From a virus: 64,000 nt of DNA. The translations under genes and the position numbers were made by a program. The stretch lies in IMG/VR virus record IMGVR_UViG_3300021255_002737, one strand, 5' to 3'. Positions 1-64,000 of the stretch are shown in pieces. The first letter of the stretch is position 1. Every line of letters starts with the position of its first letter. The notes beneath the pieces were generated by a model. The model was not told the origin of the DNA. It was given only the letters and a program-made list of their open reading frames with translations, and did no database searches.

Positions 1-74
1 CCATGCCCCTGCAAGGTATATCAACGTCATGTGATTGGATTCTGCCCATCGCCCAAATTGCAAAACCTTGTCCT

Positions 75-320
75 TCAACGGAATACCCCCCACAATGCAA
101 TGAGAGTAGCAATACCCCACACAAAGAGGTTCTTCGTGGTGAACATCTCGGTATCTGATTGTTCCAGATTACGGATACGCTCTTCGTGCTGCTCTAGTGT
201 CTCCACGATCTCACTTGTTGCGCGTGACCGTTCACTGAGCATTACTTCGACTTTCGCTAGACGCTCAGAAATGTCACTGAGCTTCTCTAGCATCTTCACA
301 ACATCATTTGGTTCCATCAT
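75..320 (-). CDS. XhlA-like lysis-cassette membrane protein
   Basis: 81 aa. N-terminal coiled coil (LAKVEVMLSERS, EERIRNLEQ) plus one C-terminal TM helix. Last visible gene of the late operon. Confidence 0.5.
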   Translation of the reverse strand: MMEPNDVVKMLEKLSDISERLAKVEVMLSERSRATSEIVETLEQHEERIRNLEQSDTEMFTTKNLFVWGIATLIALWGVFR

Positions 321-472
321 TTACTTTCCGTGTTTGGCGTTTCTTCTGTCTCCTCTTTTGTTTCCGGTACATATCCAATAACACACTCTGGATTCTGGCA
401 CGTACCATCCGCACGGAGCTTATGAGCGCAGTACGGACATCTCGGCGGTAATGTAAATTTCTTTCTAGCCAA
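317..472 (-). CDS. small Cys4 zinc-ribbon protein (51 aa, TTG start)
   Basis: Below the ORF-track cutoff. CPYC...CQNPEC; GGAG 8 nt upstream; its TGA overlaps the next ATG (ATGA). Confidence 0.3.
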   Translation of the reverse strand: MARKKFTLPPRCPYCAHKLRADGTCQNPECVIGYVPETKEETEETPNTESK

Positions 473-486
473 TCAAATCACTCCAT

Positions 487-861
487 TCAATTCTCTCCAT
501 AGTATTCCTGCAAATCGGCATAGTCCTTCCGTACACTCGCAACGGCTTTATCGTCGTTTCTCAGCATAGCCACATTGAGGTTATCAATGCATTCCTTCTG
601 CATGGACTCATATTCCTCTTTCTCGATTTGCTCATCGGTCTTGAGCGGCTTTGGCGTGTACACACGGTATTGCCATGCACCATTCTTCCATACCAGCTCA
701 TAGCCTTTCTTAGAGAGAGGAGGGACAACTGGTGTTGTGCGTGTCGGATAAATCCAATCACCGTTCTCTGCACGGTCTGTCGCATCGAGTACAATGGCTT
801 TCAGCAATACACCATCTGCATCGTACTGATAGACTACCTTGTTTTCTTTGATATTGAACAA
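487..861 (-). CDS. tail-fibre assembly/chaperone-like protein
   Basis: 124 aa directly after the fibre genes. The PTRTTPVVPP...WKNGAWQY pattern is typical of fibre assembly proteins. Confidence 0.35.
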   Translation of the reverse strand: MFNIKENKVVYQYDADGVLLKAIVLDATDRAENGDWIYPTRTTPVVPPLSKKGYELVWKNGAWQYRVYTPKPLKTDEQIEKEEYESMQKECIDNLNVAMLRNDDKAVASVRKDYADLQEYYGEN

Positions 862-990
862 AATACATCACTCCTATTCAATTACTTCTCTCATTCGCAT
901 ACGACATAGAAGTAGCCACGGTCATCTATTCATCAAAAGTAAAAAAATAACAGCTCGTCGATTGGGATAAACTGTAAAATATAGATTATG

Positions 991-1776
991 TTAAGGCACT
1001 ACTTTGATAGCTAAATTACATTCTGTTTTGTTCGTTGAACATTCTATCAAGCATTTGCCAAGAGAAGAACTTTCGCTTAGTTCACCGGCCACCACGTCAG
1101 CGCCCATGCCAATATCTCTGACATAAGAAAGCTGTACTGTTTCTGAAATCGTTTTAGTTCCTACCGTAACTGTAATAGAAACGTTGCAATTGGAATAATG
1201 GTTTTTTACTCCAAGAAAGAGTTCTTTTCCATTAACTGTAACATAAGTTATTTCTGGCGTATCTGGAGACTGTGTTTTCACCTGGAAGCCATAAAGGACA
1301 AACATAGGCATTTGACCGCTACCCCTCAAAGCCAGACTAACATCGGTAAAAGTAAGAGCAGGAATCAATGTAGCATCAGTGGCACTGATAATCATCCTAT
1401 TAGTTATTGTAACGTTATTTTTTATAAAACCTCCATTTGTAGTTTCTGAACCTTCTATTTCAGTTCCATTGATTGTAATTTTTCCTGTATTATAGCCACT
1501 ATCAGGGTTAAGTGAAATGTCTATGCTGTCTTGATATTCTGTTCTATAAACTGTATTGCCCGACGTATCTGCCGAAGAAGATAAACCTCTGCCGGATGAC
1601 GTTATGGTCAATGTTTGATGTTCTTTCTGGATAACCGTGATGCTCTTCCGTGTATCAATATTTGTAATAGTATCAGCCATATCTGTTATTTTTATTTTGT
1701 CGGTAGAGCTGTTCTTAGCGCGTATAGCGTTAGCTATATCTGTCAGGTATTGTTCCGTTACTAATACTTTACTCAT
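991..1776 (-). CDS. hypothetical tail-tip/receptor-binding candidate
   Basis: 261-aa ORF downstream of the fibre gene. Beta-rich Thr/Ser/Asn composition; no motif recognised. Confidence 0.45.
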   Translation of the reverse strand: MSKVLVTEQYLTDIANAIRAKNSSTDKIKITDMADTITNIDTRKSITVIQKEHQTLTITSSGRGLSSSADTSGNTVYRTEYQDSIDISLNPDSGYNTGKITINGTEIEGSETTNGGFIKNNVTITNRMIISATDATLIPALTFTDVSLALRGSGQMPMFVLYGFQVKTQSPDTPEITYVTVNGKELFLGVKNHYSNCNVSITVTVGTKTISETVQLSYVRDIGMGADVVAGELSESSSLGKCLIECSTNKTECNLAIKVVP

Positions 1777-1787
1777 ATCTTACCTCC

Positions 1788-3482
1788 TCAATAACTCTTA
1801 TCATCTGCATCGATGAGAGCGGCTAAGGCAGAATCTACATATTTCTTAACGCCATCGCTTGTCACTGGATTACTGGAATTAGCCGTAGGAGCTATATCAA
1901 AGGTTAGAGTATTTTGTTTCGCTGACAATTCTGCTTTAGTGGCATATGTGTTTACGATATTCGCACCATTACCGTCCTGCGTCGCTTTTGTTGCTGTGCC
2001 CTTCAAATCACCGGTAAGGGTAGTTGCAGTCACGCTGTTGAACCTGACGTCCTTACCAAGCTCTGCAAACAGACTCATATCTACGGAACCACCAAGGTTA
2101 TCCCAGCTCTCGCCGTTCCAGACAAGGTTATCTCCTGCATTTACACCATGTGCCTTATCAGCGTTCTTCACGTTATATGAATAACCTACTTGTGGATTTG
2201 TCGGCAAATCGGAGTAATTATCTACAGAACCTTGATAAGTAATTATCTTAGACAATGATTCTTTCGCTGCTTCTACATCGGCCAGAGATTTCTCTGCATT
2301 AGCCTTCGCTGTATCGACAATGGATTGAATTGCCTGTGCTGCTGCAAGTGCTTCTTGGGCTTTCTGCATGTATTCCTTTGCTGTATCCATGTATGACTTA
2401 GCGTTAGATTCAGATACAGCTGCATTAGATTTCGATGCGCTTGCATTGGTCTCCGATGTCAACGCGCTAGATGCAGACTTAGCCGCATTGGTTTCAGAGG
2501 TTTTCGCCTTGTCCTCGGAAGCCTTTGCTGCAGTTGCTCTATCTTTAGAATATAATGCCCATGTTCTACTTGATTGAGTTTTACCAGTAGAGCTATTAGA
2601 GTCAGCTACATTATCAGGGGAAGTTATTGAAGCAGCCCATGCTTTTGATAAATTCATCGAATCGGAAGAAGATTTAGCTGATGTTGCCGAAGAAGTTGCA
2701 GAAGATGATGCATTCGTCTCAGATACTTTTGCATTGGCTTCACTTGTAGCGGCGTCCGATGCGCTCTTTGCACCTTTCGATGCGTTATCTGATGCTTCGT
2801 TCGCCTTATTTGTTGCTACGGTTAAATAGTCAGAAATAGACTGTTCCAGTTCCTTATTGGAGGCATTGAGTTTTTCTACTTTCTCGATATAAGTCTTAAT
2901 CTCTGCAATGGTATTATTGATTTCTGTACTCTTATTTGTAATATCATCATAATACGCTTTTGCATTTGTCTCAGAGCTTTTAGCGTTGGTCTCGCTTGTC
3001 TTGGCATTAGAAGCACTAGTAGATGCGCTATTGGCCCTATTAGTTGCCATAGTAACATTGTCAGCTGTTTGCTTTTGCAGTGCATCGATTTGTTTGAGAT
3101 ATTCCTGTATCTCACTAATAGTTGTACTAACGGCAATGGCCTTGTCGCTATATGTTTTTGCCTGTGATGCACTATCGGCAGCGGCCTGTGCTTGCTTCTT
3201 TGCTTCTTCTGCTTGAGCTTTGGCTGTTGCCTCACCAAAAGAAGAATCGTTCTTCATGGTGTTATACATATCAGTCACAGACTGTTTGATGGCAATCAAA
3301 TCGGAAGTATCTTTTACATCATCGATATTCTCTTTTAACCATCGTAAATCCTCAGCGATAATGTCATAGATACCGCTGTTATCTGATGTAGCAAAAGGGC
3401 TATTCTTGCCCACTACACCGTCTTTCGTTATTGTATCATTGGCATCACGCTGTTCTAAATATTGGAATCCCGCATTTAGCAT
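1788..3482 (-). CDS. tail fibre protein with Ala/Ser-rich coiled-coil repeats
   Basis: 564 aa. Repeated SETNAK/SASxA heptad-like units; C-terminal globular part. Confidence 0.6.
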   Translation of the reverse strand: MLNAGFQYLEQRDANDTITKDGVVGKNSPFATSDNSGIYDIIAEDLRWLKENIDDVKDTSDLIAIKQSVTDMYNTMKNDSSFGEATAKAQAEEAKKQAQAAADSASQAKTYSDKAIAVSTTISEIQEYLKQIDALQKQTADNVTMATNRANSASTSASNAKTSETNAKSSETNAKAYYDDITNKSTEINNTIAEIKTYIEKVEKLNASNKELEQSISDYLTVATNKANEASDNASKGAKSASDAATSEANAKVSETNASSSATSSATSAKSSSDSMNLSKAWAASITSPDNVADSNSSTGKTQSSRTWALYSKDRATAAKASEDKAKTSETNAAKSASSALTSETNASASKSNAAVSESNAKSYMDTAKEYMQKAQEALAAAQAIQSIVDTAKANAEKSLADVEAAKESLSKIITYQGSVDNYSDLPTNPQVGYSYNVKNADKAHGVNAGDNLVWNGESWDNLGGSVDMSLFAELGKDVRFNSVTATTLTGDLKGTATKATQDGNGANIVNTYATKAELSAKQNTLTFDIAPTANSSNPVTSDGVKKYVDSALAALIDADDKSY

Positions 3483-3503
3483 TTATATCACATCCTTATT
3501 TTA

Positions 3504-6500
3504 TTAACTATTACTGATTGTGTATGGGCTGTTATGCTGGTCTGTACACAGGAAAAATGCATTACCAGAAGCAAGAGGTACGTCTGCTGTGGTATTGAAA
3601 GAATAAGAAGATAGGGATATTCTCGAACGAATAGAAGCACTGCTGGCAACATGATGGCCGTAACTATCTTTAGGATTAAGATGTGTCTCTACTTGTAATT
3701 TAATCGTGCCACTTTGGTTAATCTTGACTGTTGTCGTGTACGAAGTGGACTGGTCACCACCCATGCTTGAAAGGTTAGCTAATGTTTGTTGTTTAATAAC
3801 ATTATTATCCTTGAATACAGATAATGACACTGTTAAATTACTGCCCCTTCTAAGGACATTATTCTCATTGTCGGTTGTTGTGCTTCCATAAGCTACAACA
3901 TCTACTTTTATTACTATAGACGTTTCTGTCGCATCTTCTGGTACTTCTATTGTTTTACTCGATGTCTTTGTTCCATAATAATTCTCGCTATCGCGAGAAG
4001 AACTCCAACCGGTAGTCAGATTGCCTTCCCGTAGCTCTACATTGCCATCTACGTTTTCTATATATGCATTTACAGGAACACTACTGCCAGACCCTGCCTT
4101 AAGGACCGTGCGGCAAACCGCTTGGAACCCATTGTTTGTCACATTCTGCGCTCTGCAATCTAAATACAAATTTGTGCTATTATACCCCGGGATAGCTGTC
4201 TGTAGGCTAATTGGTGTAATAATGACATTCGGCGCATTTTTCCACGGTTTTGTAAATTTAATCCATTGTCCATCTTTTACCGTTCCCATGACCATTGCGC
4301 CGACCATTGCAAAAGTATTGCCATTACCGTCGTGAAATTCCATACCATTTGAGCCGTGTACAACATACGAACCATCATTGCCACGTACAGTAAGGCCATT
4401 GGTATCAAGTGTTGCGCCGCCGCCTTTAATCCCCTGATTAGCAGTGAGTTCCATTGTACTAGCACTCAATTTATCAGCAGTAATAGCTCCTGCGGCTATC
4501 ATGCCACGTACAACGACATTATTGTCAAAATGAGTATCGCCAGTGATATGTATCTTTTTGCCGTCGATGAGAATAGATTCTTTGCTAATATTGATTTGAT
4601 TGATAACATCATTTTTAGACACTCTTAGTGCAATATTGTTATCCAATTGAGCGATAGCACTGTAATTTTTCTTTGCTTTGGTCGAATCGGAGAGGTTTGT
4701 GACAACCGATGTAATACTATTGGCATTCTGCGTGATGCGCGACGACAGCCCAGAAATCTGATTGTTAGCATCGGTGTGATAGTTTTGCACAGTAGAACTC
4801 AATGAATTTGCATTTTGTTTGATTTGGGAAATCTGAGTATCTGTAGCACTTTTATTGCTCTGTACTGTAGATGTCAATCCATTGATATCAACCTTGAGCT
4901 GTGAAATAGACTTATACGCGCTCTTAGACGGGTCAGTGTTGTTAAGATTATTCTCGATAGTTACCTTTACGTTGTCAGCCTTTTGCGATACTTGGGAAAT
5001 GGCACTGTCTGAGTTTGTCTTGTTAGTCTGAACAGTAGACTTTATTTCGTTAGCGGTTTGAGATAACTGTGATATAGACTTGTATGCACTCTTAGATGGG
5101 TCGGTGTTGTTAAGGTTCAGTACAACGGATTTAATAGCACTGTCATTTTGCGAAATTAATGATGCGTGCTCTTGATTAACACCATCCTGTGTAGACTTAT
5201 TGGTGGCAATTATTGATTCTAACTTTCCGTCTTTTTTGTTTAGCTCTTGAATTGACTTATATCCATTCGCGTCCGATGGAGACAGGTTTAACTTGTTGTT
5301 GATATTTGCTATATCATTGTTTAAGTCAGATTTAGCCACGGATATATCATTGTTGATATCGGATATATCATTGTTGATATCGGCTATGTCATTGTCTACT
5401 CCATCGAGCCTCGGAATAGCCTGTTGTGCATCTGATACGGCATCTTGGATTTCCTTATCGACTTTCTTGAGCGATATTGCTTCATCTTTAAGCCACTCAG
5501 GATTCATCTCTGGTTTTATCGTATAAGCATATTTTACCGATGTGTATCCTTCGCCCATCATGTCAACGTAAGAAGCCCAGAAATTGTAAATATCAGGTTC
5601 GCCGTTGAATGTATACGATGCATTATTCAAATCGAACGACTTAGAAATGTTATGTCCTTCTACATAGAGACGCATGGATTTGACACGAGCAGGGAACGGA
5701 GCAACCAGAACATTAACACCGCGTAGTGCTTCGGTGAAGTGAATGTAGCTCGGTGCATCTGGCTTTGGATAATTGTATGTTACTTTCGCAGGATAGCTAT
5801 ATTTCTTTAGCGTATTCACACTATATACATAGACTGTTCCTTTGCGTTCCATCAGATTCACATCGATAGAAGTGGACTGTGTTTTACCAAGCAATCCTAC
5901 AGGAGAGCCAACGTTTGTATCCGTGCGAACTTCATAGTACATTACATCAGAATCAGGGACATCCGACCACTTAAACGTAAAAGCGCTCGTGAAATCGTAG
6001 GTGAGATTGTATGGCTGCGAAGGTACAGTCTCTTTTGCCGTCACCTTAATAGTCACTGTTGGTGCAGATGCTTCCGATGAAATCAGACCGTCAGTTGTAC
6101 GGCTTTGCACACGGAACTCATAGACATCGCCAACCTTTGCATTAGGGATAACGATTTTTGTAGGACTATCTCCTGCATATATCCATTCTCTCGATAAGCC
6201 AACAGAGTCAACAACTTCGCCTTGTTTGAATGTCCCAATTTGAGCAGCAGTCATATGATTGGTCTTATAGTAAACCAACCCTGTCTCTACATCGTATCTC
6301 TGGGGAAGCTCATAAGAACAGATAACGTCATAGCCCGTTGTACCATCTTCGTACCGTCTATACTGCGTATATGCTTTGAGGTTCACTGGATTCGACGGAG
6401 TACGCTTCTCGACGGTCTGTGTCGTATCTGTGTAGTTATACCAATGTATGCCACCGCCTAACGCATCGCCATAGATAGTATCGTTGTACTGACGGCCAGT

Positions 6501-8351
6501 GATGTCGAATTTACCATCGTCATCCTGTTTGATCTCCGTGATTCTCACAGGAAGTTCCGTAAATACACCATGATAACTAATGGTTACAACATCGCCCGGT
6601 TCAAGGTGCATACCGTTGATACCTGTTTTCCACGAAAGAGTCAATGGACAAGCAAGGTTTTGGTCACGGTAAAAACGTGCTAATCGTAATGCTTGATATT
6701 GAGATGTCGTGCCATTCAGGTTGACTTCCTTGGTGATTATCTTCTGGCGTTCCTTTTGGTCAGCATAATCTTCAACATTACAAGCAACCGTTGTCCAGTT
6801 GTTACGCGGGTCAATGATTTTCACAACGTATTTATTCGGGGTATCATTCAGACTCAATGGCGTAACACTCAGGTCAGAGCAGTTATCGTCATTGAATTTG
6901 TACGAGATGTCCGTTTGGCTTTCAATGTGAAGTTTGAATTTGCCATTGGTAAGCGTAAGATAACCCTGAAAGTTTGCAAGGATTTCCTGTAACCAACCCA
7001 ATGCGTTACTTTTTTGGTCAATGACCATGTTGAGTTCAAAACGCTTTGCCTTGACGATAGCACCGGATGCATCAAGGAAACTGATTTCTTCATCACAGTA
7101 ATCTGCTGCTTTATTCCATGAATCCTCATCAAGATCGTCAGAGGAAATCCAACGGCCTAATCCGTAGCGTTTCGACAGCATAAAGTCACGCAGACACATG
7201 GCTGGGTTAGTGCTATATGCTGTTTTCTTTGTACGAGTATCGTATACCTTCTTGCCCATGACTACAGCAGACACGCTAGGATTACCGTTGAGTTCATTGG
7301 AAACAATGAAATTCATGTCGAGCCACGCCATCGCAGGATAACCGCCAACGGTATCATAGTTCTCTGGAGTGTCACCGTCGTGGAATGTGTAACTTGTACC
7401 GCCACGGACAGTACTTGCACAGAAATTGACGAAACCATGTGTTGCATCTAGTGCTACATAGTTCTTCTGTTGCCAACGATGGTTGTTCCCAAAGATTTTA
7501 CTGAATGGCGTGTCCGTATAAACAACACCCTCAACGTCCCATAAGTCACCTGGGTAATTATTCGTGGCAGCACATGGAAACGCTTGCCATCCTTCTGCAT
7601 ACAGCTGATTGATATACGAGATTAACGAGGAGACTGACACCTGGTATTCCCAGTACGTGTCATGGCTGTTCTCTACTTCACTCTTTGTACACAGATGGAT
7701 ATGATGATGGCTGTCTCCTGCCCACAAGTCAAAGTCAGAGCCATGTTTCCGTACACGAGCATCTGGATGCTTATTGTTCATCAAGGTGAACACCGTGTTG
7801 CCAGTCTGAGAGCCTGTAGGGATAATCATATCGTTTGCAGTGACAGACACAACACCTTCAATACCACCCTCACAGAGCACTACATGTTTGTGCAATGTAT
7901 TTGCGTCGGCATTCGTTTGGTGAAACGTCTGATTGCCACTGATCTGGCGTGTGCCATATACGATAGGAATCTGCCCATCTGAACTCATGGACTCTTGTGC
8001 TCTATCAAAGCGGGAAACATCGGCAGAGCCATTGGAATCCACATTCTGTTGATGCGTTGCACTCCATACAGAGCCAAACAAAGATGCACCCATGACACCT
8101 GCTGCAAATGCCTTGGCACCAAACAGCCACGGAGTTGTAAAACCAACAATGAAACCTGCAATGCTTGCGAATATCTTGCCGCCGGACTTGCCATGATGGT
8201 GTCCAAAACGCTGTAGGTCGAACGTTGCGGTATGGTTCATGGCATGTTCATATAAGTACCTAAGATGACCATCGGACATGGCATTACGAGCCTTGTGGAC
8301 GTTCGCCTTTTGTTCTTCTGTCATCAACCCTGTTAAATCAAATCTATCCAA
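3504..8351 (-). CDS. central tail fibre / host-specificity protein (lambda J-like)
   Basis: 1615 aa following the L/K/I-like genes. Repeated NDI(S/A)DINN and SAYKSISQL units; large beta-rich C-terminus. Confidence 0.7.
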   Translation of the reverse strand: MDRFDLTGLMTEEQKANVHKARNAMSDGHLRYLYEHAMNHTATFDLQRFGHHHGKSGGKIFASIAGFIVGFTTPWLFGAKAFAAGVMGASLFGSVWSATHQQNVDSNGSADVSRFDRAQESMSSDGQIPIVYGTRQISGNQTFHQTNADANTLHKHVVLCEGGIEGVVSVTANDMIIPTGSQTGNTVFTLMNNKHPDARVRKHGSDFDLWAGDSHHHIHLCTKSEVENSHDTYWEYQVSVSSLISYINQLYAEGWQAFPCAATNNYPGDLWDVEGVVYTDTPFSKIFGNNHRWQQKNYVALDATHGFVNFCASTVRGGTSYTFHDGDTPENYDTVGGYPAMAWLDMNFIVSNELNGNPSVSAVVMGKKVYDTRTKKTAYSTNPAMCLRDFMLSKRYGLGRWISSDDLDEDSWNKAADYCDEEISFLDASGAIVKAKRFELNMVIDQKSNALGWLQEILANFQGYLTLTNGKFKLHIESQTDISYKFNDDNCSDLSVTPLSLNDTPNKYVVKIIDPRNNWTTVACNVEDYADQKERQKIITKEVNLNGTTSQYQALRLARFYRDQNLACPLTLSWKTGINGMHLEPGDVVTISYHGVFTELPVRITEIKQDDDGKFDITGRQYNDTIYGDALGGGIHWYNYTDTTQTVEKRTPSNPVNLKAYTQYRRYEDGTTGYDVICSYELPQRYDVETGLVYYKTNHMTAAQIGTFKQGEVVDSVGLSREWIYAGDSPTKIVIPNAKVGDVYEFRVQSRTTDGLISSEASAPTVTIKVTAKETVPSQPYNLTYDFTSAFTFKWSDVPDSDVMYYEVRTDTNVGSPVGLLGKTQSTSIDVNLMERKGTVYVYSVNTLKKYSYPAKVTYNYPKPDAPSYIHFTEALRGVNVLVAPFPARVKSMRLYVEGHNISKSFDLNNASYTFNGEPDIYNFWASYVDMMGEGYTSVKYAYTIKPEMNPEWLKDEAISLKKVDKEIQDAVSDAQQAIPRLDGVDNDIADINNDISDINNDISVAKSDLNNDIANINNKLNLSPSDANGYKSIQELNKKDGKLESIIATNKSTQDGVNQEHASLISQNDSAIKSVVLNLNNTDPSKSAYKSISQLSQTANEIKSTVQTNKTNSDSAISQVSQKADNVKVTIENNLNNTDPSKSAYKSISQLKVDINGLTSTVQSNKSATDTQISQIKQNANSLSSTVQNYHTDANNQISGLSSRITQNANSITSVVTNLSDSTKAKKNYSAIAQLDNNIALRVSKNDVINQINISKESILIDGKKIHITGDTHFDNNVVVRGMIAAGAITADKLSASTMELTANQGIKGGGATLDTNGLTVRGNDGSYVVHGSNGMEFHDGNGNTFAMVGAMVMGTVKDGQWIKFTKPWKNAPNVIITPISLQTAIPGYNSTNLYLDCRAQNVTNNGFQAVCRTVLKAGSGSSVPVNAYIENVDGNVELREGNLTTGWSSSRDSENYYGTKTSSKTIEVPEDATETSIVIKVDVVAYGSTTTDNENNVLRRGSNLTVSLSVFKDNNVIKQQTLANLSSMGGDQSTSYTTTVKINQSGTIKLQVETHLNPKDSYGHHVASSASIRSRISLSSYSFNTTADVPLASGNAFFLCTDQHNSPYTISNS

Positions 8352-8363
8352 TTTCTCACCACC

Positions 8364-9155
8364 TTAATGATAATTGCTTTCAAACGGAATTGCAGGGAAA
8401 CCGCTGTAGTGCTTCATGTTGCCAAACGCACGGCACGCTTCAACGGTCTTATTGCAACCTCTACGGAGTGTCGCAGAATGTCCCGTGATGTCCTGCACAA
8501 AGTTGACATTGAGTGTCACGGTATTCCCTGAACTTTGCGTGATGATCCTAGATTCACCACCAACGGAAATCACACCGTCTTTCCAGTAGTTTTTGTCATG
8601 GCTCTTTTCCAGTGTCACATCATTGGACGCTGTAGATTGTACAAGCATCGTTTCCTCTGCAAGGCTCATGCCACATTCAGCATCGCCAAACTCACTATTG
8701 CACGCCATACGGAAGTTACGGTTAGGACATTCAATCTCAGGGAGTCTGCTCTTGACCTTACACGTGAACTCACCATTGGTATACGATGGTTCATCAATGT
8801 ATCCCGCAAAGACAGGCTGTGCAATCGTTGGGTCTTTGAGTGAATCTGGATATTGGATACGGAAAATCATGGCATTGCATCCACGGAAATCAAAGCCCTC
8901 GATGACATACTTGAGTGCTTCATAGGTGCAATCACCGAGACTTACCTCGCAGGAGTCCGTGAGATTATCCATGCTTGTCGTGATTTCTCCACGCTGAAAT
9001 GGAACAGCGGTGTATTCTTCGTTGTTATACAAGATATTCTCATCGGTTGCCGCAATACGCATGACACCATCACGAAGTTGTAAGATATACAACTCAATGA
9101 AAAATGGATTGCCAGATTCTTTTGCCTTTGCCATAGAAACTGGTAATGTAATCAA
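8364..9155 (-). CDS. tail-tip assembly protein (DUF2163/BR0599-like)
   Basis: SEFGDAECG motif. I prefer the TTG start at 9155: GGAGGG lies 6 nt upstream and TTGA overlaps the stop of the previous gene. Confidence 0.5.
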   Translation of the reverse strand: MITLPVSMAKAKESGNPFFIELYILQLRDGVMRIAATDENILYNNEEYTAVPFQRGEITTSMDNLTDSCEVSLGDCTYEALKYVIEGFDFRGCNAMIFRIQYPDSLKDPTIAQPVFAGYIDEPSYTNGEFTCKVKSRLPEIECPNRNFRMACNSEFGDAECGMSLAEETMLVQSTASNDVTLEKSHDKNYWKDGVISVGGESRIITQSSGNTVTLNVNFVQDITGHSATLRRGCNKTVEACRAFGNMKHYSGFPAIPFESNYH

Positions 9156-9568
9156 AACAATCCCTCCTTGCGAAATGCATATTTGAAAAATGGTGTCCAC
9201 CAGGCACGATGATAGATAGTAGAAATGGACTCACCGTATACCGTTGGAACCTGCATGGCTAACAAATCGCCATAGCCAAGGTAGATACCCGTGTGCAAAT
9301 CACCGTCTATCTTGAAGATCACGAAGTCACCAAAGGACAGTTCATCGTAATACACCTGTGTCATATTGAGTAGACAATACTTGTACAATCTACGCCAAAC
9401 AGAAGGTTCGGAAAAATGGTCTTTGTCTACGGGTTTTCCATCATCAATCGGATGACTCCACCCATGATTGCGATAGAATAGACGGCACAGTCCAATGCAA
9501 TCACATTTTGAAAAAGAGGATTCGCCAAAATAATGTGGAATCCCAATGTATTTATTCACGTTTTCCAT
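9152..9568 (-). CDS. NlpC/P60-type tail-associated peptidase (lambda K-like)
   Basis: 138 aa. Catalytic-Cys context KCDCIGLCR and a downstream His (GDLHTGIYLG). Confidence 0.65.
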   Translation of the reverse strand: MENVNKYIGIPHYFGESSFSKCDCIGLCRLFYRNHGWSHPIDDGKPVDKDHFSEPSVWRRLYKYCLLNMTQVYYDELSFGDFVIFKIDGDLHTGIYLGYGDLLAMQVPTVYGESISTIYHRAWWTPFFKYAFRKEGLF

Positions 9569-10260
9569 TAAACAATTTCCACCTCCATTTGACAGCTATA
9601 GCCAACAATGTTTTTCCCTTCGCGATAGTCTGTAATCTCCATAGAATCCGGTAGAATAACAGAGATGAGTTTATGGTCGTACATGACCTTGAGCGGGACA
9701 CGACAATGAGAATTAAAGAGTTGAATCATGGTATCTCGTTCGTCTTTCAGGCCACTCCATGTTGCACTCAGCTTCTCGTGTGGTTTATTGGACTTTGCGC
9801 GTCTCTGTGTAGCTCCCATTTCAAGCACCTGTACATTCCAATCGATGGATCGTGTGAACTCATTGTATGGCGATGGTAAAATATCATCGGTTGATGCGTC
9901 GGGATACGACACGCGCTGGGCATCTACTTCCAGTCCAATATCACAGGTGTACATTTGAATTTCCCCTGCTGCCACCTTCTGCTTCACGGACAATGTATTG
10001 GTAAAATAGCATAAGTCCTTGATTCCATCGTATTCAAAGAAGAATGGATTGAGCTGACCATGATGTTTATTGTAAAAGGCAATGAGCTTATCCATGTCTT
10101 CACGGATGCCTTGCACGGTAAAGCTATAGGTTTTCTTTGCATGGACACGTTTACGACAATAGAGTTTCGTGCCATTCTCTGATTCGTATTCATTGGATGA
10201 CCATGCGAAACCCAATTTCACTTTTCCATAGGGAACGAATGAAAATGTATCAATAGCCAT
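9568..10260 (-). CDS. minor/distal tail protein (lambda L position)
   Basis: 230 aa; first tail-tip gene after the tape measure. Called from position only. Confidence 0.5.
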   Translation of the reverse strand: MAIDTFSFVPYGKVKLGFAWSSNEYESENGTKLYCRKRVHAKKTYSFTVQGIREDMDKLIAFYNKHHGQLNPFFFEYDGIKDLCYFTNTLSVKQKVAAGEIQMYTCDIGLEVDAQRVSYPDASTDDILPSPYNEFTRSIDWNVQVLEMGATQRRAKSNKPHEKLSATWSGLKDERDTMIQLFNSHCRVPLKVMYDHKLISVILPDSMEITDYREGKNIVGYSCQMEVEIV

Positions 10261-10305
10261 TGTCTACTTCCTTTCATTGTATATTCCATGAGATACATCG
10301 GAATC

Positions 10306-10779
10306 CAATGGAGGAACTATAGTTTTAAACATAAGGTTTTTCCATTGTCGTTCGATGGATTCATGGTTATCTGAATAGAGGGTTCAATACTTCTGCTTGT
10401 TTAAATGATTACTTACGTCAGTAAGTATTTGCGATAGCAAATCAAACACTGTATGAACTATTTGTCTTATTAAAACAAAATAAGCTATTGATTTCATGTT
10501 GTGATTCCTATGATTTGTTTCTCATAGTTTATTCAACAATTCTTCAATAGCTTATTTTCAATTCAATAGTTTTTATAAACAGACCTTTAGAAGATTTACT
10601 AACGTAAATCATTTGCTAAAGCAAATAATATTTAATCAAGGAGGAAACCACCCAAAGGTTATTCATTATTCTCATATTAGCTCGTGAATCTCAATGAAGG
10701 AACCAAAGTTTTAACTCTAAGGATTCATCCATTGTCATCCACGAAGTCTGTATGGAGATTCAATGTATACTCTATAGTA
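10306..10779. repeat. hairpin-module cluster A (V1, U1, U2, V2, ACTATAG box)
   Basis: V1 10306-10347; U1 10410-10441; U2 10595-10625; V2 10692-10734; box 10755-10779. Homologous modules occur at 34811-35120. Confidence 0.7.
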
Positions 10780-10788
10780 CCCTCTTTA

Positions 10789-10838
10789 TTTACCCCTCTA
10801 TATATAATGTCTTTTTTGGGGCATATTGTTCGGTCAAA
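10789..10838 (-). promoter_or_regulatory. conserved P motif, copy 1 (divergent)
   Basis: ttacccctctatatataatgtc...ttgttcgg is shared with 32357-32405 and 35437-35485. On the minus strand it reads GAAC-N15-AGAC. Confidence 0.45.
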
Positions 10839-11030
10839 ATCAAAAGTTTAATCAAAGTTTTACTTAGCGTTCTAAAACATGTTCTATTTTTGCCATATTT
10901 AATGCGCCTATATGCCTTTTCTATGTGTTTTCTCAGCATATTTTGTGCAATACCAATGGACATTTATTTCAAGATACCATAGAAATATGCACAGAAGGTT
11001 ATGTCTCCTATGCATATTTGCTATAGTATC

Positions 11031-14000
11031 TTAACGGAAACCGTGTCGTTTTTGGTTATGGAGAATCGATTGGAACGCTCTTGGGTTCCTCTGGATCGCA
11101 TTCATAACATCATCACTGGATGCGTGTGTATTCAGTACAACGACATTACCAGAGCCATCGGAATTACCCATGTTCTTAATGGTATCCGTCTGCTCCTGCA
11201 TGAGCTGTTCCATGCGTGCATTCGGATTCGTCACACGGACTCCTTCGGCTCTCTTTGCTACACGTGGGGAAATCTGTGGAACATATGGTGTTGGATTCAA
11301 CGCACCACCATCGGCAAATGCACCGTAATTCATGGCATCCAGATTGTCCTTACCAATGCGGCTCGTTGCTTCCGCTGTCATGACATATTCGCCATTAGAA
11401 AGAAAAACGAACCTGTCCTTGTCCGCTAGATATGCGAGGATACTATCAGATTTACCAGTGCCAGCACCACGAATCATACCGCCGTTAGCATACGCTCTGC
11501 TCAGTAATCCGCCCATAGCATGACCACCCAGACTAATGGATGGCGTAGAACCTGCCATGAGCATTGCTTCGGTGAGTGCTTGCATCTGCAATGTCTGTGC
11601 CTGAGTTGTCACTGTATTCGTCTGGACAGCCGTTGTATTCATTGTGTCTTTCAGGTTAGAGGTCTGTGTCAACGTATTGGAAACATTGGTGAGTGCCGTT
11701 GCTTTCTGTGTGACATTACTGAGTTGACTAGTTGCTTGTACAGACTTGTTCACGGAGGATGCGAGTTCTCCACCACTGGATTTCATGGGGAAGTAATTGC
11801 CATTCAGTACACCGTTGCTCATATCAAGATAACGATTACCCGTTGCAACCTGTGTCCATCTCCTTGGTGTAGCCGTGAATCTCGACGCATTATTTGCAAG
11901 AAGTCCAACACCTGCATTGACAGCCGCGTTCTTCCCTGCATTACGATTACTGATTGCATCGTCAATCGTTGTTCTTGCATTGAACAGCCAACGGTTGACC
12001 GTCATTCTCATGATCTGTTGCAATGCAATCTTAGCAACGTCATCCCAGAGCTTTTTCCATGACTCTTTGAAGGAACTACCTTGCTTGATAATATCGAAGA
12101 ACATATCATCAATATCACTCTCAATGGTGCTCCAGAGATTCTTTGTGACTTCATCGTCCTTCTCAGCAATCTCACGGATTTTCGCTTCTGTTTCTTCGAC
12201 CTCTTTTTGTATTTTCTGGAAGTTCTCACTGCCATGCTTTGAAAGCTGGTCAATGTTTTCCTTGAGGTCTTTGGCCTTTGCCTTGAGTTCCGCAATCTTA
12301 TCCTTGGCCTCATCCGTGTTGTCGCCCTTGTATTGAGCAAGTCCCTTCTCTACGAGTTCACCCTTCTCGTTGTGCTTACCATTCTGGATATCATCAAGCT
12401 GTTCGTAGTATTCCTCAAGCTGTTCTTGGTCACGCCTACGAATATCCATGAGACTTTCCCTTTGTCTCTTTAGTCTCTCGTTGTAAATATCAATTTGAGA
12501 CTGATAGAGTTCATGGGTATCCATATACTTTTCCTCGTCAGTTTTATTGGAAGTTGTACGGTTATACCATTCCTCAAGGCGTTTCAGACGGAAGTCCTCA
12601 TCCTGTTCAGGAGTCATATAGCCATTGCGAATCTTTTCATTTACACGTAACTCAGCGAGTTTGCTATCGGCGTTGCTTAACTGCTCACGAACCTTAAAGA
12701 GGTTATCAACGAGTTTCTTGAACTCATTATCCTTCTTACTGGTTAAATCAGCGAGCTTTCTTAATTCGTCCTGTGGCATGTCATAAATGCTTTTGCCGTC
12801 GAGTTTATTTTTGATTTCTACGTGCTGATTAAGGTATTCGTCAATATCGTCCGTAAGATTATCATAGGTCTCAACCCATCCCTTACGGTTTTTCTCTACG
12901 GCTTCATAGTATGACTTTTCGCTTGCATCGTTTGCACGAAGTAATTCATAGGTATCGCCATGAATCTTCATCTGATACTCGATGTTTTTCTTCTTCGCTT
13001 CGTAGAGTTTTTGCTGACGGTCTTGGTCATAGATAGTTTCTGCAATTTGATCTCTTGTGAAATCTGCAAGGGTACTCTTGCGACCATCCCAGAAAGACGG
13101 TTTACGAATACTATTAGCATTGCCCTGCATCGGGCCATTGTGATAGCGATTCCATGCTTCGGTGCCTGTACCATCACCAACAAGAGGGCCTGATGCAGAG
13201 TCAACAGTTCTTCCGTCGTTACCCTGACCAAAGGACACATCGTAGTGAGTGCCACTTTCAACCGCGGCAGAAACACCATAATCTCCAAGAATATCTTTAA
13301 GTACTGCCCCATTATTGTCTATGGACAAGTCTGCTTTATACCCCGCATAGTGTCCCCACGGAGAATTTGAGTGTCCCGAGCCACCAGTCAACGATGTAAT
13401 GGCTAATTTTTGACCAGTTGCGGCATAATAACGGTTTGCAATGATATTGATAAGCCTACGGACGTATGGCTGTAGATTCTCAATGTTATCCCAGCTGCCA
13501 CTCATTGTGATATATCGAGAGTCAAGGCCATACATAGACTTATCATCAACATCGTAGCCGCCACTCTGGATACCATTGACATCACCAGAAGCTCCTTGTC
13601 CTTGACCAATGAGTCCTTCTGACATGATACCTCTCATGCTTGCGGCATAGTCATTAGGATTAGCCGTGAAATATCCATTGGCATACATGCCATTAGCAAG
13701 TTCCTCTGGACTAGACGGCTCAGAATCAAAGTCGTTGTCAATTGTATTGGCAAGTTTTGTTGTAAAGTTATCGTCACTACCTTCGTCTACATCTTCGCCA
13801 CCATCCATACCAGCAAAGTTGTGATTCCGTTTTGCAGCATCGCGCTTGCCACGAGCTGACTCATGCATCATGATGAGCCAATACCAGAGAGGATTCTTGA
13901 CCTTCCGTGCTTTACCAGCGGCATCTACGGCGAGTTCCCAAAGATGTGCTTCGTCTGAATCATTGCCAATGTATGCTTGACCATCGGCAGAAACAGAGCC

Positions 14001-15938
14001 ACTATAGCCACCAAGGTCATAGAGTCCACCTGCTTGCTCATTTGGATCACTGAATCTTTGGTCATTCTTATTGTAATCATAGTGATTACGGAGGAACAAT
14101 GCTTTATCGTTTAACCATGTTTTCCAGTCTTGATCCGTAATGCCAGGCGTAAGGTGTCCCAGTGCTTCTGGCACAGAGAGTCCCTGGGCAAGATATGGTG
14201 CCATCTTCTCATAAAACAAACGTCCAGATTCCCATGTATTGCGTCCACCAGTGCCAAATGGGTCAGACACACCATCGAACTCAAGAGTATTAATACCAGT
14301 CAATTTCGTGACAATAGCAGACAATGTAGCGATGTCAAGGCCATTCCTTGTATCAAAGTTGGCCTCAAACTTTTTAGACAACTCTGCAAACATCTGTGAT
14401 GTCGTGTCGCCATACTGCCAATCCTCTTTTGGGTCTTTCTTTGTGCGTTCACCGCCACTACTACCGCGCTTTTGTCTTTCACTAGGTGTACGATTATACA
14501 CGTCGCCACCAGCACCTTCACCGGAACCCCATTTTTGCAAGAAGTCATTAGGGTCATTAACAACAGGGGCACTTGTATTAAGTCCACTGGCAAGATTCGA
14601 TGCTTCCTGTGTGGCTTTATCAGCCGCCGCTATGATTTTATCGTATCCTGCATGGTATGCTTCCATATACCTGTCGCCCTTAACATCCTCTTGTGCATTT
14701 TCTGCATTTTTGCGCATTTCTGCAACTCTTTGTGTTAAATTACGATACTGTACAACCTCTGCGTTTGACATATGGTAGTCTGGGTCATTGTATCTGTCAT
14801 TCATCTCGTCAATTTTGCTTTGCAGTTCATCTGCTTGCTTCGTATAGCTATTAGCCTGTGCTTGGTCGAACTGTTCTTTCATTTGATAAAAGGCAGTATA
14901 TGCATTTGCCCAATCGCCGAGTGCCTTAATTCTATCACTAATACCATTGCAGAACTCATATGTCTCTTGTTTCCAGGTATTGAGGTTATCCTGTGCGTTC
15001 TGCCAGTTATTCAGAGCCTCTTGCTGTTTTGCCGAAATAAATTCAGCCAATGCCCTTTTCTTGTCATCCGTTGCTTTCTTATAGTTGTCCCGCACCTTCT
15101 TTGTAGAATCATCTGTCCAGTTATCCGCTTGCATCTGTTGTACAGCAGACCATCCGACAACCTGTGCCATTTGGTTCTCTGTTTCGATACGATCCTCAAG
15201 GAGTTTCTTCTTCTTCTCGTCGCTGACCGTGGAACTCTCAATCTCTGCCGTGAGCTTCTGGTGAGCAGTAAAGAGTGCATCAAGAAACTCCTCCTGCTGT
15301 GTGTACATTTCAATCTCTTGGCGCTTCACTGCCACGCTATCCTGGATTGCTTCGGTCTGTTTCTGTACGGCATTTGTACTCTCATTGATGTTGCTTGTGA
15401 GTGCTTCAAGACCAAGGTCAAGTGCAAGAGAGACACCGAATGTTGCGGTGGCTTTCAGTAAACTAATACTGTTCTTTAGTGAAATGATAGCGGCTTTCAG
15501 TCCCCCTGCTGCTGTTGTTGCAGCAGCAAAGGCTGTTGACATGTTACTGATTGTCGCTGTTGCACCACTTGCTGTAATCATGTTTAACGATGTACGAACC
15601 ATTCTCATAGCTCTGTTTACAGCGTACATGATAGCAGCTAATTTCACCATGCTACCAAGGAAACTGTATGTGGATGTACTGACCGTAGACAGGTAATGTG
15701 CCAGATTATCTAATTCCGTAACGCATTCCTTGAGCCATTCGGTAAGGCCACTGTTGCCACCTTGTGCAACCATACCAGTCAAGTCGGCCTTGAGTTTATT
15801 AATGCGACGAGACAGGGAATCCATCTGGTTTTTCACCTGGTTATCCGTGAATCCCATGGAATTGACAGCAAGGCCCCAGTTCTTGATGATTTCCTGATAG
15901 TTACTGAACATTGCTGCTGCTTTTGCCCATTGAAACTT
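11031..15938 (-). CDS. tape measure protein, exon 2 (1635 aa)
   Basis: Hydrophobic segments, long coiled coil, glucosaminidase-like block (MMHESARGKRD...NFAGM), LAS/M15-like block (GHSNSPWGHYAGYKADLS), and a TMP C-terminal motif (GTGKSDSILAYL..GEYVMTAE). Confidence 0.85.
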   Translation of the reverse strand, partial: KFQWAKAAAMFSNYQEIIKNWGLAVNSMGFTDNQVKNQMDSLSRRINKLKADLTGMVAQGGNSGLTEWLKECVTELDNLAHYLSTVSTSTYSFLGSMVKLAAIMYAVNRAMRMVRTSLNMITASGATATISNMSTAFAAATTAAGGLKAAIISLKNSISLLKATATFGVSLALDLGLEALTSNINESTNAVQKQTEAIQDSVAVKRQEIEMYTQQEEFLDALFTAHQKLTAEIESSTVSDEKKKKLLEDRIETENQMAQVVGWSAVQQMQADNWTDDSTKKVRDNYKKATDDKKRALAEFISAKQQEALNNWQNAQDNLNTWKQETYEFCNGISDRIKALGDWANAYTAFYQMKEQFDQAQANSYTKQADELQSKIDEMNDRYNDPDYHMSNAEVVQYRNLTQRVAEMRKNAENAQEDVKGDRYMEAYHAGYDKIIAAADKATQEASNLASGLNTSAPVVNDPNDFLQKWGSGEGAGGDVYNRTPSERQKRGSSGGERTKKDPKEDWQYGDTTSQMFAELSKKFEANFDTRNGLDIATLSAIVTKLTGINTLEFDGVSDPFGTGGRNTWESGRLFYEKMAPYLAQGLSVPEALGHLTPGITDQDWKTWLNDKALFLRNHYDYNKNDQRFSDPNEQAGGLYDLGGYSGSVSADGQAYIGNDSDEAHLWELAVDAAGKARKVKNPLWYWLIMMHESARGKRDAAKRNHNFAGMDGGEDVDEGSDDNFTTKLANTIDNDFDSEPSSPEELANGMYANGYFTANPNDYAASMRGIMSEGLIGQGQGASGDVNGIQSGGYDVDDKSMYGLDSRYITMSGSWDNIENLQPYVRRLINIIANRYYAATGQKLAITSLTGGSGHSNSPWGHYAGYKADLSIDNNGAVLKDILGDYGVSAAVESGTHYDVSFGQGNDGRTVDSASGPLVGDGTGTEAWNRYHNGPMQGNANSIRKPSFWDGRKSTLADFTRDQIAETIYDQDRQQKLYEAKKKNIEYQMKIHGDTYELLRANDASEKSYYEAVEKNRKGWVETYDNLTDDIDEYLNQHVEIKNKLDGKSIYDMPQDELRKLADLTSKKDNEFKKLVDNLFKVREQLSNADSKLAELRVNEKIRNGYMTPEQDEDFRLKRLEEWYNRTTSNKTDEEKYMDTHELYQSQIDIYNERLKRQRESLMDIRRRDQEQLEEYYEQLDDIQNGKHNEKGELVEKGLAQYKGDNTDEAKDKIAELKAKAKDLKENIDQLSKHGSENFQKIQKEVEETEAKIREIAEKDDEVTKNLWSTIESDIDDMFFDIIKQGSSFKESWKKLWDDVAKIALQQIMRMTVNRWLFNARTTIDDAISNRNAGKNAAVNAGVGLLANNASRFTATPRRWTQVATGNRYLDMSNGVLNGNYFPMKSSGGELASSVNKSVQATSQLSNVTQKATALTNVSNTLTQTSNLKDTMNTTAVQTNTVTTQAQTLQMQALTEAMLMAGSTPSISLGGHAMGGLLSRAYANGGMIRGAGTGKSDSILAYLADKDRFVFLSNGEYVMTAEATSRIGKDNLDAMNYGAFADGGALNPTPYVPQISPRVAKRAEGVRVTNPNARMEQLMQEQTDTIKNMGNSDGSGNVVVLNTHASSDDVMNAIQRNPRAFQSILHNQKRHGFR

Positions 15939-16200
15939 CAATTTGTTACTCATAAAAAATAAGCCATAGCTTATCATTACGGGTACGGTCATTTCTGCCG
16001 TACTCTCACGTTTTATTTCATGACTATATCGTGAGTTCGGACTATACATTCATCCCTCGACTTTACGTTAGGGAGGCTATTTGTAGTCTCTACGGTTCCC
16101 TATATAGGTTTTACCACGGTCTTGTCCTGTCATTAGGAGTTTAACCGTTATTAAAGCATACTAATAATATATTTCTATATTATGCGGCAAGTTTAGGTCT
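15939..16200 (-). ncRNA. group I self-splicing intron, 262 nt, no ORF
   Basis: P/Q/R/S elements are present in order. P1 has a U.G wobble at the 5' splice site; there is a 6-bp P10, an omega-G, and in-frame exon ligation. Details are in the findings. Confidence 0.8.
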
Positions 16201-18363
16201 ACCGCCACTCATTTGAATCCAGAGGTCTTTCAGGTTTTTGTTTGTCCCTTGGGCAGCAACAGCAACATCCATTAAGACAGCCTGTGCAGAGCGAACTTTG
16301 GTGACACCATTGACAACCTCTGTGGTTGCAATGCCGAGCTTATTGAGTTCCTTTACAGCCTTATCGCTATTGAACGATGCAAGCATTGTCTTGAGCATAT
16401 TACCAATTTCCGAACCACTCAATGCCGTTGCACGAGTACCTTGAGCAATGAGTGCATTAAGGAACTCGAAGGAGATTCCTGCCTGTTTAGCGACCGAACC
16501 AGAGCGTTCTACGCCAGCTGCAAGGTCTTGAGCAGAGACACCTGCATTGTGAGATAACTTGGTATATACATCGACAATCTTATTGGAATATGCCAATGCT
16601 TCTGCACTGTTCTTTGCAACAAGTCCGTACTGGAACATAGCTGCTTCTACGGCCTTTGTGGACTCTGCCATAGAGAAGTTATCGGCAACAGCCAGTTTTG
16701 CTGATTGAGAAACCAATGTATTGACCGTTGCTTGGTCTTTGTACATACGTCCCCAAAGTCTTGCAGATTCCATAACATCCTTTACAGACTCACCGTATGC
16801 GCTTGCCGTGTTAATGAGTGCTCGTTGCTCCTCTTGGTATTTCTCAATGGCTTCAGACGATTTACCTTCAAGCTGCGGCATGACCGTTGCCAAGTTATGC
16901 ATTTCCTCATCGAGTTTAACAAGAGAATTGAATGTTTCCGTTGGAACTGCAAAAGCCGCACCAAGCAATGAACCTGCGGTAATCCAATACAGATGACTAC
17001 GCAATTTCTGTTCAAACGACGCAAACTTTTTTGAAGGTTCAGTGTTGTTCACGTCTTTCTGGAAAGCCTCATACTCTTTCCGTACAGCTGCAAGGCTCGC
17101 TTTAACGTTATCCAGTGCGGCCTTATTTGCAGCAGTAGGATCGCTTTTCCAGAGGGCATAGACTCTCTGTTGAACATCTTCAAGTCTACGAAGTTCCCTT
17201 GTATACGATTGGATACCCTCTGCCCATTTACCAGTTGGATCAACTGGCTGTACAGAAGGTGTAGTTGGTGCAGGATTCTTTGTTGTGTTCATACTTCTCT
17301 GATAGGCTTCTTGTTCTGCCCTTACCTTTGCAATGGTAGTAGCAAGTTTATCAAGGTTTTGCCTTGCTTCCTGTGAGCCATCGTGTCTCCAGACGATATA
17401 CATCTGCTCCTGCAATGCCATCAACCGTGATAATTCCTGGGAATACGTCCTGAGTCCAGTTGACCATGCTTCAAGGTTCTTCTGCATAACAGCCTTGTTT
17501 TGTGCTTCGGAATTGTTGAATGAGCTGAATGGAGACGTGAATGTCTTTGCTCCGCCGATTTTCTGATATTCAGCAAGGAGTTGATTGAACTGTTTCATTG
17601 ATAACTCAAAGTCTGCTCTCTTGACCTGCTGTCCACGTTCCATAGCAAGAGTCTGTCTATCAATGATCCTTTCGATTTGTGTCTCAAGTTCTGCACGACG
17701 TTTTAACTCATCAATAGCAGCCTGAGTACTCCACTTATATGTCGAGTAGTTCTCACTATTGTAAACATTGTCACGAGCAATACCATATTCTCTGAGCTTT
17801 GTAATGACCTCATCCAACGCATTTCTGCGGTTATACCATGTAGATTCAGGAATGAGCTTATTGTTACTCTGGGCAATCGAAAGAGTGCGTGTTAACTGCT
17901 CGTACTTCTTGAGTAATTTATCAATAGCTTCATTGTCTTTAATAGCAGCTTCCTGCATCTTCGTCATGTCCTGAACAAGGTTATTGAAAGAGCTTGCCTT
18001 GATATTTTTCAGGGTATCTTCCAGAGTCTTTTCAAGGGAACGTAAAGACTGCTCTGTCTGCTCTACACCATTAACTTTAATGGATGCGCCCTTGTTCAGC
18101 AACTCAATGCCACGCTTAACCTCACGCAAATCCTCACTGATCGTGTGAAGGTTTGATTTGAAGTTATCATTAACACCAATATTTACATTGGAATTATTCA
18201 GTTTATCAACGAAATTCTTTGCACTTTCGAGGGATTTCTTGACACCCTCAATTTTATCCGTGCCATTGGCAATGATATTGATTTCATATACCAACTGTTG
18301 TTTGTCTGCCATTTTATCCCTCCAATTTGACATAAAAAAATAAGGGATACCATGTTTTACCAC
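16201..18363 (-). CDS. tape measure protein, exon 1 (721 aa)
   Basis: TP901-type TMP core (ATVMPQLEG...ASAYGESVKDVMESARLWGRMY). The last 6 codons and stop of the ORF-track ORF lie in the intron. Confidence 0.85.
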
Positions 18364-18384
18364 GATACCCCTTTGTTATATCAG

Positions 18385-18759
18385 TTATTCATCTTGGTGA
18401 TTGATTCTCCAGACACGATTTAGTTTTTTAAGGTCAACGTCTGGGTCGCACGGGTCATATGCGTCGGTTTCTATGACATCCTGTAAACGCTTATCTCTGT
18501 AAAACATCATTTGCATGGATGTTCCACCGAGTTGGTTACGAAAAGATACAACGATAACATAGAGGTTTTCACCGAATGGCCCATTCACAGAACGGAAACG
18601 CACGCTATCTGGTTCATTAAAAATGACTTGATCCACGCAATCATATGCGTATTGTTCTTTTGCGTTTAGGGTGTTGTCCTCTGCAAAACAAACAGATGAC
18701 ATGAGCAACATTGACAATAAGACAATGAGAATCCTTTTCATATAAACCACTCCTTTCAT
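18385..18759 (-). CDS. small secreted protein (moron candidate)
   Basis: 124 aa. Signal peptide MKRILIVLLSMLLMSSVCFA. Inserted between the chaperone and tape-measure genes. Confidence 0.6.
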   Translation of the reverse strand: MKGVVYMKRILIVLLSMLLMSSVCFAEDNTLNAKEQYAYDCVDQVIFNEPDSVRFRSVNGPFGENLYVIVVSFRNQLGGTSMQMMFYRDKRLQDVIETDAYDPCDPDVDLKKLNRVWRINHQDE

Positions 18760-18783
18760 AATAATAGTATATCATAATTATCA

Positions 18784-19388
18784 TTATTTTCCAAGGAGTG
18801 CGCGGATTGCATCATCACCCTCTAGCTGCTCTGTTGTGCCACCACCTTCGTATTGCTTACGAAGGGACTCACTGTTCTCGTTAATACCTTCCAGTAAATC
18901 TTCCATTTCATTTATCCGAAGATTTTCAATGTCACTGATGGTAAGACTCGTGTTCTGTACAAGACTTGCGATTAGATTTCTCCAGTGAGTTTCTTCGCCA
19001 GATTTAACGGACTGTTTTTTTTAAATTGAGAGACACGAAGATATACCATGATGATATTCCTTGCGACCTCAATATCGAGCCATTCTTCAATCTGTTCGCG
19101 AGTTTCACGATGGTCTAATGCCATCTCAATCATTTCCATGAGATCATCATAGAATCCATTGTCATAATTGATGTTACCTTCTGCATCCATGTCTACTTCG
19201 CCATCCTTGTCGATGACAGGGGCAAGCATGTATAAACCAAAGGAATCAGGGCTATAGTGCTGCGTGAAGTTCATAATCGTATGTAAATCCTTGAATCGAG
19301 CACTGTATACCTTATGTTTCTTTCCGTATCTATCACGAACAATCTCATAGAGTCCAATTACATTATCGTCATTTTTATTGTTGTCCAT
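18784..19388 (-). CDS. tail assembly chaperone GT-like -1 frameshift product
   Basis: The minus strand has TTTAAAAAAAAC at 19014-19025. The -1 frame is open from there to the TAA at 18784-18786 (..NLIASLVQNTSLTISDIENL..). Confidence 0.6.
18972..19388 (-). CDS. tail assembly chaperone (G-like)
   Basis: 138 aa, acidic, between the major tail and tape-measure genes. Slippery run near its 3' end. Confidence 0.7.
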   Translation of the reverse strand: MDNNKNDDNVIGLYEIVRDRYGKKHKVYSARFKDLHTIMNFTQHYSPDSFGLYMLAPVIDKDGEVDMDAEGNINYDNGFYDDLMEMIEMALDHRETREQIEEWLDIEVARNIIMVYLRVSQFKKNSPLNLAKKLTGEI

Positions 19389-19466
19389 AAATATACCTCC
19401 TTGGTATTTGATAGCTTAAACAAAGAGCTAACCGAAGCTAGCTCCAAGGTTAAACCGTCAAATCAA

Positions 19467-20207
19467 TCAGGCTGCAAGCGGTGTTACCGTTACAACAGCG
19501 AAATCGTCATGACCATCGCCCGGGTCAAGAATCTTAATCTTGAGCGACGGTGCCGTTGCCTTGTCACGCTCCGTCTCAATCTTGAGTTCGCCATCAGCAC
19601 GGACACGGCGAGCATAAATATCAATCTGATACTTGTTGCCCTCGGAATCCTCCGTGGTAAACATCCAGTTGAACGTTGCGACTTCCGGCATTGCATTCTT
19701 GAGCATCTCAGCACGAACACTGTTGGCATCCGTTGCCTTGAACCATACAGCATACTCGCCCTCTGCGGCACCTTCACCAAACGTTACACCACCAGTCTCC
19801 GTGACAGTGACATTCTTAGATGCATCGTTGCCATCAGGGTCGATAACTGCAATGGTCTCAACGCCAGTCAGCGATGCACCATCAATGAGGTTCTTAGAAG
19901 CCTTTGTGAGGAGAACACGGTAGTTACGCTTGCCACCCGTCGTAATCTTCGTACCCTGTGCGATCTGTACCTGGGAGAGCTTGAACTCCGCATTCGTAAT
20001 CTCTACGTTACCTTCCTTCTTGGAAATGTACGTATAGAGCGGGAACAGACCGTCACCACCATAGACATCCTCTGTCGTAGCCGTAATGTCCATCTTCATG
20101 CTCTGCGAAGTAGTCATCTCAGCAATCTTATTCGTGACACTTTTCAGTACACCTGCACCAATACCATGCAGGAGCAGTCCCTTATTCAAAAGGTCTTTAG
20201 CTGCCAT
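19467..20207 (-). CDS. major tail protein
   Basis: 246 aa, immediately upstream of the chaperone pair. No sheath gene is present. Confidence 0.7.
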   Translation of the reverse strand: MAAKDLLNKGLLLHGIGAGVLKSVTNKIAEMTTSQSMKMDITATTEDVYGGDGLFPLYTYISKKEGNVEITNAEFKLSQVQIAQGTKITTGGKRNYRVLLTKASKNLIDGASLTGVETIAVIDPDGNDASKNVTVTETGGVTFGEGAAEGEYAVWFKATDANSVRAEMLKNAMPEVATFNWMFTTEDSEGNKYQIDIYARRVRADGELKIETERDKATAPSLKIKILDPGDGHDDFAVVTVTPLAA

Positions 20208-20224
20208 TTACACATCATCCTTTC

Positions 20225-20626
20225 TCATGTGAAAATCAATGGAGTAAACTCCAGTCTATATTTATATACATTCGTAATCCCTGAACTTCTTTGTCCTTCT
20301 GCGCGGATACGTTCATCAAAATTCTCATGGACGATTTCTACGATTCGTTTACGGATTGGCTCTACGTCATCTCTATAAGATGTGTAGATGTCAATACGAA
20401 GAAGTCCAAGGTTCAAATAATCGTTCACTGTAGAAGTTGCGTCTGCAAAATAAAACGCAATAAACGGTAGATTTTCTACAGAAAATAACTCTGGTGCAAC
20501 ATCGTCTTGTCGATAGTGTTTAGAATAAGAAGATTCATCATTCACATCGACATTCAGTGCTTGAACCAGAGTTTCATCGTTCGTAAATAGATTCCAAAGC
20601 TCATTACCGTATTCAAAGGCGTTCAT
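20225..20626 (-). CDS. tail terminator/completion protein
   Basis: 133 aa. Position and ATGA-type coupling within the connector gene set. Confidence 0.5.
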   Translation of the reverse strand: MNAFEYGNELWNLFTNDETLVQALNVDVNDESSYSKHYRQDDVAPELFSVENLPFIAFYFADATSTVNDYLNLGLLRIDIYTSYRDDVEPIRKRIVEIVHENFDERIRAEGQRSSGITNVYKYRLEFTPLIFT

Positions 20627-21183
20627 TTCTCATGCACCACCTTTGCAATGGATTCTTTTACAGTCGCTCCAAAGGAACTCAGTAAATCCTGTCTGAATTG
20701 TTCGTTGTATGCGGTGTTTCCCGTAAGAGTTTCCTGTATTGTATGCTTTGGCTCGTGAGCATCCACAGCAAGATTCCCGAAGGTGCTCTTACTTTCCAGT
20801 CTGAGTCCATGCGGCATACCAATGCCAGAACCACGGTGGTTATTTCCATCTAAGTCCTGGTAAAAGTGACCACTTGGCCTTGTACGGATCGCATATTTGA
20901 AATCACCAGTTTCATTCAGTCGTTCTTTATTGAATACCGAAGAACTTGTGTATTGTGATAAAAATGGATTGCTTCGGTCAAGTTTCGAGCCAGAACCGTA
21001 CTCATTCATCCACATTTTCTGTCCACTGGCAGTGAATCGTCCAGTAATTTCATTGGGGCTGTCATCTACAATTTCAAATTTAATCTCTGCTTCGCCATCA
21101 ATGGTCGATTTTCCCCATTCCCGTTCAATATCTGCCATGTTCTTCTTTGCCCATGTCTCCACGGACTTTGCCATGTTACTCAT
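20623..21183 (-). CDS. head-tail joining protein (HK97 gp10-like position)
   Basis: 186 aa; overlapping start/stop with its neighbours. Confidence 0.45.
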   Translation of the reverse strand: MSNMAKSVETWAKKNMADIEREWGKSTIDGEAEIKFEIVDDSPNEITGRFTASGQKMWMNEYGSGSKLDRSNPFLSQYTSSSVFNKERLNETGDFKYAIRTRPSGHFYQDLDGNNHRGSGIGMPHGLRLESKSTFGNLAVDAHEPKHTIQETLTGNTAYNEQFRQDLLSSFGATVKESIAKVVHEK

Positions 21184-21740
21184 TGTCTCGTATCCTCTGA
21201 TAACTGTAGTTCATACAGTCCGACATACTTTGCCGTATCAATATTGTCAATTTGATAATCCCGTTCACCAAAAGAAACACGGTCAAGCAATTTCACAGGC
21301 ACGGAATTGTGAATGATAATTTTCTTTACAGTCTTTGGGAGGAGTCCTGCGTCATACGTGTGCATTGCTGCCGACACATCTTGGTAATACGTTGGGCAAT
21401 TCTCTGCAATAGTCTTTTCTTCTGTCCCAACTTTTTTATGGTTTACATATTTGTCCGCCAATGTACGAATCGTAATATACGCATTGACTCGTTTTCCTTG
21501 CATCTGTACACAGTCTGAACTTTGCTGTTTCGAGATAATAAAGTATTGCTCACCATTCTGACGTTTCAGAATGTCACCGCCAACGAATTGAGTTCCAAGG
21601 TCTACAAGCATTACTCTACCATCTGCAATTGTCCGTGGACTCATTGTCTTACCTCTACGCAATACCAGTGCTTGTTCCGTTATCCCTTTTTCCGATGTCA
21701 ATGGTTCCATTCGGTCAGTATAGTAAGCTAATACATTCAT
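21180..21740 (-). CDS. head closure/adaptor protein
   Basis: 186 aa; position in the connector module. Confidence 0.45.
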   Translation of the reverse strand: MNVLAYYTDRMEPLTSEKGITEQALVLRRGKTMSPRTIADGRVMLVDLGTQFVGGDILKRQNGEQYFIISKQQSSDCVQMQGKRVNAYITIRTLADKYVNHKKVGTEEKTIAENCPTYYQDVSAAMHTYDAGLLPKTVKKIIIHNSVPVKLLDRVSFGERDYQIDNIDTAKYVGLYELQLSEDTRQ

Positions 21741-22306
21741 TGAATCTCTACACCTCGCAATATATCCTCAATCTCAGGAGAAAAGACACCGCTGTCACTG
21801 AGTGTTACTTTAACATCATAGTCATCACGGCTTTTCCATCGTAATGTGCCACCCATCTGCTTGATATTACAAGCAAGGATTCCACACGCTCTCTTGACAG
21901 ACTCAGGAATTTCACTATATCCGCTTGTATATGTCACCTTGATAGTCTTTGGAGGTTTACGGAACATAAACGACTGAGGAAATTCAAAGGTGAAATACAA
22001 GGATTCATCATCGTCAAAGTCAAGTGTGCTTGCATCGAGTGTTAATACGTCATTACCAAAGTAACTATGTGTCTTTGCCGTGATTTTTTCAATGGAAACA
22101 CGCGGGAAATGCTTGAGCTTTCCCCGAAACTCATGGTCTACACGATTATGCTTCAATTCAACACGTTCGGTATGCTCCATTGGGAAAAACGAACGTCCCT
22201 TGTACGCATCAATGAGTGTTGTAGCCGCTTCAATGTGTTCCATTTTGACGCCACTGATAAGCCCACAATAAGCAGGAATCTCGTCCTCAGTCAAGTATGT
22301 TCTCAT
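21737..22306 (-). CDS. head-tail connector (gp6-like)
   Basis: 189 aa; first connector gene after the capsid gene. Confidence 0.5.
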   Translation of the reverse strand: MRTYLTEDEIPAYCGLISGVKMEHIEAATTLIDAYKGRSFFPMEHTERVELKHNRVDHEFRGKLKHFPRVSIEKITAKTHSYFGNDVLTLDASTLDFDDDESLYFTFEFPQSFMFRKPPKTIKVTYTSGYSEIPESVKRACGILACNIKQMGGTLRWKSRDDYDVKVTLSDSGVFSPEIEDILRGVEIQ

Positions 22307-22503
22307 TTCAGGAACCCGCTCTTCTCGAAGATTTCCTTCGTCTTGGCACTGATTTTAACCTTGCCATCAACAATCGGGATAAAGTGCGTACCAAGCATGA
22401 TAGAACCATGAGATTTCATGGCGTCACATACTTCGTACTCCACTGGTTTCTCTACTGCTTCCGCTGGTTTCGCCGTTGTTACTGTTTTTGCTGTTCTTGC
22501 CAT
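22303..22503 (-). CDS. small head-module protein
   Basis: 66 aa between the capsid and connector genes. Confidence 0.4.
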   Translation of the reverse strand: MARTAKTVTTAKPAEAVEKPVEYEVCDAMKSHGSIMLGTHFIPIVDGKVKISAKTKEIFEKSGFLK

Positions 22504-22580
22504 TTAACTACCTCCTCGATAAAAGCCGCTTATTTGTTTATTTGTTGGGTAATACCAAGCGACTATTTTACTTAGTTATC

Positions 22581-23657
22581 TCAGTTCTTCACCGTTTTCG
22601 TGAGGATGAAGTGCATACCCGTGTCAACACCATGAACAATGTAGTTGGCGAAGTCAAGTACGAACTTATCTGTGAGGAGACGGTCATTTGCAAGCGGCGT
22701 GTCAGGGTTTGCAATCTCATAGACCTTCGGGCCATCATTGAAGAGCCATACGCGGTCAATCATTGCAGTGTTAAGAGCAACAATCTGATGTACAGTCGTG
22801 CCCGCTTCGGAGTTGACCGTCGGCTTGATGAACGGCGTAAGGACAATCGGGAGCTTGCCCATCGGCGTGAAGAAGGCAGGAACCTTGACGCCCGGAACAA
22901 TTTCCGTCGTGATGTCACGCTGGTACAGGGAACGCTCTGCTTCCTCCTTGATGAGGATGTCATACGTTGCAGGGTTCATTGCAATGACATTCGGGTAACC
23001 TGCATAATCAAGGCGTGCCATGAGATTTGCAATCTTCGTGTTGAGTGCATCGGCAATCTTCGTGCCATCAGCAATGGCCGTTACATTGTCCTTGTTTGCA
23101 GAAACCTGAGCGATAACACCGTAGTACGTGAACGCATCCGTTGCATCAAACTTCGTTGCGCCATTCCAGAAGTCGTTGCACGTAGTCTTCGTAAAGTCAA
23201 CGAACATGTCGTCGTAGTCCTTCTCGGTCAGATTCTCGAACGTACCGTAGTTGTTCTCCATGTTGCGCGTGAAGAAATCATAGCGGATACCCGTAGCATA
23301 GCAACGAGCAAATGCCGTCTTCCAGTTATCGCGCTTGTACTCCGCGGAGAGCGTCTTCGGACGATAAGACGGAGCATCTGTCGTGCCAAAGCCAACTTTC
23401 GGGTCAACAGCCTTGGTATTTGCAGGGAGACCCTTCTGCTCATTCCATACATGCGGATAGCCAGATGCACGGACACTGTTAACCTTGACGGCGAGAGCAA
23501 AGTCACGCTTCAGATAGTCATGGAGAACCTTGTCGTAGTCCCCAACGACCAGCATATGGTCTTCATTGTAAACACTAATCGGGTTCGATGCAGCCTTAAT
23601 CGGCTGACCTTTGTCTGTAGTTGCGATAGACGCACTATAAAGTACACCATTACTCAT
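22581..23657 (-). CDS. major capsid protein
   Basis: 358 aa after the protease-scaffold gene. Strong RBS region; size typical of an HK97-fold capsid protein. Confidence 0.75.
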   Translation of the reverse strand: MSNGVLYSASIATTDKGQPIKAASNPISVYNEDHMLVVGDYDKVLHDYLKRDFALAVKVNSVRASGYPHVWNEQKGLPANTKAVDPKVGFGTTDAPSYRPKTLSAEYKRDNWKTAFARCYATGIRYDFFTRNMENNYGTFENLTEKDYDDMFVDFTKTTCNDFWNGATKFDATDAFTYYGVIAQVSANKDNVTAIADGTKIADALNTKIANLMARLDYAGYPNVIAMNPATYDILIKEEAERSLYQRDITTEIVPGVKVPAFFTPMGKLPIVLTPFIKPTVNSEAGTTVHQIVALNTAMIDRVWLFNDGPKVYEIANPDTPLANDRLLTDKFVLDFANYIVHGVDTGMHFILTKTVKN

Positions 23658-23727
23658 TATTCACATCATCCTTTCCAATAAAAAAAAGACCATTGCAAAT
23701 GCAACAGTCTTATCTGTTAGTCAAAAA

Positions 23728-24651
23728 TCACTTACCGTAACGAACCTTGGTAATCTCACGAAGCTTCTCAGCGAGAGACATGTCAGAAGCATTGATCTTC
23801 TCAATCTTTTCTTCCTTTGTCTCCTCTTTGTTTGCTTCAAACGGATTCGGTGCAATCTTCTGCGTCTCAGGAGCAGGAACTTCCTTAGAAGCCTCAACCG
23901 TATCCTTTGCCTTTTCTACATCTGCCTTAATCTCCTCAATGGATGCCTTGATAGACTCCTCAACTTCACCCTTAACATTGTCAACAGATGCCTTGATTTC
24001 TTCAATCTTCTTCTCATAGTCTTTCAGTTTCTCGTCAAGACCTGCCATAATGCTATCGATGATTTCTTTCTTTTCCTGTTCATTCATCTTCTTATCACTC
24101 CTATTCTTTTTCTCCATGCTTGCTGCAAGGGTTTCAATAAATGTATCACTAAATGCTGCACAGTTCTTCCAAAGGATTGCACATCCTGCGCCCTGGAACT
24201 CATCCATGAAAATCGTAGTGTCATCTTCATGTGTATTCGTCGGATACCACTCAGCACTAAAACCAAGCGAATCTGCACCATTTACAATCATGAATGCTTC
24301 TTCTGGGAACTTGTCCTTCCAAATGACCATTTCTGCCATCAGGTTGTCATCTTTTGCTTCAACACTACGGATATAACCAATGTTTGTCTCGCCATGTCCC
24401 GTAAATAAATCAGTGCCATCTGCAAAGAAACCTTCTGGATACGTACAATTCAACGGCATACCAACAAACGAATCCGCGCATTTCTTAATAGATTCCGACG
24501 TAAACACTACGAGCTTCCCATCTGAACCGCACGGCGCACCCGTCGATGCCTTATCAATTTTTGCAATGCATCCTTTAATAACCATCTTACCGAGTTCCGA
24601 GGACATTGTGATGTTTGTCATGGAACTCCTCATCAATTCTTTCTTGTTCAA
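23728..24651 (-). CDS. prohead protease-scaffold fusion
   Basis: N-terminus resembles the HK97-type protease (VGMPLN...GHGETNIGYI...DDNLMAEM). C-terminal acidic coiled coil (EEIKASVDNVKGEVEESIKASIEEIKADVEKAK). Confidence 0.55.
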   Translation of the reverse strand: MNKKELMRSSMTNITMSSELGKMVIKGCIAKIDKASTGAPCGSDGKLVVFTSESIKKCADSFVGMPLNCTYPEGFFADGTDLFTGHGETNIGYIRSVEAKDDNLMAEMVIWKDKFPEEAFMIVNGADSLGFSAEWYPTNTHEDDTTIFMDEFQGAGCAILWKNCAAFSDTFIETLAASMEKKNRSDKKMNEQEKKEIIDSIMAGLDEKLKDYEKKIEEIKASVDNVKGEVEESIKASIEEIKADVEKAKDTVEASKEVPAPETQKIAPNPFEANKEETKEEKIEKINASDMSLAEKLREITKVRYGK

Positions 24652-25970
24652 CCACTATCACCGTCCTTATCTGAACCAGTATCATCCTTTGTATTATCCT
24701 TCAAATCGCCAACGCCATTGAAGCCGCCGCCATTTGCCAAGCCAAGGTCAACATTGATATTCGCTGTCTTTTCAACGTGCGTCATATTGGCGTACTTAGA
24801 AGTGCTTTCCTCATATCCAGAGAGAGCGCGGAACTCATTCTCTGTAATAAGATCAGCCTTGTATTCATTGACAAGACGTGTACTCTTTGCTGTCTTTTGG
24901 TTCTCGCTATCCTCATGGATAAAACGGAAACGCAATATGCCACCAAGTCCCATCTTTGCAATGACATAGTTATTATACAAATCTTCAAGAAGATAAGCGT
25001 ATGGTTTAATCGCACCTTCGGTCATGGAATTATCACGATCATCTTCTGTGCTTCTATCGTTCTGAATCGTGATACCAAGTTCTTCTGGTGGAATACTGAA
25101 TGACATAGCAATAATCTTCGTGAGTCTGTCAATCCAGTCAATACCAAGGTTATCCTTGTTGATACTACGAATCTGACGAGAGTCAATCTCTGTGCTGCCA
25201 ACAATCGGGATATGTCCAGTTCCTTCAATCTCATTGTTCATGTAGTCACGGAACTTATCGATTTCCTCTGGCTTTGCATTGCGAAGTCCAATGAGGAACG
25301 ATGAAGTTGTATTTGTTGCAATGTCATTGGCTCTTGCACACGCTTCAATATAGTCACTGATATATTTGTATGCATATCGCACAGGAGAACAGCCATAGTG
25401 CGTGTCTGTGAAGTTCTGTCGTGTTCCGTAGAAGATATTGTCTGCCGTGAACTTCTTTACGCCATCTCCCTGACTCTGTACATAGCGGAATCCATGCGGA
25501 TTTGTGTAATCCCAAGGCTCAAGCAGCTTGATCGTTCCTGCGTCAACAGGATACAGATATACTGGATGATTCCCATCAGATGACTTGACAGATTCAACGA
25601 CCATCGCATCTAATACCAGTGCATCATCCATGATTCTCTTTGTAAAACTGCGCCGACTATCAATGATATTCGGATGTTCAATCACATTCTGAATCACGGC
25701 AATCTCTTTGGTGTATTTCCTACGTCCAGGAGCAATGACATCAATCGTGTACGGCATAGATGACACGGCATCGCTGATGATATTCATGGCTTTCCGTACA
25801 ACAGGTTCACGAGAAAGATTACGAAGTCTACGCTTATCAGGAGGTGGAAGCACCATTTTCCTTGTCTGCTTCCCGTTCGGGATATTCATGCCATAACGGT
25901 CAGTCCAAAGAAGTTTCATGGCAGGAATCTTGGATGCTAAGAATTTCTGTAGTTTATTCGTTAGTTTCAC
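24648..25970 (-). CDS. portal protein
   Basis: 440 aa between terL and the protease; overlaps terL. Confidence 0.75.
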   Translation of the reverse strand: MKLTNKLQKFLASKIPAMKLLWTDRYGMNIPNGKQTRKMVLPPPDKRRLRNLSREPVVRKAMNIISDAVSSMPYTIDVIAPGRRKYTKEIAVIQNVIEHPNIIDSRRSFTKRIMDDALVLDAMVVESVKSSDGNHPVYLYPVDAGTIKLLEPWDYTNPHGFRYVQSQGDGVKKFTADNIFYGTRQNFTDTHYGCSPVRYAYKYISDYIEACARANDIATNTTSSFLIGLRNAKPEEIDKFRDYMNNEIEGTGHIPIVGSTEIDSRQIRSINKDNLGIDWIDRLTKIIAMSFSIPPEELGITIQNDRSTEDDRDNSMTEGAIKPYAYLLEDLYNNYVIAKMGLGGILRFRFIHEDSENQKTAKSTRLVNEYKADLITENEFRALSGYEESTSKYANMTHVEKTANINVDLGLANGGGFNGVGDLKDNTKDDTGSDKDGDSG

Positions 25971-27609
25971 CCCCTAACTTCTGTAAAGTTTCACCTAGTT
26001 GTTTCATAGTAAATCTTGAACCATTATTATGCGTTACATTGCCTCCAAAGCTGCCAAACGAGAATTTAGCAACAGATGACTCAAGCATAGGCTGTAGTGC
26101 CATATGTAATGCGTCAGGGCAATCATCGTGTGTTCTAGGATACATACGAAGCTGATATAGTAATAACGTTTGGTCTTTCTTGAATTTGATATGACCTTGA
26201 CGAATATGCGGTGAAAGACTTTCGATTCTCGTTGCTTTCCTGTCTTTACCCATGTGCATAACATCAATCCATTCAAGGTAAATACCAGAGTCTATCAGGT
26301 CTTTCTGCAATGTCGTTGAGAAGAACGCCTGGAACTGGTTGGTTTCACATACGATCTTCGGACGATACTTATAGTATTCAGCAATGATGTTCTTTGCATC
26401 CTCTATGAGTTTATCGCCGCTTCTCTTTTTCGCGTCACATTCAAGGACATAGAAGTAATTGTCCATGCCACGAGCAAGTACAAGGATAACAGAGTAATCC
26501 GCACTGCGTTTCGTACTGATAGCAGGGTCTAATGCAATGTTGATTTCCTTGATGTCAGGCGGTTTTTCATAGAAGTTATTCTCTAGCCATTCTGTTTTGA
26601 AAATACGAAGGTTTTCGGTCATTGGGTCGTTCTGATATTCGCTTGCAAACGACTCCTCGGATTCCAGACGTTTTTCCATGAGATACAAGTATTGGTCTTT
26701 TCGTTGGTCAGGCCATAGTACCTTTGTGTCTTTCAGCATTTCTTCCTTATGGTCATAGTAGAATTGCTTTGCGTCTCGATAAGAGTTATCTCCACGAGAC
26801 AGGTCTGTCATAATGCTTTCCCATGTTGCCCAAAGCTCACTTGGCGAAAACTCAATGACTGCCTGGAATCTCTTGCGCTCCCACGATGCAAACCGTGCTT
26901 CTGTCAATAAACGCCACAGAACAGAATTATAACTGAGCACTGTTCCGATGAAAATCGCATCACCATCAACGGAAAGCATTGGAATAACATCTGCTGTCAA
27001 CCAGTGCTCTAATGCATCAACCTGAGTTGGACTATCAACTTCCTCTTGAGATTCCATATCATCAAGCAGTGCTAAATCAGGCCTTGTTCCGCCGAATTGA
27101 AGTCCGCGTAACTGTGCATTGGCACCTTTACAGATGATATAGACACCAGTACGAAGAAGTAACTCTTGTGAGTTCCACAGAGAGTCATTCTTAATCATAC
27201 CGAAGTCACGTTTAATCAATGGGTTAAATTCAATCGCATCACGGATATTCAAGATGAACTGTTTGGCAACAATGGCTGTCGCAGAGATGATGACAATGAA
27301 TTTCTTGTAGCCATACAATGCACACCAAAGGACAAACGCAAAGGAAGTCAAGGTTGACTTTGCATGTCCACGAGGAGATGAAACGCAGACCTTGTTCTGT
27401 TCATCTCGATGGTTGAAGATAATGTCTTCGTATTTATGGATGAGCCATTTATGAAAGGCTTCACTCCACGGGGAGCTAAAGTAATCACTCAGGTAATATT
27501 CACAGAAGAACTGGAAGTCATGTGCTGCTCTATCCTTGGGCGACTCTTTTTCCCCTTTGCGTCTAAGGGATTCGCCAAAGATTTCCTTCATGATGTCATT
27601 CTTAGGCAA
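25954..27609 (-). CDS. terL: terminase large subunit
   Basis: 551 aa. Walker A-like SSPRGHAKST, Walker B-like LALLDDME, C-terminal nuclease part. Confidence 0.8.
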   Translation of the reverse strand: MPKNDIMKEIFGESLRRKGEKESPKDRAAHDFQFFCEYYLSDYFSSPWSEAFHKWLIHKYEDIIFNHRDEQNKVCVSSPRGHAKSTLTSFAFVLWCALYGYKKFIVIISATAIVAKQFILNIRDAIEFNPLIKRDFGMIKNDSLWNSQELLLRTGVYIICKGANAQLRGLQFGGTRPDLALLDDMESQEEVDSPTQVDALEHWLTADVIPMLSVDGDAIFIGTVLSYNSVLWRLLTEARFASWERKRFQAVIEFSPSELWATWESIMTDLSRGDNSYRDAKQFYYDHKEEMLKDTKVLWPDQRKDQYLYLMEKRLESEESFASEYQNDPMTENLRIFKTEWLENNFYEKPPDIKEINIALDPAISTKRSADYSVILVLARGMDNYFYVLECDAKKRSGDKLIEDAKNIIAEYYKYRPKIVCETNQFQAFFSTTLQKDLIDSGIYLEWIDVMHMGKDRKATRIESLSPHIRQGHIKFKKDQTLLLYQLRMYPRTHDDCPDALHMALQPMLESSVAKFSFGSFGGNVTHNNGSRFTMKQLGETLQKLGGETNE

Positions 27610-27625
27610 TCTCTAGCACCTCCCT

Positions 27626-28537
27626 TTATAACTTATACTTATTAATATGTCTTTTGATTGCAGAGTATCTTGTATCTGTATAGAAATCCTGTGCCCTGTA
27701 CCATTCTTCCCAGTCATGCCGTAGTTTGCTATGATTACAATCAGAGCAGCTAGGGACGATATTTTGAATCCTATCGACAAGCTCTGGGTGTTCTTTACTA
27801 AGAATCGTTTGAGGAATGAGATGTTCTGGAAGCAACGGCTTTTCCTTGCCACAATATGCACATTTTCCATGAAATTCCTTGACGATCTTATTCCACTCTA
27901 CGGTGTTGCTGTCGAATCCACCCAAGTGAACCCAGGAACCTCTTTCGCTCCTAACAATGGTATGTGACTGAACACCAAGGATAAACTCCTTGATTTTCTT
28001 CATTGGGATGTTCTGTAAAATCCAATCACGGACTGTAATGTTGATTCGACTGCTGTATGGAATGGCGACGCCAATCCAATTGCCAATGGAATCATAGAAT
28101 CCTCTCGGTGTATCGTCACCAGTCACGTCCTTGTAGATTGACTTGAGATTATCAAGCTGATACCTTGGATTTACCCAAGGACGAATCACACCGGCTTCAT
28201 TGAGATCATGACGAAGTGCCGTGAACTCCTTATCGATACAGGTAATGGATTTTGCTATGTCGTAGCGGTGAAGAACACGTAGGCATTCATTGGACTTATT
28301 GCGTATACTTGTCATCATCAGGACAAATCCATCACGAGAGACAAGATATGAGGTTCGTTTTTTACCTTGTGTATCCTTATAGCAAGACTCAATCGAGTCC
28401 ATTGTGTATTTACGTACTTTTTCAAGGATGTCTTTATGACGAAGATGTAAATCCCATGCTAATACACGGCTATCCATGTAGATGTTGCCATGAACGATTA
28501 CCGTGTCTTGTACTGCATAATTTCCTTCTTCGCCCAT
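27626..28537 (-). CDS. HNH endonuclease with Rha-like N-terminal domain
   Basis: CAYCG...EHLIPQ...CSDCNHSK HNH motif. N-terminus VLAWDLHLRHKDILEKVRKY. Adjacent to the terminase genes. Confidence 0.7.
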   Translation of the reverse strand: MGEEGNYAVQDTVIVHGNIYMDSRVLAWDLHLRHKDILEKVRKYTMDSIESCYKDTQGKKRTSYLVSRDGFVLMMTSIRNKSNECLRVLHRYDIAKSITCIDKEFTALRHDLNEAGVIRPWVNPRYQLDNLKSIYKDVTGDDTPRGFYDSIGNWIGVAIPYSSRINITVRDWILQNIPMKKIKEFILGVQSHTIVRSERGSWVHLGGFDSNTVEWNKIVKEFHGKCAYCGKEKPLLPEHLIPQTILSKEHPELVDRIQNIVPSCSDCNHSKLRHDWEEWYRAQDFYTDTRYSAIKRHINKYKL

Positions 28538-28638
28538 TTCTTATCCTCTCTGTTTTTTACTGTACGTCTAACGTCTTTCCCTTTTTTTACATGGTTCAGA
28601 CGCCTATTTTTCTCCTCCATCGACATAACGTTCACTCC

Positions 28639-29286
28639 TTAAATGTTTGATGGTGCAACTTCACGTAATGCTTCGCAGAGAATCGGGTCTTGTCGAAGCA
28701 TATCTTTGAGTTCTTCATACTGATCTGGTGTAATCCATACAGATACCTTTGCCATTACCGTGCCAATAATACGAGATACCGTCTCATACTTATATACCTT
28801 CTCTTGTATCTCACCAATGGATGCCGTGAGGGTTTGACGGCGAAGCGTGAGTTTATCCAATGAGTTAATCATGGTACTCAAGTCTTTTACATTGACAGAA
28901 CCTTTGCCAACCTGTTTGTTCATCTCGTCAAGCTGTACAGAGATAATATCAAGAGCCGTATTGATGTCATGGAGAGATTTACAATTCTCTCTATAGACAT
29001 TCACAGCTTCATCCGTGGACTCCTCGGAGACATCGCCGCCAAGACCGTGGTCTCTACAGTAACGCGCAATAGAATTGTGTGAAATCTTATAGTTATTCGG
29101 GATGAGTCCAGGCGTGTTATTGATATAGTCCGTCAATTCACGGTAACTCATGCCCTGCATACGCTTTTCACGGACAATATTTGTCAGATTGTACTGTTCA
29201 ACCAATGTCATGCCCGCAGCTTCAAAATGAGGATGATCTGCCCGATTGATTCTTGGTGGCGGTGGCGTTGGATGCTTATTTGACAT
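28639..29286 (-). CDS. terS: terminase small subunit candidate
   Basis: 215 aa. HTH-like MQGMSYRELTDYI...SHNSIARYCRDHG. Position upstream of HNH/terL. Confidence 0.5.
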   Translation of the reverse strand: MSNKHPTPPPPRINRADHPHFEAAGMTLVEQYNLTNIVREKRMQGMSYRELTDYINNTPGLIPNNYKISHNSIARYCRDHGLGGDVSEESTDEAVNVYRENCKSLHDINTALDIISVQLDEMNKQVGKGSVNVKDLSTMINSLDKLTLRRQTLTASIGEIQEKVYKYETVSRIIGTVMAKVSVWITPDQYEELKDMLRQDPILCEALREVAPSNI

Positions 29287-29382
29287 AAAATTTCCCCCTT
29301 GTTTTTCCTGTAGGATAAACTATATGCGTCAACGGAGAAACAATGAGTGTATCGTCTAGCTAGACGACACAGATGGAAATAA

Positions 29383-29679
29383 TCAAGTCTTTTTGATTTT
29401 CCTATTGTAGTTTTTCATTCTGTCAGATGCTTTTTTTCGTTCATCCTCGGTATACTTCCTACTTACTCGTTTAGTTCGGAACGACAATAGCTTCTTATCA
29501 AACTCATAGTACGCCGCAATAGGTTTTCCGTTGACGTAGTCCTGCTTAACTCTCTTGTGAATCTTGTCCAATTTTGTCATCACCGTAGAGTCTGTTGTGT
29601 AGACATGGCATACCGTGCCATTACGGTCAAACTGAATTACCGTCTCTTGTTCGTCCGTTGGTACAAAATAGTCATCCAT
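29383..29679 (-). CDS. hypothetical protein
   Basis: 98 aa with a basic C-terminus. Confidence 0.5.
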   Translation of the reverse strand: MDDYFVPTDEQETVIQFDRNGTVCHVYTTDSTVMTKLDKIHKRVKQDYVNGKPIAAYYEFDKKLLSFRTKRVSRKYTEDERKKASDRMKNYNRKIKKT

Positions 29680-29707
29680 ATATTGATACCTTTCAATGTG
29701 TTATTCT

Positions 29708-29803
29708 AAAAAATGGAAAAGCCTGAGTGTCGTGAATCGCGGCTATTCAGCCAAGTCCAGTGTACTCTATTATAGGGCATCTGGAGTTCACGGTGACTCA
29801 AGC
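29708..29803 (-). terminator. long imperfect hairpin plus U-tract closing the tRNA cluster
   Basis: On the minus strand, GCTTGAG (29803-29797) pairs with CTCAGGC (29727-29721) and is followed by TTTTCCATTTTTT. Confidence 0.35.
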
Positions 29804-29814
29804 AAAAAATCAAA

Positions 29815-29889
29815 TGGAGCTACCAGCAGGAATTGCACCCGCGTCCATGGTGTACAAGGCCATTGTTCTGCTTATTGAACTATGGTAGC
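29815..29889 (-). tRNA. tRNA-Thr(UGU)-like, CCA encoded
   Basis: 75 nt. 7-bp acceptor GCTACCA/TGGTAGC; D stem GTTC/GAAC; anticodon loop CTTGTAC; T stem GCGGG/CCTGC. Atypical T loop (TGCAATT) and no GG in the D loop. Confidence 0.55.
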
Positions 29890-29896
29890 ATGATGA

Positions 29897-30033
29897 AACC
29901 GTAGGATGGATTTGAACCACCATAAAGGAACAAGATGCGCTAGAAACACCTCGGTATGTACTTTCCTTGCTCTAGCCGTTGTGAAGGTCTTTACGTCATG
30001 GCATAATACCTTAACACATTGAGCTACTACGGT
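29897..30033 (-). tRNA. 137-nt tRNA-like gene with insertions; internal hairpin has a CUA anticodon-type loop
   Basis: 7-bp acceptor ACCGTAG/CTACGGT; TAGCTCAATG...GGCTAGAGC D-arm halves; canonical T arm GGTGG-TTCAAAT-CCATC; hairpin GGTGT-TTCTAGC-GCATC. Confidence 0.4.
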
Positions 30034-30097
30034 ATGAAAACAGGAGCCGCCAACAAACGACTCCAGAGACTCGATTCCGCATTGTCGCGGACGAGCT

Positions 30098-30136
30098 AAA
30101 AAGACATGAAAAAGGAGTCGGCATTTTACCGACCCC
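30098..30136 (-). terminator. intrinsic terminator after the antirepressor gene
   Basis: Minus strand reads GGGGTCGGTAAAATGCCGACTCC followed by TTTTTCATGTCTTTTT. Confidence 0.6.
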
Positions 30137-30147
30137 ATGTGTGTCAA

Positions 30148-30837
30148 TCAAAGTTCCAGTTCAGGATAAGCGACTTCCCATGCCTTAACATGGTATGTAT
30201 TGACTTCTCCATAGTTTGCATCGAAGATTTTCTTTACACCAATCCCAATGTCAGCCGATGCCTGTTTGAGTTTGCGCCACGAAATGCTTTTCCATGAAAT
30301 ATCATTGAGTTTTGCAACGCGCTTAATGGAATACCATTCTTTGCTGTAGTCCAGCTCTGCCTGTAAGCGTTCTTTCTCCTGCTTTTCTTTCTTGTACTCC
30401 GTGAGTAATTTGATGCAGGAATCAGGATCATTAAGCATCATGTCAATGACACTCTGCTTTGCATACAGGCCATGTTTACGAATGTCAGGAAGAACTTCAT
30501 GTGTAACCCAATGTTTGAACTTCTTGGCTGTAGGGAGTTTACTGCCAAAAATCAGGGCATATACACCGGACTCACTGATAAACCAATTATCCTGACGCCC
30601 AAGTTTATTCTGCATTTCCTTTACCGAACTAAAGAGTTTTAGCATTTCGCTACCACGCTCCGACCTAAGGAATTTATCCTCGCAATCAACATGGTCATGA
30701 ACAGCTTCATTTGGGTTCTTGTATCCGAGAATATCCGCTACATCTTTCCCAACGAACCAAGGCTCATTGTTGATAATAACAGTGCGAACCTTGCCGAACT
30801 CTGGATTGTTAAAAACCTGTAATACATTGTTTTCCAT
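30148..30837 (-). CDS. Bro-N family antirepressor
   Basis: FGKVRTVIINNEPWFVGKDVADILGY and AKKFKHWVTHEVLPDIRKHG. Confidence 0.75.
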   Translation of the reverse strand: MENNVLQVFNNPEFGKVRTVIINNEPWFVGKDVADILGYKNPNEAVHDHVDCEDKFLRSERGSEMLKLFSSVKEMQNKLGRQDNWFISESGVYALIFGSKLPTAKKFKHWVTHEVLPDIRKHGLYAKQSVIDMMLNDPDSCIKLLTEYKKEKQEKERLQAELDYSKEWYSIKRVAKLNDISWKSISWRKLKQASADIGIGVKKIFDANYGEVNTYHVKAWEVAYPELEL

Positions 30838-31613
30838 ATAACACCATACCTTTCAAAGAAACATTCCTTATTCTCGACAACAATCACAAGACGTTAACCT
30901 TGCTTTTGCTATAAAATAACGGCGAGCGACAGGGAAGGAATGGTAAAACCTGTCAATGGGGAGCTACCCCGACTCGCCGGTATAAACAAATAAACATAAA
31001 ACTACACTGGAAAATAAGGTTTCCCTTTATGTCCTCATGTTCTGTGTTATTGTGTTACGAGCAATACAAGTCTGAGCAACGACTAGCAACTTTCGCGCTT
31101 CTTGCACTAGGAGCTAACTCCCCTATGACTCGACAGGACTATGACCTGCATCTTTCATTCATCATTCAGAAATGATATGCTTTTTCTAACCAATATTATG
31201 CAGATTGAACTACTCTACCTATCTACTTCCGTTATAGCTGCGGTTAAACAGCGTCACTGCAATACCTGTTTGATTGGGTTTATACCTATGGTTAGACCAT
31301 GTGAACCCAGACACATGATTTCATAGGCGACCGTATTGGTGCTTGCACAGGCCGGAAGGGACGGACACTACACTCGACATGATTCACACATATCCCAACA
31401 AGATAAGCTCTTTGAACTCTCATCGGCATAATCGCTTACGTCAACTAATGAATGGTACAGGCTATCGTCTATATCATCCATTTCTCTTAACAGGGATATT
31501 CTCAGCGGACTGACAATCCTCTGCACTGAGTTATCTTCCAGTACAGTTTTATGTCTATTTATAATGGTGGGGATGGTTTAATTGGACACATCCCCATAAA
31601 AATAAAATATTAC
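30838..31613. ncRNA. candidate large structured non-coding RNA (776 nt)
   Basis: No credible ORF; many nested GC-rich helices; one gene away from the tRNA cluster. Confidence 0.35.
30881..30909 (-). repeat. 29-nt box upstream of an antirepressor gene (copy a)
   Basis: caatcacaagacgttaaccttgcttttgc matches 32229-32257 at 28 of 29 positions. Confidence 0.7.
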
Positions 31614-32198
31614 TCAATGACGTTCCAGAAGATTTACAATATATTCTTTGCCTTTGTACGTGACTTCCGTATAGCTCCTGTCGTTATTCTTTGGATGAAC
31701 AAGGAACCATCCTTTGTCAATGTACCGTTGATATGGCATGTACTTATTCTCAGGCGTGCGATAGATATACCCATGATTAACTAACCATCGTGACAGCTTG
31801 TTCTGTCCCATGCTGAAACGATTCCATACAATGTCTGCAAGGTCATTCATGGAATACGTTACATCCTTATCCTCGACATCATTGTTTTCAATCATGTCAC
31901 GATCTTGGATACGCCCAATGTGTTTCAGGATGGCGTCCATGAATCGTCTACCGTTTCCTCTAGGGAAGTATGGTGCAACAAGTTTAAACGCATCTACAAT
32001 TGTAATGTAAGGTTCGTTTTCAATGCGCAACGGAATGATTCCCGTCTTTTCAAGCATGACTTCACTACGACCAAGACGATGGTCAATCCAGTCTGCAACA
32101 TCCCTTGCATTCACATAGATATAACCAATCGTTCCATAGAGTGTTACCGTGACACCGTAGGATTCTACATGGGCAACCACGCCAAAATTCTCATTCAT
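31614..32198 (-). CDS. KilAC/ANT-type antirepressor-like protein
   Basis: C-terminus YSMNDLADIV...MGQNKLSRWLVNHGYIYR...YQRYIDKGWF. Start moved to the ATG at 32198 (RBS AAAGGAAA). Confidence 0.6.
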   Translation of the reverse strand: MNENFGVVAHVESYGVTVTLYGTIGYIYVNARDVADWIDHRLGRSEVMLEKTGIIPLRIENEPYITIVDAFKLVAPYFPRGNGRRFMDAILKHIGRIQDRDMIENNDVEDKDVTYSMNDLADIVWNRFSMGQNKLSRWLVNHGYIYRTPENKYMPYQRYIDKGWFLVHPKNNDRSYTEVTYKGKEYIVNLLERH

Positions 32199-32228
32199 TT
32201 CAATTTCCTTTCTGTGTGTCCAATGTTG

Positions 32229-32257
32229 CAATCACAAGACGTTAACCTTGCTCTTGC
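32229..32257 (-). repeat. 29-nt box upstream of an antirepressor gene (copy b)
   Basis: caatcacaagacgttaaccttgctcttgc. Confidence 0.7.
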
Positions 32258-32304
32258 CGTTAGGTGGTGGGAGAAAGTAACGCCCACCTATGCCCCTCTT
32301 TGGA

Positions 32305-32342
32305 CATAATAAAAGGACACGGCAAGGGGGCAAACCGTGTCC
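32305..32342 (-). terminator. leader terminator just downstream of P motif copy 2
   Basis: Minus strand reads GGACACGG-tttgcccccttg-CCGTGTCC followed by TTTTATTATG. Confidence 0.55.
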
Positions 32343-32356
32343 AGAGTGTAATTAAA

Positions 32357-32405
32357 TTACCCCTCTATATATAATGTCGAAAAATGGGGGTAATTGTTCG
32401 GTAAA
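32357..32405 (-). promoter_or_regulatory. conserved P motif, copy 2 (candidate late promoter)
   Basis: Minus strand has GAAC (32399-32396), then N16, then CGAC (32379-32376). An ACCCC/GGGGT inverted repeat flanks the -10 region. Confidence 0.5.
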
Positions 32406-32419
32406 ACGCAAAATTTTTT

Positions 32420-32659
32420 TTATTTTTTCTTGATTTTTTTATCAAGAGCGGATTTTAATAGCTTTGAACGCCTAGATGCTATCATTGCACGTTGAATAAG
32501 CTCGTCTTTAGAGTCAGAATCGGGCATATTTTCTATCATTGTAGCTGCTATGTCATACGGTACGCGCATCACAAGGCACTCGCTGCCACAATCTGCAAAA
32601 CAACTAATGTTGTCATACATAGAGCTTTTCACATCCTGTATGTTCTTGAATCGTATCAA
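32420..32659 (-). CDS. hypothetical protein
   Basis: 79 aa with a basic C-terminus. The true start may be the internal Met, because of the 47-nt overlap. Confidence 0.45.
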   Translation of the reverse strand: MIRFKNIQDVKSSMYDNISCFADCGSECLVMRVPYDIAATMIENMPDSDSKDELIQRAMIASRRSKLLKSALDKKIKKK

Positions 32660-33566
32660 GCAATTCCTTCATTCCCAGCTTGTCCATGCAATACTTGTAC
32701 AACATAGGATGTGTTTTAGACAATCGGACAAACCTACGTCTATCACCCTTTTCTAAGTGGCAACCAATCGGGCAAAACACACATCCCGTCCTGTCCTCTC
32801 CTGTTGTGGCATATTTCCCGTTCTTATCCTTTACAATGTCGCCATAAACACTAGGAATCTTCACATGACGAGTAACAATGTATTCCAATACATCTTGTTC
32901 TGTCCAAAAGCTCATGGGCTTAGACGATGGGTCTTTAGCGTCAAACGCATTGCAGCCATGTCGAATCCATGCGTTATGCCTAAGTCTAGATTCACACGCC
33001 ATAGTTGCTAACATTGGCTTTGTCCCTGTTTGTTTCATGTATTTATGACCGGGCTTCTTTTTCATAACAGTGCAACAATATGGACTGATTTTAATTGGCG
33101 AATCTACCAGCCATGCCCATTTCATCTTATTCTTACACCAAGGGTTGCTGTGTCCCTCTTTATCGAGCCCATGAAATACATTGATTGCCCATTGGGAACC
33201 CTTGCGCCCATAGTAAATAGTCATTGCAACCTCTTTTGAAGGATATACCCATCCTTCGTCTTGAATTACCTGAAGAAAAGATTTCTCTGGACGAATGATA
33301 ACAATATTGTCAAATGACTTCACATGATCTTTAACCTCGGGGAACTCCAAACCAGTGTCTACGAATACCCCTTTGATGTCAGGAAACATCTCGCGCGCAA
33401 TATCCATCAGTACAGAGGAGTCCTTGCCACCGCTGAATGACACGTAGACATTGCCATTGTAATGATTGTACCATTCAGTGATTCTCAGCTTTGTCAGTGT
33501 AATTTTGTCATCAAGGGGAAGTGCCTGTAATTCCCTTAGCTCATCACTTGAGTGTTTCATCGTCAT
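32613..33566 (-). CDS. PAPS reductase/PP-loop ATPase family protein
   Basis: YVSFSGGKDSSVLMDI PP-loop; C-terminal CVFCPIGC. Confidence 0.75.
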   Translation of the reverse strand: MTMKHSSDELRELQALPLDDKITLTKLRITEWYNHYNGNVYVSFSGGKDSSVLMDIAREMFPDIKGVFVDTGLEFPEVKDHVKSFDNIVIIRPEKSFLQVIQDEGWVYPSKEVAMTIYYGRKGSQWAINVFHGLDKEGHSNPWCKNKMKWAWLVDSPIKISPYCCTVMKKKPGHKYMKQTGTKPMLATMACESRLRHNAWIRHGCNAFDAKDPSSKPMSFWTEQDVLEYIVTRHVKIPSVYGDIVKDKNGKYATTGEDRTGCVFCPIGCHLEKGDRRRFVRLSKTHPMLYKYCMDKLGMKELLDTIQEHTGCEKLYV

Positions 33567-33738
33567 CGTCTACCTCAATTCCGATTTTTACAATGGCAGA
33601 AACGAAGAAAATCAGGAGCATGTTAATGAGAATCAGGGAAACACATACGGTTGCACGGAACATCTCTACACTATTCGCGCAAACCATAGCAACGACCATC
33701 ATGATCGCACCAATTAACAATACCATTACGTTATTCAT
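33544..33738 (-). CDS. small membrane protein
   Basis: 64 aa with two hydrophobic helices. Confidence 0.5.
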   Translation of the reverse strand: MNNVMVLLIGAIMMVVAMVCANSVEMFRATVCVSLILINMLLIFFVSAIVKIGIEVDDDDETLK

Positions 33739-33904
33739 CCGGCATTACCTCCATACGTTTTATATTCCAACTTGTGAATAGCTCATTCGCTTTCTCTTGT
33801 ACGCGATGAGAAACAGCTGCGGCATCTCCGTCCTCCTCTACGCACACCGTCATGTCTTTCAGCGTACCTTCAATACTATCATCATGTATCGTAATATAAA
33901 TCAA
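33731..33904 (-). CDS. small acidic protein (57 aa, TTG start)
   Basis: Below the ORF cutoff. AAGGTG RBS; ATGAATAA overlap with the next gene. Confidence 0.3.
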   Translation of the reverse strand: MIYITIHDDSIEGTLKDMTVCVEEDGDAAAVSHRVQEKANELFTSWNIKRMEVMPDE

Positions 33905-33916
33905 ATAAACACCTTC

Positions 33917-34573
33917 TTATGGTTCATATTCTTCTGCAATCCTCGACAACCTTCCACGGAAGTTCCGTGTCAGCTCAACCTTACGTCCAATGTGTTCAAC
34001 CATGTAATTGCCATAGTCGACAAAGCAATGTTCCTTGTCGCCTGGATTGTCACTCTGACGGGAATCACCTAATAACACACATTTAGAATCATCATGAATG
34101 CGCGTCAGGACAAGACGCAGGTCACTCACGCCCATATTCTGTCCTTCGTCGATGATAACAAGGCAATCCATGAGGTTTACGCCGCGAAGGTTATTGTCTG
34201 TAATAAGCATGACCTGTTCTGTATTGACGAGTGCCTGAATATCTCTCTGTGAAAAGCCAAGGACTTCCAGTGCATCGTATGCAGCATAATATAACTGCGC
34301 TGTTTTCTGCTCAAGGTCTCCCGGTAAATATCCGTTGGCATAGCTGCGTTTTGATGGTTTGATGATATAGATGATTTTACTGATAACTCCATTGGCGAGC
34401 ATATCAACCCCCGCAGCAAATGCAACGGTTGTTTTACCAGAACCAGCCTTGGCTTCCACAAACGTAAATGGAACCTCAAGGATGCTATCGAACATCACAT
34501 GTTGTTCATTGGACATCCTTTTGTAAAACCTGTCACGATCCTTGTTGAACAGCGGAATTTCTTTGTCATTCAT
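33917..34573 (-). CDS. phoH: PhoH-like ATPase
   Basis: Walker A AKAGSGKTT; Walker B VIIDEGQN; LGDSRQSD motif. Confidence 0.8.
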   Translation of the reverse strand: MNDKEIPLFNKDRDRFYKRMSNEQHVMFDSILEVPFTFVEAKAGSGKTTVAFAAGVDMLANGVISKIIYIIKPSKRSYANGYLPGDLEQKTAQLYYAAYDALEVLGFSQRDIQALVNTEQVMLITDNNLRGVNLMDCLVIIDEGQNMGVSDLRLVLTRIHDDSKCVLLGDSRQSDNPGDKEHCFVDYGNYMVEHIGRKVELTRNFRGRLSRIAEEYEP

Positions 34574-34810
34574 GTCTTGTCCTCCTGCAAATAAAAAAGA
34601 CCATAGTATCCCATTTCAGAGACATCCTATGGTCTTACCTTGGTACATCTATAGTATATACATTGTATATACTATGTGTATCAATGGATATTATTGTATT
34701 CTATTGTTAAAACCTATGAAATACATCCATAGTTCTTCTAACGTCATTCAATGATTTGATTGAAAGAGTATAGTCTTATCAATGGACACATGGTTTATAC
34801 AGTGTTCTGA

Positions 34811-35120
34811 TTTGCTATCGCAAATACTTGCTAAAGCAAGTGAATCTATTTAATCAAGGGAAGGTTTGGAACCATCATTGCACTCACATTGCTTACTCAT
34901 TAACCCTATGTCTATCATTGTTATCAACGGAGGAACTATGGTTACTATCTAAGGTTCTATCGTTGGTATCAATGTATTCTATAGACACTCAATGGATACT
35001 CAATGTATTACTATGTACTCTCATTGTCTGTCTGTTTATATTATTTGCGAAGCAAATGATTCACGAAGTGAATCTTCTAAAGGTCTGTTTACAGAGATTC
35101 AATGTATTCTATAGTATCTC
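34811..35120. repeat. hairpin-module cluster B (U1', V, U2', ACTATAG box)
   Basis: U1' 34811-34841; V 34925-34965; U2' 35044-35072; box 35094-35120. Homologous to 10306-10779. Confidence 0.7.
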
Positions 35121-35436
35121 TATGGTCTCCCCTATAACCCCAAAAGGGTATATTTTCCCCCACGACTTCCCTTTCTTTTCTCTTTACCCTGTCACTGCCG
35201 CCGTGAAGGTTCCAATGCATGACTCTGATTTGCACCATGCAGGTAAAGAGGAAATAGCCCGACTTCCTACAGTCAGGCAAGGAATATTCTGGGAGATGTC
35301 AACATCTTCCAAGGGAAAGAAAAGAGAAAAGACAAGGCTCATTCCTGTGTACCTGATACCAGTGTACGGCGGTTCCACCCTGTCCAGATTGAGAGAACAG
35401 TCACGCTGTCAACGAGTGACAATGAGGTCAATAAAA

Positions 35437-35485
35437 TTACCCCTCTATATATAATGTCGAAAAATGGGGGTATTTGTTCGGTAAA
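35437..35485 (-). promoter_or_regulatory. conserved P motif, copy 3
   Basis: Nearly identical to 32357-32405 over about 60 nt. Confidence 0.5.
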
Positions 35486-36100
35486 TCTCAAAAAAAATAC
35501 AAAAAATTTTTTCAAACCTCTACAATGCCGTGTATGCTCATTTAGGTATCACCTGTATCACCATGCTCAAACCGTTGATTTACAAGGCTTTACGGCGATT
35601 CTACGGTGTTATGGCAATGGATTCCCTTGTTTCACCCTCGATAAACCCTTGTGGCGTAAGGGTTTGCGGTGTATTTCACTGAAATCATGGGATTTCCGCA
35701 GAGATGCGTAAAATTTCCACTGAGGTGCGCGGTTTGTGCTGTGACTATGCGGGCGATTTTACTGAGAACGTTTCCCATATTGGTACACGCAAAAGCACCC
35801 ACCATGTCCGCGTCTAGTGTACAATTCAATGTGATTCTCGCGAATCCCTTATATATAGCCATTCTTAACATCATATTACTATATGTTATCACATGTATAT
35901 TCTGATGACAACATAATATGATAACGTATCTCATTGAATGACATTGATATACATTGTAATTCCGATGACTACAACAATGCGCTGCTGTTCGAGTTAATGG
36001 CTGTCCGTTGATAACATATGAATAACCATTCATATATCAGTGGTATAGAACGCGCGTCAATCAGAATGCATTCTTATACATTCAATGTATATCTATACAA

Positions 36101-36235
36101 TCTCATTGCAATCTCATTGCCCTACACTAGATATTCATTGTAATCCAGTGCCTTACATTGGAATTTCATTGCCCTGCACTAGAGTCTTATTGTAAACTAA
36201 TTACTTACATTGGAATTTCATTGGCTGCCATTGAT
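36101..36235. repeat. iteron-like array: about three 52-bp direct repeats, each with three (C/T)ATTG cores
   Basis: Cores start at 36104, 36115, 36136, 36156, 36167, 36188, 36208, 36219 and 36229. Spacings are 11, 21, 20, 11, 21, 20, 11 and 10 bp. Confidence 0.65.
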
Positions 36236-36286
36236 CCATTCCGCTGCATAAATCCATTTAATCAAATTGAATTTAGAAAAACAAAT

Positions 36287-36517
36287 TCATTGATCCACAT
36301 CGCGCTTGCGTCGGAAAACAATCTCATATCCTAGAATATCCAGGATATTGTCAATCTCATTAGCTCTTATACTACCTTCATTAATTTTTCGATTAAATGA
36401 CTGCTGATTGTACCTAGTGTTATATTGTCTGTTATATTCTTCTCCAAAAGATTTTAATGAATAACCATTATCTGTTATTAAGTGTTTTATTCTTGTACTT
36501 AACATTGTATTATACAT
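36287..36517 (-). CDS. XRE-family HTH regulator
   Basis: LSTRIKHLITDNGYSLKSFGEEY...; divergent from the plus-strand block. Confidence 0.6.
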   Translation of the reverse strand: MYNTMLSTRIKHLITDNGYSLKSFGEEYNRQYNTRYNQQSFNRKINEGSIRANEIDNILDILGYEIVFRRKRDVDQ

Positions 36518-36649
36518 CCCCTATTACATACTATACATGTATGTATTGTATACTTATTGATATGTTATGTGTCTATTCATACTGTACATCTGTTTTGAAG
36601 CCTTTTTGAAATACTGCGATATAAAGAGCATTTGCGAGATATTTGAAGT

Positions 36650-36716
36650 ATAACAACGATTTTCGTAGTAAATACAACATTTTACGATGTGCAGTACAAC
36701 GTTTTTTGTAGTATAC
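36650..36716. promoter_or_regulatory. three tandem operator-like repeats
   Basis: ACAACGATTTTCGTAGTA, ACAACATTTTACGATGTG and ACAACGTTTTTTGTAGTA, between divergent genes. Confidence 0.5.
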
Positions 36717-36806
36717 TTTAGTTAAAGATAAAGAGAGAGACAAAGAAGTAAGACAAACAAATAATATAATACTAACTCTATTATATCAAATTAGGAGTGA
36801 TTTGTC

Positions 36807-37187
36807 ATGAAGAAAGAGCTGGATCTTTACACAGAATTAAACAACAACCGTCTCTGGCTGACAGAAGGCAAGATCACGAGCCGTGAAGCTCGTGAAGTCG
36901 TTGAAAAAGCCATGTTCTTCATCAGTACTATGCCAGATGACGAGAAAAAAGACGTTCTCGTCGATATGGCTGAAAGCGTCAAGGCGATGCTTGATGTTAC
37001 GTATGTGTTTTGGTGCAAGAATGGTAGTTACTTTGAAGAAGACAGAAAAGCCCTTGTCGCTGAGTGCCGTGCTAGTGATGTTACCTATGAGGTTGGTATG
37101 GATCCATTGGCAGCCGTGCAGGCCGCTTGGAAGAAAAAGGGACTCAAGGATGACCCATTCTTTCCCGTCGATTACTTTGTTGCTTAA
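36807..37187 (+). CDS. hypothetical protein
   Basis: 126 aa; RBS AGGAGTG. Confidence 0.6.
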   Translation: MKKELDLYTELNNNRLWLTEGKITSREAREVVEKAMFFISTMPDDEKKDVLVDMAESVKAMLDVTYVFWCKNGSYFEEDRKALVAECRASDVTYEVGMDPLAAVQAAWKKKGLKDDPFFPVDYFVA

Positions 37188-37238
37188 TTGACAGCTAGAA
37201 TCTACAAGCGCAAAACCTTGTAGATTCCATGGTGCTAA
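37185..37238 (+). repeat. intergenic hairpin element, copy 1
   Basis: TAATTGACAGCTAGAATCTACAAG-loop-CTTGTAGATTCCATGGTGCTAA. Confidence 0.6.
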
Positions 37239-37265
37239 TTAAGTTATCTGAAAGGGGTTTTCAAA

Positions 37266-37724
37266 ATGAAGGGATTTACAGAAGTTACCATTCAAAACCG
37301 TCCGTGTACCATTGTTTACAAGGGCGAGCACTATGCCGTCCGTTGGTTGTCTGGTCGTACCGTTCGCATGTCGAAGGAACGTATTATCAAGAAATTCCAT
37401 CTGCATCACGACGCATTGGACAGGTACGTTGCAGGCGGGTTCAAGAAGCCCCATTGCAATGCCAATGAGGATATCATGCGCGTCAACCGTTCCCTCTGGT
37501 ACGTTGAGAACGTTGCATTCTTTATTACAACGCTTGTCACAATGCTTCCTCAGGTTGCTATTGTCCTTGCCATTGTTATCGGATACATTGACGGCGCGGT
37601 TTTCCGTCCGTATGTCGCGCCAATGGTGTTCGGATCAATGTCGTTGATTCTTGCAAGTGTTATGCTTCCAGAGGTTTTGGCAAAGAAGTTTGATTTTGTG
37701 TTAGGTGTAGAACGTGAAGCGTGA
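37266..37724 (+). CDS. membrane protein
   Basis: 152 aa. Soluble N-terminus, then 2-3 TM helices. Confidence 0.6.
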   Translation: MKGFTEVTIQNRPCTIVYKGEHYAVRWLSGRTVRMSKERIIKKFHLHHDALDRYVAGGFKKPHCNANEDIMRVNRSLWYVENVAFFITTLVTMLPQVAIVLAIVIGYIDGAVFRPYVAPMVFGSMSLILASVMLPEVLAKKFDFVLGVEREA

Positions 37725-37744
37725 ATAGAGAGGAAGCAATTGCG

Positions 37745-38053
37745 ATGAAAAAGTTTACCATCACGAAAACAAAATCCATGATTTGCCTTGATATAGAAGT
37801 CCGCTGTAAGCGAATGTCGACGGCATATCGCCACTTCTACCAGGCAATCGAACAGGCACAGAAAGATGGCGCGTTTGGTTCCTATGACTTAACTAGTGAC
37901 GTTCTGGTTAAGCCAGAGGAATGTGACTGGCGATACAATACGCCAATTCACGACGACATAGAAAACACTGGCTATTGTGTTGGTTTGTATCCAATAAATA
38001 ACGGCTGGTATTTGTGGGCGAACGTAACCTACAAAAGAATGACAATGGATTGA
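37745..38053 (+). CDS. hypothetical protein
   Basis: The ATG at 37745 has RBS GAGAGGAAG. The ORF-track start (37721) is a GTG. Confidence 0.5.
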   Translation: MKKFTITKTKSMICLDIEVRCKRMSTAYRHFYQAIEQAQKDGAFGSYDLTSDVLVKPEECDWRYNTPIHDDIENTGYCVGLYPINNGWYLWANVTYKRMTMD

Positions 38054-38066
38054 AAGGAGTTTCACC

Positions 38067-38333
38067 ATGAAAAAGAACGTAAATGTCCCCATGAACAAGG
38101 TTTTGCCTGTCACTGATGATTTTATTGTGTCCCTTCTCAAGGCAGACACGGTAAACAACCGTATTTTCTACTACATGTCAGAGGAAGGCGGTGAAGGTTA
38201 CAGTACTGACATGTGGCTGGACTACTACAAGCGCTATGCGGACGTAGTGAAGCCAGCAGCCGACGTGTATGGCGGTATCATGTTGCGCCCACTAGGGGAC
38301 AATGGCGTTGAAGCGGTTTTGTATGAGAAGTAA
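38067..38333 (+). CDS. hypothetical protein
   Basis: 88 aa; RBS AAAGGAG. Confidence 0.55.
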   Translation: MKKNVNVPMNKVLPVTDDFIVSLLKADTVNNRIFYYMSEEGGEGYSTDMWLDYYKRYADVVKPAADVYGGIMLRPLGDNGVEAVLYEK

Positions 38334-38348
38334 GGAGCGTGATCCAGT

Positions 38349-38603
38349 ATGAAACGGTTTGTCTATGAGTCGTGCACGGAATGGCACGGCAGCGGCTATA
38401 CAACAACGACGAAAATCTATGCCGTTATCCCTAAAGTGGCACGGGACGCCATTGCAAAGGCAGAGAATTGGCATGGCTGCCATTGGGACGCGCCCGACGT
38501 GATTTTCAGCGAATCCGTAGAGGGCACATTTATGAGTAGAGAAGCGTTTACTATTATCAACGCATTGGGTGCCGTTGAGTATAACGACGATGAAGAAGAA
38601 TAA
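38349..38603 (+). CDS. hypothetical acidic protein
   Basis: 84 aa; RBS AAGGAG. Confidence 0.55.
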   Translation: MKRFVYESCTEWHGSGYTTTTKIYAVIPKVARDAIAKAENWHGCHWDAPDVIFSESVEGTFMSREAFTIINALGAVEYNDDEEE

Positions 38604-38620
38604 GGAAGGAAGTATTCACC

Positions 38621-39292
38621 ATGACAAAGATTTTGTATATCCCCCGCTCTAGTAATAAAAAGACGGGAGATATCAGTCAGACGTATAGCGCGTGCAATAC
38701 GTGTCCCGTATCCTGTCCGTTTAAAGGCCATGGATGTTACGGCGAAAACTTCACGACAAAAATCCATTGGAAAAAGGCGAATTGCACGGAAAAAACATTG
38801 GCAGATTCTATGGCTGAAAAAGGGCATTCGAAGGTTGTTCGCCATAATGTCGCCGGCGACATGTGCAAGCCTGGAACAAGTGAATTGGATACCGCATTGA
38901 TCCATGACTTGATTAAAGCATGGAAAACGATGAAGGTTACGGCGTATACCTATACCCATGCTGACAAAACGTCTCGTAATTTCGCCGTAGTCAAGCACGC
39001 GATTAAAAACGGGTTTATCGTGAATGTTTCTTGCGAATCCCTTGAGCAGGTTGAAGCATGTCATGAGAACAACATTCCGTCTGTTCTCGCCGTCTACGAG
39101 TGGGCAGAAAAAGACAAGGTAACGTGCCGGATCAACGGTATTACCTATCGCCTTTGCCCTGCATGTCATGACAAAAACGTAACTTGCCGTGATTGTGGCA
39201 AGTGTTGGAAAAAAGACAGAAAGGAAGTCATTGTTTTTCCTGCCCATGGTTACGGCAAGAAAAAGACGCGCAGCTTTCTGATGGATTTATAA
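38621..39292 (+). CDS. Cys-rich protein (possibly GP88-like)
   Basis: CNTCPVSCPFKGHGCYGENF near the N-terminus; CPACHDKNVTCRDCGKC near the C-terminus. Confidence 0.35.
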   Translation: MTKILYIPRSSNKKTGDISQTYSACNTCPVSCPFKGHGCYGENFTTKIHWKKANCTEKTLADSMAEKGHSKVVRHNVAGDMCKPGTSELDTALIHDLIKAWKTMKVTAYTYTHADKTSRNFAVVKHAIKNGFIVNVSCESLEQVEACHENNIPSVLAVYEWAEKDKVTCRINGITYRLCPACHDKNVTCRDCGKCWKKDRKEVIVFPAHGYGKKKTRSFLMDL

Positions 39293-39304
39293 GGGGGGGT
39301 TACC

Positions 39305-39769
39305 ATGAAAACGATTGTCAAAAAATACAGTGTAGCACTCGTGAAAGAGTCCGCCCATAAATATGCCGATATTCCTACTCGCCTTGATGATCCTTGGAAA
39401 ATCATTTCGTATGCCGATTCAATTTTGAATTTCGATGGAATGACAAAGGAAAACTTTGTACTCGTTCCCGTCGATACAAAGTTGAAGCCGTTGGGCGTGT
39501 TTGTTCTCACAACGGGAACAATCAACGCTAGTCTCGTTTCGACTAGGGACGTATTCCAGGCGGCGTTGTTATACAATGCGGCAAGCATTTTTGTCCTGCA
39601 CAACCATCCTAGCGGGGATCCATCGCCCTCTAGGCAGGACAAGGGAATTACCAAAAAGCTGATTGATGCAGGAAAGCTGATGGAAATTCCGTTGGTGGAT
39701 CACGTTATTGTCGGTGAGAACAAATACTACTCATTCAAAGTAGACGGAAAGGATGAAATTGAATGGTAA
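39305..39769 (+). CDS. radC: RadC-like JAB/MPN domain protein
   Basis: HNHPSGDPSPSRQD JAMM motif. Confidence 0.8.
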   Translation: MKTIVKKYSVALVKESAHKYADIPTRLDDPWKIISYADSILNFDGMTKENFVLVPVDTKLKPLGVFVLTTGTINASLVSTRDVFQAALLYNAASIFVLHNHPSGDPSPSRQDKGITKKLIDAGKLMEIPLVDHVIVGENKYYSFKVDGKDEIEW

Positions 39770-39777
39770 GGGAAATA

Positions 39778-39936
39778 ATGCTTCTCGTGATCCTGCTGTT
39801 TCTCTCTATGGTGGCGGGATGGTTCTCCCCTCTCGCTCCCTGGTTTGATCTAGGCGGGTTCGTACACTCACATACAGTTTTAGGACTGTACGCGATTACA
39901 CTAGGTGTATACATGTATCATAGAAAGGCGGAATGA
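39778..39936 (+). CDS. small membrane protein (52 aa)
   Basis: Below the ORF cutoff. MLLVILLFLSMVAGWF... with two hydrophobic segments; tightly packed between its neighbours. Confidence 0.4.
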   Translation: MLLVILLFLSMVAGWFSPLAPWFDLGGFVHSHTVLGLYAITLGVYMYHRKAE

Positions 39937-39939
39937 CTT

Positions 39940-40428
39940 ATGTACAAACGTGTTTCTATTCGTGCTGCTGAGATTCGCAAGAAGTTGAAGGGAATTGGCT
40001 ATAATAGCCGCATGGTTAGTGTCCGTTCATCACAATTCTCTGGCGGGGATGACATCGTTATCCGTATGAAGTCCGTAGACGTAGACGAACACAAAGTCAG
40101 AGAGATTGCAAAGGAATATGAAGACATTGCCCGTGATAAATGCAATGGTGAAATTCTAATGGGTTCTAACTCGTTCGTATTCGTTGAATGGGACTGGCAA
40201 TTTATTGAGAAAGCAAAAGAGAAATGGTATAGCCTAGCGAAAACCATCTATAAAAAGCCGTGCATTTCCCTTGATAATTTCCATTGGATCAAGGATAGCT
40301 GTGTTCTGAGTGTATATGACAAGTATGGTATCCGTCATCAGTTTAGGGCAGGAATTGACGGAATTGCAGACGCCCTATTGTATGCCATTGAGATTTACAA
40401 AACAGTCAAGGAGAGTGATTTAAAATGA
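39940..40428 (+). CDS. hypothetical protein
   Basis: 162 aa; overlaps the next gene by ATGA. Confidence 0.55.
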   Translation: MYKRVSIRAAEIRKKLKGIGYNSRMVSVRSSQFSGGDDIVIRMKSVDVDEHKVREIAKEYEDIARDKCNGEILMGSNSFVFVEWDWQFIEKAKEKWYSLAKTIYKKPCISLDNFHWIKDSCVLSVYDKYGIRHQFRAGIDGIADALLYAIEIYKTVKESDLK

Positions 40429-40865
40429 AAACAATCAAACTGTATTCTTACAACGAGCTGAACAGGTCTGCCAAGGCGTCCGCATATAAGACAATGGCAG
40501 CGGATCACAATTTCATGATTAAACAGGAGCTTGCAGGATGTGCAAAAGTCATCTGCAAGGCTTTTAGCGGTATCGAATGGGATGGCACGGCGTTTTATGG
40601 GTTCCAGGATGATAACTTTAGTATGACTAGTGCAATCATCGCCCTTGACGATATGCACAACGTAGAGTTGAAGAACATTATCATGTCTGAGTTACTCATC
40701 GACATGTCATGGAATACCTATGGTTATTCCCCTGCAGAATGGTTTAACAGCGCGTACAAGAAATTCTTCTACAAGTACAAGGCCACTCCTGAGTGCATTG
40801 CAAAGTACTGTAAGGATTGTCATAAATGGTTTTATGTGAATGGTGCTATCTATTATGACGAATAA
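40425..40865 (+). CDS. hypothetical protein
   Basis: 146 aa; C-terminal CKDCHKW. Confidence 0.5.
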   Translation: MKTIKLYSYNELNRSAKASAYKTMAADHNFMIKQELAGCAKVICKAFSGIEWDGTAFYGFQDDNFSMTSAIIALDDMHNVELKNIIMSELLIDMSWNTYGYSPAEWFNSAYKKFFYKYKATPECIAKYCKDCHKWFYVNGAIYYDE

Positions 40866-40915
40866 TTGGCAGCTAGAGTTTACAAGGATAATCCTTGTAG
40901 GCTCTATGGTGTTAA
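40863..40915 (+). repeat. intergenic hairpin element, copy 2
   Basis: TAATTGGCAGCTAGAGTTTACAAGG-loop-CCTTGTAGGCTCTATGGTGTTAA. Confidence 0.6.
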
Positions 40916-40947
40916 CTATCAGTCAACTTATAGGAAGGATGATTAAA

Positions 40948-41250
40948 ATGAAGAGAATGTACTATGCTGAACATTGCAGATGGGGCGTAAATGTGTCCTA
41001 CGAGTCCATGAACGGGAATGCCTTTAGCTTCTATGCATTTGACAGCAAGGCTGCTCGCGATGAATGGGTTGAATCCCATGAGTGGGATGGCTATCCAAAC
41101 AGGACGGCAGGAGAATCCACTAGAAAAGCCGTAGAGCATTGTTGCGGGAAAGACTTTAGTCTCGTGAAAGCCGATGAAGGTGTATGGGTTTGTTGCCGTA
41201 AAGGTTTAGAGTATATCGTAGAAATGGAATTAATTTCTCAGGATAGATAA
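40948..41250 (+). CDS. hypothetical protein
   Basis: Start moved to the ATG at 40948 (RBS GGAAGGATG). Confidence 0.5.
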   Translation: MKRMYYAEHCRWGVNVSYESMNGNAFSFYAFDSKAARDEWVESHEWDGYPNRTAGESTRKAVEHCCGKDFSLVKADEGVWVCCRKGLEYIVEMELISQDR

Positions 41251-41263
41251 GGAGTGAAACAGC

Positions 41264-41686
41264 ATGTTGTATACAGGCGGAAGTTTTTCTGATAAATCAA
41301 AAGAGGACAATGTTATGAGCGGAACAGTCAAAAATGGCGTAATGGTTATTTGGCGCAAGGGTAACAAGAACGACTCGCCCATTATCACTGTTTCTATTAA
41401 TGAAGTGGATCAGGCATTAGAAAAAGGCAGTGCTAATAGTGAGTATACACTTCGCCAACTAGCAAAACAAAAGGACTATGCCGCCGTAGAGATATGGATT
41501 GATGGGACTAAAAAACCGGTGTTGCGCCAGTGGCGCCGCTATTTTTGGGAAAGAGACAAGTCTTTGCCATATGAAGAACATGCTATTGATTCGGCGGTAC
41601 GTGTTATCAAGAATCTTTATAAAATAGCAACGGGCGAATTACCTAGAAGCCCATGGGAAAAGCATTGGGAAGAAAAGGAGATATAA
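41264..41686 (+). CDS. hypothetical protein
   Basis: 140 aa; RBS AAGGAGTG. Confidence 0.55.
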   Translation: MLYTGGSFSDKSKEDNVMSGTVKNGVMVIWRKGNKNDSPIITVSINEVDQALEKGSANSEYTLRQLAKQKDYAAVEIWIDGTKKPVLRQWRRYFWERDKSLPYEEHAIDSAVRVIKNLYKIATGELPRSPWEKHWEEKEI

Positions 41687-41688
41687 CA

Positions 41689-41964
41689 ATGGAAGAACGT
41701 ATTAAGGAGCAGAAAATGAAAGAATTAGGAGAAGAATTGATCGCTAAAAATAGAATTATGTGTCGTACACATGACAATAACTTGCGTATGGTGGCGGCGC
41801 AACATGCTTATGCGAGATTAGGTATGTTGTTGGGATTAGCTGATTTAGACTATAATAATCCAATCGTTGCAGAAATTAGAAGAAAACAGGTAGCCATGTT
41901 TGGTAAACAGGCGGTTGTAAACATTCATACATTTTTCGCCCCAGGGGATCAACACAATAACTAA
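41689..41964 (+). CDS. hypothetical protein
   Basis: Start at 41689 (RBS AAAGGAG). Confidence 0.5.
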   Translation: MEERIKEQKMKELGEELIAKNRIMCRTHDNNLRMVAAQHAYARLGMLLGLADLDYNNPIVAEIRRKQVAMFGKQAVVNIHTFFAPGDQHNN

Positions 41965-42042
41965 TGGACAGCAATACAAGGGACAAGGTTAATCTCCTTG
42001 TCCTCTGCATGGTATTCATTAGGTTAGAAAGGTAGGTATATC

Positions 42043-42690
42043 ATGGACATTAAGGCAAAGATTGAGAAATTACTGGCGAAAACGGTTGAGAATGGTTGCA
42101 CGATGGAAGAAGCTGCGGCAGCTGCAAAGATGGTACAGAAACTCATTGGAAAGCACCATATTGAATTAGCAGAGGTAGGCAATGAGACAGAAACGGCAGA
42201 CGGAGAGATTCTTGATGCAAAGAGTGTAAGGAAATGGGAAATTCGTTTAATTTCTACGATTGCTAGGAATATGCGTTGTGAAGCCATTGTTTCACATCGT
42301 TATACCGCTGGAAATATCAATAGGAAGTCATTCGTCTATATCATTGGTATGGATGCAGACCGTAAAGCTGTCATCTTACTCTATGAGAAATTACGGAAAA
42401 TCTGTAAAATTGGAATGAGAAAAGAACAGAATTACCATAAATCCATGTATGGAAATGCAAAAGGGATAGCCGATAGTTACGGCTTTGGCTTTACGATGGC
42501 AATTAAAGAGGAAATGACAAAACAGGCAAAAGCACTAGTTCTTGTCAAACCAAAAGAGGTAGACGATAAAGTCCAGGAGCTTTTCCCGAACGTTAAAACG
42601 AGACGTGTCAATGTATCTTGTAATGCCCATGCCTATGACAGCGGTATGAGTGACGGGCATAGTGCTATGAGTGTTTCAGCGATTGAATAA
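42043..42690 (+). CDS. DUF2786-like protein
   Basis: N-terminus IEKLLAKTVENGCTMEEAAAAAKMVQKLIGKHHI, typical of DUF2786. Confidence 0.5.
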   Translation: MDIKAKIEKLLAKTVENGCTMEEAAAAAKMVQKLIGKHHIELAEVGNETETADGEILDAKSVRKWEIRLISTIARNMRCEAIVSHRYTAGNINRKSFVYIIGMDADRKAVILLYEKLRKICKIGMRKEQNYHKSMYGNAKGIADSYGFGFTMAIKEEMTKQAKALVLVKPKEVDDKVQELFPNVKTRRVNVSCNAHAYDSGMSDGHSAMSVSAIE

Positions 42691-42702
42691 GGAGGTATAA
42701 CC

Positions 42703-42873
42703 ATGAAAGAGTTTAACACTTTCATCCATGAGTTTACAGAAGACGTAAAGAAGGAATACAGGGAATTAGCAAGGGGAACGCCATGCGATGACTTGTATGC
42801 ACTAGGGAAAATCCAGAGAATTGCCCTGGAACACGTTGCAAATCGGTACAGGACACGTAGAAAGGCAGGGTAA
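42703..42873 (+). CDS. small protein (56 aa)
   Basis: Below the ORF cutoff; strong RBS AAGGAGG. Confidence 0.5.
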   Translation: MKEFNTFIHEFTEDVKKEYRELARGTPCDDLYALGKIQRIALEHVANRYRTRRKAG

Positions 42874-42877
42874 TGAC

Positions 42878-43057
42878 ATGGAGAGAATCATTTTGGAAGC
42901 ACATTCCAGAAGGGAAATGTTAGAGGGAATTAAACGATTCTATATTGATGGTATCTGGGAAATTAGAGAGGATGGCACGGTATATAACGAGATTGGCGGC
43001 ACTGTTTCGCATTTTCATGTAGAGGTATGCAATGACGTTTGGAGGTTTGGCAAATGA
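42878..43057 (+). CDS. small protein (59 aa)
   Basis: The ATG at 42878 lies 4 nt after the previous stop. Confidence 0.45.
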   Translation: MERIILEAHSRREMLEGIKRFYIDGIWEIREDGTVYNEIGGTVSHFHVEVCNDVWRFGK

Positions 43058-43278
43058 AACATATATTGACATATAGAATTATTGGAGAACCTGAGTATGA
43101 TTCTAAAAGGCAAAGAAAATGGCGTTCAGAGGGTTATTGCCTTGAAACAGATCACAGGGTATGGGTGCTGTATAACCTTGGGGAACGTCCATTGATACGA
43201 ACAATGAAGGACAAGGTTATTAGGTCTGCAGCGGAAAGGAGATGGGAACACTATGGGAAGCACGAGTTTATGGCATGA
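43054..43278 (+). CDS. hypothetical protein
   Basis: ATG at 43054 (RBS GGAGG). Confidence 0.5.
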   Translation: MKHILTYRIIGEPEYDSKRQRKWRSEGYCLETDHRVWVLYNLGERPLIRTMKDKVIRSAAERRWEHYGKHEFMA

Positions 43279-44047
43279 CTTCCTGGACGATGTCCATGCA
43301 ACAAAGTCAGAGAACACATACAAAAGCTATCAGAATGCCCTGCGGTATTTCAAGGATGGTTCACTAGAGGAAATTAGGGCGTTTCTAGGCAATGACCTTG
43401 CGGATAGTACTAAAAAACAAACGCTTAGAATCCTTTGTATTGCCCTTGAATACAATGACATGTATGATAATGCTCGTAGAAAACTCATCAAATCATATAG
43501 GCCGAACATTGTTATACAGGAGTGTCCTACGGATAAGGACATAGAGCTTGTATGGGACAATCTATTGACACACAGGGACCGGGCCATGTTCGCCCTGATG
43601 GCTTACAATGGGTTGCGCGTTGGTGAAGTCGCTGGATTCAACGTGGATGATTTACTGAGTGGGGATAGATTGATGCTGCGGAATACCAAAGGAAAACACG
43701 ATGCTATCATCCCATTGGTTCATCCGCGTGTCCTGTCTAGTCTCAGGGCATATATTAAGGAAAGAAAAAGTACATCCCCTGCCCTGTTCTTGAATCACAG
43801 AGGGGCACGCATAAGCTCTAATGGGCTTACTCAGCTGATTCGTAACGAGTTTCATGACAATGGTTTGCCATTCCATGCACATAGCCTGAGAAGGTACTTT
43901 GCTAACACATTGTCAAGGAATGGGATTCCAGTGCAGGATATACAGGTAGCCATGCGTCACGCCAACATTGTAACGACAATGGGATACTTGAATATTGATG
44001 AAGATAGGACGAAAAGTGTATTACAGGAGGTTTATCATGCAATATAA
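43253..44047 (+). CDS. XerC/D-like tyrosine recombinase (second recombinase)
   Basis: 264 aa. RDRAMFALMAYNGLRVGE, HAHSLRRYFAN, MRHANIVTTMGYL. Confidence 0.8.
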   Translation: MGSTSLWHDFLDDVHATKSENTYKSYQNALRYFKDGSLEEIRAFLGNDLADSTKKQTLRILCIALEYNDMYDNARRKLIKSYRPNIVIQECPTDKDIELVWDNLLTHRDRAMFALMAYNGLRVGEVAGFNVDDLLSGDRLMLRNTKGKHDAIIPLVHPRVLSSLRAYIKERKSTSPALFLNHRGARISSNGLTQLIRNEFHDNGLPFHAHSLRRYFANTLSRNGIPVQDIQVAMRHANIVTTMGYLNIDEDRTKSVLQEVYHAI

Positions 44048-44927
44048 GGGCAATCGTGTATTCACAACAGATGACTTCATGAAAATCATTGGAGTTAAAT
44101 CATGGTGCGGTATGAAAGGTTTTTGCAAAAGGAACGGCATTACGCCTATGAAATTATCACGGGATGAAAGTCTCTCTTTCTGTGATGAGAATGGATTCTA
44201 TAAAAACTATCCAAACGGTTTATTGTTGTTCACTATTTCTGATATGGATAAGGCATTGCATGTCCAGGGAATCAGCAAGAGTCTGACACAGGCAAATCCA
44301 GATGGAAATGTTATAGCATTTTCCTGTCCGGAATTTCAGCAGCTACGGGTGATTGAGGATACCAATGGGAATCCATGGTTCATTGGTAAGGATGTTGCTG
44401 AAAATCTGGGGTACGAATACACGGCAAATGCCATGCAGGATCATGTGTATTCCGATGACAAGGCAACGTTAAAGCGTAAGAATGGACAAGGGGTTGTTAT
44501 CCTAAATGAGAATGGTTCTAAAGTGGACAAATCGCCCACTTTGGAAAACCGTAGTATAAATGAGAATGGTTCTAAAGGTTCCATTTCACACCCTTTAGAG
44601 AATCCATTCCCCTCTCCTATCAATATCACGGGACTCAATGTGCCGCCGCGGGGACTCACGATAATCAATGAGTCGGGCATGTACAGCCTTATCTTTGGCA
44701 GCAAACTGGAGTCGGCAAAACGGTTCAAACATTGGGTGACTAGTGAGGTGCTACCGTCTATCCGTAAAACTGGCAGGTATTCTATGAAGGAATCTAATGA
44801 TGGTACGACGAATACTATTGATGAGAAACTGGATGAGATCATGCAGCAGATTCAGAGTATCAAAGCATACCTTGTAACAAGGGACACGGCGCAGGTATTG
44901 GTGAGCAGGGAGATGATGAAGATATGA
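44037..44927 (+). CDS. Bro-N family protein
   Basis: WFIGKDVAENLGY and AKRFKHWVTSEVLPSIRKTGRY. Confidence 0.7.
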   Translation: MQYKGNRVFTTDDFMKIIGVKSWCGMKGFCKRNGITPMKLSRDESLSFCDENGFYKNYPNGLLLFTISDMDKALHVQGISKSLTQANPDGNVIAFSCPEFQQLRVIEDTNGNPWFIGKDVAENLGYEYTANAMQDHVYSDDKATLKRKNGQGVVILNENGSKVDKSPTLENRSINENGSKGSISHPLENPFPSPINITGLNVPPRGLTIINESGMYSLIFGSKLESAKRFKHWVTSEVLPSIRKTGRYSMKESNDGTTNTIDEKLDEIMQQIQSIKAYLVTRDTAQVLVSREMMKI

Positions 44928-44997
44928 TTACGGCAGGGATTTTCTTCTTTGTATTACTATCGCTTGCAACAAAGGATTAATGGGGAGGCACATTAAA

Positions 44998-45198
44998 ATG
45001 AAACTGGTTGATACATACACGGGAAAAGAAATAGCGACTATTATAACGAATCATGGACTGACAATGGACGAAGCAATTAACTTATCTGGTATGGAGGAGA
45101 TTGTGATTGATCCTAGTACAGAAGAAATTGGATACCGTGATGCCGATGGGGACGAGCATTGGTATGACAGTTTGGGATTACTGGATGATGAGGAGTGA
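44998..45198 (+). CDS. small acidic protein
   Basis: RBS GGGGAGG. Confidence 0.45.
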   Translation: MKLVDTYTGKEIATIITNHGLTMDEAINLSGMEEIVIDPSTEEIGYRDADGDEHWYDSLGLLDDEE

Positions 45199-45203
45199 TT
45201 GCA

Positions 45204-45419
45204 ATGAGGGCGACGATTGAAATTAACATTAATACAAAAAGGAAATATGGATACGTAAACTTGACAATGGGATACGGTAAATCTGTATGTGCTAGTATTG
45301 AAAAAGATGAATTTGATAGTGTTGCTACTATTGATAATGCATTAAGGGAAATTGTATTGGACTACATCAAGAAAGACATTAGTGATAAACTGGAAGATGA
45401 AATTTGGGACAATGAATAA
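45204..45419 (+). CDS. small protein
   Basis: ATG at 45204 after GAGGAGTG. Confidence 0.45.
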   Translation: MRATIEININTKRKYGYVNLTMGYGKSVCASIEKDEFDSVATIDNALREIVLDYIKKDISDKLEDEIWDNE

Positions 45420-45434
45420 GGAGCGTGAATAACA

Positions 45435-45698
45435 ATGCTTTGGACAGACGGCAATGGGCATTGGACGAACAGCGTTAGAACAGCAAGGGATGGTAATTAT
45501 TACAACCCATCTGCAAGGGAATTGTATGACTATATCGATGAGGAAACAGACAAGACTCAGTCCTGGGATGCAGTTGATGACGATGCATATGACCAGTTGG
45601 TTTATTATTGTGGTCTTGATATTGGCGACTATGATAACAGGGATGACCTTATGGATGATTGCCTTGTAGAAATTGAGAAGGAGGAAAAGGAGCGATAA
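45435..45698 (+). CDS. small highly acidic protein
   Basis: 87 aa, rich in D/E/Y. Confidence 0.5.
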   Translation: MLWTDGNGHWTNSVRTARDGNYYNPSARELYDYIDEETDKTQSWDAVDDDAYDQLVYYCGLDIGDYDNRDDLMDDCLVEIEKEEKER

Positions 45699-45739
45699 GA
45701 TGAATCTAAAGACGGGCAAAAGGATACGATAATACAAAA

Positions 45740-45777
45740 AACAAGGACTACCATTAAGATAGCCCTTGTTTTTTTTA
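45740..45777. terminator. bidirectional intrinsic terminator between convergent operons
   Basis: AACAAGG-17 nt-CCTTGTT, with T-runs on both strands. Confidence 0.65.
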
Positions 45778-46326
45778 TTGCTTGCGTTTGCAGTTTTGAC
45801 AATAGGTACAAAAGGATTCACAATTCTGGGACTTGAGATATTCAGGAAGGTGGCAACGGACTTTCCCATCTGGATCAGTGACATTTCTTGCAACGTCCAT
45901 TGGATACCGTAGCTTATCCTTTGGCGTCGTAGCGAATAACATAGGTGAGTCCTTTTTCAGCAAGGTGCGTAACTCAGGTTTTACCTTGGAAATACGCTGC
46001 ATATGCCGTATAACAGAGCTGCGTGTGTAATGAAGTTCTCTTGCAATCTGCTCTTGGGTAAATCCCCTAGCTGTCATTAAAAACATCTGCCAGTCATCGT
46101 CTGAGAGGTTTGCTTTTAGGTCACAGAGGGTTTTCATGAGTTCCGCTTTCTTCTCTTGGTTCACCAATACGCTACATGGTTCCTCTCCAGACTCAACGTA
46201 ATCCATTGGCATAACATTGGACTTATTCTGGCTCCAATCCATGTAATTGATTCGACGTTGGAGATCATTGACATCAATGCGCCCCGCATTGTAGTCGTCA
46301 AGGAATTGCTCGATTGCATCCTTCAT
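45775..46326 (-). CDS. sigma-70 region-4 / ArpU-RinA-like late transcription regulator
   Basis: LSDDDWQMFLMTARGFTQEQIARELHYTRSSVIRHMQRI; C-terminal Cys cluster CESFCTYCQNC. Last gene of the early operon. Confidence 0.5.
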   Translation of the reverse strand: MKDAIEQFLDDYNAGRIDVNDLQRRINYMDWSQNKSNVMPMDYVESGEEPCSVLVNQEKKAELMKTLCDLKANLSDDDWQMFLMTARGFTQEQIARELHYTRSSVIRHMQRISKVKPELRTLLKKDSPMLFATTPKDKLRYPMDVARNVTDPDGKVRCHLPEYLKSQNCESFCTYCQNCKRKQ

Positions 46327-46640
46327 ACAATCACCGCCTTACGAATGAGGTTCATGCGGTTCTCTGACTTGTTAAAGGCTGTATTGGCTGATACTTTATC
46401 CCCAAAAGCAGTTGCACCGATGATAATGGAACCATCTGGGAGCACTCTATTCCCCTTGTCATTCTTCCCTGCTTTCTTCTTGACATCCAGATAACGAACG
46501 TCATGGGAATAGCCCTTCATGCAATTCAGCAGTGAGTCTACATCCTTTGTGGCAATGGTCATGCAGTACAGAAACCCTGTGTCTCCATAGTCAATCAGGA
46601 TTCTGATAATAGTCATCCCGTTAAGGTTCTTTTGTCTCAT
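46323..46640 (-). CDS. hypothetical protein
   Basis: 105 aa. Confidence 0.5.
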   Translation of the reverse strand: MRQKNLNGMTIIRILIDYGDTGFLYCMTIATKDVDSLLNCMKGYSHDVRYLDVKKKAGKNDKGNRVLPDGSIIIGATAFGDKVSANTAFNKSENRMNLIRKAVIV

Positions 46641-47053
46641 TTTCCTGTACTCCCAAAACCGCCACGATTTTCATCATCAAGATGGTCAACGGACTCAATA
46701 GAGACTTCTGGCATCTTCTTGACGATACGGAACTGAGCAATGCGATCTCCAACGGAAATCTTGCCAGCCCTCAAGGAATAAGCAGGGAATCCCCAAATAT
46801 CGTTTTGGCCAGAGTACGCGCCGTCGATTACGCCGAGGGAATTGGTCATGATAATGCCATAGTGTTTGAATGTGGACGAACGCGGTAAAAGATGTGCTTC
46901 ATAGTCATCTGGGAGCTTGCACGAGAATCCCAATGGAATGAGAAAAGAGATACCTGCGGGATACGTGATATTTACAGAGGATTTAACGTCAATCCAGTCG
47001 CCGTGTTTTTCAAATTCACATTTTGGGTTATGGTATTTTACTTTAATATTCAA
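46637..47053 (-). CDS. dut: dUTPase
   Basis: GVIDGAYSG, RIAQF, GGFGSTG. Confidence 0.85.
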   Translation of the reverse strand: MNIKVKYHNPKCEFEKHGDWIDVKSSVNITYPAGISFLIPLGFSCKLPDDYEAHLLPRSSTFKHYGIIMTNSLGVIDGAYSGQNDIWGFPAYSLRAGKISVGDRIAQFRIVKKMPEVSIESVDHLDDENRGGFGSTGK

Positions 47054-47244
47054 TGGAAAGCCTCCTGTTCTACAATTTGAGTCTTGGTTACTTCATGGAT
47101 TTTATATCGGACTAAAGGGTGTTTGCCGTGTAATTCCGACGCCTTTTCCATTGCAGCGGCAACGGTAGAGCGCATTGCCCACACGTTGCCATGACTGTCT
47201 GCAATGAGATATGCCTTAATCGACAACACCGAAGTCCTTTGCAT
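47050..47244 (-). CDS. hypothetical protein
   Basis: 64 aa. Confidence 0.45.
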   Translation of the reverse strand: MQRTSVLSIKAYLIADSHGNVWAMRSTVAAAMEKASELHGKHPLVRYKIHEVTKTQIVEQEAFH

Positions 47245-47836
47245 ATGGCAGGGTTTTCACCATGTCACAGAATACATGCCAATGAGGGAGTCTATGGTTC
47301 TTGCGCTGTCTGTAAATGGTTTTCAGCTGCAAGTAATTTGTGGAAACCCTTGCGGTCAGATTGAGTCCAACAGGACAAGACAAAAGAAGTTTAAGATATG
47401 CTTTCTTGGCTGCTTTTGTTGTCTTTTCGTTCCCTGTCTGTTTTGCAATCTCTTGTTTGACAAGGTAATCATTCTGTAATTCCATCATGATGTCAACCAT
47501 TCGATTGTCTACGGATTCATCCATACATGTTCTAATGTCCATTTTGGAGAGTCTATGCATAGTGGACTGGGAAGATACAATGTCGAACCAATGGTATCGT
47601 TCTGCTTCCGTCCAGACTTTAACAGGAGCTTTCAGATCAAACTGCACAATGATTCCTTTTAATGCACAGTCATGCCCTGAACCAGCAGGTGAAGAACCGA
47701 GTCTTGTCATGCGGAGAATATCCTTGTCTGTACATTCATTGGACCTTGGCTCATTGGACTTCATAGGAAATCCCGATGCAGCACAGGATTCATTCAGACC
47801 ATATACGTGTATATTCTTGACTTCTAACAATGTCAT
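47216..47836 (-). CDS. hypothetical protein, weakly ThyX-like
   Basis: GHDCALKGIIVQFDL...ERYHWFDIVSSQSTMHR resembles the ThyX core but lacks a clean RHR motif. Confidence 0.3.
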   Translation of the reverse strand: MTLLEVKNIHVYGLNESCAASGFPMKSNEPRSNECTDKDILRMTRLGSSPAGSGHDCALKGIIVQFDLKAPVKVWTEAERYHWFDIVSSQSTMHRLSKMDIRTCMDESVDNRMVDIMMELQNDYLVKQEIAKQTGNEKTTKAAKKAYLKLLLSCPVGLNLTARVSTNYLQLKTIYRQRKNHRLPHWHVFCDMVKTLPYAKDFGVVD

Positions 47837-48795
47837 TCCCCTTTCTTCATCTGATACTCTGGGTTGATAACCTTGAAGGAAAAGCGATTGCCTGGGAAAC
47901 CTTGCAGCCCTTCAATGGGTTCAATCGGACGGATTACAATGCCCTCTCTAGGGAAATTGCCAAAGGTACTATTGCCGATTGCCATCTTCACTAATTCGTC
48001 AATATTGTCAGTCAGGGCAAACTCATTGACAATCGGAACCGTGTCAACGTTGTGGAAACCAAGGAATACATCCATAGTATCCTGGTCGAAATATCCATGC
48101 TTGGCGATGTCATACACTGAGAAAACATAGATATGATGCTCAGGTAAATGCAGGTGGTTGCCCTGTTGTTTTGGCCCGACAAATTCACCCTGAATAGCAA
48201 TGTCTTTATCCAGATTGGAAATGAAATCAAGGAGCCCCTGTTTCTCTGCTGTTCTGAACATGGGAGACGTATTGTCTACTTCACGTTTCCTTGTACAGAC
48301 ACCAATATGGCCTTTGCTGCGGAAAATCGTACAGGATGAACCGTCGAGCTTTTCAGTAGCATAACAGGGAACGCCTTTGTACTTCGTGAGCAGTTCTGGA
48401 ATATTCTGTGCTCGTACTTCGTCTGTCTTAGGAATGTACCAAGGGAAAGCACCGACGGTATCCATTGGCTGTTCTGGGGGTTCATATTTTACAATGCCAA
48501 GTTCCTTTGTCATATCCGTGCCAACAGGTGCACCTCCGTGATATTCCAGTGCAATGCCCTGAGAATATACACCGCGAATCTTCTGGAGTTTGATATGGGA
48601 TTTACCTTTGAGAAAAGCAAAGGTCTCATTCTTCGGACAAATACTGTCTGTCTCAATGTAGATAACCTTGTCCCCAACATGGTATCCTTTGGGAACAACA
48701 CATTGAAAACCTTCGATATGTGCCAATTCAATACGGTCTGCATTTTCAATCGGTGTAAGGTTACGGATTACCTGTACAGATGCCAATTTTCTCAA
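47833..48795 (-). CDS. ATP-dependent RNA ligase family protein
   Basis: N-terminal OB-like MRKLASVQVIRNLTPIENADRIE; nucleotidyl-transferase motif I ATEKLDGSS. Confidence 0.65.
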   Translation of the reverse strand: MRKLASVQVIRNLTPIENADRIELAHIEGFQCVVPKGYHVGDKVIYIETDSICPKNETFAFLKGKSHIKLQKIRGVYSQGIALEYHGGAPVGTDMTKELGIVKYEPPEQPMDTVGAFPWYIPKTDEVRAQNIPELLTKYKGVPCYATEKLDGSSCTIFRSKGHIGVCTRKREVDNTSPMFRTAEKQGLLDFISNLDKDIAIQGEFVGPKQQGNHLHLPEHHIYVFSVYDIAKHGYFDQDTMDVFLGFHNVDTVPIVNEFALTDNIDELVKMAIGNSTFGNFPREGIVIRPIEPIEGLQGFPGNRFSFKVINPEYQMKKGE

Positions 48796-49055
48796 TGGAA
48801 ATCACTCTCTTTCTTTACAAGACTCTTTGCGTTGAACCATGACTTACGTACATCACAATATCCATTCTTGTCAGTCCCAATAGTTTCAACTTGGGCTTTC
48901 TGTGTGATTTTACCCGTGTCAGGATCAAGAAGCTCCTTGAGTCCAATGACAATCCCTTCTGATTCTAACGGCTTATACATGCGACCAATGATGATAACCT
49001 TGTCTCCAAGGGTCAACATGTGATTTGCAATGTCTTTAATCATTAGATTCACCAC
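48792..49055 (-). CDS. small SH3/KOW-like protein
   Basis: LGDKVIIIG pattern. Paralogous to 49036-49272 and 52713-52943. Confidence 0.4.
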   Translation of the reverse strand: MVNLMIKDIANHMLTLGDKVIIIGRMYKPLESEGIVIGLKELLDPDTGKITQKAQVETIGTDKNGYCDVRKSWFNAKSLVKKESDFH

Positions 49056-49272
49056 TTTCTAAGACAATGACATTCTTTGGTTTTACCCATGAATACTGAA
49101 ACCGTCCATTGTAATGCTCTATACATAATCGTCCTTCTGGGTTAAAGTTACGGAATTTCAGGCCAAGTTTGTTGTAGTATTCCTTGATGGAAACAACCAT
49201 ACCCGCTACACCAACATTAATGGCGTAAACCTCGTCGCCAAGGTGTATCGTTGAACCAAGTTTATCAATCAT
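49036..49272 (-). CDS. small SH3/KOW-like protein
   Basis: LGDEVYAI pattern. Confidence 0.4.
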   Translation of the reverse strand: MIDKLGSTIHLGDEVYAINVGVAGMVVSIKEYYNKLGLKFRNFNPEGRLCIEHYNGRFQYSWVKPKNVIVLESGESND

Positions 49273-49351
49273 ACTGTCCCTCCTTTGAAATCATTAAGAT
49301 AATGGGATTCCCCACAGCGGGGGAGCATTAGCATTCTGTAACGTCACCATG

Positions 49352-49813
49352 TCATTCCTCCATATACCAATGGTTGTCCTTGTCTTTCTTCCAGATATGC
49401 TGATTGGATGAACCACGGAAAGGAATATCTGTCCCATGATATTTCTCAACGTATTTGCCATCAATCAGACAATCAATATCTTGAAGATCGTCTTTATCAA
49501 AGGATAGGAAGGAAAATCCAGTGTACATTGTCGTATGCAATCCATTTTGTTTTGCCCATCTTGCAATTTCTTTTACTTGCCACATTTGATATGCAGGGTC
49601 GCCGCCAGAAAATGTAACGCCATCAATAAATCCGATATAGGATTTGATTTGTTTCATAATCACATCTACTGGAATTTCATCGCCGTCGTTGAAATCCCAT
49701 GTGGATGGATTTTGACAGCCTTTACAGTGATGTTGACAGCCCTGAGTAAAAATGACATAGTTAATACCTTTTCCATCAAAAAGACTCGTAGGTCTTAATC
49801 CTGCAATTCTCAA
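49352..49813 (-). CDS. nrdG: anaerobic ribonucleotide reductase activating protein
   Basis: Radical SAM CQHHCKGCQN; adjacent to nrdD. Confidence 0.85.
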   Translation of the reverse strand: MRIAGLRPTSLFDGKGINYVIFTQGCQHHCKGCQNPSTWDFNDGDEIPVDVIMKQIKSYIGFIDGVTFSGGDPAYQMWQVKEIARWAKQNGLHTTMYTGFSFLSFDKDDLQDIDCLIDGKYVEKYHGTDIPFRGSSNQHIWKKDKDNHWYMEE

Positions 49814-51939
49814 AGAGCATCACCACCTGCATGAGAAATACGGTCACGGGACTCTGCAACTTTACCTGCATTGAAGTGATCCTCTGTAGAAAGGTATCCC
49901 GTAATGATTTTGGTCTCCTTGTAATTCGTACTGCCACACTTTGGGCATTTACCATCGGAAAAAGTACCCTGATAATGGCAGCCATTGCAGAAATCCATTA
50001 CCCAGTTCACGCCACCATATACGATGCCACTGTCGGCGATGTAATTCAGGAGCTTCAACAATCCCTCTTTGTTGTATTTCGGTGAACGTCCTACTTCAAT
50101 GTAGAAAATATCACCTGCATTGCAAAGGAGATGATATGGAGCTTCAATGTCAACTTTCTGCTTCATATCGACATGACACGAAACAGGAACATGATTGCCA
50201 TTAGTAAAGTACTCCTTGTCTGTCACTCCATTTACAATGCCAAATTCATTACGACATTTCTTGAGCAGCGTATAGCAAGCACTCTCGGCAGGACTAGCGA
50301 ACGTTGCGAAGTTCAAATGGTATTTTTCCGTGGCTGCATCTGTCTCGTGACGGATATAGCCAATAATTTTCAGGCCAAGTTCCTGAGCTTCCTTGCTTTC
50401 ACCATGGTGTTTTCCCGTAAGAGCAGTAAGGCACTCTGCAAGACCAAGGAATCCAACGGAAAGACTACCGTTCTTTACCATCTGCTCAACGGTATCATCG
50501 GGTTTGAGTCCTTCATGTCCCTGCCACCACTGTCCAACAAATGGAATGTCCTTAACCTTGAGATTCTTCACGACATCATAGCGTTCCAGAAGTTCGTTGA
50601 TTGCATCGGAAACGACTTCATGGAAATAGGACGTGAACTCATCCATGACATCCGTGCCGTTTTCCTTTGCTCTATGCTTTGCTTCCAGTGCGACATACGG
50701 TAAGGAAATCGTATTGAAGAACAGATTACCTCTTGCGTTTGTATCGGCACTGCCATTGACATTGCCACGGACAGCCGTGCGGCATCCCATCGTTCCAATG
50801 TTATCCAGTGACATTCCCTTGTATGCAGGAGAATCAGCAAAGACAAAACGCGGCTGGATACGCTTACCAATGCAATCCAGTGCTAAATCTGTGATGCCAA
50901 AATTGGGTTCGCCTGGCTTAGAATTGATACCCTTTTTGAATCTATAGCAAAGGTTCGGGAAAATCGGGTTCTCGCCATTGCCAAGACCTGCGATATATGC
51001 TTTGAAAAGGTTCTTAGAAATCATTCTTGCCCACTCGGATTCATCCGTACCGAAGTTTACAGAGCTAAATGTGACCTGTGCGCCACTACGGGAACGCATG
51101 GTATTCATGTTATACACAAAGGCTTCCATTGCCTGATAAACGGCTTTTTCCGTGTGCTGCAATGCAAGTTTCTCTGCTCTCTCGTGATTGACATAGCCGC
51201 CACTGACAACCCTCATGTCATCTTCAATGCGTTTCTTCTGCCATTCGTATTCCTTTTCGACATACGTCGCAAGGTCAGTGTCAAAACGAAGGAATCCCTG
51301 ACCGCCGAACATATCGTTCTGGGAACTCTGGAGGATGATACAAGACAAGGCAACTGCACTAGAAATGCGTTTCGGGGAACGGATACTGCCGACACCATTG
51401 TCAAATCCATGAGAAAGCATGTCGCCCAACGGATTAAAGAAGCAATTCCATGTCAGGCCATAGTATCCAAGATCGTGGATATACACAATGCCTTTCTTGT
51501 GATTCTCTGCGAACTTCGGTGTCATGCGAGAGAGGAAATACGGTTTAGATACAGACTCAGCAATGCCATACATCTTGGAAGCAGCAGAGTTCTGTGTATT
51601 GGCGTTGTCGTGGTTCATTTCTGCAACAAGAGTACCAACGTTTTTCATGAGGTTGCTCTTTGCCATGCGAACCTCATTGCGTTTCTGTCTGTAAAGGATA
51701 TATTCTTTAGCACATTTTTTATCGTGCTTCATCAAGGACTTCTCTACGCTGTCATGAATGGTATCAACAGACACATCCTTGTTAGCCGTACTGAATTTCT
51801 TGTCCATTTCCTCTGCGACTTTTGTAGCGAGCTGTTCATTGAACTTCCCGTAAACACTCATTGTTGTTTTCAGTACAGCATCGTGTACTTTCTTCGCCTT
51901 GAACTCCTCTACCCTTCCGTCGTGCTTGATTACTACCAT
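49810..51939 (-). CDS. nrdD: anaerobic ribonucleoside-triphosphate reductase
   Basis: N-terminal ATP-cone; C-terminal CNGC...CPKCGS zinc site and a glycyl-radical-like TKIITGYLS. Confidence 0.9.
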   Translation of the reverse strand: MVVIKHDGRVEEFKAKKVHDAVLKTTMSVYGKFNEQLATKVAEEMDKKFSTANKDVSVDTIHDSVEKSLMKHDKKCAKEYILYRQKRNEVRMAKSNLMKNVGTLVAEMNHDNANTQNSAASKMYGIAESVSKPYFLSRMTPKFAENHKKGIVYIHDLGYYGLTWNCFFNPLGDMLSHGFDNGVGSIRSPKRISSAVALSCIILQSSQNDMFGGQGFLRFDTDLATYVEKEYEWQKKRIEDDMRVVSGGYVNHERAEKLALQHTEKAVYQAMEAFVYNMNTMRSRSGAQVTFSSVNFGTDESEWARMISKNLFKAYIAGLGNGENPIFPNLCYRFKKGINSKPGEPNFGITDLALDCIGKRIQPRFVFADSPAYKGMSLDNIGTMGCRTAVRGNVNGSADTNARGNLFFNTISLPYVALEAKHRAKENGTDVMDEFTSYFHEVVSDAINELLERYDVVKNLKVKDIPFVGQWWQGHEGLKPDDTVEQMVKNGSLSVGFLGLAECLTALTGKHHGESKEAQELGLKIIGYIRHETDAATEKYHLNFATFASPAESACYTLLKKCRNEFGIVNGVTDKEYFTNGNHVPVSCHVDMKQKVDIEAPYHLLCNAGDIFYIEVGRSPKYNKEGLLKLLNYIADSGIVYGGVNWVMDFCNGCHYQGTFSDGKCPKCGSTNYKETKIITGYLSTEDHFNAGKVAESRDRISHAGGDAL

Positions 51940-51950
51940 CTACACATCAC

Positions 51951-52349
51951 TCACTTTCTGTTGTTTAACATTGCCTTGATTTTATTTCTATATTTCTTGG
52001 CTTCATTCCGGTCGCGGAATACGTTGCCAAAAATACCAATGTGTTTGCAGCTGTATGCCCAATCCTTCTGCTTGATTTCCCCATCAATATCGATGTAACA
52101 AAATGTCTCCCCGATATGCATCGGTTCCCATTTATCAGGACATGGCGTAATATCCGTTGTCCCTGAAAACATTGCACCGAGCTGATTCAGTTGGGCAACA
52201 TTGCCACCTCTATCGTAAATACCATGGTCAGTGATTCTGTATGGACATCCATAGATGTACCCTGTAGCTACCCTGACGTAGAATGGCTGGTTCATTTCTA
52301 CACCGAGATACTCAGCCATCTTCTTATATTTCTCACACCGATCCATCAT
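51951..52349 (-). CDS. hypothetical protein
   Basis: 132 aa. Confidence 0.5.
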   Translation of the reverse strand: MMDRCEKYKKMAEYLGVEMNQPFYVRVATGYIYGCPYRITDHGIYDRGGNVAQLNQLGAMFSGTTDITPCPDKWEPMHIGETFCYIDIDGEIKQKDWAYSCKHIGIFGNVFRDRNEAKKYRNKIKAMLNNRK

Positions 52350-52716
52350 TGAACCTCCTGATTCTCATTTCTAACCGAGGATTTTCACGGTCAACACTGA
52401 AATCCTGTTGTCGACACAATAGCCATCGGTCGTTATTGACAATCCCTGCATTCTGAATGGAATCACAAAGAAGTTTCAACGAGTTGGAACAGTCACGTAT
52501 CCGTCTATCAGGCCAATAGTGCCATAGGTCAACAATGACTTTCTCGTTCCCAACCGTTTGCCATCCCTGTTCTTCCATTGCAGATCGCATGGAATCCTCT
52601 GCGTTTTTCATCCACTCTTTCCCGCGCTTATTCAGGATTTTCATGCCCTTACGATAGAAGAACGCATGATTTTCCGTGATAGGCACGGGAATGGTGATGA
52701 GCAGCTCCCTAGTCAA
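52333..52716 (-). CDS. rusA: RusA-type Holliday junction resolvase
   Basis: DCSNSLKLLCDSIQNAGIVNNDRW (the D..N..K...D pattern). Confidence 0.7.
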   Translation of the reverse strand: MTRELLITIPVPITENHAFFYRKGMKILNKRGKEWMKNAEDSMRSAMEEQGWQTVGNEKVIVDLWHYWPDRRIRDCSNSLKLLCDSIQNAGIVNNDRWLLCRQQDFSVDRENPRLEMRIRRFNDGSV

Positions 52717-52943
52717 TACTGAATGCTTCCTTTAGATATTTCGTTCATTTCACTACCTCTAATTACTACATCCAATTGCTCGCCATCAAGTACATATTCA
52801 TCGCCGCTATTCAACGCTACACGGTAAACGTTATTACCGAAGTCATAGGTAATCACGCCAATGGGATATGTGTATTCGATACATCCCTTCATGTAGAGTG
52901 GTGGGTTATACTTGATAGCCACCTTGTCACCAACGTGAAACAT
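52713..52943 (-). CDS. small SH3/KOW-like protein
   Basis: MFHVGDKVAIKY. Confidence 0.4.
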   Translation of the reverse strand: MFHVGDKVAIKYNPPLYMKGCIEYTYPIGVITYDFGNNVYRVALNSGDEYVLDGEQLDVVIRGSEMNEISKGSIQY

Positions 52944-52995
52944 ATTGAAACCTCCTTATTGTCAATGACAACTATAATTGTCAATCGAGACATAG

Positions 52996-53178
52996 TTAGT
53001 CGATTTCCCAACAATCCGGTGTGTCATGCAATGCACAACCATAGTGGGTGATATTGTTATCATACGGATACTCAATGGATAATGGACAATCCTTACATGG
53101 TTCTTCATTATTCCATGTTCGTTTGTCACAATAGCGTTTGATTTTGCACGCCATGTCATATGCTTCTTGCTGTGTCAT
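52996..53178 (-). CDS. small Cys-rich protein
   Basis: 60 aa with CDK..CKDC..C..C. Confidence 0.4.
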   Translation of the reverse strand: MTQQEAYDMACKIKRYCDKRTWNNEEPCKDCPLSIEYPYDNNITHYGCALHDTPDCWEID

Positions 53179-54074
53179 TCTACATCCATCCCCTTGTTAT
53201 GATTGCCACACCAATGAGTCTGATAGAAATCACACTGCTCATTTACGGAACACCATAGAGCACATCGCCTATTCGGGAATGACTTACTGCTATTCCATCG
53301 TTCTGTTGATGAACATGGTGGCGGACAAGTGTTGGACTCAATGGCTTCTCTGAGCATCCGTTCTTTGGTTTCGAAGTATAACCTTACCCATTTTAGCGAG
53401 ATAAAATTGATAGGCACAATATAGCTAGGTCTAGTCAATCCCATCTTCTTGGCTTCGGCATCTACAGAACTACGAAGGAACATATTTACACAAATAGCTT
53501 TTACTGGAAGTCCTTCGTTCTCCATCATGTAACGATAGTAGTTGAGCTGCAATGCAATATCCATGATGTCACGGACACCACCTGATTCCCATACTTGTTC
53601 CCATCGCTCCTGTCCTTTGTATTTTCCCCTAGTGACTATTTTCTTTGTCCACCTAGGTTTCATACCAAGGCATCTCGCTATTCTTGCACTACGGAAAAAC
53701 TTGAAATCCCATAATACCTGATTCTTCATGTCATAAGCATCAAAGGCACCGCTTGTAATATCATCGGTCATTCGATGCTCTGCCATCCAGCCATCTGGGG
53801 ACGAATCTTCAAAGGCTTTATGGCTATTCGTGCCAATCATAGCAGCAATGCCACCCAATGGATCAACGTAGTAGTCACGAAGATGTTCCAAGTACACCAT
53901 CCTTGTTGGCTTCAACAGCGTTGTAACACTGAACTTTCCGAACCAATGATGCGTGCTTTTTTCAGCGGCATTCAATGCAGGTAATGCCATACATCGATGG
54001 TCGCAATGTCCTTCAAGGCAATCCTTGAATTTCACAGTATCTCCGTTGGGACACCGGAATCCTATTGCTGACAT
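53175..54074 (-). CDS. PD-(D/E)XK / Cas4-like nuclease
   Basis: FDAYD...LWDFKF core; N- and C-terminal Cys (CLEGHCDHRC, CALWCSVNEQC) consistent with an Fe-S cluster. Confidence 0.55.
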   Translation of the reverse strand: MSAIGFRCPNGDTVKFKDCLEGHCDHRCMALPALNAAEKSTHHWFGKFSVTTLLKPTRMVYLEHLRDYYVDPLGGIAAMIGTNSHKAFEDSSPDGWMAEHRMTDDITSGAFDAYDMKNQVLWDFKFFRSARIARCLGMKPRWTKKIVTRGKYKGQERWEQVWESGGVRDIMDIALQLNYYRYMMENEGLPVKAICVNMFLRSSVDAEAKKMGLTRPSYIVPINFISLKWVRLYFETKERMLREAIESNTCPPPCSSTERWNSSKSFPNRRCALWCSVNEQCDFYQTHWCGNHNKGMDVE

Positions 54075-54103
54075 TCAACTTCCTCCTTTCATCGACATTT
54101 TCA

Positions 54104-54132
54104 ATTATACATCGTATAACTATCGTTGTCAA
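54104..54132 (-). promoter_or_regulatory. consensus sigma-70 promoter (internal early promoter)
   Basis: Minus strand reads TTGACA-acgatagttatacgatg-TATAAT with a 17-bp spacer. Confidence 0.65.
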
Positions 54133-54140
54133 TGAAAATA

Positions 54141-54965
54141 TCAAAAACAATCTCTGGCAAAGTTATAGTATTCCTCTGCGATTTCAGGGTATTTCTCGGC
54201 AAATAACTGAGAGGTTTTTACAGCACCTTTGTTGCGCTTGGAGACAAACTGTGAAAATGTCTTGTGTCTACACATAGAGGGCTGATTACACCATGCAGCT
54301 AATGTCACGTACATACTATACCATGGCGATTCTCTATACTTTTCATATCGCATAACATACGCAAAACAACGGTACTGAAATAGGATACGTATTCGTTCAA
54401 ATGTATCGGCAATATCCTGTTTCCAGAAATCATCATCGTATTTATCATTACGATCAAAGGCACACAATATATAGAAACGGCATTCCCGATCCGTATATCG
54501 ACGAATCATCTTGAGTTTATTTATGATAATATCTTTGTCTGCAATATTATCAAAAGCAAACGTCGGAGTACCGTCATAGCGCATGGAAAACAACTTTTGG
54601 CACTTATTATCCGTAAGAATCCTCTCGTCCATTCCTTGCCTGAACTGAAAGGGAATGTCCATGTTATTTACTTCGTCTAGTACGGATTCCCATTCTGGAA
54701 GTCCGAAGAAATTATCATCGAGAAAACAGAGTTTAGGCCGTGACTCGTCGTAAAATTCACGGATAGGGCTGTGAGGAACTACCCTTGTCTTATTCTGATT
54801 GACACAGAACGGACATTGACGAAAACATCCCCTTGTCAGGTATCCAATGGAATAATCCGTGTAGAACTTTAGGTTATTCTTGGATACTCCCTGTTCAAGC
54901 TGCGACATTACAAAGTCATCATATAAGTGATAGTCAGGTATGTGATGTTCAATTTCATCTGGCAA
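54141..54965 (-). CDS. radical SAM enzyme, C-terminal reading frame
   Basis: YLTRGCFRQCPFCVNQ (CxxxCxxC). The frame stays open upstream to the C6 tract. Confidence 0.7.
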   Translation of the reverse strand: MPDEIEHHIPDYHLYDDFVMSQLEQGVSKNNLKFYTDYSIGYLTRGCFRQCPFCVNQNKTRVVPHSPIREFYDESRPKLCFLDDNFFGLPEWESVLDEVNNMDIPFQFRQGMDERILTDNKCQKLFSMRYDGTPTFAFDNIADKDIIINKLKMIRRYTDRECRFYILCAFDRNDKYDDDFWKQDIADTFERIRILFQYRCFAYVMRYEKYRESPWYSMYVTLAAWCNQPSMCRHKTFSQFVSKRNKGAVKTSQLFAEKYPEIAEEYYNFARDCF

Positions 54966-55092
54966 TGGCTTTGCTTTATCATAGAAGAACCCTGTTCCGC
55001 CATAGGTTACATTTTGTCTGTCCAGAACATCATTGGGTACTACTGTATCCGTGAATACCTTTGCAATGAATACTTTGTCGTATTCATCTAGT

Positions 55093-55233
55093 TCATCGTA
55101 GTCTGTCTTTAGTGTGACCCCCCATTTCCTTGTAATATCCAGACAACTTCATGCAGACAAGATTGGGAAAACGATGGTTTTTCCGTCCGATCAAATCCGC
55201 ATCAATAATTGCGACATTCACTTCCATAACCAT
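55093..55233 (-). pseudogene. N-terminal fragment of the radical SAM gene, out of frame by one G
   Basis: MVMEVNVAIIDADLIGRKNHRFPNLVCMKLSGYYKEMGG, then a frameshift at G6 (plus-strand C6, 55118-55123). Confidence 0.5.
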
Positions 55234-55388
55234 TTCCTTGTCCCTTCATCGAGCGCATCGGAAAACCATGTAAAAAGTCCACCAATAATATGTGTGATAT
55301 AGATAATAAGCACAGGGAAAATACAAAAGAGAAGCCTCGTCCTTCTCTGGGGATACTTACGCCAAAAATCTTTGAAACTCTGAATCAT
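55218..55388 (-). CDS. small membrane protein (56 aa)
   Basis: Below the ORF cutoff. ATGA overlap with the primase stop; TM segment LLFCIFPVLIIYITHIIGGLF. Confidence 0.4.
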   Translation of the reverse strand: MIQSFKDFWRKYPQRRTRLLFCIFPVLIIYITHIIGGLFTWFSDALDEGTRKWLWK

Positions 55389-57412
55389 TCTTTATCCACT
55401 CCTAGAAAATTCTCGTCAACTACTTCGGACACCTTGGATGTTGCAGGATCATACCGCATCTTGAATATGGTATTGCCGTTTTTGCTCTCACGGGCCTTAT
55501 CGACTTTGATATAAGAGATATTACGGTTCTTCTCACGGTCAATCGGGGACAAACTTGTATCTACATCGGCTTTCCATAACAGCAGAATGGTATCACCGGA
55601 TGCCACCTGTCCACCTGCGCCCTTAATATCATTCATTGTCGGTTCAGGGATACGCCCCTTATCCTTATTCTGGGATGCCTTATTGAGCTGCGACAGCATG
55701 ACAAAGAGGACGTTATTGCGTTTTGCAATGGCTTTCATCTTCTTTGCAGTGGTCTCCTGTTCTTCTACCGTTTCGGTGTGGCGAAGATACCCAAAGTAGT
55801 CTACAATGACTACATCAATCGTACCAATGTGTGTATTGGCGATTTTTAGATACGACTCAATGTCATCAATGGACAGATCGTTTTTGTCAAGGATATACAA
55901 ATGGTCTGATAGTTTATCACAAATAACCTGATATGTTTCACGATTCTCATGGATAAATTTCCGCACCTTATGTCTTGGAATCCCCATGATCTGTGCAACG
56001 AGAACCTGCATGACACGCTGCCTTGGCATTTCCAATGAGAAAAATAGAACTTTCAATTTCTGTGTAATGCACCAGTTCAATATCATCTGGCAGGTTGTAC
56101 TAGTCTTGCCACTAAATGAATATCCTGCAATTACAGTGACATCCGTCTTAATCATTGTAATTGCATCGTCAATATTCATGAATCCTGTAGTAATGGCCTC
56201 GCCCTCCTCCATTTTGTACAGTGCGCCATACGCATCTTCTACCGTGACAAAATCCTTGAGCTTTTCGTCGATGGTATCTTCTTTTACAGAAAGCAATTCA
56301 CGGACAAGCGATACATCCCTGTTCCATTCCTTGGCAAGATACTCTGCAATATCAGCGCGAACTACAGGATTCGATACAGATTTCATGTACTCAACAATGA
56401 GTTTTTCCTGTACCTCTTTATCGGACTCTCCCTTGATAATCTCTTTGGCACAGTAGTAATCCAATGACTCATACTTGCAATCCTTGGCAATATCAAGGCC
56501 ATTCACGAGCATATCATTGAGGTCTTTGTTTCCATCTGGAATGACAGCGACCTTCACGACAGTCTGCGGGTGATATTTACGAAAGATTTCACGCGCACGC
56601 AAGACAAACTTCGATGCCTTACCATCGTTATCTGGTACAAGAATCACCTTGCCACCCTTGATAGGCCGTAAGATTTCCGTGACCTTATCCGCATGAGATC
56701 GTGTAATACTAATGCCACAATATGCCATACAGCAGAGTCCCTGTTGCGTTGCACTGGCTGCATCCAATGAGCCTTCACAGAGCATGACGCTCTTTGTTAC
56801 ACGGAGATTCTTGATAGTCTCATTGATGCCATACAGAAATTCACCCTTGACGAATAACCCAGGAACATTCTTAGAGTTCTTGTATTTACATGCTCCATCA
56901 AAGTGACGATACAGGAACGCTACACAACGTCCAAATTCGTCACGCATTGGAATAGACAGGACATGATTCTTGGTGCTGTATCCAAAGCCATAGAGCTTTA
57001 TGGTCTCGTCTGTGAACCCTCGATTCTTGAGGTATTTATAGATGGACGCTAAGTTCCTTTGCATTCCCTTTGCCCATGTCTCGTTCCTCTGTACAATATC
57101 CATGTGAGTGTTGAACGAATCATCGGAATCAATGGTAAGACCAAGGTCATCACATAGTGTTTTTACAGCCTGCATGTACGTACAGGAATCACGGTGCTGA
57201 ACAAAGGAAATCACGCCTTTACCCTGTTCATGACAAGAGAAGCAATAGAATGTATTGGTACTCGGAAAGATAGTGAAACTCGTAGGATTCGTTGCACCAC
57301 TATGGAATGGACAGGTACAGCGATACGTTCCATCAGATTGCAATACTGCATCACTGACGTATTCAACGAGACTCCTACGATTCAACTGAGAAATGATATT
57401 ACTCATCACCAT
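55385..57412 (-). CDS. bifunctional primase-helicase
   Basis: CHC2 zinc finger (CTCPFHSGATNPS..YCFSCHEQG); Toprim (LCEGSLD, VPDNDGKA); DnaB-like P-loop (GYSFSGKTS). Confidence 0.85.
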   Translation of the reverse strand: MVMSNIISQLNRRSLVEYVSDAVLQSDGTYRCTCPFHSGATNPTSFTIFPSTNTFYCFSCHEQGKGVISFVQHRDSCTYMQAVKTLCDDLGLTIDSDDSFNTHMDIVQRNETWAKGMQRNLASIYKYLKNRGFTDETIKLYGFGYSTKNHVLSIPMRDEFGRCVAFLYRHFDGACKYKNSKNVPGLFVKGEFLYGINETIKNLRVTKSVMLCEGSLDAASATQQGLCCMAYCGISITRSHADKVTEILRPIKGGKVILVPDNDGKASKFVLRAREIFRKYHPQTVVKVAVIPDGNKDLNDMLVNGLDIAKDCKYESLDYYCAKEIIKGESDKEVQEKLIVEYMKSVSNPVVRADIAEYLAKEWNRDVSLVRELLSVKEDTIDEKLKDFVTVEDAYGALYKMEEGEAITTGFMNIDDAITMIKTDVTVIAGYSFSGKTSTTCQMILNWCITQKLKVLFFSLEMPRQRVMQVLVAQIMGIPRHKVRKFIHENRETYQVICDKLSDHLYILDKNDLSIDDIESYLKIANTHIGTIDVVIVDYFGYLRHTETVEEQETTAKKMKAIAKRNNVLFVMLSQLNKASQNKDKGRIPEPTMNDIKGAGGQVASGDTILLLWKADVDTSLSPIDREKNRNISYIKVDKARESKNGNTIFKMRYDPATSKVSEVVDENFLGVDKE

Positions 57413-57815
57413 ATCCCCTTACACAATCCTGATAATAGTCACTCAATTCTCTCTTTACCTTGTCAGTGTTACGCATTGCTGCCTTTTCGGATGCAAAGAC
57501 ATTATTTGACTTATACAAGGATAAGTGCATTGGATTGTAGATGTCGAACTTATCCTTGGCAACCCCAAGAATTCCATTGACACGTTCAACGAACCAAAAC
57601 GTGTCGCCATATCCAATATTGTCATATACATCGTCTAAAAAACAAACCCCTGAGAGCATGTCTGAGAGCGTTTTCGGCGCATTCATGGTAATTCCATTTA
57701 GCGTATATTTGAGTCCGTTTGGTGTAAAGAAGAAATTACCCGCTCTATCGTTGAGAAGAAAATGTTCTCCATAGTCTACGCCAAACATCTCGATGACCTT
57801 ATCCATATTTTTCAT
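57399..57815 (-). CDS. hypothetical protein
   Basis: 138 aa. Confidence 0.5.
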   Translation of the reverse strand: MKNMDKVIEMFGVDYGEHFLLNDRAGNFFFTPNGLKYTLNGITMNAPKTLSDMLSGVCFLDDVYDNIGYGDTFWFVERVNGILGVAKDKFDIYNPMHLSLYKSNNVFASEKAAMRNTDKVKRELSDYYQDCVRGYGDE

Positions 57816-57816
57816 A

Positions 57817-58203
57817 TCAACACGCCCCTACAATTTCTACGGTTATATATTGTCTACCCCATTCCCAACATGAGGATTCATCGTCCATGTAGATGTCGAA
57901 TCGTTCAATACCATAGCCACCACCAAAGCGATCCTTGACAACGTATTCCCTTCCATTGATACGTACAATGGTTCCAAACGGCAATACATCGTTTGCTACG
58001 GCACCTACATGAGGACGTTCGCCATTTGCCATGACATAGCCACCAGTATAGGCACTGACATTCCCCTGAATCCTACGTGTAACTGGAGTATTTACACTTG
58101 TTTCTATTGGGACTGCACGCAGCTCTGTGTCCTCCACATAGCTCGGATGCAACACCGATGCATCAGCCAGAGGAGAAACCATTGATACAAACAGCCCAAC
58201 CAT
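57817..58203 (-). CDS. 3D-domain cell-wall-binding/lytic protein
   Basis: VLPFGTIVRINGREYVVKDRFGGGYGIERFDIYM; hydrophobic N-terminus. Confidence 0.6.
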   Translation of the reverse strand: MVGLFVSMVSPLADASVLHPSYVEDTELRAVPIETSVNTPVTRRIQGNVSAYTGGYVMANGERPHVGAVANDVLPFGTIVRINGREYVVKDRFGGGYGIERFDIYMDDESSCWEWGRQYITVEIVGAC

Positions 58204-58236
58204 AATAAGTATTCCCTGCTTAATAAAATCATCTCC

Positions 58237-58521
58237 TTAGAATTTGAATAGCCCATCTTTGGATACATAGTCAGCCATGGAATATACAATAGCACCAGTC
58301 ATGAACCCTACCGTGTATATTGCCGTGTACATGTCCATGAGATCATCCACTTGCTTCTTTGAATATCCCTTGTCTTTAAGGTGTTCCTTGATTGTCTCAC
58401 GGAAATTTGACACCATTGGAAAACGATCTTCGTACTTCATCGAGATGGACGAAATGGAGTCAATGTCCCTCTTGTCCAGCCCCGTGAAACAAGCACTAAT
58501 CATCTTCTTGTACTTATTCAT
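58237..58521 (-). CDS. hypothetical membrane-associated protein
   Basis: Start moved to the ATG at 58521 (RBS AAGGAGAAG). Confidence 0.45.
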   Translation of the reverse strand: MNKYKKMISACFTGLDKRDIDSISSISMKYEDRFPMVSNFRETIKEHLKDKGYSKKQVDDLMDMYTAIYTVGFMTGAIVYSMADYVSKDGLFKF

Positions 58522-58684
58522 GTTTCTTCTCCTTCTTATGCTTTGCGTTTTCCTCGGCAACTCTCTTAGCAACAGCCTTAAGATTTTCCTTGGCATGGTG
58601 CGGGGCAATGTCCCTGAATCTACCATTCATATTTCTACGGCGGTTCATGATGATCTGAAATCTCTTGAGTTTGTTATCGGTCAT
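58514..58684 (-). CDS. small basic protein (56 aa)
   Basis: Below the ORF cutoff. MTDNKLKRFQIIMNRRRN...; its stop overlaps the next start. Confidence 0.35.
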   Translation of the reverse strand: MTDNKLKRFQIIMNRRRNMNGRFRDIAPHHAKENLKAVAKRVAEENAKHKKEKKHE

Positions 58685-58688
58685 ATCA

Positions 58689-59003
58689 TTACATCTCCTT
58701 GAGTAATTTAAAGAAATCTACTTCATTCGTCTTGGTTACTTTGGCTACCTTGGTGTTCGTGTTCCAGTCACGCGCTGCCCAGAACAGCTGTGAGACGTTC
58801 ATCTTTTTATCTGGGTTCGCCACTAGGAACTCATGAAGAAGATTCAAGACTTCCATTGGCTGCTTCTTGAAGAAGTTATAGAGTCGAAAGAAATTCTTCG
58901 TTGGCTTTCCATTGGCAAATCCATTGATTCTCTGTGACTTCATGTATTCCATAGTCAGCCTATGCGGTTTATTGCAATCAGCCCATGTCTTCATTGAGTC
59001 CAC
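58689..59003 (-). CDS. hypothetical protein
   Basis: 104 aa. Confidence 0.5.
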   Translation of the reverse strand: MDSMKTWADCNKPHRLTMEYMKSQRINGFANGKPTKNFFRLYNFFKKQPMEVLNLLHEFLVANPDKKMNVSQLFWAARDWNTNTKVAKVTKTNEVDFFKLLKEM

Positions 59004-59706
59004 GCTCCTTCAAGAGAATCTTACGGATATAGTCGATACCCTTCTGCTTGACATAGGTGCATTTGTACACCACATCGTTATCCCCTGCCTTACAATGGTT
59101 TTCGATGAGTCTCAGGTACCCTGCATCGACATATTTCTGATATGGGTGATTGTCATTATCGAGAATACCTTTGTCACGAAGAAATGCAAAGAGCTTGTTG
59201 CGTCCAATGCCCATGTCCAATGTCTTAGCAACGTCCGCCATAGAGAACAAGGACTCTGTGTTGGCTACCGTGTCATAGAACTCTGCCTTGGGCAACATTA
59301 CTTTGTTTTCAGCGCGTAACTTCTGACGTTCTTTTTCTTCCTCAATCCATTTCTTGGCACGCTCAACAGGATCAGAGATCATATAGCTATCATATGTAGC
59401 TTCCTTGAGTTTCCTCTCCATTCCATTGAACGCTTCAATGTATTTGAGTTTCCATTCCAGTGCTTTTGCTCCAGTGAATCCCATAACCAACAATGAAAAA
59501 CCATCGCGGTTCATGAGATACATGGGATACTGCTTTCCACGATTCTCAAAAGTTGTTTTCTGGAAAAGAAATTTGGTGGCTGGATTTTCAGCCGCGAGAT
59601 TTTCAATCGTCTGCAACACATTCTTGTGCTGCTTCCCGAAATGCTCTGCTACGCTACGGCTATCCGTGACAATCTGGTTGTTCTCGACTTTTACCAATGC
59701 TTCCAT
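58978..59706 (-). CDS. Rha-family regulator with KilAC/ANT C-terminal domain
   Basis: VTDSRSVAEHFGKQHKNVLQTIENL; C-terminus ADVAKTLDMGIGRNKLFAFLRDKGIL. Confidence 0.75.
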   Translation of the reverse strand: MEALVKVENNQIVTDSRSVAEHFGKQHKNVLQTIENLAAENPATKFLFQKTTFENRGKQYPMYLMNRDGFSLLVMGFTGAKALEWKLKYIEAFNGMERKLKEATYDSYMISDPVERAKKWIEEEKERQKLRAENKVMLPKAEFYDTVANTESLFSMADVAKTLDMGIGRNKLFAFLRDKGILDNDNHPYQKYVDAGYLRLIENHCKAGDNDVVYKCTYVKQKGIDYIRKILLKERGLNEDMG

Positions 59707-59726
59707 TTATGTAACCTCCTTATTTG

Positions 59727-60200
59727 TTACCAGTAAATAACCTTGTTTGTATTGGCATATTTAGCTGCACACACCATGTATCTATTCTTGAACGCCCTTA
59801 CGAATGCTGTTTTAGAGCCATTCACACTCTGGCACAGGGATACTACATCTTCACTCGACATTACTAAATTAAGTGGATATTCTGGCGAGAACGGTATGGT
59901 CACAAGATAGTCATTGTGATTATTGGTCATTCTTTCAATACCACATCCATCAATCGAACGAATAAAATCCGAACAACTCTCGATTGTCATATCTATGTGA
60001 TAAGGCAAGCATAATACGTCGATTGGGATGTCGAAGATTTTAGACATTTTAATAATGTTGCCAAGTCTAGGCTCTCGTTTTCCTTGTTCATAACACGAAT
60101 AGGCCTGTAAAGTAATTCCAAGTTTCTCAGCGACTTCTTTACGCTTCATCCCAGAACGCTCTCTAATTTCTCTGAGTCTGTTTGCGAATACCATATCCAT
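59727..60200 (-). CDS. XRE-family HTH regulator with C-terminal domain
   Basis: FANRLREIRERSGMKRKEVAEKLGITLQAYSCYEQGKREP. Start at 60200 (GGGGGG RBS; TAATG overlap). Confidence 0.65.
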   Translation of the reverse strand: MDMVFANRLREIRERSGMKRKEVAEKLGITLQAYSCYEQGKREPRLGNIIKMSKIFDIPIDVLCLPYHIDMTIESCSDFIRSIDGCGIERMTNNHNDYLVTIPFSPEYPLNLVMSSEDVVSLCQSVNGSKTAFVRAFKNRYMVCAAKYANTNKVIYW

Positions 60201-60388
60201 TAATAATTCCCCCCATACATCCAATGACGCTTGATTACTTCTTCACATGGTGTATAATACTCAGGAAAATCTACGTACGCCTTATTGCAGAGGACATTCA
60301 TCTTGCACTTTGAACAATCCGCTGCCTTGCTATATTCCTTTGCCGCAATATCCAATGCATCCATTGATTTCTTCAAGAAATCATCCAT
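60200..60388 (-). CDS. small Cys-containing protein
   Basis: 62 aa. Confidence 0.45.
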   Translation of the reverse strand: MDDFLKKSMDALDIAAKEYSKAADCSKCKMNVLCNKAYVDFPEYYTPCEEVIKRHWMYGGNY

Positions 60389-60505
60389 ACCTCTATCTCC
60401 TTATCTATCCTTGGGATCAATGAAAAGTGCCGAAAACAGTATTCCTAAGAAACTCCCTAAGAGGGACGCAAGGATAATCAATGTCATTCCGTTTCCCTCC
60501 TATAC

Positions 60506-60694
60506 TTATTCATATTCATGTTCATGGCAGGAACACTTTTTCTCGTCATCCTCAATGATTTTGGAAATGGCTTCTAAGTGATCGCCAATAAAAACCAGTG
60601 CTTCGGGATTCTCAAATGGCGACTCAGCTATTGCATGGACAATTTGTGACATACCCTTTAGTTCTAAAGCTAACTGTTCGTAATTCACTGTCAT
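60506..60694 (-). CDS. small protein
   Basis: 62 aa. Confidence 0.45.
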   Translation of the reverse strand: MTVNYEQLALELKGMSQIVHAIAESPFENPEALVFIGDHLEAISKIIEDDEKKCSCHEHEYE

Positions 60695-61242
60695 TTCTTG
60701 AATCCCTCTACTTTCATCATCTCTTTGACAAACTCATAACCAACCCGTGTAAAGCGATGGTCAGCGATGAAGATTCCCTTGTTAATTAAACGGAATTTCT
60801 CATCCATGAAATAATGATTCATAAGGAAATCCGTCAACACATTGGTATCAACGTCGAGCCTTTTCTGGATGTCTTTGTATGTATAGACAGGGGTCATCCA
60901 GTATACATAATCTTCCTTGGCTTCCTCCATTTTCATATCACGCATTGCATCTGGAAGAACCTGTGTGTTGAACCAGTTACGGACAAGCGGTGTCCATTCT
61001 GCTTTACAGGTATTAATGAGTTCCAGTGCTCCATCAGCTGAGATACACATGGTTTTCTGTAACACATTGCGACTATCTGGAATATAGTAGGTATCCTTGT
61101 TACGATTACTGACATGTCGTTGAATTGCACCGCGTTCCTTTTTGTACCCCAGGATTCTTGCAAGGTCTTTTCCTACAACATATACCTTGTCATACAGTGC
61201 GATTGTTCGTAAAGATAATGAACCGTAATTATAAATCTTCAT
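60691..61242 (-). CDS. Bro-N family protein
   Basis: VVGKDLARILGYKKERGAIQRHV. Start at 61242 (RBS AAAGGAGAA). Confidence 0.65.
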   Translation of the reverse strand: MKIYNYGSLSLRTIALYDKVYVVGKDLARILGYKKERGAIQRHVSNRNKDTYYIPDSRNVLQKTMCISADGALELINTCKAEWTPLVRNWFNTQVLPDAMRDMKMEEAKEDYVYWMTPVYTYKDIQKRLDVDTNVLTDFLMNHYFMDEKFRLINKGIFIADHRFTRVGYEFVKEMMKVEGFKK

Positions 61243-61306
61243 GTTTTCTCCTTTATGGTAAAACAAAAGGGGAACATGTTTTGTTCCATGCTCCCCCACT
61301 GTTCAA

Positions 61307-61912
61307 TCAGATAGGAATATCTTCTTCAGACAGGAAAGAGTCATCTGCACTGATACCAAATTCACTGAAGTCATCATCGCCGCCACCGAACTTCACCCAT
61401 TTATCAACCACGATCTTACTGAGATACAGGTTGATACCGTTGGATGACTTGTTCATCCAGTACGCACTCGGTGTGAATTTGATGCGAACCACTGAACCAT
61501 TGCCAATGGACTCATCTTTATTCAACTTGCGTTTCTCCTCGTTGGAGAATACCGGGATGATTTTCTGAACTTCCTCGCCAGTCTCACGGTCACGCATGAA
61601 CGCCTTGGTCTGGAAGTGAAAAACCAGATTGCCAGTTTCGTTGTTATCCTTGTCTGTCTCTGGATGATAACTAAGGCGATCCGTATCATTACGCCAAACC
61701 TTACCGGAATACTCTGGGCTGTTCTTGGCTTCATCGAGTGCATGGTTGATGACATCGAGCATCTTCTGCTCGCCGTCCTTGTCAAAGATTACGTCAATGC
61801 TGTATTTCTTTTTGTCCTCATACTCATCAATACGAGAGTTGATTTTCGCCCACATTGCTTTCCCCTTGGGCGATACTCCAGCGTTGAACGACTTGCTGAT
61901 AATGTTTGCCAT
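61307..61912 (-). CDS. gp2.5-like single-stranded DNA-binding protein
   Basis: First early gene. Acidic C-terminal tail GGGDDDFSEF...SEEDIPI is typical of SSB tails. Confidence 0.5.
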   Translation of the reverse strand: MANIISKSFNAGVSPKGKAMWAKINSRIDEYEDKKKYSIDVIFDKDGEQKMLDVINHALDEAKNSPEYSGKVWRNDTDRLSYHPETDKDNNETGNLVFHFQTKAFMRDRETGEEVQKIIPVFSNEEKRKLNKDESIGNGSVVRIKFTPSAYWMNKSSNGINLYLSKIVVDKWVKFGGGDDDFSEFGISADDSFLSEEDIPI

Positions 61913-62024
61913 ATGGCAGACCTCCTTGAAAATAAGTAACTATTTCTATGACAAATATGGTTATATATGGTACAATCAACGTATAAACCATTTAGTGATT
62001 ATTGTTGACAACCATATTTGCCTT

Positions 62025-62053
62025 TCGACAAGTCTTATTATACGACGTATAAC
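62025..62053 (+). promoter_or_regulatory. candidate repressor promoter
   Basis: TCGACA-17 bp-TATAAC, face to face with the early promoter. Confidence 0.4.
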
Positions 62054-62065
62054 TATCGTTGTCAA
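62037..62065 (-). promoter_or_regulatory. consensus sigma-70 early promoter
   Basis: Minus strand reads TTGACA-acgatagttatacgtcg-TATAAT with a 17-bp spacer. It overlaps the divergent repressor promoter. Confidence 0.7.
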
Positions 62066-62397
62066 CAGGGTTAGGAGGATTTTTTATGAATCGCATCAAA
62101 ATGTTACGAGAAGCCAAGGGGCTAGGATTGAGAGAGCTTGCTGCTGACCTTGAAAAACGAGGTACACCATTAAGTTGGATGACCATTAACAAGAGCGAGA
62201 AGTCAGACTCTAACCCTAGCTGGAAAACAATCAGAATCCTTAGTGATTACTTTGGTGTATCTGCTGACTATCTCATGGGAACTGACATTACTGTCGCTGC
62301 TCACAATGATAGCTCTACAGGATTGCCACCAGAATTACAGTTAGCCGTAGAGAAGTTTTATCGGGAACAGCAGGAGAAACATGGAAAGAATGATTGA
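62059..62397 (+). CDS. CI-like XRE-family repressor
   Basis: IKMLREAKGLGLRELAADLEKRG...ILSDYFGVSADYLMG. Confidence 0.75.
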   Translation: MSTGLGGFFMNRIKMLREAKGLGLRELAADLEKRGTPLSWMTINKSEKSDSNPSWKTIRILSDYFGVSADYLMGTDITVAAHNDSSTGLPPELQLAVEKFYREQQEKHGKND

Positions 62398-62788
62398 GTT
62401 GGCACAGTCTGAGCATATCATAGTGGAACCCGCAGACTTTCCTTATCCACTTCGCGGCATTTACATTGACGATGGAAAGATGAAGCTGATTGGCATAGCA
62501 AAGGATATTGACACATTGGCAGAACGACGTTCTGTCCTTGCCGAAGAACTTGGTCATCACTTCACATCCGTTGGAAATGCAACGATATGCCATTGTTATG
62601 CAGATCGTATCTCTATTGACAAGACAGAGCACAAAGCCATGGTCTGGGCATGTCATTACCTTGTTCCAGAGCATGACTTAGACAAGGCTGTACAAATAGG
62701 GCATGTATCTTTGTCTGACTTAGCAGAATACTTTACTGTCACGGAAAGATTCATGGCATTTTGTATTAAGCTGTACAAAGGTGATTGA
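62381..62788 (+). CDS. ImmA/IrrE-like (DUF955) protein with variant metal motif
   Basis: LAEELGHHFTS stands where HEXXH is expected. Position directly after the repressor gene. Confidence 0.5.
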   Translation: MERMIELAQSEHIIVEPADFPYPLRGIYIDDGKMKLIGIAKDIDTLAERRSVLAEELGHHFTSVGNATICHCYADRISIDKTEHKAMVWACHYLVPEHDLDKAVQIGHVSLSDLAEYFTVTERFMAFCIKLYKGD

Positions 62789-63894
62789 AAATGAGACAAC
62801 GTTCCTCTTTGGGTAGTATTCAGCAGCTCCCTGATAAACGATATAGAGTCACGGTCACTGTTGGTTATACCTATGATAAAGACGGAAAGAAGAAACAGAG
62901 ACGCCATAGCCGCATTGTGAAGTCTATGCGCGAAGCAAGGGAACTACTACGGAAATATGATAAATCCGTATCTACTTCATACACGCTTCAAGAGGTCATC
63001 CATATGTATTTCCAAGATAAGAATCTAAAGACCTCTACTAGAAAGACATTGGAAAGCGTGTTCAACACCTGTTTATCCAATATGTACGCTAGGAATATCG
63101 GTTCTATTCAAGGGAATGACATTGATCGTATGTTGGATGACATGGACGCGGCAGAGACAACAATGAGTACCAGGTGCTCTAAGATACACTCCCTGTTCTT
63201 ATATGCCAAGCGCAAAGGATTCATACAGGATGTTCCAGCATTTGGAAACAGGGGAAACGTCAGGCATACAAACACTATGAAGATATTGCCCACAATGGAA
63301 GAAGTACAGGACATTATCCGTGCTGCCATTGAGAGGGCATCCTATCCATATCTATACCACATGATGCTTCTCATTGTATCCTCTGGTATCCGTGTTGGTG
63401 AAGCGTGTGCCTTACGATGGAAAGACATTGACTTCAAGAATGACACGATTAGTATTGTCGCTACAATCACAAGAGGGCAAACGAACTTTGAATATTCCCA
63501 GAACTTAAAAACAGAGTCATCTATGCGCATCATTCCTGTTGGCCATTCTATCCTAGAGATTATCAATGAGATACCGAGGAAAAGCCAGTTTGTATTCTAC
63601 GGACGTAAATATTCCTTTGTTCCTCCATCGACAATCAATAGGAATGTCCGTAAACTATTCGATGAACTTGGCTATCCGAAACTACGGATATACGATCTTC
63701 GCCATGTCCATGCCACTCAGTTACTAGCGCATGGTGTTGATATAAAATCGGTTGCTCATCGTCTTGGTCACGCATCACCTATGACCACCCTCAATGTCTA
63801 CACGCATTATGTCGCAGATAACGACCGTAAAGCAGCGGAACTCATGGGAAAGCTAGTGCTTAAAAAGTGCTTAAACACCAGAAAAACAGAATAA
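62785..63894 (+). CDS. int: tyrosine integrase
   Basis: SSGIRVGEACALRW, LRHVHATQLL, AHRLGHASPMTTLNVYTHY. Confidence 0.9.
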   Translation: MKMRQRSSLGSIQQLPDKRYRVTVTVGYTYDKDGKKKQRRHSRIVKSMREARELLRKYDKSVSTSYTLQEVIHMYFQDKNLKTSTRKTLESVFNTCLSNMYARNIGSIQGNDIDRMLDDMDAAETTMSTRCSKIHSLFLYAKRKGFIQDVPAFGNRGNVRHTNTMKILPTMEEVQDIIRAAIERASYPYLYHMMLLIVSSGIRVGEACALRWKDIDFKNDTISIVATITRGQTNFEYSQNLKTESSMRIIPVGHSILEIINEIPRKSQFVFYGRKYSFVPPSTINRNVRKLFDELGYPKLRIYDLRHVHATQLLAHGVDIKSVAHRLGHASPMTTLNVYTHYVADNDRKAAELMGKLVLKKCLNTRKTE

Positions 63895-63910
63895 CCTCCA
63901 TAAAAACCAG

Positions 63911-63955
63911 AAAACCCCTATAGCTACAAATCTAGTAACCATAGGGGTTTTGCGT
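63911..63955 (+). terminator. intrinsic terminator after int
   Basis: AAAACCCCTAT-19 nt-ATAGGGGTTTTGCG. Confidence 0.65.
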
Positions 63956-64000
63956 TATTCTGATACAGTCATAAATGTTGCTAATTATCTAAAAGCAACA

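Follow-up and report, generated by a model that had tools for sequence, protein, structure and literature searches.

Results

The sequence analysed here is a viral DNA of 64,000 nt (the window), in which a non-coding gap of 770 bp (10261-11030) separates the tape-measure ORF, ending at 11031, from the next tail gene, which starts at 10260 on the minus strand. The tape-measure reading frame is itself split into two ORFs. No conserved ORF was found in the gap. The ORFs present there are at most 76 aa long and Cys/Phe-rich, and their starts, stops and presence vary across homologs; being neither conserved nor protein-like, they were rejected as genes, in agreement with the initial annotation, which had seen no credible ORF in this interval. 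The G+C content of the gap is 31%, compared to 42% for the window.

In relatives at 53% protein identity, the tape-measure stop overlaps the start of the next gene and no insert is present, and one relative carries a four-gene moron block at the same junction, indicating that the gap is an insertion. Because the coupling to the tape-measure stop is lost, the next tail gene must start translation independently. The insert is present in every close relative found, as nine distinct sequences plus a diverged version of 635 nt, all carriers being Mitsuokella-type gut phages, and it has the same architecture in a relative at 63% protein identity. It is restricted to this narrow clade and absent from more distant relatives. 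Blastn and tblastn searches against INPHARED phages gave no match to the gap. No terminal inverted repeats of the kind that define a MITE join the two ends of 10261-11030, and the empty-site relatives are too diverged to give a precise junction.

Double-sided changes that keep base pairing affect 12 pairs across the homologs, compared to 5.1 ± 1.5 in shuffles, and 0 of 500 shuffles reach 12. The initial annotation had held that a lack of conservation or covariation in related phages would speak against its proposal; these covarying pairs and at least nine phage or prophage homologs were found. The module region evolves slightly faster than the flanking genes (81-88% vs 87-95% identity). An allelic, swappable segment of 85 nt (10880-10964, unstranded) is 95% identical to the distant L001, a prophage locus of Mitsuokella multacida DSM 20544, in which the flanks of the segment are only 78-80% identical, and close relatives hold an unrelated segment with no match to it. 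In L030, the long-range architecture of the insert is poorly kept. The gap is a conserved, structured, mosaic non-coding cassette at the tape-measure/distal-tail junction; fold z-scores, homologs and the lack of an ORF bear out the earlier claim of a genuine structured insert in the tail operon.

As RNA, the gap has an MFE of -211 on the minus strand (z -11.2) and of -189 on the plus strand (z -8.2) relative to shuffles. When folding energy is corrected for G+C content, three scanning windows of the gap rank 2, 4 and 8 among 639. Most of the predicted pairs form local hairpins, and the sense-minus-antisense difference in fold energy of the insert ranges from -20 to +3.6 kcal/mol across homologs. 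The gap core, with 23% G+C, is the joint lowest in the 64 kb, and 10487-10636 is the joint most A+T-rich stretch of 150 nt; folded as DNA, the core gives -39.6 and -40.7 kcal/mol on the two strands (z -7.0 each). No Rfam family matches the gap at the gathering threshold, and at E<=10 only chance matches of miRNA or snoRNA type appear, far below their cut-offs. A terminator scan of 9900-11400 found no intrinsic terminator-like site, including at the T hairpin described below and at the gap end. The GC skew at the gap lacks the kind of switch seen at origins; it tracks gene direction only and, being explained by it, was rejected as an origin marker.

The core of the insert contains two hairpin doublets, the U units. 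The U2 ('alpha') module (10576-10641, minus strand) consists of adjacent perfect hairpins at 10593-10626 with conserved flanks, and the U1 ('beta') module (10394-10460, plus strand) of adjacent perfect hairpins at 10411-10442 with flanks. A search of the 64 kb, run without bias for neighbouring pairs of perfect hairpins (stems of 6 or more, loops of 3-5, spacing of 0-2), yields only four sites, 10411-10442, 10593-10626, 34810-34841 and 35043-35074, compared to about 0.1 in shuffles, confirming that both units reported in the gap are real. Within the window, the doublets are confined to the gap and a non-coding region at 34.8-35.1 kb, and a pattern search for U2 in viral contigs matches this locus only. 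The complementary arms noted beside the units pair in predicted folds. The statement that the units point in opposite directions holds for loop polarity but not for stem order, which is the same on one strand (TTAC-type, then TTGC-type).

The loops of the doublets are strongly constrained. Loops of the form c-GN(N)A-g make up 46 of 50 (counted by hand) in 25 distinct doublets, compared to 2 of 61 among the remaining perfect hairpins in the window. Within a doublet the two loops always share a strand, and each region has one doublet per strand; in all gap homologs, the minus strand carries the G..A loops of U2 and the plus strand those of U1. U2 of the window itself has one G..A loop only (GTTA), the other being TTTA, whereas its relatives have both. 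Loops are 3 or 4 nt long, and those of U1 orthologs vary (GTCA, GAA or GACA; GATA or GTAA) with the G..A strand unchanged. The U stems contain no G.U pair and their copies differ by compensatory changes (TTTGC, TTTAC, CTTAC, CTTGC, TTCAC and GTTTGC), and the U2 stems (helices 6 and 7) are invariant Watson-Crick among orthologs. The TTTGC-type hairpins contain GCGATAGC, GCGTAAGC or GCGAAGC, which are instances of the DNA mini-hairpin consensus GCGNNAGC/GCGNAGC. The two doublets of the gap face each other, those at 35 kb point away from each other, and L030 has one doublet flipped. The U units do not look like parts of a single transcript: their loop motif is carried by opposite strands, changes orientation both in an ortholog and at the paralogous site, and is of the DNA c-GN(N)A-g kind, unlike the GNRA loops of RNA. 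The symmetric compensatory changes in the stems and the loop length of either 3 or 4 nt also disfavour the paired protein-binding palindromes that had been among the initial suggestions.

The first description of the V hairpins (10306-10347 and 10692-10734) holds; they are direct repeats (79% over 34 nt), each of them self-complementary. The V2 domain (10664-10765, minus strand) places its core hairpin, 10692-10734, within two outer helices (alifold columns 47-149). As had been proposed, V2 pairs better on the minus, or sense, strand, with -28.8 vs -21.5 kcal/mol for antisense, a preference for sense shown by 8 of 9 homologs. For the V1 extended hairpin (10285-10365, unstranded; core 10306-10347), antisense gives -33.5 vs -24.4 kcal/mol for sense and folds more stably in 9 of 10 homologs. 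Its 3' arm, read on the minus strand as GTTCCTCCATTG, is an anti-Shine-Dalgarno (anti-SD) sequence. The Shine-Dalgarno region of the next tail gene, CAATGAAAGGAAG, occupies 10258-10279 on the minus strand together with the ATG (SD 10267-10274). Helix 16 (12 bp), an alternative pairing of the V1 anti-SD with the SD region, is 99% paired across homologs, with one-sided changes only, and the mean unpaired probability of the SD ranges from 0.21 to 0.81 across homologs. The central palindrome C (10477-10558, unstranded) has perfect 15-nt arms round an inner hairpin in the 23% G+C core, with compensatory changes at columns 292/311 (CG to UA) and 265/338 (UG/GC/UA); extra matches to its pattern in viral contigs were dismissed as chance. 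CAATG boxes were rejected as specific binding sites, since the word is over-represented window-wide and the gap is not enriched.

At the tape-measure end, the T hairpin (10971-11032, minus strand) has a stem of about 30 bp that starts at the tape-measure stop codon. Its sense RNA folds at -36.6 kcal/mol (z -10.7) vs -22.1 kcal/mol for antisense, a difference of 14.5 kcal/mol. The stem is followed by GAAAUAAAU and not by a U run, and it does not qualify as an intrinsic terminator. With about 30 paired positions on the transcribed strand, the modelled stem would exceed the double-stranded RNA stem of at least about 20 bp that characterises RNase III sites. The T hairpin is kept in seven homologs, and L008 and L010 have a different hairpin at the same place. 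Sense-specific G.U pairs are found in T as well as in the V2 domain, a clear sign that part of the insert has been shaped as RNA.

The most conserved block of the insert, 135 nt at 10745-10879 (minus strand), has 95-98% identity compared to 87-95% in the flanking genes and contains the P box. Its core, GACATTATATATAGAGGGGTAAAT (10811-10788, minus strand), has A/T-rich sequence upstream and the box TACTATAGAGTATACATTGAATCTC downstream. The P motif of the initial annotation is present in the gap and recurs in the window, its 22-mer starting at 10790, 32357 and 35437, each time on the plus strand of the window. Listed on the minus strand, the third copy (32357-32378) is followed by an intrinsic terminator (32303-32342) and an antirepressor gene, and the paralogous copy (35437-35458) heads the second non-coding region. 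The P core is found in other phages as well. In L010, an unrelated phage, it stands between the tape-measure gene and an intrinsic terminator, and in L004 ROOL and tRNAs follow 95 nt downstream of it; in all five contexts it has the same orientation as the flanking genes. Judged from its sequence and setting, the P box fits a putative promoter or antitermination signal; as a transcription signal, it would have a candidate sense 5' end at or just after TATATATAG, before AGGGG.

A promoter scan found no sigma-70 -35/-10 pair at 16-18 bp on the gene-sense strand of any of the three P copies. The plus strand of every copy, antisense to the genes, has a perfect -10 hexamer, TATAAT, and no -35. Readings of P as a sigma-70, ECF, sigma-54 or T7-like promoter were compared by eye, and each fails for at least one copy; the window has no gene for an RNA polymerase of the single-subunit type. 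The P region is essentially unstructured (-2.5 kcal/mol), and no antitermination RNA of nut or put type was recognised in its fold; the U doublets resemble paired neighbouring stem-loops, but their orientation flips. An ACCCC/GGGGT hairpin in the P box was discarded, as it is not kept in L001, L004, L010 and L030. An 18-mer P scan of metagenomes also matched unrelated contexts through -35/spacer or ribosome-binding-site words. Taken with the U units, these results narrow the RNA-level role suggested at the outset (leader, antitermination or processing) to the outer parts of the insert, namely the T hairpin, the V1 anti-SD and the P box; the U units do not fit it.

A second region of similar organisation lies at 34.6-35.5 kb and has the P box, U, V and CAATGTAT modules in common with the gap. 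From the P box at 35.4 kb, about 860 nt of non-coding sequence runs to a terminator at 34.6 kb. The paralogous module array (34797-35110, unstranded) comprises the two U doublets, a V element (34927-34966) and CAATGTAT boxes, and ends in the intrinsic terminator 34596-34636; it includes a U1 paralog at 34797-34859 and an inverted U2 copy with its flank at 35040-35091. The 330-nt G+C-rich segment that follows the P box at 35 kb shows no unusual degree of structure (z -1.8), and the 21-mer repeat of 36152-36224 is absent from the gap. Repeats within the gap are V1/V2 and weak 21-nt repeats; no clear iterons and no initiator were identified. The phage encodes a DnaG/DnaB-type primase-helicase (55385-57412), a T7-type SSB, a sigma-70/ECF-like 'positive control' factor (45775-46326), and several HTH, Bro-N and antirepressor proteins. 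The candidate Q-like antiterminator orf133 was rejected because it has no matches and its sequence is not protein-like, and the annotated ORFs that were scanned revealed no Y1/RAYT transposase.

Discussion

Phage T4 (oriF and ori(34)) and phage T7 (primary and secondary origins) have origins in which a conserved transcription signal directly precedes very A+T-rich DNA, with several copies per genome, and one T4 origin lies within a tail-fibre gene. The P box, a putative signal of this kind, likewise stands directly before a very A+T-rich core and occurs in multiple copies. Another parallel is phage SPP1, where oriR and morons interrupt the late operon between transcription signals and where, as in oriL, there are repeats and an AT-rich unwinding element (PMC6316719). 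Like SPP1 oriR, the gap is an A+T-rich, repeat-bearing non-coding island that breaks structural gene order beside or in place of morons, is bracketed by what may be transcription signals and resembles a second region elsewhere in the genome (PMC6316719). In contrast to oriR, which lies between head genes, the gap follows the tape-measure gene; there is no sequence similarity, and neither an origin-binding protein of gp38 type nor the direct repeats that go with it were identified in this phage. DNA mini-hairpins of the GCGNNAGC/GCGNAGC type occur in the G4 origin, RSF1010 ssiA and the N4 hairpin promoters, and the U units resemble G4 oric, RSF1010 ssiA/ssiB and the N4 elements in their C-G closing pair, their GNA or GNNA loops and their one signal per strand (PMC13037366). 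They differ in being doublets with A/T-rich stems of 6-7 bp in a temperate double-stranded DNA phage, with no N4-type RNA polymerase gene in the window.

Our best explanation, offered tentatively, is that the core may be an origin-like or single-strand-initiation DNA element, comparable to SPP1 oriR, with RNA-level punctuation at its edges. As expected for single-strand initiation, the U hairpin signals lie on opposite strands beside the 23% G+C core. In this scheme, the P box would signal transcription and face an unwinding region very rich in A+T and full of palindromes. Once single-stranded, the U doublets could fold as extra-stable c-GN(N)A-g mini-hairpins, one doublet per strand, and might signal priming or protein loading to the primase-helicase that the phage encodes, while the V repeats and the CAATGTAT boxes shared with 34.6-36.3 kb would be repeated recognition elements. 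At the 5' edge, the 30-bp T hairpin of the sense RNA would close or process the tape-measure message, and at the 3' edge, the anti-SD of the last hairpin would sit beside the ribosome-binding site of the next gene. Several observations count against an origin: clear iterons are lacking in the gap, its GC skew has no matching switch, T and V2 bear the marks of RNA-level shaping, and the insert is confined to a narrow clade and missing from more distant relatives. So does the differing geometry of the doublets, in the gap vs 35 kb and in L030, which is unexpected if geometry mattered, and template-switch mutation can make and maintain perfect palindromes with stable loops that have no function.

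A structured RNA leader, or punctuation within the late transcript, is a rather unlikely alternative. T would then be an RNase III-type site or a 3' stabiliser, P an internal late promoter or antitermination signal, and the array a 520-nt hairpin 5' leader that sets the stability of the distal tail genes' message and, by way of a V1/anti-SD switch, their translation. The gap must be transcribed with the operon, and T, a long (about 30 bp) sense-specific stem directly after a gene on a long late transcript, resembles T7-type RNase III sites; its 14.5 kcal/mol advantage as sense and that of V2 in 8 of 9 homologs argue in the same direction, as do the retained anti-SD/SD helix with its one-sided changes, the overall covariation above shuffles and the sigma-70/ECF-like gene. 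Repeated intergenic cassettes are familiar from phages, as in the T4 PeSL promoter/stem-loop, the stoperators of cluster A mycobacteriophages and lambda nut or PR'-tR'. The P box is similarly asymmetric and intergenic, in one orientation to transcription in its five contexts and at module boundaries (after the tape-measure gene in L010, before ROOL and tRNAs in L004), with intrinsic terminators following at 32.3 kb and in L010. However, P has three copies only, matches no promoter consensus, boxA/boxB or put fold of these systems, is unstructured and lacks a sigma-70 promoter on its sense strand. V1 is consistently weaker on the sense strand, the sense-antisense difference drifts from -20 to +3.6 kcal/mol among homologs, and the U loops, constrained on opposite strands with orientation flips in orthologs and paralogs and unlike RNA GNRA, do not suit a transcript. 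Selfish or neutral palindromes of the REP/BIME or MITE kind at a permissive moron hot spot, with P as a conserved linker promoting recombination, are unlikely. REP/BIME elements are also short intergenic palindromes with conserved flanks that are clustered and mosaic in both orientations and can stabilise upstream mRNA, and the shuffling of the modules between two non-coding regions, the insertion hot spot, the mosaic insert with an 85-nt allelic segment common with a distant relative and the slightly faster module evolution (81-88% vs 87-95%) are in keeping with this. Yet the phage-borne U units number four copies per phage, compared to hundreds per chromosome, and lack a GTAG head; the insert has no terminal inverted repeats and no Y1/RAYT transposase gene was seen, and an architecture that holds to 63% protein identity in a size-limited genome, with loops constrained through substitutions, speaks against selfish DNA.

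It is distinctly unlikely that the gap represents something so far undescribed, either a cis element in which P-box-fed mini-hairpin doublets act on single-stranded DNA or a P-box regulon of large non-coding RNAs that includes ROOL. In the former case, the doublets, one per strand, may work in a temperate phage with a double-stranded DNA genome, either in priming or as hairpin promoters; in the latter, the gap and the 35-kb unit may be new large non-coding RNA members beside ROOL. Improbable too is a stand-alone large structured RNA made from P that acts in trans like the ROOL of the same phage and is a paralog of the ~860-nt unit at 35.4-34.6 kb. The very strong fold z-score, the non-coding stretch from the 35-kb P box to a terminator and the position of P before ROOL in L004 are consistent with such an RNA, but the gap end has no terminator, the hairpins are mostly local, long-range architecture is poorly kept in L030, Rfam gives no match and the orientation of the U units is as awkward as for a leader. 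Two further readings are very improbable. An antisense sRNA of about 220 nt could run from the plus-strand TATAAT in P to the T hairpin, antisense to the tape-measure 3' end; that hexamer is perfect in all P copies, and the TATATATAATGT box is a sense promoter-like element in L029. However, there is no -35, P would then be antisense to its neighbouring genes in all five contexts, the stretch to be transcribed is the allelic segment, which is not conserved, and T is much weaker on the plus strand, with no adjacent T run. The U and V palindromes might instead be duplex sites for a dimeric phage regulator, as paired 16-bp palindromes and the HTH, Bro-N and antirepressor proteins of the window would allow; this sits poorly with half-sites that always change jointly, a spacer of 3 or 4 bp and a genome-wide enrichment of CAATG.

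Annotation pipelines would leave the gap empty or invent small ORFs there. That this spacer is probably not inert would matter to anyone exchanging tail-tip modules at this junction. Since P lies just upstream of ROOL and tRNAs in a related phage, the P box is also a handle on the expression of ROOL RNA and phage tRNAs. If the tentative origin-like reading is true, the insert would be a second case, after SPP1, of an origin copy within a structural operon, here in gut Negativicutes phages, and would show DNA mini-hairpins put to natural use by a temperate phage with double-stranded DNA. It would also bear on the switching of replication modes and on the reason for which insertions collect at the tape-measure/tail-tip junction.

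Results

The window carries a temperate siphovirus-type prophage in which only minus-strand genes are found from ~36 kb down to 0.5 kb, in the order PhoH, PAPS-reductase-like, antirepressor, ROOL RNA, tRNA-Thr, terminase, head genes, and tail genes. The 770-bp gap at 10261-11030 is flanked by the tape-measure ORF (11031-16049, minus strand) and a DUF2460-like distal tail gene (9568-10260, minus strand), which is followed by NlpC/P60, gpL-like, and gpJ-like genes. The initial annotation saw no credible ORF here, and this holds: the longest is at most 76 aa, and the small ORFs vary in extent among homologs and resemble translated A+T-rich DNA. The G+C content is 31% in the gap and 42% in the window. 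As RNA, the gap is predicted to fold at -211 kcal/mol (z -11.2) on the minus strand and at -189 kcal/mol (z -8.2) on the plus strand, and in G+C-corrected folding energy three 200-nt gap windows come 2nd, 4th, and 8th among 639. The V hairpins (V2, 10692-10734; V1, 10306-10347) and the U units (U2, 10593-10626; U1, 10411-10442) were confirmed where that annotation had placed them. A scan of the 64 kb for adjacent perfect hairpin pairs finds exactly four sites (shuffles, ~0.1), namely both U units of the gap, 34810-34841, and 35043-35074.

Comparison with related sequences indicates that the gap is an insertion and has been kept. Relatives with 52-53% identity in the distal tail protein carry the tape-measure gene in a single ORF (2346-2681 aa), and its stop codon overlaps the start of the gene that follows. 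An alignable gap of 764-776 nt is present in all relatives at 79-97% protein identity (nine distinct sequences), and locus L030 (63% identity) has a scarcely alignable 635-nt gap with the same parts in the same order. The element is absent from every other phage in INPHARED and IMG/VR. Mitsuokella multacida DSM 20544 is the sole genome relative at the species level, and the remaining relatives all come from human-gut viral contigs and metagenomes. A lack of conservation and covariation in related phages had been named as grounds for discarding the element; both are seen, in the nine distinct sequences and in double-sided changes exceeding those of shuffles. The hairpin array is 81-92% identical among close relatives, about equal to or slightly below the genes.

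The tape-measure gene of the window is in two ORFs (727 and 1672 aa) with a 130-nt spacer between them (16050-16179), and these match successive stretches of one tape-measure profile; distant relatives have the single ORF described above. Possible explanations of the split are a further small insertion, an intervening sequence, and a genuine two-protein arrangement. In a Selenomonas ruminantium relative (L029 950-3500), four small genes (212, 125, 157, and 67 aa) make up a 2.5-kb block at the tape-measure/distal-tail junction, preceded by an intrinsic terminator and a sense-oriented promoter-like box, TATATATAATGT.

Read 5' to 3' on the minus (sense) strand, the gap opens with the T hairpin (11032-10971), which begins at the tape-measure stop codon and has ~30 pairs. 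Because several of these are G.U, it is more stable as sense RNA (-36.6 kcal/mol) than as antisense RNA (-22.1). It lacks a U run after the stem and is therefore not an intrinsic terminator; locus L008 and the unrelated phage at L010 carry different hairpins at this position. The following 85-nt allelic segment (10964-10880) is 95% identical to the distant M. multacida prophage, whose genes flanking the gap are only 78-80% identical to those of the window, while closer relatives carry unrelated sequence in its place. Recombination breakpoints therefore lie inside the gap, and this pattern of sequence identity indicates that the recombination was recent. Next comes a 135-nt block (10879-10745) containing the P box, with 95-98% identity compared to 87-95% for the flanking genes, and then a 520-nt hairpin array (V2 domain, U2, central palindrome C at 10477-10558, U1, and V1 extended hairpin) that ends at the ribosome-binding site.

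The window has three copies of the P box core, GACATTATATATAGAGGGGTAAT (10811, 32378, and 35458, minus strand), each oriented as the flanking genes. Downstream of the 32.3-kb copy come an intrinsic terminator, the antirepressor gene, and ROOL; the 35.4-kb copy precedes ~860 nt of non-coding DNA, and the intrinsic terminator that closes this stretch lies 12 nt ahead of the PhoH ribosome-binding site. In IMGVR_UViG_2834101283_000005, one P box lies 50 nt past the tape-measure gene (L010), directly followed by an intrinsic terminator and then tail-tip genes, and a second (L004) lies 95 nt upstream of ROOL RNA and three tRNAs; P may therefore drive or process ROOL expression. The P box is predicted to be unstructured, and an ACCCC/GGGGT pairing within it is not conserved among homologs. 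A sigma-70-type promoter does not fit P on the sense strand; a perfect TATAAT lies on the antisense strand, without a -35 element. A phage-specific promoter at P is possible because the phage encodes a 183-aa sigma-70/ECF-like 'positive control' factor (45775-46326, minus strand), which matches ECF-type sigma region 4 and 'positive control sigma-like factor' models (E values 3e-5 and 8e-5, both below the cut-off) and is a candidate late-gene activator. We conclude that P is a putative orientation-locked transcription signal, i.e., a promoter, antitermination site, or processing site.

A full-length ROOL RNA (214.8 bits; 30997-31554, minus strand) and the tRNA-Thr (29815-29889, minus strand) lie within the late transcription unit; ROOL of the other phage is at L004 889-1467. 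Strong sense-oriented intrinsic terminators stand directly upstream of ribosome-binding sites in the long late unit (32303-32342 and 34596-34636; L010 3699-3722), and read-through therefore requires antitermination or restart promoters.

In the consensus structure of a ten-sequence alignment, 97.5% of cells are paired, and 12 pairs show changes on both sides, compared with 5.1 +/- 1.5 in shuffles (0 of 500 reach 12) and 1-4 when partners are slid by 1-3 columns, although this support is only modest because the sequences are closely related. The U units are stronger evidence for pairing. The stems of 25 distinct doublets (orthologs and paralogs) read TTTGC, TTTAC, CTTAC, CTTGC, TTCAC, or GTTTGC, all perfectly complementary with zero G.U pairs. 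The initial annotation had offered paired protein-binding palindromes as a role, yet the stems vary while remaining complementary and the loops are 3 or 4 nt long, which points to base pairing and argues against a dimeric protein that recognizes the palindromes as duplex DNA.

By our count, 46 of 50 loops in the U doublets are c-GN(N)A-g on one strand, versus 2 of 61 in the other perfect hairpins of the window. The loops (GATA, GTAA, GTTA, GTCA, GCTA, GACA, and GAA) are mostly not RNA GNRA, and the TTTGC-type hairpins read GCGNNAGC or GCGNAGC, the 'mini-hairpin DNA' motif found at the G4 origin, in RSF1010 ssiA, and in N4 hairpin promoters (PMC13037366). Within a doublet, both loops always share a strand. 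In all homologs of the gap, the G..A loops of U2 are on the sense strand and those of U1 on the antisense strand, the strand being held while loop letters vary; the 35-kb doublets also occupy opposite strands, in reversed arrangement, and in L030 one doublet is flipped. As DNA, the core (10390-10645) folds equally well on the two strands (-39.6 and -40.7 kcal/mol, z -7.0 each), and 10487-10636, at 23% G+C, ties for the lowest value in the window. The simplest explanation for selection acting on both strands is a DNA-level process.

At the edges of the array, the V2 domain is more stable as sense RNA in 8 of 9 homologs and V1 as antisense in 9 of 10. The V1 3' arm, GUUCCUCCAUUG, has two alternative predicted partners, its own 5' arm and the Shine-Dalgarno (SD) region, CAAUGAAAGGAAG. 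The predicted SD helix shows 99% pairing, and all changes in it are one-sided. Another C/U-rich segment (CCCUCU) could also pair with the SD, and the predicted probability of an unpaired SD lies between 0.21 and 0.81. Occupation of the 3' arm by this modeled SD pairing may be the reason for the A.C mismatches in sense V1.

The second non-coding region (~1.7 kb, 34574-36286) comprises a P box, a G+C-rich segment, U/V modules, and an intrinsic terminator before PhoH, and is a candidate primary origin or long non-coding RNA unit. Within it, 'orf133' (35632-36033) has no matches and is not protein-like, and a 21-mer is repeated at 36152-36172 and 36204-36224, just past a cro-like gene. A plus-strand gene island with positive GC skew (36800-44930) lies between the early/replication block and the late block and sets them apart; it encodes integrase-family (43253-44047), Bro-N, and RadC-like products and may have integrated as an element of its own. 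Among the 5-mers of the window, CAATG/CATTG shows the strongest over-representation (466 on both strands versus 137 expected from composition), and all four CNTTG words are enriched.

Discussion

We tentatively place first the reading of the gap as an origin-type element, in which a transcription signal would lead to an A+T-rich unwinding core with one mini-hairpin signal per strand, and then to repeated boxes common to the second non-coding region. The phage encodes its own primase-helicase and T7-type SSB, which would support this reading. SPP1 is a close precedent, with an origin copy and morons inside the late operon: there the operon is interrupted by a segment 'bracketed between transcriptional signals' with oriR and morons, and oriR is organized like oriL and may serve as a fork-stalling site (PMC6316719). 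Against the origin-type reading, the gap has no clear iterons and no GC skew signal of an origin, and the doublet geometry is variable. Template-switch mutation, which can perfect palindromes without function, also counts against it.

A structured RNA leader or punctuation element, with the sense-stable T hairpin and V2 domain and the predicted SD pairing on one side and the two-strand doublets on the other, is possible, if somewhat less probable than an origin-type element. A little further down we rank the doubtful reading that the palindromes are selfish and REP-like, P being a linker for recombination. A stand-alone non-coding RNA is unlikely, and we give very little credence to an antisense sRNA or to duplex protein-binding sites, the latter in view of the stem and loop variation of the palindromes.

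No sequence or covariance-model kinship to described families was found. To our knowledge, none of the kinds of element involved has been described before in Negativicutes gut phages. Judged by its architecture, the gap appears to combine known kinds, namely an origin-like intergenic island, mini-hairpin initiation signals, and repeated intergenic cassettes, in an arrangement of putative function.

Follow-up and report, generated by a model that had tools for sequence, protein, structure and literature searches.

Whether the tape-measure gene of the viral record IMGVR_UViG_3300021255_002737 (IMG/VR) encodes two proteins or one, and what the sequence between its two halves is, are the questions raised by this locus. 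The whole stretch analysed, called here the window, is 64,000 nucleotides long. Its late module, of siphovirus type and on the minus strand, comprises the terminase large subunit, the portal, a tube-like protein, the split tape-measure protein, tail assembly and a J-like tail protein. The tape-measure sequence is carried by the ORFs 18363-16180 (-) and 16049-11031 (-), which are in different frames and are separated by the gap 16200-15939 (262 nt, minus strand); public gene callers annotate two genes here, of 710 aa and 1672 aa. The original prediction was that the gap is a group I intron without an ORF. We consider it very probable that the gap is filled by an ORF-less group I intron able to splice, and that the tape-measure gene so interrupted belongs to a siphovirus-type prophage whose host is Mitsuokella-like (Selenomonadaceae). 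Homologues that run through the junction, covariation and relatives bearing an endonuclease support this reading.

The exon junction was defined by comparison with uninterrupted genes. Exon 1 (16201..18312, -) encodes 704 aa from the ATG at 18312, includes most of the PF10145/TIGR01760 domain and has ..GGCGGT as its 3' end at 16201; the mechanical ORF opens further upstream, at GTG 18363. Exon 2 (11031..15938, -) opens with AAG TTT CAA TGG, that is KFQW, and encodes 1635 aa followed by the stop codon. Removal of exactly 262 nt joins GGT^AAG in frame (^ marks the junction) and gives ..SGG^KFQW.., the predicted spliced junction sequence being GATGAGTGGCGGTAAGTTTCAATGGGC. Unspliced read-through appends RPKLAA to exon 1 and meets a stop at 16182-16180 (UAA, just after P1); the upstream ORF terminates in ..IQMSGGRPKLAA and this stop, and the unspliced product has 710 aa and ends ..GGRPKLAA. 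A 500-aa piece of the joined protein with the junction at residue 250 was matched by TIGR01760 (tape_meas_TP901) in one stretch that spans the junction, residues 12-356, at profile positions 17-346 of 349 and with 73.7 bits (cut-off 28.8), while PF10145 matched residues 48-239 with 72.2 bits. The spliced gene product is thus a tape-measure protein of the TP901 family, above the curated cut-off.

In a search of 1.84 billion representative proteins, many uninterrupted tape-measure proteins covered the 500-aa query from about residue 1 to about residue 499 in a single stretch. The intron-less locus L009, from a Sporomusaceae MAG, and 15 further uninterrupted proteins read ..(S/A)GG^KFQW(A/S)K.. 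and are gap-free at the junction, which agrees with the in-frame ligation GGT^AAG that had been proposed. This motif ranks with the best-conserved stretches of the aligned tape-measure region. At the DNA level L009 has GCAGGCGGC AAGTTTCAATGGGC, and the window has AGTGGCGGT, the intron and then AAGTTTCAATGGGC.

The proteins of all relatives begin MADKQQ.. (ATG 18312), and therefore a spliced protein of 2339 aa is likelier than one of 2356 aa from the GTG start. Of the single 2356-aa tape measure originally predicted, the single protein is supported, TIGR01760 matching in one stretch, and the length is probably not right. The ATG at 16049 was considered as the start of exon 2 and rejected; this frame is closed in the related loci L001, L002 and L004. 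Another ATG, in frame and 15 nt before the 3' splice site, is present in the window and in L001, L002 and L004, with no Shine-Dalgarno-like sequence upstream of it.

The anatomy of the intron (15939..16200, -; 262 nt) was established by mapping 57 pairs by hand, base by base. The intron begins with AGACC, its first base being A (16200), and ends ..AAATTG, with the omega G at 15939. P1 (16184..16205, -) is formed by the exon GCGGU 16205-16201 together with the intron AG 16200-16199 against UUGCCGC 16190-16184, around the loop ACCUAAAC. The internal guide sequence (IGS) GCCGC lies at 16188-16184 and leaves at the splice site the wobble U16201.G16188, as foreseen from the GCGGU/GCCGC pairing. The P10 guide AAACUU (16189..16194, -) is complementary over 6 bp to the first six exon-2 bases, AAGUUU 15938-15933, again in accordance with the original prediction, and changes in L004 and L135 are compensatory. 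P2 (16164..16183, -) is an 8-bp hairpin with a GAAA tetraloop, in which a double change converts A-U to G-C in L004. The 5' strand of P3, GCU (16155..16157, -), pairs with the 3' strand AGC (16076..16078, -) in a pseudoknot with P7; it has only 3 bp in the window copy, and C-G becomes U-A in L004. P3 has 5-6 bp in other family members and co-varies there, for example as CTTCAC/GTGAAG, GCTAC/GTAGC and CCGCGC/GCGCGG.

P4 (16116..16148, -) consists of ACGGU 16148-16144 and ACCGU 16120-16116 and encloses P5 (16125..16138, -; UCCU/AGGA), which is wholly exchanged for GCUA/UAGU in L005. P6 and P6a (16094..16115, -) follow with GGU/ACC and CCU/AGG, respectively, and the P6a loop, AUAU, is the position of the endonuclease gene in relatives. 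The 5' strand of P7 (16084..16090, -; G.GACUA, with A16089 bulged) lies inside the R element GUAGAGACUACA, and the 3' strand UAGUCC (16039..16044, -) inside the S element AAUGUAUAGUCC. Between them stands the P8 hairpin CCCUAACGUAAAGUCGAGGG (16054..16073, -), with (T)CCCT/AGGG(A). The 3' domain is composed of P9 (16005..16035, -; CUCACG/CGUGAG, 19-nt loop), P9.1 (15983..16003, -; GUACGG/CCGUAC) with the conserved loop CAGAAAUGA, P9.2 (15959..15974, -; core AUAAG/CUUAU, 11 bp in L001 and L004) and the conserved 3' tail GAGUAACAA AUUG (15939..15951, -), which ends in the omega G. The P9.1 stem is GCAUGG/CCAUGC in L004 and L005, GAUAGG/CCUAUC in L007 and GAUAAG/CUUAUC in L135, and the loop stays CAGAAAUGA. 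The elements listed in the original prediction (IGS, P10, P4, P7, P8, P2, P9 and the terminal G) all lie where it had placed them; P3, P6/P6a, P9.1 and P9.2 are present as well and had gone unlisted.

The helices follow the canonical group I order P1-P2-P3-P4-P5-P6-P7-P3'-P8-P7'-P9, with the P3/P7 pseudoknot and with covariation, a U.G wobble at the 5' splice site, an omega G and a P10 pairing with the 3' exon, and excision restores a conserved, uninterrupted coding sequence. Only CAAAU stands between P7 and P3' in the window copy, which leaves no room for a P7.1/P7.2 insertion, and none is present; hairpins do occur at this position in some other family members. An assignment to subgroup IA2 was dropped, considering that the window lacks P7.1/P7.2, that our covariance model (R1, see below) matches the T4 td intron weakly and in its 5' half only, and that the 3' domain of td is different.

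The minimum free energy of the single sequence was -69.4 kcal/mol (z = -4.17), as good as which none of 200 shuffles was, and this fold recovered P1, P2, P4, P5, P6, P6a, P7, P8, P9, P9.1 and P9.2. The best match of the gap to any Rfam model was to that of group I, RF00028, at 19.0 bits (E = 0.022 in a 751-nt search), and in it the R and S elements are aligned. In this check, which had been proposed beforehand, group I is the best match, and its score stays below the gathering score of 50, which is a curated annotation cut-off and no property of the molecule. Nothing in the gap matched at the Rfam gathering threshold, the RF00028 match is missing from the whole-window scan at E<=1, and six related intron-bearing loci gave no match to RF00028 at E<=1. 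The 19 bits against a cut-off of 50 and the six missed loci indicate that RF00028 under-detects this family, whose 3' domain it does not capture.

The covariation was measured in two ways. A plain MAFFT alignment of L004 and L008 with the window showed 6 double compensatory changes, one each in P2, P3, P6a and P8 and two in P9.1; between L004 and the window there were zero pair-breaking substitutions, the unpaired cells being gaps at two helix-end pairs only. We also built a covariance model, R1, from four close copies, with 55 pairs and with P3 omitted because it is pseudoknotted, so that P3 stands outside the statistics of the large alignment and its covariation is given above as examples only. 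R1 had a single match in the window, which is the intron itself (350 bits); in 100 sources it had 130 matches. Among 118 distinct members aligned to it, 95.5% of cells were in standard pairs, against 33-42% when the partners were slid by 1-3 columns; double changes occurred in 54 of the 55 pairs, and none of 500 shuffles reached any of these measures. This alignment was fitted to the model structure and so favours that structure, a bias of which the MAFFT result on close relatives is independent. P9 was paired in 100% of cells, with double changes in all 6 pairs, and P9.1 in 99.2%. The commonest type at the splice-site pair of P1 was U.G (45/68). Full-length members had U before the 5' splice site in 31 of 40 cases, its IGS partner G in 32 of 40 and the omega G in 35 of 43. 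In P7 the G-C pair between intron positions 113 and 161, beside the bulged base at 112, was found in 44 of 45 full-length members and in 99 of 103 in the R1 alignment; such a pair beside a bulged base is what a predicted guanosine site would consist of.

The family is widespread among viral contigs. Its P9.1 loop and 3' tail (CAGAAATGACC N15-45 GAGTAACAA) were found in at least 119 IMG/VR contigs. When the region was compared by blastn with 50,697 phage records there was no match; a short-query blastn gave matches of 20-27 nt only, and when isolate phages were searched by tblastn with the junction piece, the tape-measure genes recovered were all distant (24-31% identity) and uninterrupted. Among the isolate phages of the searched collection, none bears the window intron.

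The guide sequences track the exons across loci and sites. At the site GG^K the window and L134 have P1 GCGGU/GCCGC and P10 AAACUU/AAGUUU; L004 keeps the same P1 pairing and has P10 GAUUU/AAAUU, and L135, whose host protein is 51% identical, has P1 GGGGU/GCCCU and P10 CAUUU/AAAUG. At a second site, ..DSG^KLWAR.., the intron of L007 has P1 CGGU/GCCG and P10 AACUU/AAGUU. At a third, inside ..ALSG^S.., L005, L006 and L010 have P1 GGGGU/GCCCC and no evident P10. In L004 a synonymous exon change, AAG to AAA, is met by a change of the guide from C to U, and a P10 which follows a synonymous change in the exon implies continuing selection for splicing. The L007 target, TCCGGT^AAGTTATGGGC, resembles that of the window, GGCGGT^AAGTTTCAATGGGC, with CGGT^AAGTT in common. 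The L007 intron itself (1993-3000 in IMGVR_UViG_3300050034_000098) encodes a GIY-YIG + NUMOD3 endonuclease and carries the guide AAACUUGCCGC as in the window. It was also seen that the N-terminal tape-measure ORFs P0086 and P0199 end ..SGAEIG(C/K)L..AA before their stop codon, an ending which may point to a fourth intron site, three codons beyond that of L005.

Several relatives carry an endonuclease inside the intron. At the same site as in the window, the intron of L003 is 1316 nt long and has a GIY-YIG ORF in place of the P6a loop (intron positions 93-102), the loop in which the I-TevI ORF of the T4 td intron presumably lies as well. The L003 ORF matched Pfam PF01541 at 2.7e-9, and its matches to homing endonuclease families of PHROG reached 1e-34. 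A second small intron ORF in L003 (4653-4889, 78 aa), downstream of the first, showed a weak match to the AP2 domain (E = 0.005). GIY-YIG ORFs inside the intron were also found in L134, L135 and L007, the insertion in P6a of L134 coming after GGTAAAA. The intron RNA of L134 is near-identical to that of the window while its host tape-measure protein is only 67% identical, a pattern that one would expect if the intron had spread horizontally by homing. The tail ..SGG(R/E)(P/R)KLAA, followed by a stop codon, closes many diverged N-terminal tape-measure ORFs; it is the P1 guide region read through. The window copy itself has no ORF of 40 aa or more inside the gap other than a spurious 5' extension of the exon-2 ORF, and no homing endonuclease, as had been predicted. 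Considering that same-site relatives have a GIY-YIG ORF, we take the window copy for a derivative that has no ORF and read it as passively inherited.

Other intron ORFs were observed besides. L005 (3536-4554; also L006 and L074; IMGVR_UViG_3300045988_151874) has a homologous intron at the ..ALSG^S.. site with two hydrophobic ORFs of small membrane-protein type (83 aa, 3637-3888, and 158 aa, 3888-4364) and no homing endonuclease; neither hydrophobic ORF has a match in Pfam or PHROG. In each of the IMG/VR contigs L084, L061, L070, L079 and L102, the intron family is represented by two to five copies spaced over a few kilobases, and this clustering in single viral contigs suggests genes with multiple introns.

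Other readings of the gap were weighed against a functional intron. It could be a decayed remnant that no longer splices, in which case two polypeptides would be made, the 710-aa protein ending ..GGRPKLAA and an exon-2 product from the ATG at 15953 (MSNKLKFQW..). We hold this to be improbable. The absence of an ORF, by which the window copy is not under homing selection, the P3 of only 3 bp, the sub-threshold Rfam score and the in-frame ATG kept 15 nt before exon 2 among the window, L001, L002 and L004 would all suit a remnant; yet no Shine-Dalgarno-like sequence precedes that ATG, and all the helices are intact. Furthermore, where close relatives differ, the changes compensate one another (L004 shows 6 double changes and not one substitution that breaks a pair), P10 tracks the synonymous exon change, and it is the invariant SGGKFQW motif that the split interrupts. 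We give very little credence to a gap without any intron, whether an intergenic spacer or an IS, MITE or group II element between genuine genes, or a site of frameshift or bypass recoding. The presence of a group I core with covariation, the boundaries that are base-exact against intron-less homologues and the homing endonucleases in P6a of relatives argue against a spacer or another kind of element, whatever weight is given to the two ORFs in different frames and to the public gene callers, which make two separate genes of them. Neither repeats nor a transposase, as an IS or MITE would have, were found in the gap, and group II features are absent, because no Rfam family other than group I matches there. 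Recoding would have to bypass 262 nt, which is unnecessary here, and we know of no precedent for a translational bypass of that length.

An intein was also considered and rejected. That foreign sequence had been inserted into an intact gene by assembly or sequencing is scarcely conceivable; nothing was found in favour of it. About 75 close relatives (88-100% identity) share the identical stop point; the split recurs in that number of independent protein clusters and in many contigs, among them the complete Mitsuokella multacida DSM 20544 genome, and is therefore no artefact. In DSM 20544 (L008; NZ_CP145849.1, near 1.789 Mb) this intron occupies the same site, and exon 2 opens there with AAAUUC.

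For the preferred reading, a splicing group I intron, we infer catalysis and splicing in vivo from established group I intron chemistry, that is, guanosine attack, docking of the omega G, alignment by P10 and ligation of the exons. The late transcript would fold into a group I core. P1 would arise in it from the pairing of GCGGU, at the end of exon 1, with the internal guide GCCGC, and U.G would mark the splice site. A free guanosine held in P7 would attack after U16201; the terminal G15939 would then take the same P7 site, with exon 2 held by P10 (AAACUU/AAGUUU). Ligation of GGU^AAG would produce one mRNA and one tape-measure protein of some 2339 aa (2356 from the GTG start) with an intact ..SGGKFQWAK.., and RNA left unspliced would yield the 710-aa product. 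The lineage would spread by homing into this highly conserved site, as the relatives with GIY-YIG in P6a show.

Introns in tape-measure genes have been described before. In prophages of the Bacillus cereus group, including lambdaBa01-like ones, the group I introns TMP-IVS1/2/3 occupy three positions of the tape-measure gene (Tourasse and Kolsto 2008, PMC2504315). Related copies are fitted there to different sites via P1/IGS and P10, some copies are without a complete endonuclease gene, the sites are highly conserved and the introns are reported as IA1/IA2 (PMC2504315). The introns studied here are alike in being of group I and in lying in a prophage tape-measure gene at several sites, here GG^K, SG^K and ALSG^S. 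They differ in the host, which here belongs to the Negativicutes (Mitsuokella, Anaerovibrio, Sporomusaceae), and the window copy is without the P7.1/P7.2 insertion, whereas the Bacillus introns were reported as IA1/IA2; this comparison is with their published description only.

The td intron of T4 (IA2, GIY-YIG I-TevI; M12742) is likewise a phage self-splicing group I intron, and L003 and L134 have, as noted, GIY-YIG in P6a. R1 aligned with td over the half P1-P2-P4-P5-P6 at 16.3 bits (E = 3.7e-5), and the td P9 hairpin CUGCAUGGUGACAUGCAG resembles those of members of the window-intron family. In contrast, td has the P7.1/P7.2 insertion, another 3' domain, no CAGAAAUGA loop and no GAGUAACAA tail, and it carries an ORF while the window copy has none. 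With the RF00028 consensus, the R (AGACUA) and S (AUAGUC) elements, P1, P2, P4-P6, P8 and P9 align with the window. The endolysin gene of Staphylococcus phage Lacachita (OP142323) contains an intron annotated as 'Group I catalytic intron' with an AP2-domain ORF. It is like the window intron in lying in a phage late gene and in having the identical 20-nt hairpin CCCUAACGUAAAGUCGAGGG; it differs in its host gene and in that CCCUAACGUAAAGUCGAGGG stands at the P5 position. R1 gave no match on the loci of Lacachita and of Vibrio phage phi 1. As a separate observation, the P8 20-mer CCCTAACGTAAAGTCGAGGG is 100% identical in Staphylococcus and Vibrio phage introns (L131 2501-2520; L132 2501-2520), where the P4 strands enclose it in the position of P5, whereas in the window it is P8. 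This hairpin may be a portable tetraloop-receptor-like module, possibly the partner of the P2 GAAA loop.

A further reading of the family, which we put forward tentatively and regard as rather doubtful, is that one lineage has been repeatedly re-targeted to at least three sites, and perhaps a fourth, of TP901-type tape-measure genes in Negativicutes phages, with its guides rewritten, and with cargo other than a nuclease in L005 and L006. Ectopic insertion by reverse splicing would fit with the CGGU^AAGUU common to two of the targets. If this were true, the intron of L005 and L006 would be a group I intron serving as a vehicle for non-nuclease cargo.

Elsewhere in the prophage, a full-length ROOL RNA (RF03087, 214.8 bits, model positions 1-574) is encoded at 30997-31554 (-) of the window and adjoins tRNA genes. 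There is a tRNA-Thr(tgt) at 29815-29889 (-), and directly upstream of it a 137-nt tRNA-like element at 29897-30033 (-), which matched RF00005 at 35.8 bits (cut-off 29); ARAGORN made no call for this element. Its four stems align, but its D loop has 44 nt and its anticodon loop 32 nt.

The intron of the window is the same phenomenon as the tape-measure introns of the Bacillus cereus-group prophages, here in phages of Negativicutes, to which such introns are thus extended; the general knowledge of group I introns is unchanged by it. The division of one gene into products of 710 aa and 1672 aa by gene callers corrupts the inference of tail length and the clustering of proteins. At least 119 viral contigs, many with several introns per locus, carry the 3' motif CAGAAAUGACC...GAGUAACAA, and, taking into account that the standard Rfam model misses the family, a covariance model made for it would recover many phage introns that now lack annotation. 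Copies at the same site and at different sites, with and without an endonuclease, form a natural series for the study of how guide sequences adapt.

Follow-up and report, generated by a model that had tools for sequence, protein, structure and literature searches.

The locus and its phage genome

The interval under study, positions 30838-31613 of a 64,000-nt stretch of viral DNA (IMG/VR record IMGVR_UViG_3300021255_002737; hereafter, the window), is the exact 776-nt gap between two minus-strand genes. These encode a Bro-N domain antirepressor-like protein downstream and a KilAC/ANT-domain antirepressor-like protein upstream (Table 1), in keeping with the preliminary description, which had placed the gap between two antirepressor genes. 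The ATG of the ANT gene was set at 32198, following the gene start called in L019. Pfam and PHROG matches identified terminase, portal, tape-measure protein, NrdD, and primase-helicase in the window, the genome of a tailed phage; a prophage of Mitsuokella multacida is a relative, and the host lineage is Bacillota (Negativicutes). The identity of TerL to GenBank phages was at most 34%, and BLAST searches against GenBank phages returned no match for the 776 nt (distant mode) or the surrounding 16 kb (megablast). The locus is not an artefact: four contigs, each of a different metagenome sample, contain these 776 nt with 100% identity. The phage probably derives from a rumen-type community, with sheep rumen suggested solely by how the samples are named ("SHIW14" and "HighM").

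The tRNA cluster reported beside the interval comprises one canonical gene, tRNA-Thr(UGU), located approximately 1.1 kb downstream of the ROOL RNA described below and on the same strand; its other members are an aberrant tRNA-like match and a tRNA remnant. The interval had also been described as richer in GC than its flanks and as dense in nested helices. The GC content of the gap was 0.410, below that of the flanking genes (0.416 and 0.417); the values for the ROOL RNA and the whole window were 0.419 and 0.424, respectively. The five helices quoted as examples are all exact reverse complements, but perfect inverted repeats of 5-7 bp in the gap were not above chance (for 6 bp, 17 versus 11.5 ± 4.5, with 11% of shuffles reaching 17), so that the listed helices do not demonstrate helix density.

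Table 1. Features of the ROOL locus, in window coordinates.
Feature	Position	Strand	Basis or remark
tRNA-Thr(UGU), sole canonical tRNA in the window	29815-29889	-	ARAGORN; Rfam tRNA, 57.2 bits
Aberrant tRNA-like match, 137 nt	29897-30033		
Bro-N domain antirepressor-like gene (downstream)	30148-30837	-	Pfam PF02498, 1.8e-29; phrog_130, 7e-53
23-nt element GCAAGGTTAACGTCTTGTGATTG, small conserved hairpin	30881-30903	-	44 nt upstream of Bro-N ATG
Y-shaped hairpin, then GUUAUUUUAU	30911-30978	-	Outer stem GGCGAG/CTCGCC; arms GGGG/CCCC and CAGG/CCUG
P1 terminal helix, 3' strand	30986-31017	-	Pairing scan
ROOL RNA gene (RF03087), core 558 nt	30997-31554	-	cmscan, consensus pairs, folding
L18 loop UUGCUA, self-complementary GC centre; B6 equivalent	31084-31089	-	Same as env-120
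Conserved core block UUUCUGAAUGAUGAAUGAAAG	31152-31172	-	Invariant columns, alignment A1
Variable linker, ~32 nt	31173-31204	-	Rfam alignment
Hairpin GCUGU-UUAACC-GCAGC, bridge B2 position	31237-31252	-	At position of the family's GNRA-tetraloop hairpin
J6/8 strand AACCCA; B4 equivalent	31275-31280	-	6-bp complement of L8
P8 hairpin, outer CCUAUG/CAUAGG, inner CAUGUG/CACAUG	31285-31327	-	L8 UGGGUU at 31304-31309
Reduced J6/7-P7 region GCAAGCACCAAUACGGU	31330-31346	-	Rfam alignment
P2 hairpin CTCAG/CTGAG	31501-31530	-	Rfam alignment; loop L2 UUGUCAG at 31510-31516
P1 terminal helix, 5' strand	31531-31562	-	Pairing scan, MFE of 30985-31563, Rfam alignment
Probable tRNA-Gln remnant: UGGGGAUG, 13-nt loop, CAUCCCCA, CCA	31565-31596	-	
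KilAC/ANT-domain antirepressor-like gene (upstream)	31614-32231	-	Pfam PF03374, 9.5e-16; PHROG anti-repressor families
23-nt element, second exact copy	32229-32251	-	~31 nt upstream of ANT-gene ATG

The ROOL RNA and its parts

Searching with cmscan identified a match to the Rfam ROOL family (RF03087) at 30997-31554 on the minus strand (214.8 bits, E = 3.4e-47). The score was more than twice the gathering score of the model (99.1 bits), and the match extended over model positions 1-574 of 574, i.e., the full length. No other Rfam family was matched inside the interval; for GOLLD, HEARO, OLE, and raiA, the scan of the whole window at the gathering threshold was negative, as was that of 29500-32500 at E ≤ 1. 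The covariance-model check that had been proposed together with the ROOL/GOLLD class was thus positive for ROOL, and the phage genome, the adjoining tRNA genes, and the Bacillota host lineage fit that class, as had been anticipated.

Of the 153 scorable consensus pairs, 120 were canonical, including 62 that were changed on both sides relative to the consensus. The other 33 were non-canonical in the covariance-model alignment; several of these reflected register slips, such as GUGU/ACAC and P18, and the broken pairs clustered in helices that pair once shifted by one register. The 558-nt core folded better than all 100 dinucleotide shuffles (MFE z = -3.57). The ROOL sequence blocks CAGUG.AGA, AGUAG, UUCUGAAUGAUG..UGAAAG, and GCUCAGAC, corresponding to invariant columns of a nine-sequence alignment, were all present. 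It is virtually certain that 30997-31554 on the minus strand is a gene for ROOL RNA (the name stands for Rumen-Originating, Ornate, Large). That this gene, with the closing helix extending the RNA to 30986-31562, is the best overall explanation of the interval is stated with high confidence. The proposed 776-nt RNA, for which no strand had been given, is reduced accordingly to one of ~560-577 nt on the minus strand.

The terminal helix P1 consists of 32 continuous base pairs and reaches 8 bp past the Rfam match on each side; it was present in the MFE structure and the covariance-model alignment, and its inverted repeat was also recovered by self-BLAST. The counterpart of bridge B1 is a possible pairing of L2 with GAUG at 31160-31163; as read from the sequence, the UGUC × GAUG pairing comprises two Watson-Crick (C-G, U-A) and two wobble (G·U, U·G) pairs. 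The GUCA variant of L2 was common to this copy, L010, and L013. The L8 × J6/8 pair covaried in eight other ROOLs (GGAGU/ACUCC, UGGUA/UACCA, UAGG/CCUA, and UGACA/UGUCA). Its two strands, TGGGTT/AACCCA, cross CCTATG/CATAGG of P8 in the order A-B-A'-B', a pseudoknot topology, so that the helices reported as nested are not all nested. Nor do they belong to one RNA: P2, P8, and L8/J6-8 lie within the ROOL, whereas the helices at 30921-30978 and 31569-31595 lie outside it. Altogether, the complementarities for bridges B1, B4, and B6 were kept in this copy.

Two other family features were absent. The Rfam alignment showed a 5-nt deletion of the J6/7 AAUAG block and a P7 of at most 3 bp, whereas AAUAG or AAUAC was found at J6/7 in 25 of the 26 comparison ROOLs. 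The loop at the B2 position was UUAACC (or UUUAACC; 6-7 nt) and contained no GNRA tetraloop, the element that supplies the A-minor bridge B2, unlike the B2 hairpins of all 26 comparison ROOLs: GAAA was flagged in 23, GUAA occurred in L053 and L072, and L068, flagged "none" by the script, was assigned GAAA from a flank near-identical to that of L003. An A-minor contact may still form at this position, because two adjacent adenines remain in the loop.

To place this copy within the family, we compared it with other ROOLs. The core motif UUUCUGAAUGAUGAAUGAAAG retrieved 10 ROOLs from IMG/VR, and 8 of the 10 loci had a same-strand tRNA within 14-106 nt. The IMG/VR and metagenome ROOLs (L002, L003, L005, L007, L009, L010, L012, L013, and others) are full-length RF03087 members on viral contigs; their core blocks and their covarying L8/J6-8 pair are shared with this copy. 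The bit score of this copy was the lowest among nine full-length ROOLs compared, the eight from IMG/VR scoring 263-363 bits. The 27 distinct sequences compared were 58-65% identical or less, and none exceeded 65% identity to this copy. Patterns designed for close relatives gave no match in IMG/VR (GTTGCTAN{3,7}TGCTCAGACTTGTA) or in metagenome contigs (TTCTGAATGATGAATGAAAG), while a general core pattern gave 60 metagenome loci, approximately half of them chance matches, in which the ROOLs were again at most 65% identical to this copy. Since all ROOLs found were this distant, no lineage-specific covariation test was possible, and the MAFFT alignment of distant ROOLs (A1) was not used for pair counting because it was too poor outside the conserved blocks. 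This ROOL was not found in a gapped, partial copy of the supplementary ROOL alignment of Kretsch et al. The locus is a divergent, previously undescribed copy of a known family.

Structural information is available for env-120, a cow-rumen ROOL solved as an octamer by cryo-EM (PDB ID: 9MDS), which shares the Rfam family, helix plan, and closing P1 with this copy; both probably derive from rumen-type communities, judging by sample names only. Its residues were mapped by motif rather than by number, as the sequence used had 650 nt versus 659 nt. In env-120, B1 is formed by A38-C41 × G465-U468, B2 by G62 × A366, B4 intermolecularly by L8 × J6/8 (G307-A310 × U332-C335), and B6 by G565:C566' within loop U563-A568 (Kretsch et al., PMC12286853). 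The L18 loop UUGCUA was identical in the two RNAs, and the 3' domains were very similar (AAGAAGCG..AGUUGCUA..UUGCUCAGACUUGUAU), with low overall similarity outside this domain. L8 × J6/8 is GGUA/UACC in env-120 and UGGGUU/AACCCA here, making B4 longer in this copy, and the core block has GAUU in env-120 in place of GAUG. The RNA described here is shorter (558-577 nt, or approximately 72% of the interval, versus 659 nt), as is its linker (32 nt versus 51 nt, the latter disordered inside the cage; Kretsch et al., PMC12286853). In env-120, the B2 hairpin carries a GNRA loop, and P7 has 6 bp and forms the B3 daisy chain of the inner ring; this copy has no such loop, and its P7 is vestigial.

Neighbouring elements and exchange with tRNA-Gln

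Two structured elements flank the ROOL RNA. The Y-shaped hairpin folded with z = -4.4, showed 77-90% identity in relatives without ROOL, and had 31 consensus pairs, 4 of them with compensatory changes; it matched no Rfam family at E ≤ 1. This hairpin is separate from the ROOL and probably terminates the tRNA/ROOL unit; a simple terminator scan missed it because of its loop rule of 3-8 nt. The adjacent 23-nt element was conserved in relatives. The preliminary description reported no modules shared with the 10.3 kb and 34.8 kb regions. For the RNA itself, the absence of modules shared with other regions was confirmed, but the interval does share one elsewhere: this element recurs exactly upstream of the ANT gene (Table 1), a repeat for which 0 matches were expected by chance. 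The second copy is also preceded by a GC-rich hairpin. A sigma-70 promoter scan of the minus strand just upstream of the ROOL found no promoter. A model in which the ROOL has its own promoter, with TATAAA at 31558-31563 as its box, was rejected as unsupported, because no sigma-70-like promoter was found just upstream and the box lacks a usable -35 element.

On the other side, the hairpin GGGGATG/CATCCCC (z = -3.2) is the stem of the probable tRNA-Gln remnant, which ends 2 nt before the extended P1 and lies 2-10 nt upstream of the ROOL. It directly follows the stop codon of the ANT gene, where the sister loci L015-L018 carry tRNA-Gln(UUG). The ends of the remnant aligned to these tRNA-Gln genes across a large internal gap (MAFFT, alignment A3), and local gap-tolerant alignment gave z = 3.0-4.2 against shuffles; alignment was limited to the acceptor stem, CCA, and pieces of the D and T regions. 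Neither ARAGORN nor Rfam at E ≤ 1 called 31565-31596 a tRNA, and it contains no complete cloverleaf with anticodon arm. Judged from these alignments, it is a remnant rather than a tRNA gene, and its stem is probably the acceptor stem of a tRNA-Gln that has undergone internal deletion.

In the closest relatives (TerL 90-98% identical), ROOL is absent and its slot is occupied by tRNA-Gln, which indicates that ROOL is an exchangeable cargo of the tRNA island. A prophage relative in the cultivable Mitsuokella multacida DSM 20544 likewise has tRNA-Gln where this phage has ROOL. The boundaries of the ROOL/tRNA-Gln indel are given to approximately ±10 nt, since very gap-tolerant global alignment produced spurious short blocks.

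Assembly, alternative readings, and role

Few natural RNAs are known to build protein-free cages larger than the ribosome; ROOL is among them. GOLLD is alike in being a large, ornate phage or prophage RNA beside tRNA genes that forms RNA-only cages of unknown function, and differs in sequence and fold. Three ROOLs serve as structural references: env-120, the Enterococcus faecalis ROOL, an octamer or tetramer (PDB ID: 9J3T/9J3R), and the Ligilactobacillus salivarius ROOL, a hexamer (PDB ID: 9J6Y) (PMC12990946). The octameric and hexameric assemblies remain stable at concentrations as low as 12.5 nM (PMC12286853, PMC12990946). The interfaces in the latter two RNAs are the loop-bulge pseudoknots L2-L13' and J11/9-L11' and the L15-L15'' kissing loop (PMC12990946); compared by the description in that review, their sequence equivalents are kept in this copy. 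These two ROOLs reside on a chromosome or a megaplasmid, this copy in a phage genome.

By analogy with the solved structures, a chain of ~0.18 MDa would fold to a flat monomer, and 8 or 6 such chains would associate, without protein, as a hollow and closed homo-oligomeric cage through L2 × GAUG (B1), L8 UGGGUU × J6/8 AACCCA (B4), and L18 UUGCUA self-pairing (B6). We consider it reasonably likely that this copy forms such a cage. Its assembly, or at least its stoichiometry, may differ, because J6/7 AAUAG is deleted and P7 (B3) is vestigial. This reduction does not exclude membership in the family, as P7 is not always conserved among ROOLs (Kretsch et al., PMC12286853). The hexamer of L. salivarius has been put down to an ultrashort apical stem (PMC12990946), and since a vestigial stem stands at the corresponding position here, the stoichiometry of this copy is not predictable.

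The same reductions would be expected of a decaying or inactive ROOL relic in a recombination hot spot, no longer assembling or functioning. Such a relic would account for the lowest bit score among the ROOLs examined, the loss of an otherwise universal GNRA loop and of the J6/7 AAUAG block, the 33 of 153 non-canonical consensus pairs, and the adjoining shortened tRNA-Gln, an internally deleted gene which implies that the slot accumulates debris. Against this, the copy spans the full length and its 32-bp P1 is perfect, its B1, B4, and B6 complementarities are intact and B4 is even longer than that of env-120, 62 pairs were kept by double changes, the core folds with z of -3.6, and four independent samples yielded the identical sequence. 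We therefore regard decay as improbable.

Still less probable are readings in which the interval encodes no autonomous RNA. Its position between two ant-like genes, together with the conserved hairpin and the 23-nt element of 30881-30978, the latter recurring upstream of the other ant gene, would suit a region that regulates these genes in cis or as antisense, for instance a long leader, a 3' UTR, or an antisense RNA of the sar type. The sister phages, however, share these genes, the hairpin, and the 23-nt element but lack the 560-nt core, and the core matches ROOL, which is known in unrelated gene contexts; for the ROOL core, this very unlikely reading is already contradicted by the sequence comparisons. 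A small protein gene is the least credible explanation of all. The interval does contain ORFs of 45-61 aa, but the longest, at 61 aa, equals the shuffle expectation (64 ± 18 aa), the five longest gave no Pfam match at E ≤ 0.1, most are antisense to the ROOL RNA, and the pattern of conservation is that of RNA structure; the earlier statement that no plausible ORF is present was borne out.

For the ROOL RNA, the genomic context suggests a possible route of expression. ROOL is co-oriented with the flanking genes and the tRNA gene, and it could be made within the ant/tRNA transcription unit, its 5' end being freed beside the tRNA-Gln remnant by tRNA-processing enzymes and transcription stopping at the Y-shaped hairpin and its U-rich tail (30911-30978). 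This arrangement of co-transcription and processing is proposed tentatively. In one L. salivarius strain, the abundance of the ROOL transcript approximates that of 16S rRNA (PMC12286853). As to biological role, our best guess, and a doubtful one, is that ROOL might act as a tRNA-island accessory in lytic growth, e.g., as a cage or decoy against host factors acting on tRNAs.

A more elaborate proposal combines these elements, and we rate it as unlikely in its entirety. Here, the phage would carry a structurally reduced ROOL (without the B2 GNRA loop and the J6/7 block, with a vestigial P7, a short linker, and a B4 strengthened to 6 bp) whose stoichiometry or geometry would be unlike the known octamers and hexamers; ROOL and tRNA-Gln would be interchangeable cargo of one unit, and tRNA-processing enzymes would release the RNA at an acceptor-stem minihelix abutting P1. 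If true, this arrangement would tie ROOL function to the tRNA economy of the infection, e.g., in countering host defences that target tRNAs.

Divergent in sequence, with three base-paired bridges retained and two further contacts missing, this ROOL constitutes a natural test of which contacts serve assembly and which set stoichiometry. The near-identical phages with tRNA-Gln or ROOL offer a natural presence/absence contrast and a defined background for add-back and deletion, and the swapping of ROOL and tRNA at a recombination hot spot supports the view of ROOL as a functional part of phage tRNA islands.

A divergent ROOL RNA between two antirepressor-like genes

The 776-nt segment at 30838-31613 had been proposed as a large noncoding RNA of the ROOL/GOLLD class, an interpretation supported by our analysis, with ROOL (short for Rumen-Originating, Ornate, Large) as the family. 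With the gathering thresholds of Rfam 15, the entire window yielded two matches, a tRNA and ROOL (RF03087), the latter full-length (model positions 1-574 of 574, not truncated) and well above the gathering score (214.8 versus 99.1 bits; E 3.4e-47). A permissive scan of 29500-32500 (E ≤ 1) added just one weak second tRNA-like match and showed no match to GOLLD, HEARO, OLE, or raiA.

Other elements of the preliminary description were partly confirmed. The segment is exactly the gap between two antirepressor-like genes, both on the minus strand, and holds no credible ORF: the longest spans 61 aa, compared with 64 ± 18 aa in shuffled sequences, and none of the five longest matched Pfam. All five quoted helices are exact reverse complements. 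However, the GC content was not higher than that of the flanks (0.410 in the gap and 0.419 in the RNA versus 0.416 and 0.417 in the flanking genes and 0.424 in the window), and the described helix density was not borne out by short perfect inverted repeats, whose number did not exceed chance (k = 6, 17 versus 11.5 ± 4.5). Global folding of the minus strand exceeded chance (z = -3.57; 0 of 100 shuffles equally stable). The identical 776 nt (100%) occurred in contigs of four different samples (ENA, Logan, and JGI), and are therefore not an assembly artefact. Three other stretches of the window lack an ORF of at least 90 aa (10261-11000, 36034-36806, and 42691-43252); none matched Rfam at gathering thresholds, and the first two match the ROOL gap in length.

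Projection of the Rfam consensus structure onto the window ROOL showed that 120 of 153 scorable consensus pairs were canonical, 62 of them changed on both sides. The true count is higher than 120, because the 33 broken pairs concentrate at two sites aligned one register off, namely the GUGU/ACAC repeats and the bulged P18 stem. The closing helix P1 is an unbroken 32-bp duplex (31562-31531 with 30986-31017), reaching 8 bp past the Rfam model on both sides. Apart from its lack of a GNRA loop and its altered J6/7-P7 region, the RNA has all sequence and structure features of family membership. Since it departs in these two respects, its identity to every sampled ROOL is at most 65%, and its score is the lowest among the full-length ROOLs seen (215 versus 263-363 bits), we regard it as a divergent copy of a known family in its expected context, unsurprising to a specialist.

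Features of the window, its sister phages (L015-L018), and other ROOL-bearing contigs (L005, L008)
Feature	Sequence	Coordinates	Strand	Remarks
Tape-measure protein	window	16180-18363
Portal	window	24648-25970
Large terminase (TerL)	window	25954-27609
Aberrant tRNA-like gene	window	29897-30033	-
Aberrant tRNA-like genes	L015	5204-5291; 4943-5029
Aberrant tRNA-like gene	L018	4947-5045
Bro-N domain gene	window	30148-30837	-	Pfam 1.8e-29; PHROG anti-repressor family
23-nt element, copy 1	window	30881-30903	-	beyond Y-shaped hairpin
Y-shaped three-way hairpin	window	30911-30978	-
Y-shaped three-way hairpin	L015	5034-5100
Y-shaped three-way hairpin	L016	5487-5560
Y-shaped three-way hairpin	L017	4852-4925
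Y-shaped three-way hairpin	L018	5049-5110
GGCGAG/CTCGCC	window	30921-30978		outside ROOL; conserved Y-shaped hairpin
ROOL	window	30997-31554	-
TGGGTT/AACCCA	window			L8 loop with J6/8 strand, bridge B4
CCTATG/CATAGG	window			outer stem of P8 hairpin
CTCAG/CTGAG	window			ROOL stem P2
GGGGATG/CATCCCC	window	31569-31595		outside ROOL; probable tRNA-Gln remnant
KilAC/ANT domain gene	window	31614-32231	-	Pfam 9.5e-16; PHROG anti-repressor family
23-nt element, copy 2	window	32229-32251	-	upstream of ANT gene
PAPS reductase	window	32613-33566
PhoH	window	33917-34573
Ribonucleotide reductase NrdD, anaerobic	window	49810-51939
Primase-helicase	window	55385-57412
Exchange slot	L016	4373-5238
HNH-endonuclease ORF	L016	4540-5238
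ROOL, tRNA, and HEARO group	L008	1-781		ROOL cut by contig end
tRNA	L008	438-514
HEARO	L008	546-781		121 bits
RAGATH-18 RNA	L008	5599-5673
'6A' sRNA	L005	3430-3480	-	41.8 bits (gathering score 41.2)

Conservation of the cage contacts

ROOL monomers are flat and, needing no protein, self-assemble to form closed cages, which are octamers approximately 28 nm wide for the cow-rumen ROOL env-120 and the E. faecalis ROOL and hexamers for the L. salivarius ROOL (PMC12286853; PMC12990946). The oligomers stay stable to ~12.5 nM. The 3' domain of env-120 is the closest to that of the window ROOL.

The TGGGTT/AACCCA helix, described as nested, instead crosses the P8 stem: on the RNA, the P8 loop L8 (UGGGUU) is complementary to J6/8 (AACCCA), the strand 3' of the P8 hairpin. 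This pairing covaries across eight other ROOLs (GGAGU/ACUCC, UGGUA/UACCA, UAGG/CCUA, and UGACA/UGUCA), and in the env-120 octamer G307-A310 pairs with U332-C335 of the adjacent chain as bridge B4 (Kretsch et al., PMC12286853). Sequence tests showed that the equivalents of B4 (6 bp), B1 (two Watson-Crick and two wobble pairs between L2 UGUC and the core-block GAUG), and B6 (L18 loop UUGCUA, the same as in env-120) are kept. The hairpin that in env-120 supplies the A-minor bridge B2 through its GNRA loop carries UUAACC in this copy, whereas all 26 comparison ROOLs carry GAAA or GUAA (for contig L068, deduced from the nearly identical L003). J6/7 has lost its AAUAG block, and only a vestige remains of P7 (bridge B3), a stem known to vary among ROOLs (Kretsch et al., PMC12286853). 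The RNA is rather likely to form a cage still. The L. salivarius hexamer has been tied to an ultrashort apical stem (review, PMC12990946), so the stoichiometry of this copy may differ from that of env-120.

A tRNA-Gln slot with exchangeable cargo

The gene content of the window is that of a tailed phage. GenBank phages gave no DNA match, TerL was 90-98% identical in five IMG/VR contigs, and one relative is a chromosomal prophage of Mitsuokella multacida DSM 20544 (Selenomonadaceae, Negativicutes, Bacillota). No ROOL was found in the 15-17 kb of the relatives examined, and their contigs contained no match to the ROOL core pattern. A synteny map showed the order ANT gene, tRNA-Gln, and Y-shaped hairpin in the relatives and ANT gene, tRNA-Gln remnant, ROOL, and Y-shaped hairpin in the window, the window-specific segment coinciding with the ROOL model extent within ~10 nt at either end. 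An ORF at 27626-28537 (minus strand) lies between TerL and the putative small terminase region; its N-terminal part is Rha/antirepressor-like and its C-terminal part bears an HNH endonuclease motif, making it the third ant-like gene within 5 kb.

The GGGGATG/CATCCCC hairpin lies upstream of ROOL, right after the ANT stop codon, at the position of tRNA-Gln(UUG) in the sister phages. It aligns with both tRNA-Gln ends over a large internal gap (z = 3-4), and consists of an 8-bp stem (UGGGGAUG/CAUCCCCA) whose loop is pieced together from parts of the D and T regions, followed by CCA; it is quite probably a tRNA-Gln with an internal deletion. Downstream of ROOL, the GGCGAG/CTCGCC helix is the outer stem of the Y-shaped hairpin, followed by GUUAUUUUAU. 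This hairpin is 77-90% identical in the ROOL-less sister phages, with compensatory changes (GGCGAG/CUCGCC to GGUGAG/CUCACC and GGGG/CCCC to GAGG/CCUC), and is an element independent of ROOL; on the simplest reading, it terminates the tRNA/ROOL unit. It has a U-rich tail, four compensatory pairs, and no Rfam family. In L015 and L018 it is preceded by a tRNA-like gene, in the window by ROOL, and it is probably a branched intrinsic terminator. Beyond it lies the 23-nt element GCAAGGTTAACGTCTTGTGATTG, with an exact second copy, where chance would give none. Both copies are preceded by a GC-rich hairpin and lie 31-44 nt 5' of the start codons of the two antirepressor-like genes. The element is kept in sister phages and may be a common leader or operator of the two genes.

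The ROOL slot is a cargo hot spot. In L015 and L018 it holds an extra odd tRNA-like gene, to which ARAGORN assigned a 2-nt 'anticodon'. In L016 (also L023, the M. multacida prophage), a 5' tRNA-Gln fragment is fused to a complete, different tRNA-Gln, followed by the HNH-endonuclease ORF, an arrangement suggesting that cassettes have been swapped repeatedly at the tRNA-Gln gene. The Bro-N gene is present in L017 and the window. The 137-nt tRNA-like gene of the window scored 35.8 bits for tRNA, against a gathering score of 29, and was not called by ARAGORN. Its acceptor, D, and T arms are good, a long irregular hairpin replaces the anticodon region, and the D-loop has an insertion of ~40 nt relative to the 88-nt L015 copy (84% identical).

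Elsewhere, a same-strand tRNA lay 14-106 nt away at 8 of 10 other ROOL loci, consistent with published work linking ROOL to tRNA islands. The viral contig L008 (IMGVR_UViG_3300032038_000015) carries a dense group of large structured RNAs, with ROOL, tRNA, and HEARO head to tail within 800 nt and RAGATH-18 5 kb further. The '6A' match in L005, a tRNA-rich viral contig also bearing ROOL, is borderline and probably marginal.

Taken as one model, transcription of ROOL would occur with the ant/tRNA unit and end at the Y-shaped hairpin, and the RNA would be trimmed beside the tRNA remnant, a combination that we put forward tentatively, at somewhat under even odds. Given that ROOL and tRNA genes can take each other's place at this locus, we favour a role tied to the phage tRNA island in lytic growth, and consider even this role unlikely. 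The locus offers a contrast between ROOL presence and absence involving a prophage of a cultivable host, a ROOL in which two cage contacts have been lost naturally, and direct evidence for ROOL/tRNA exchange at a single slot.
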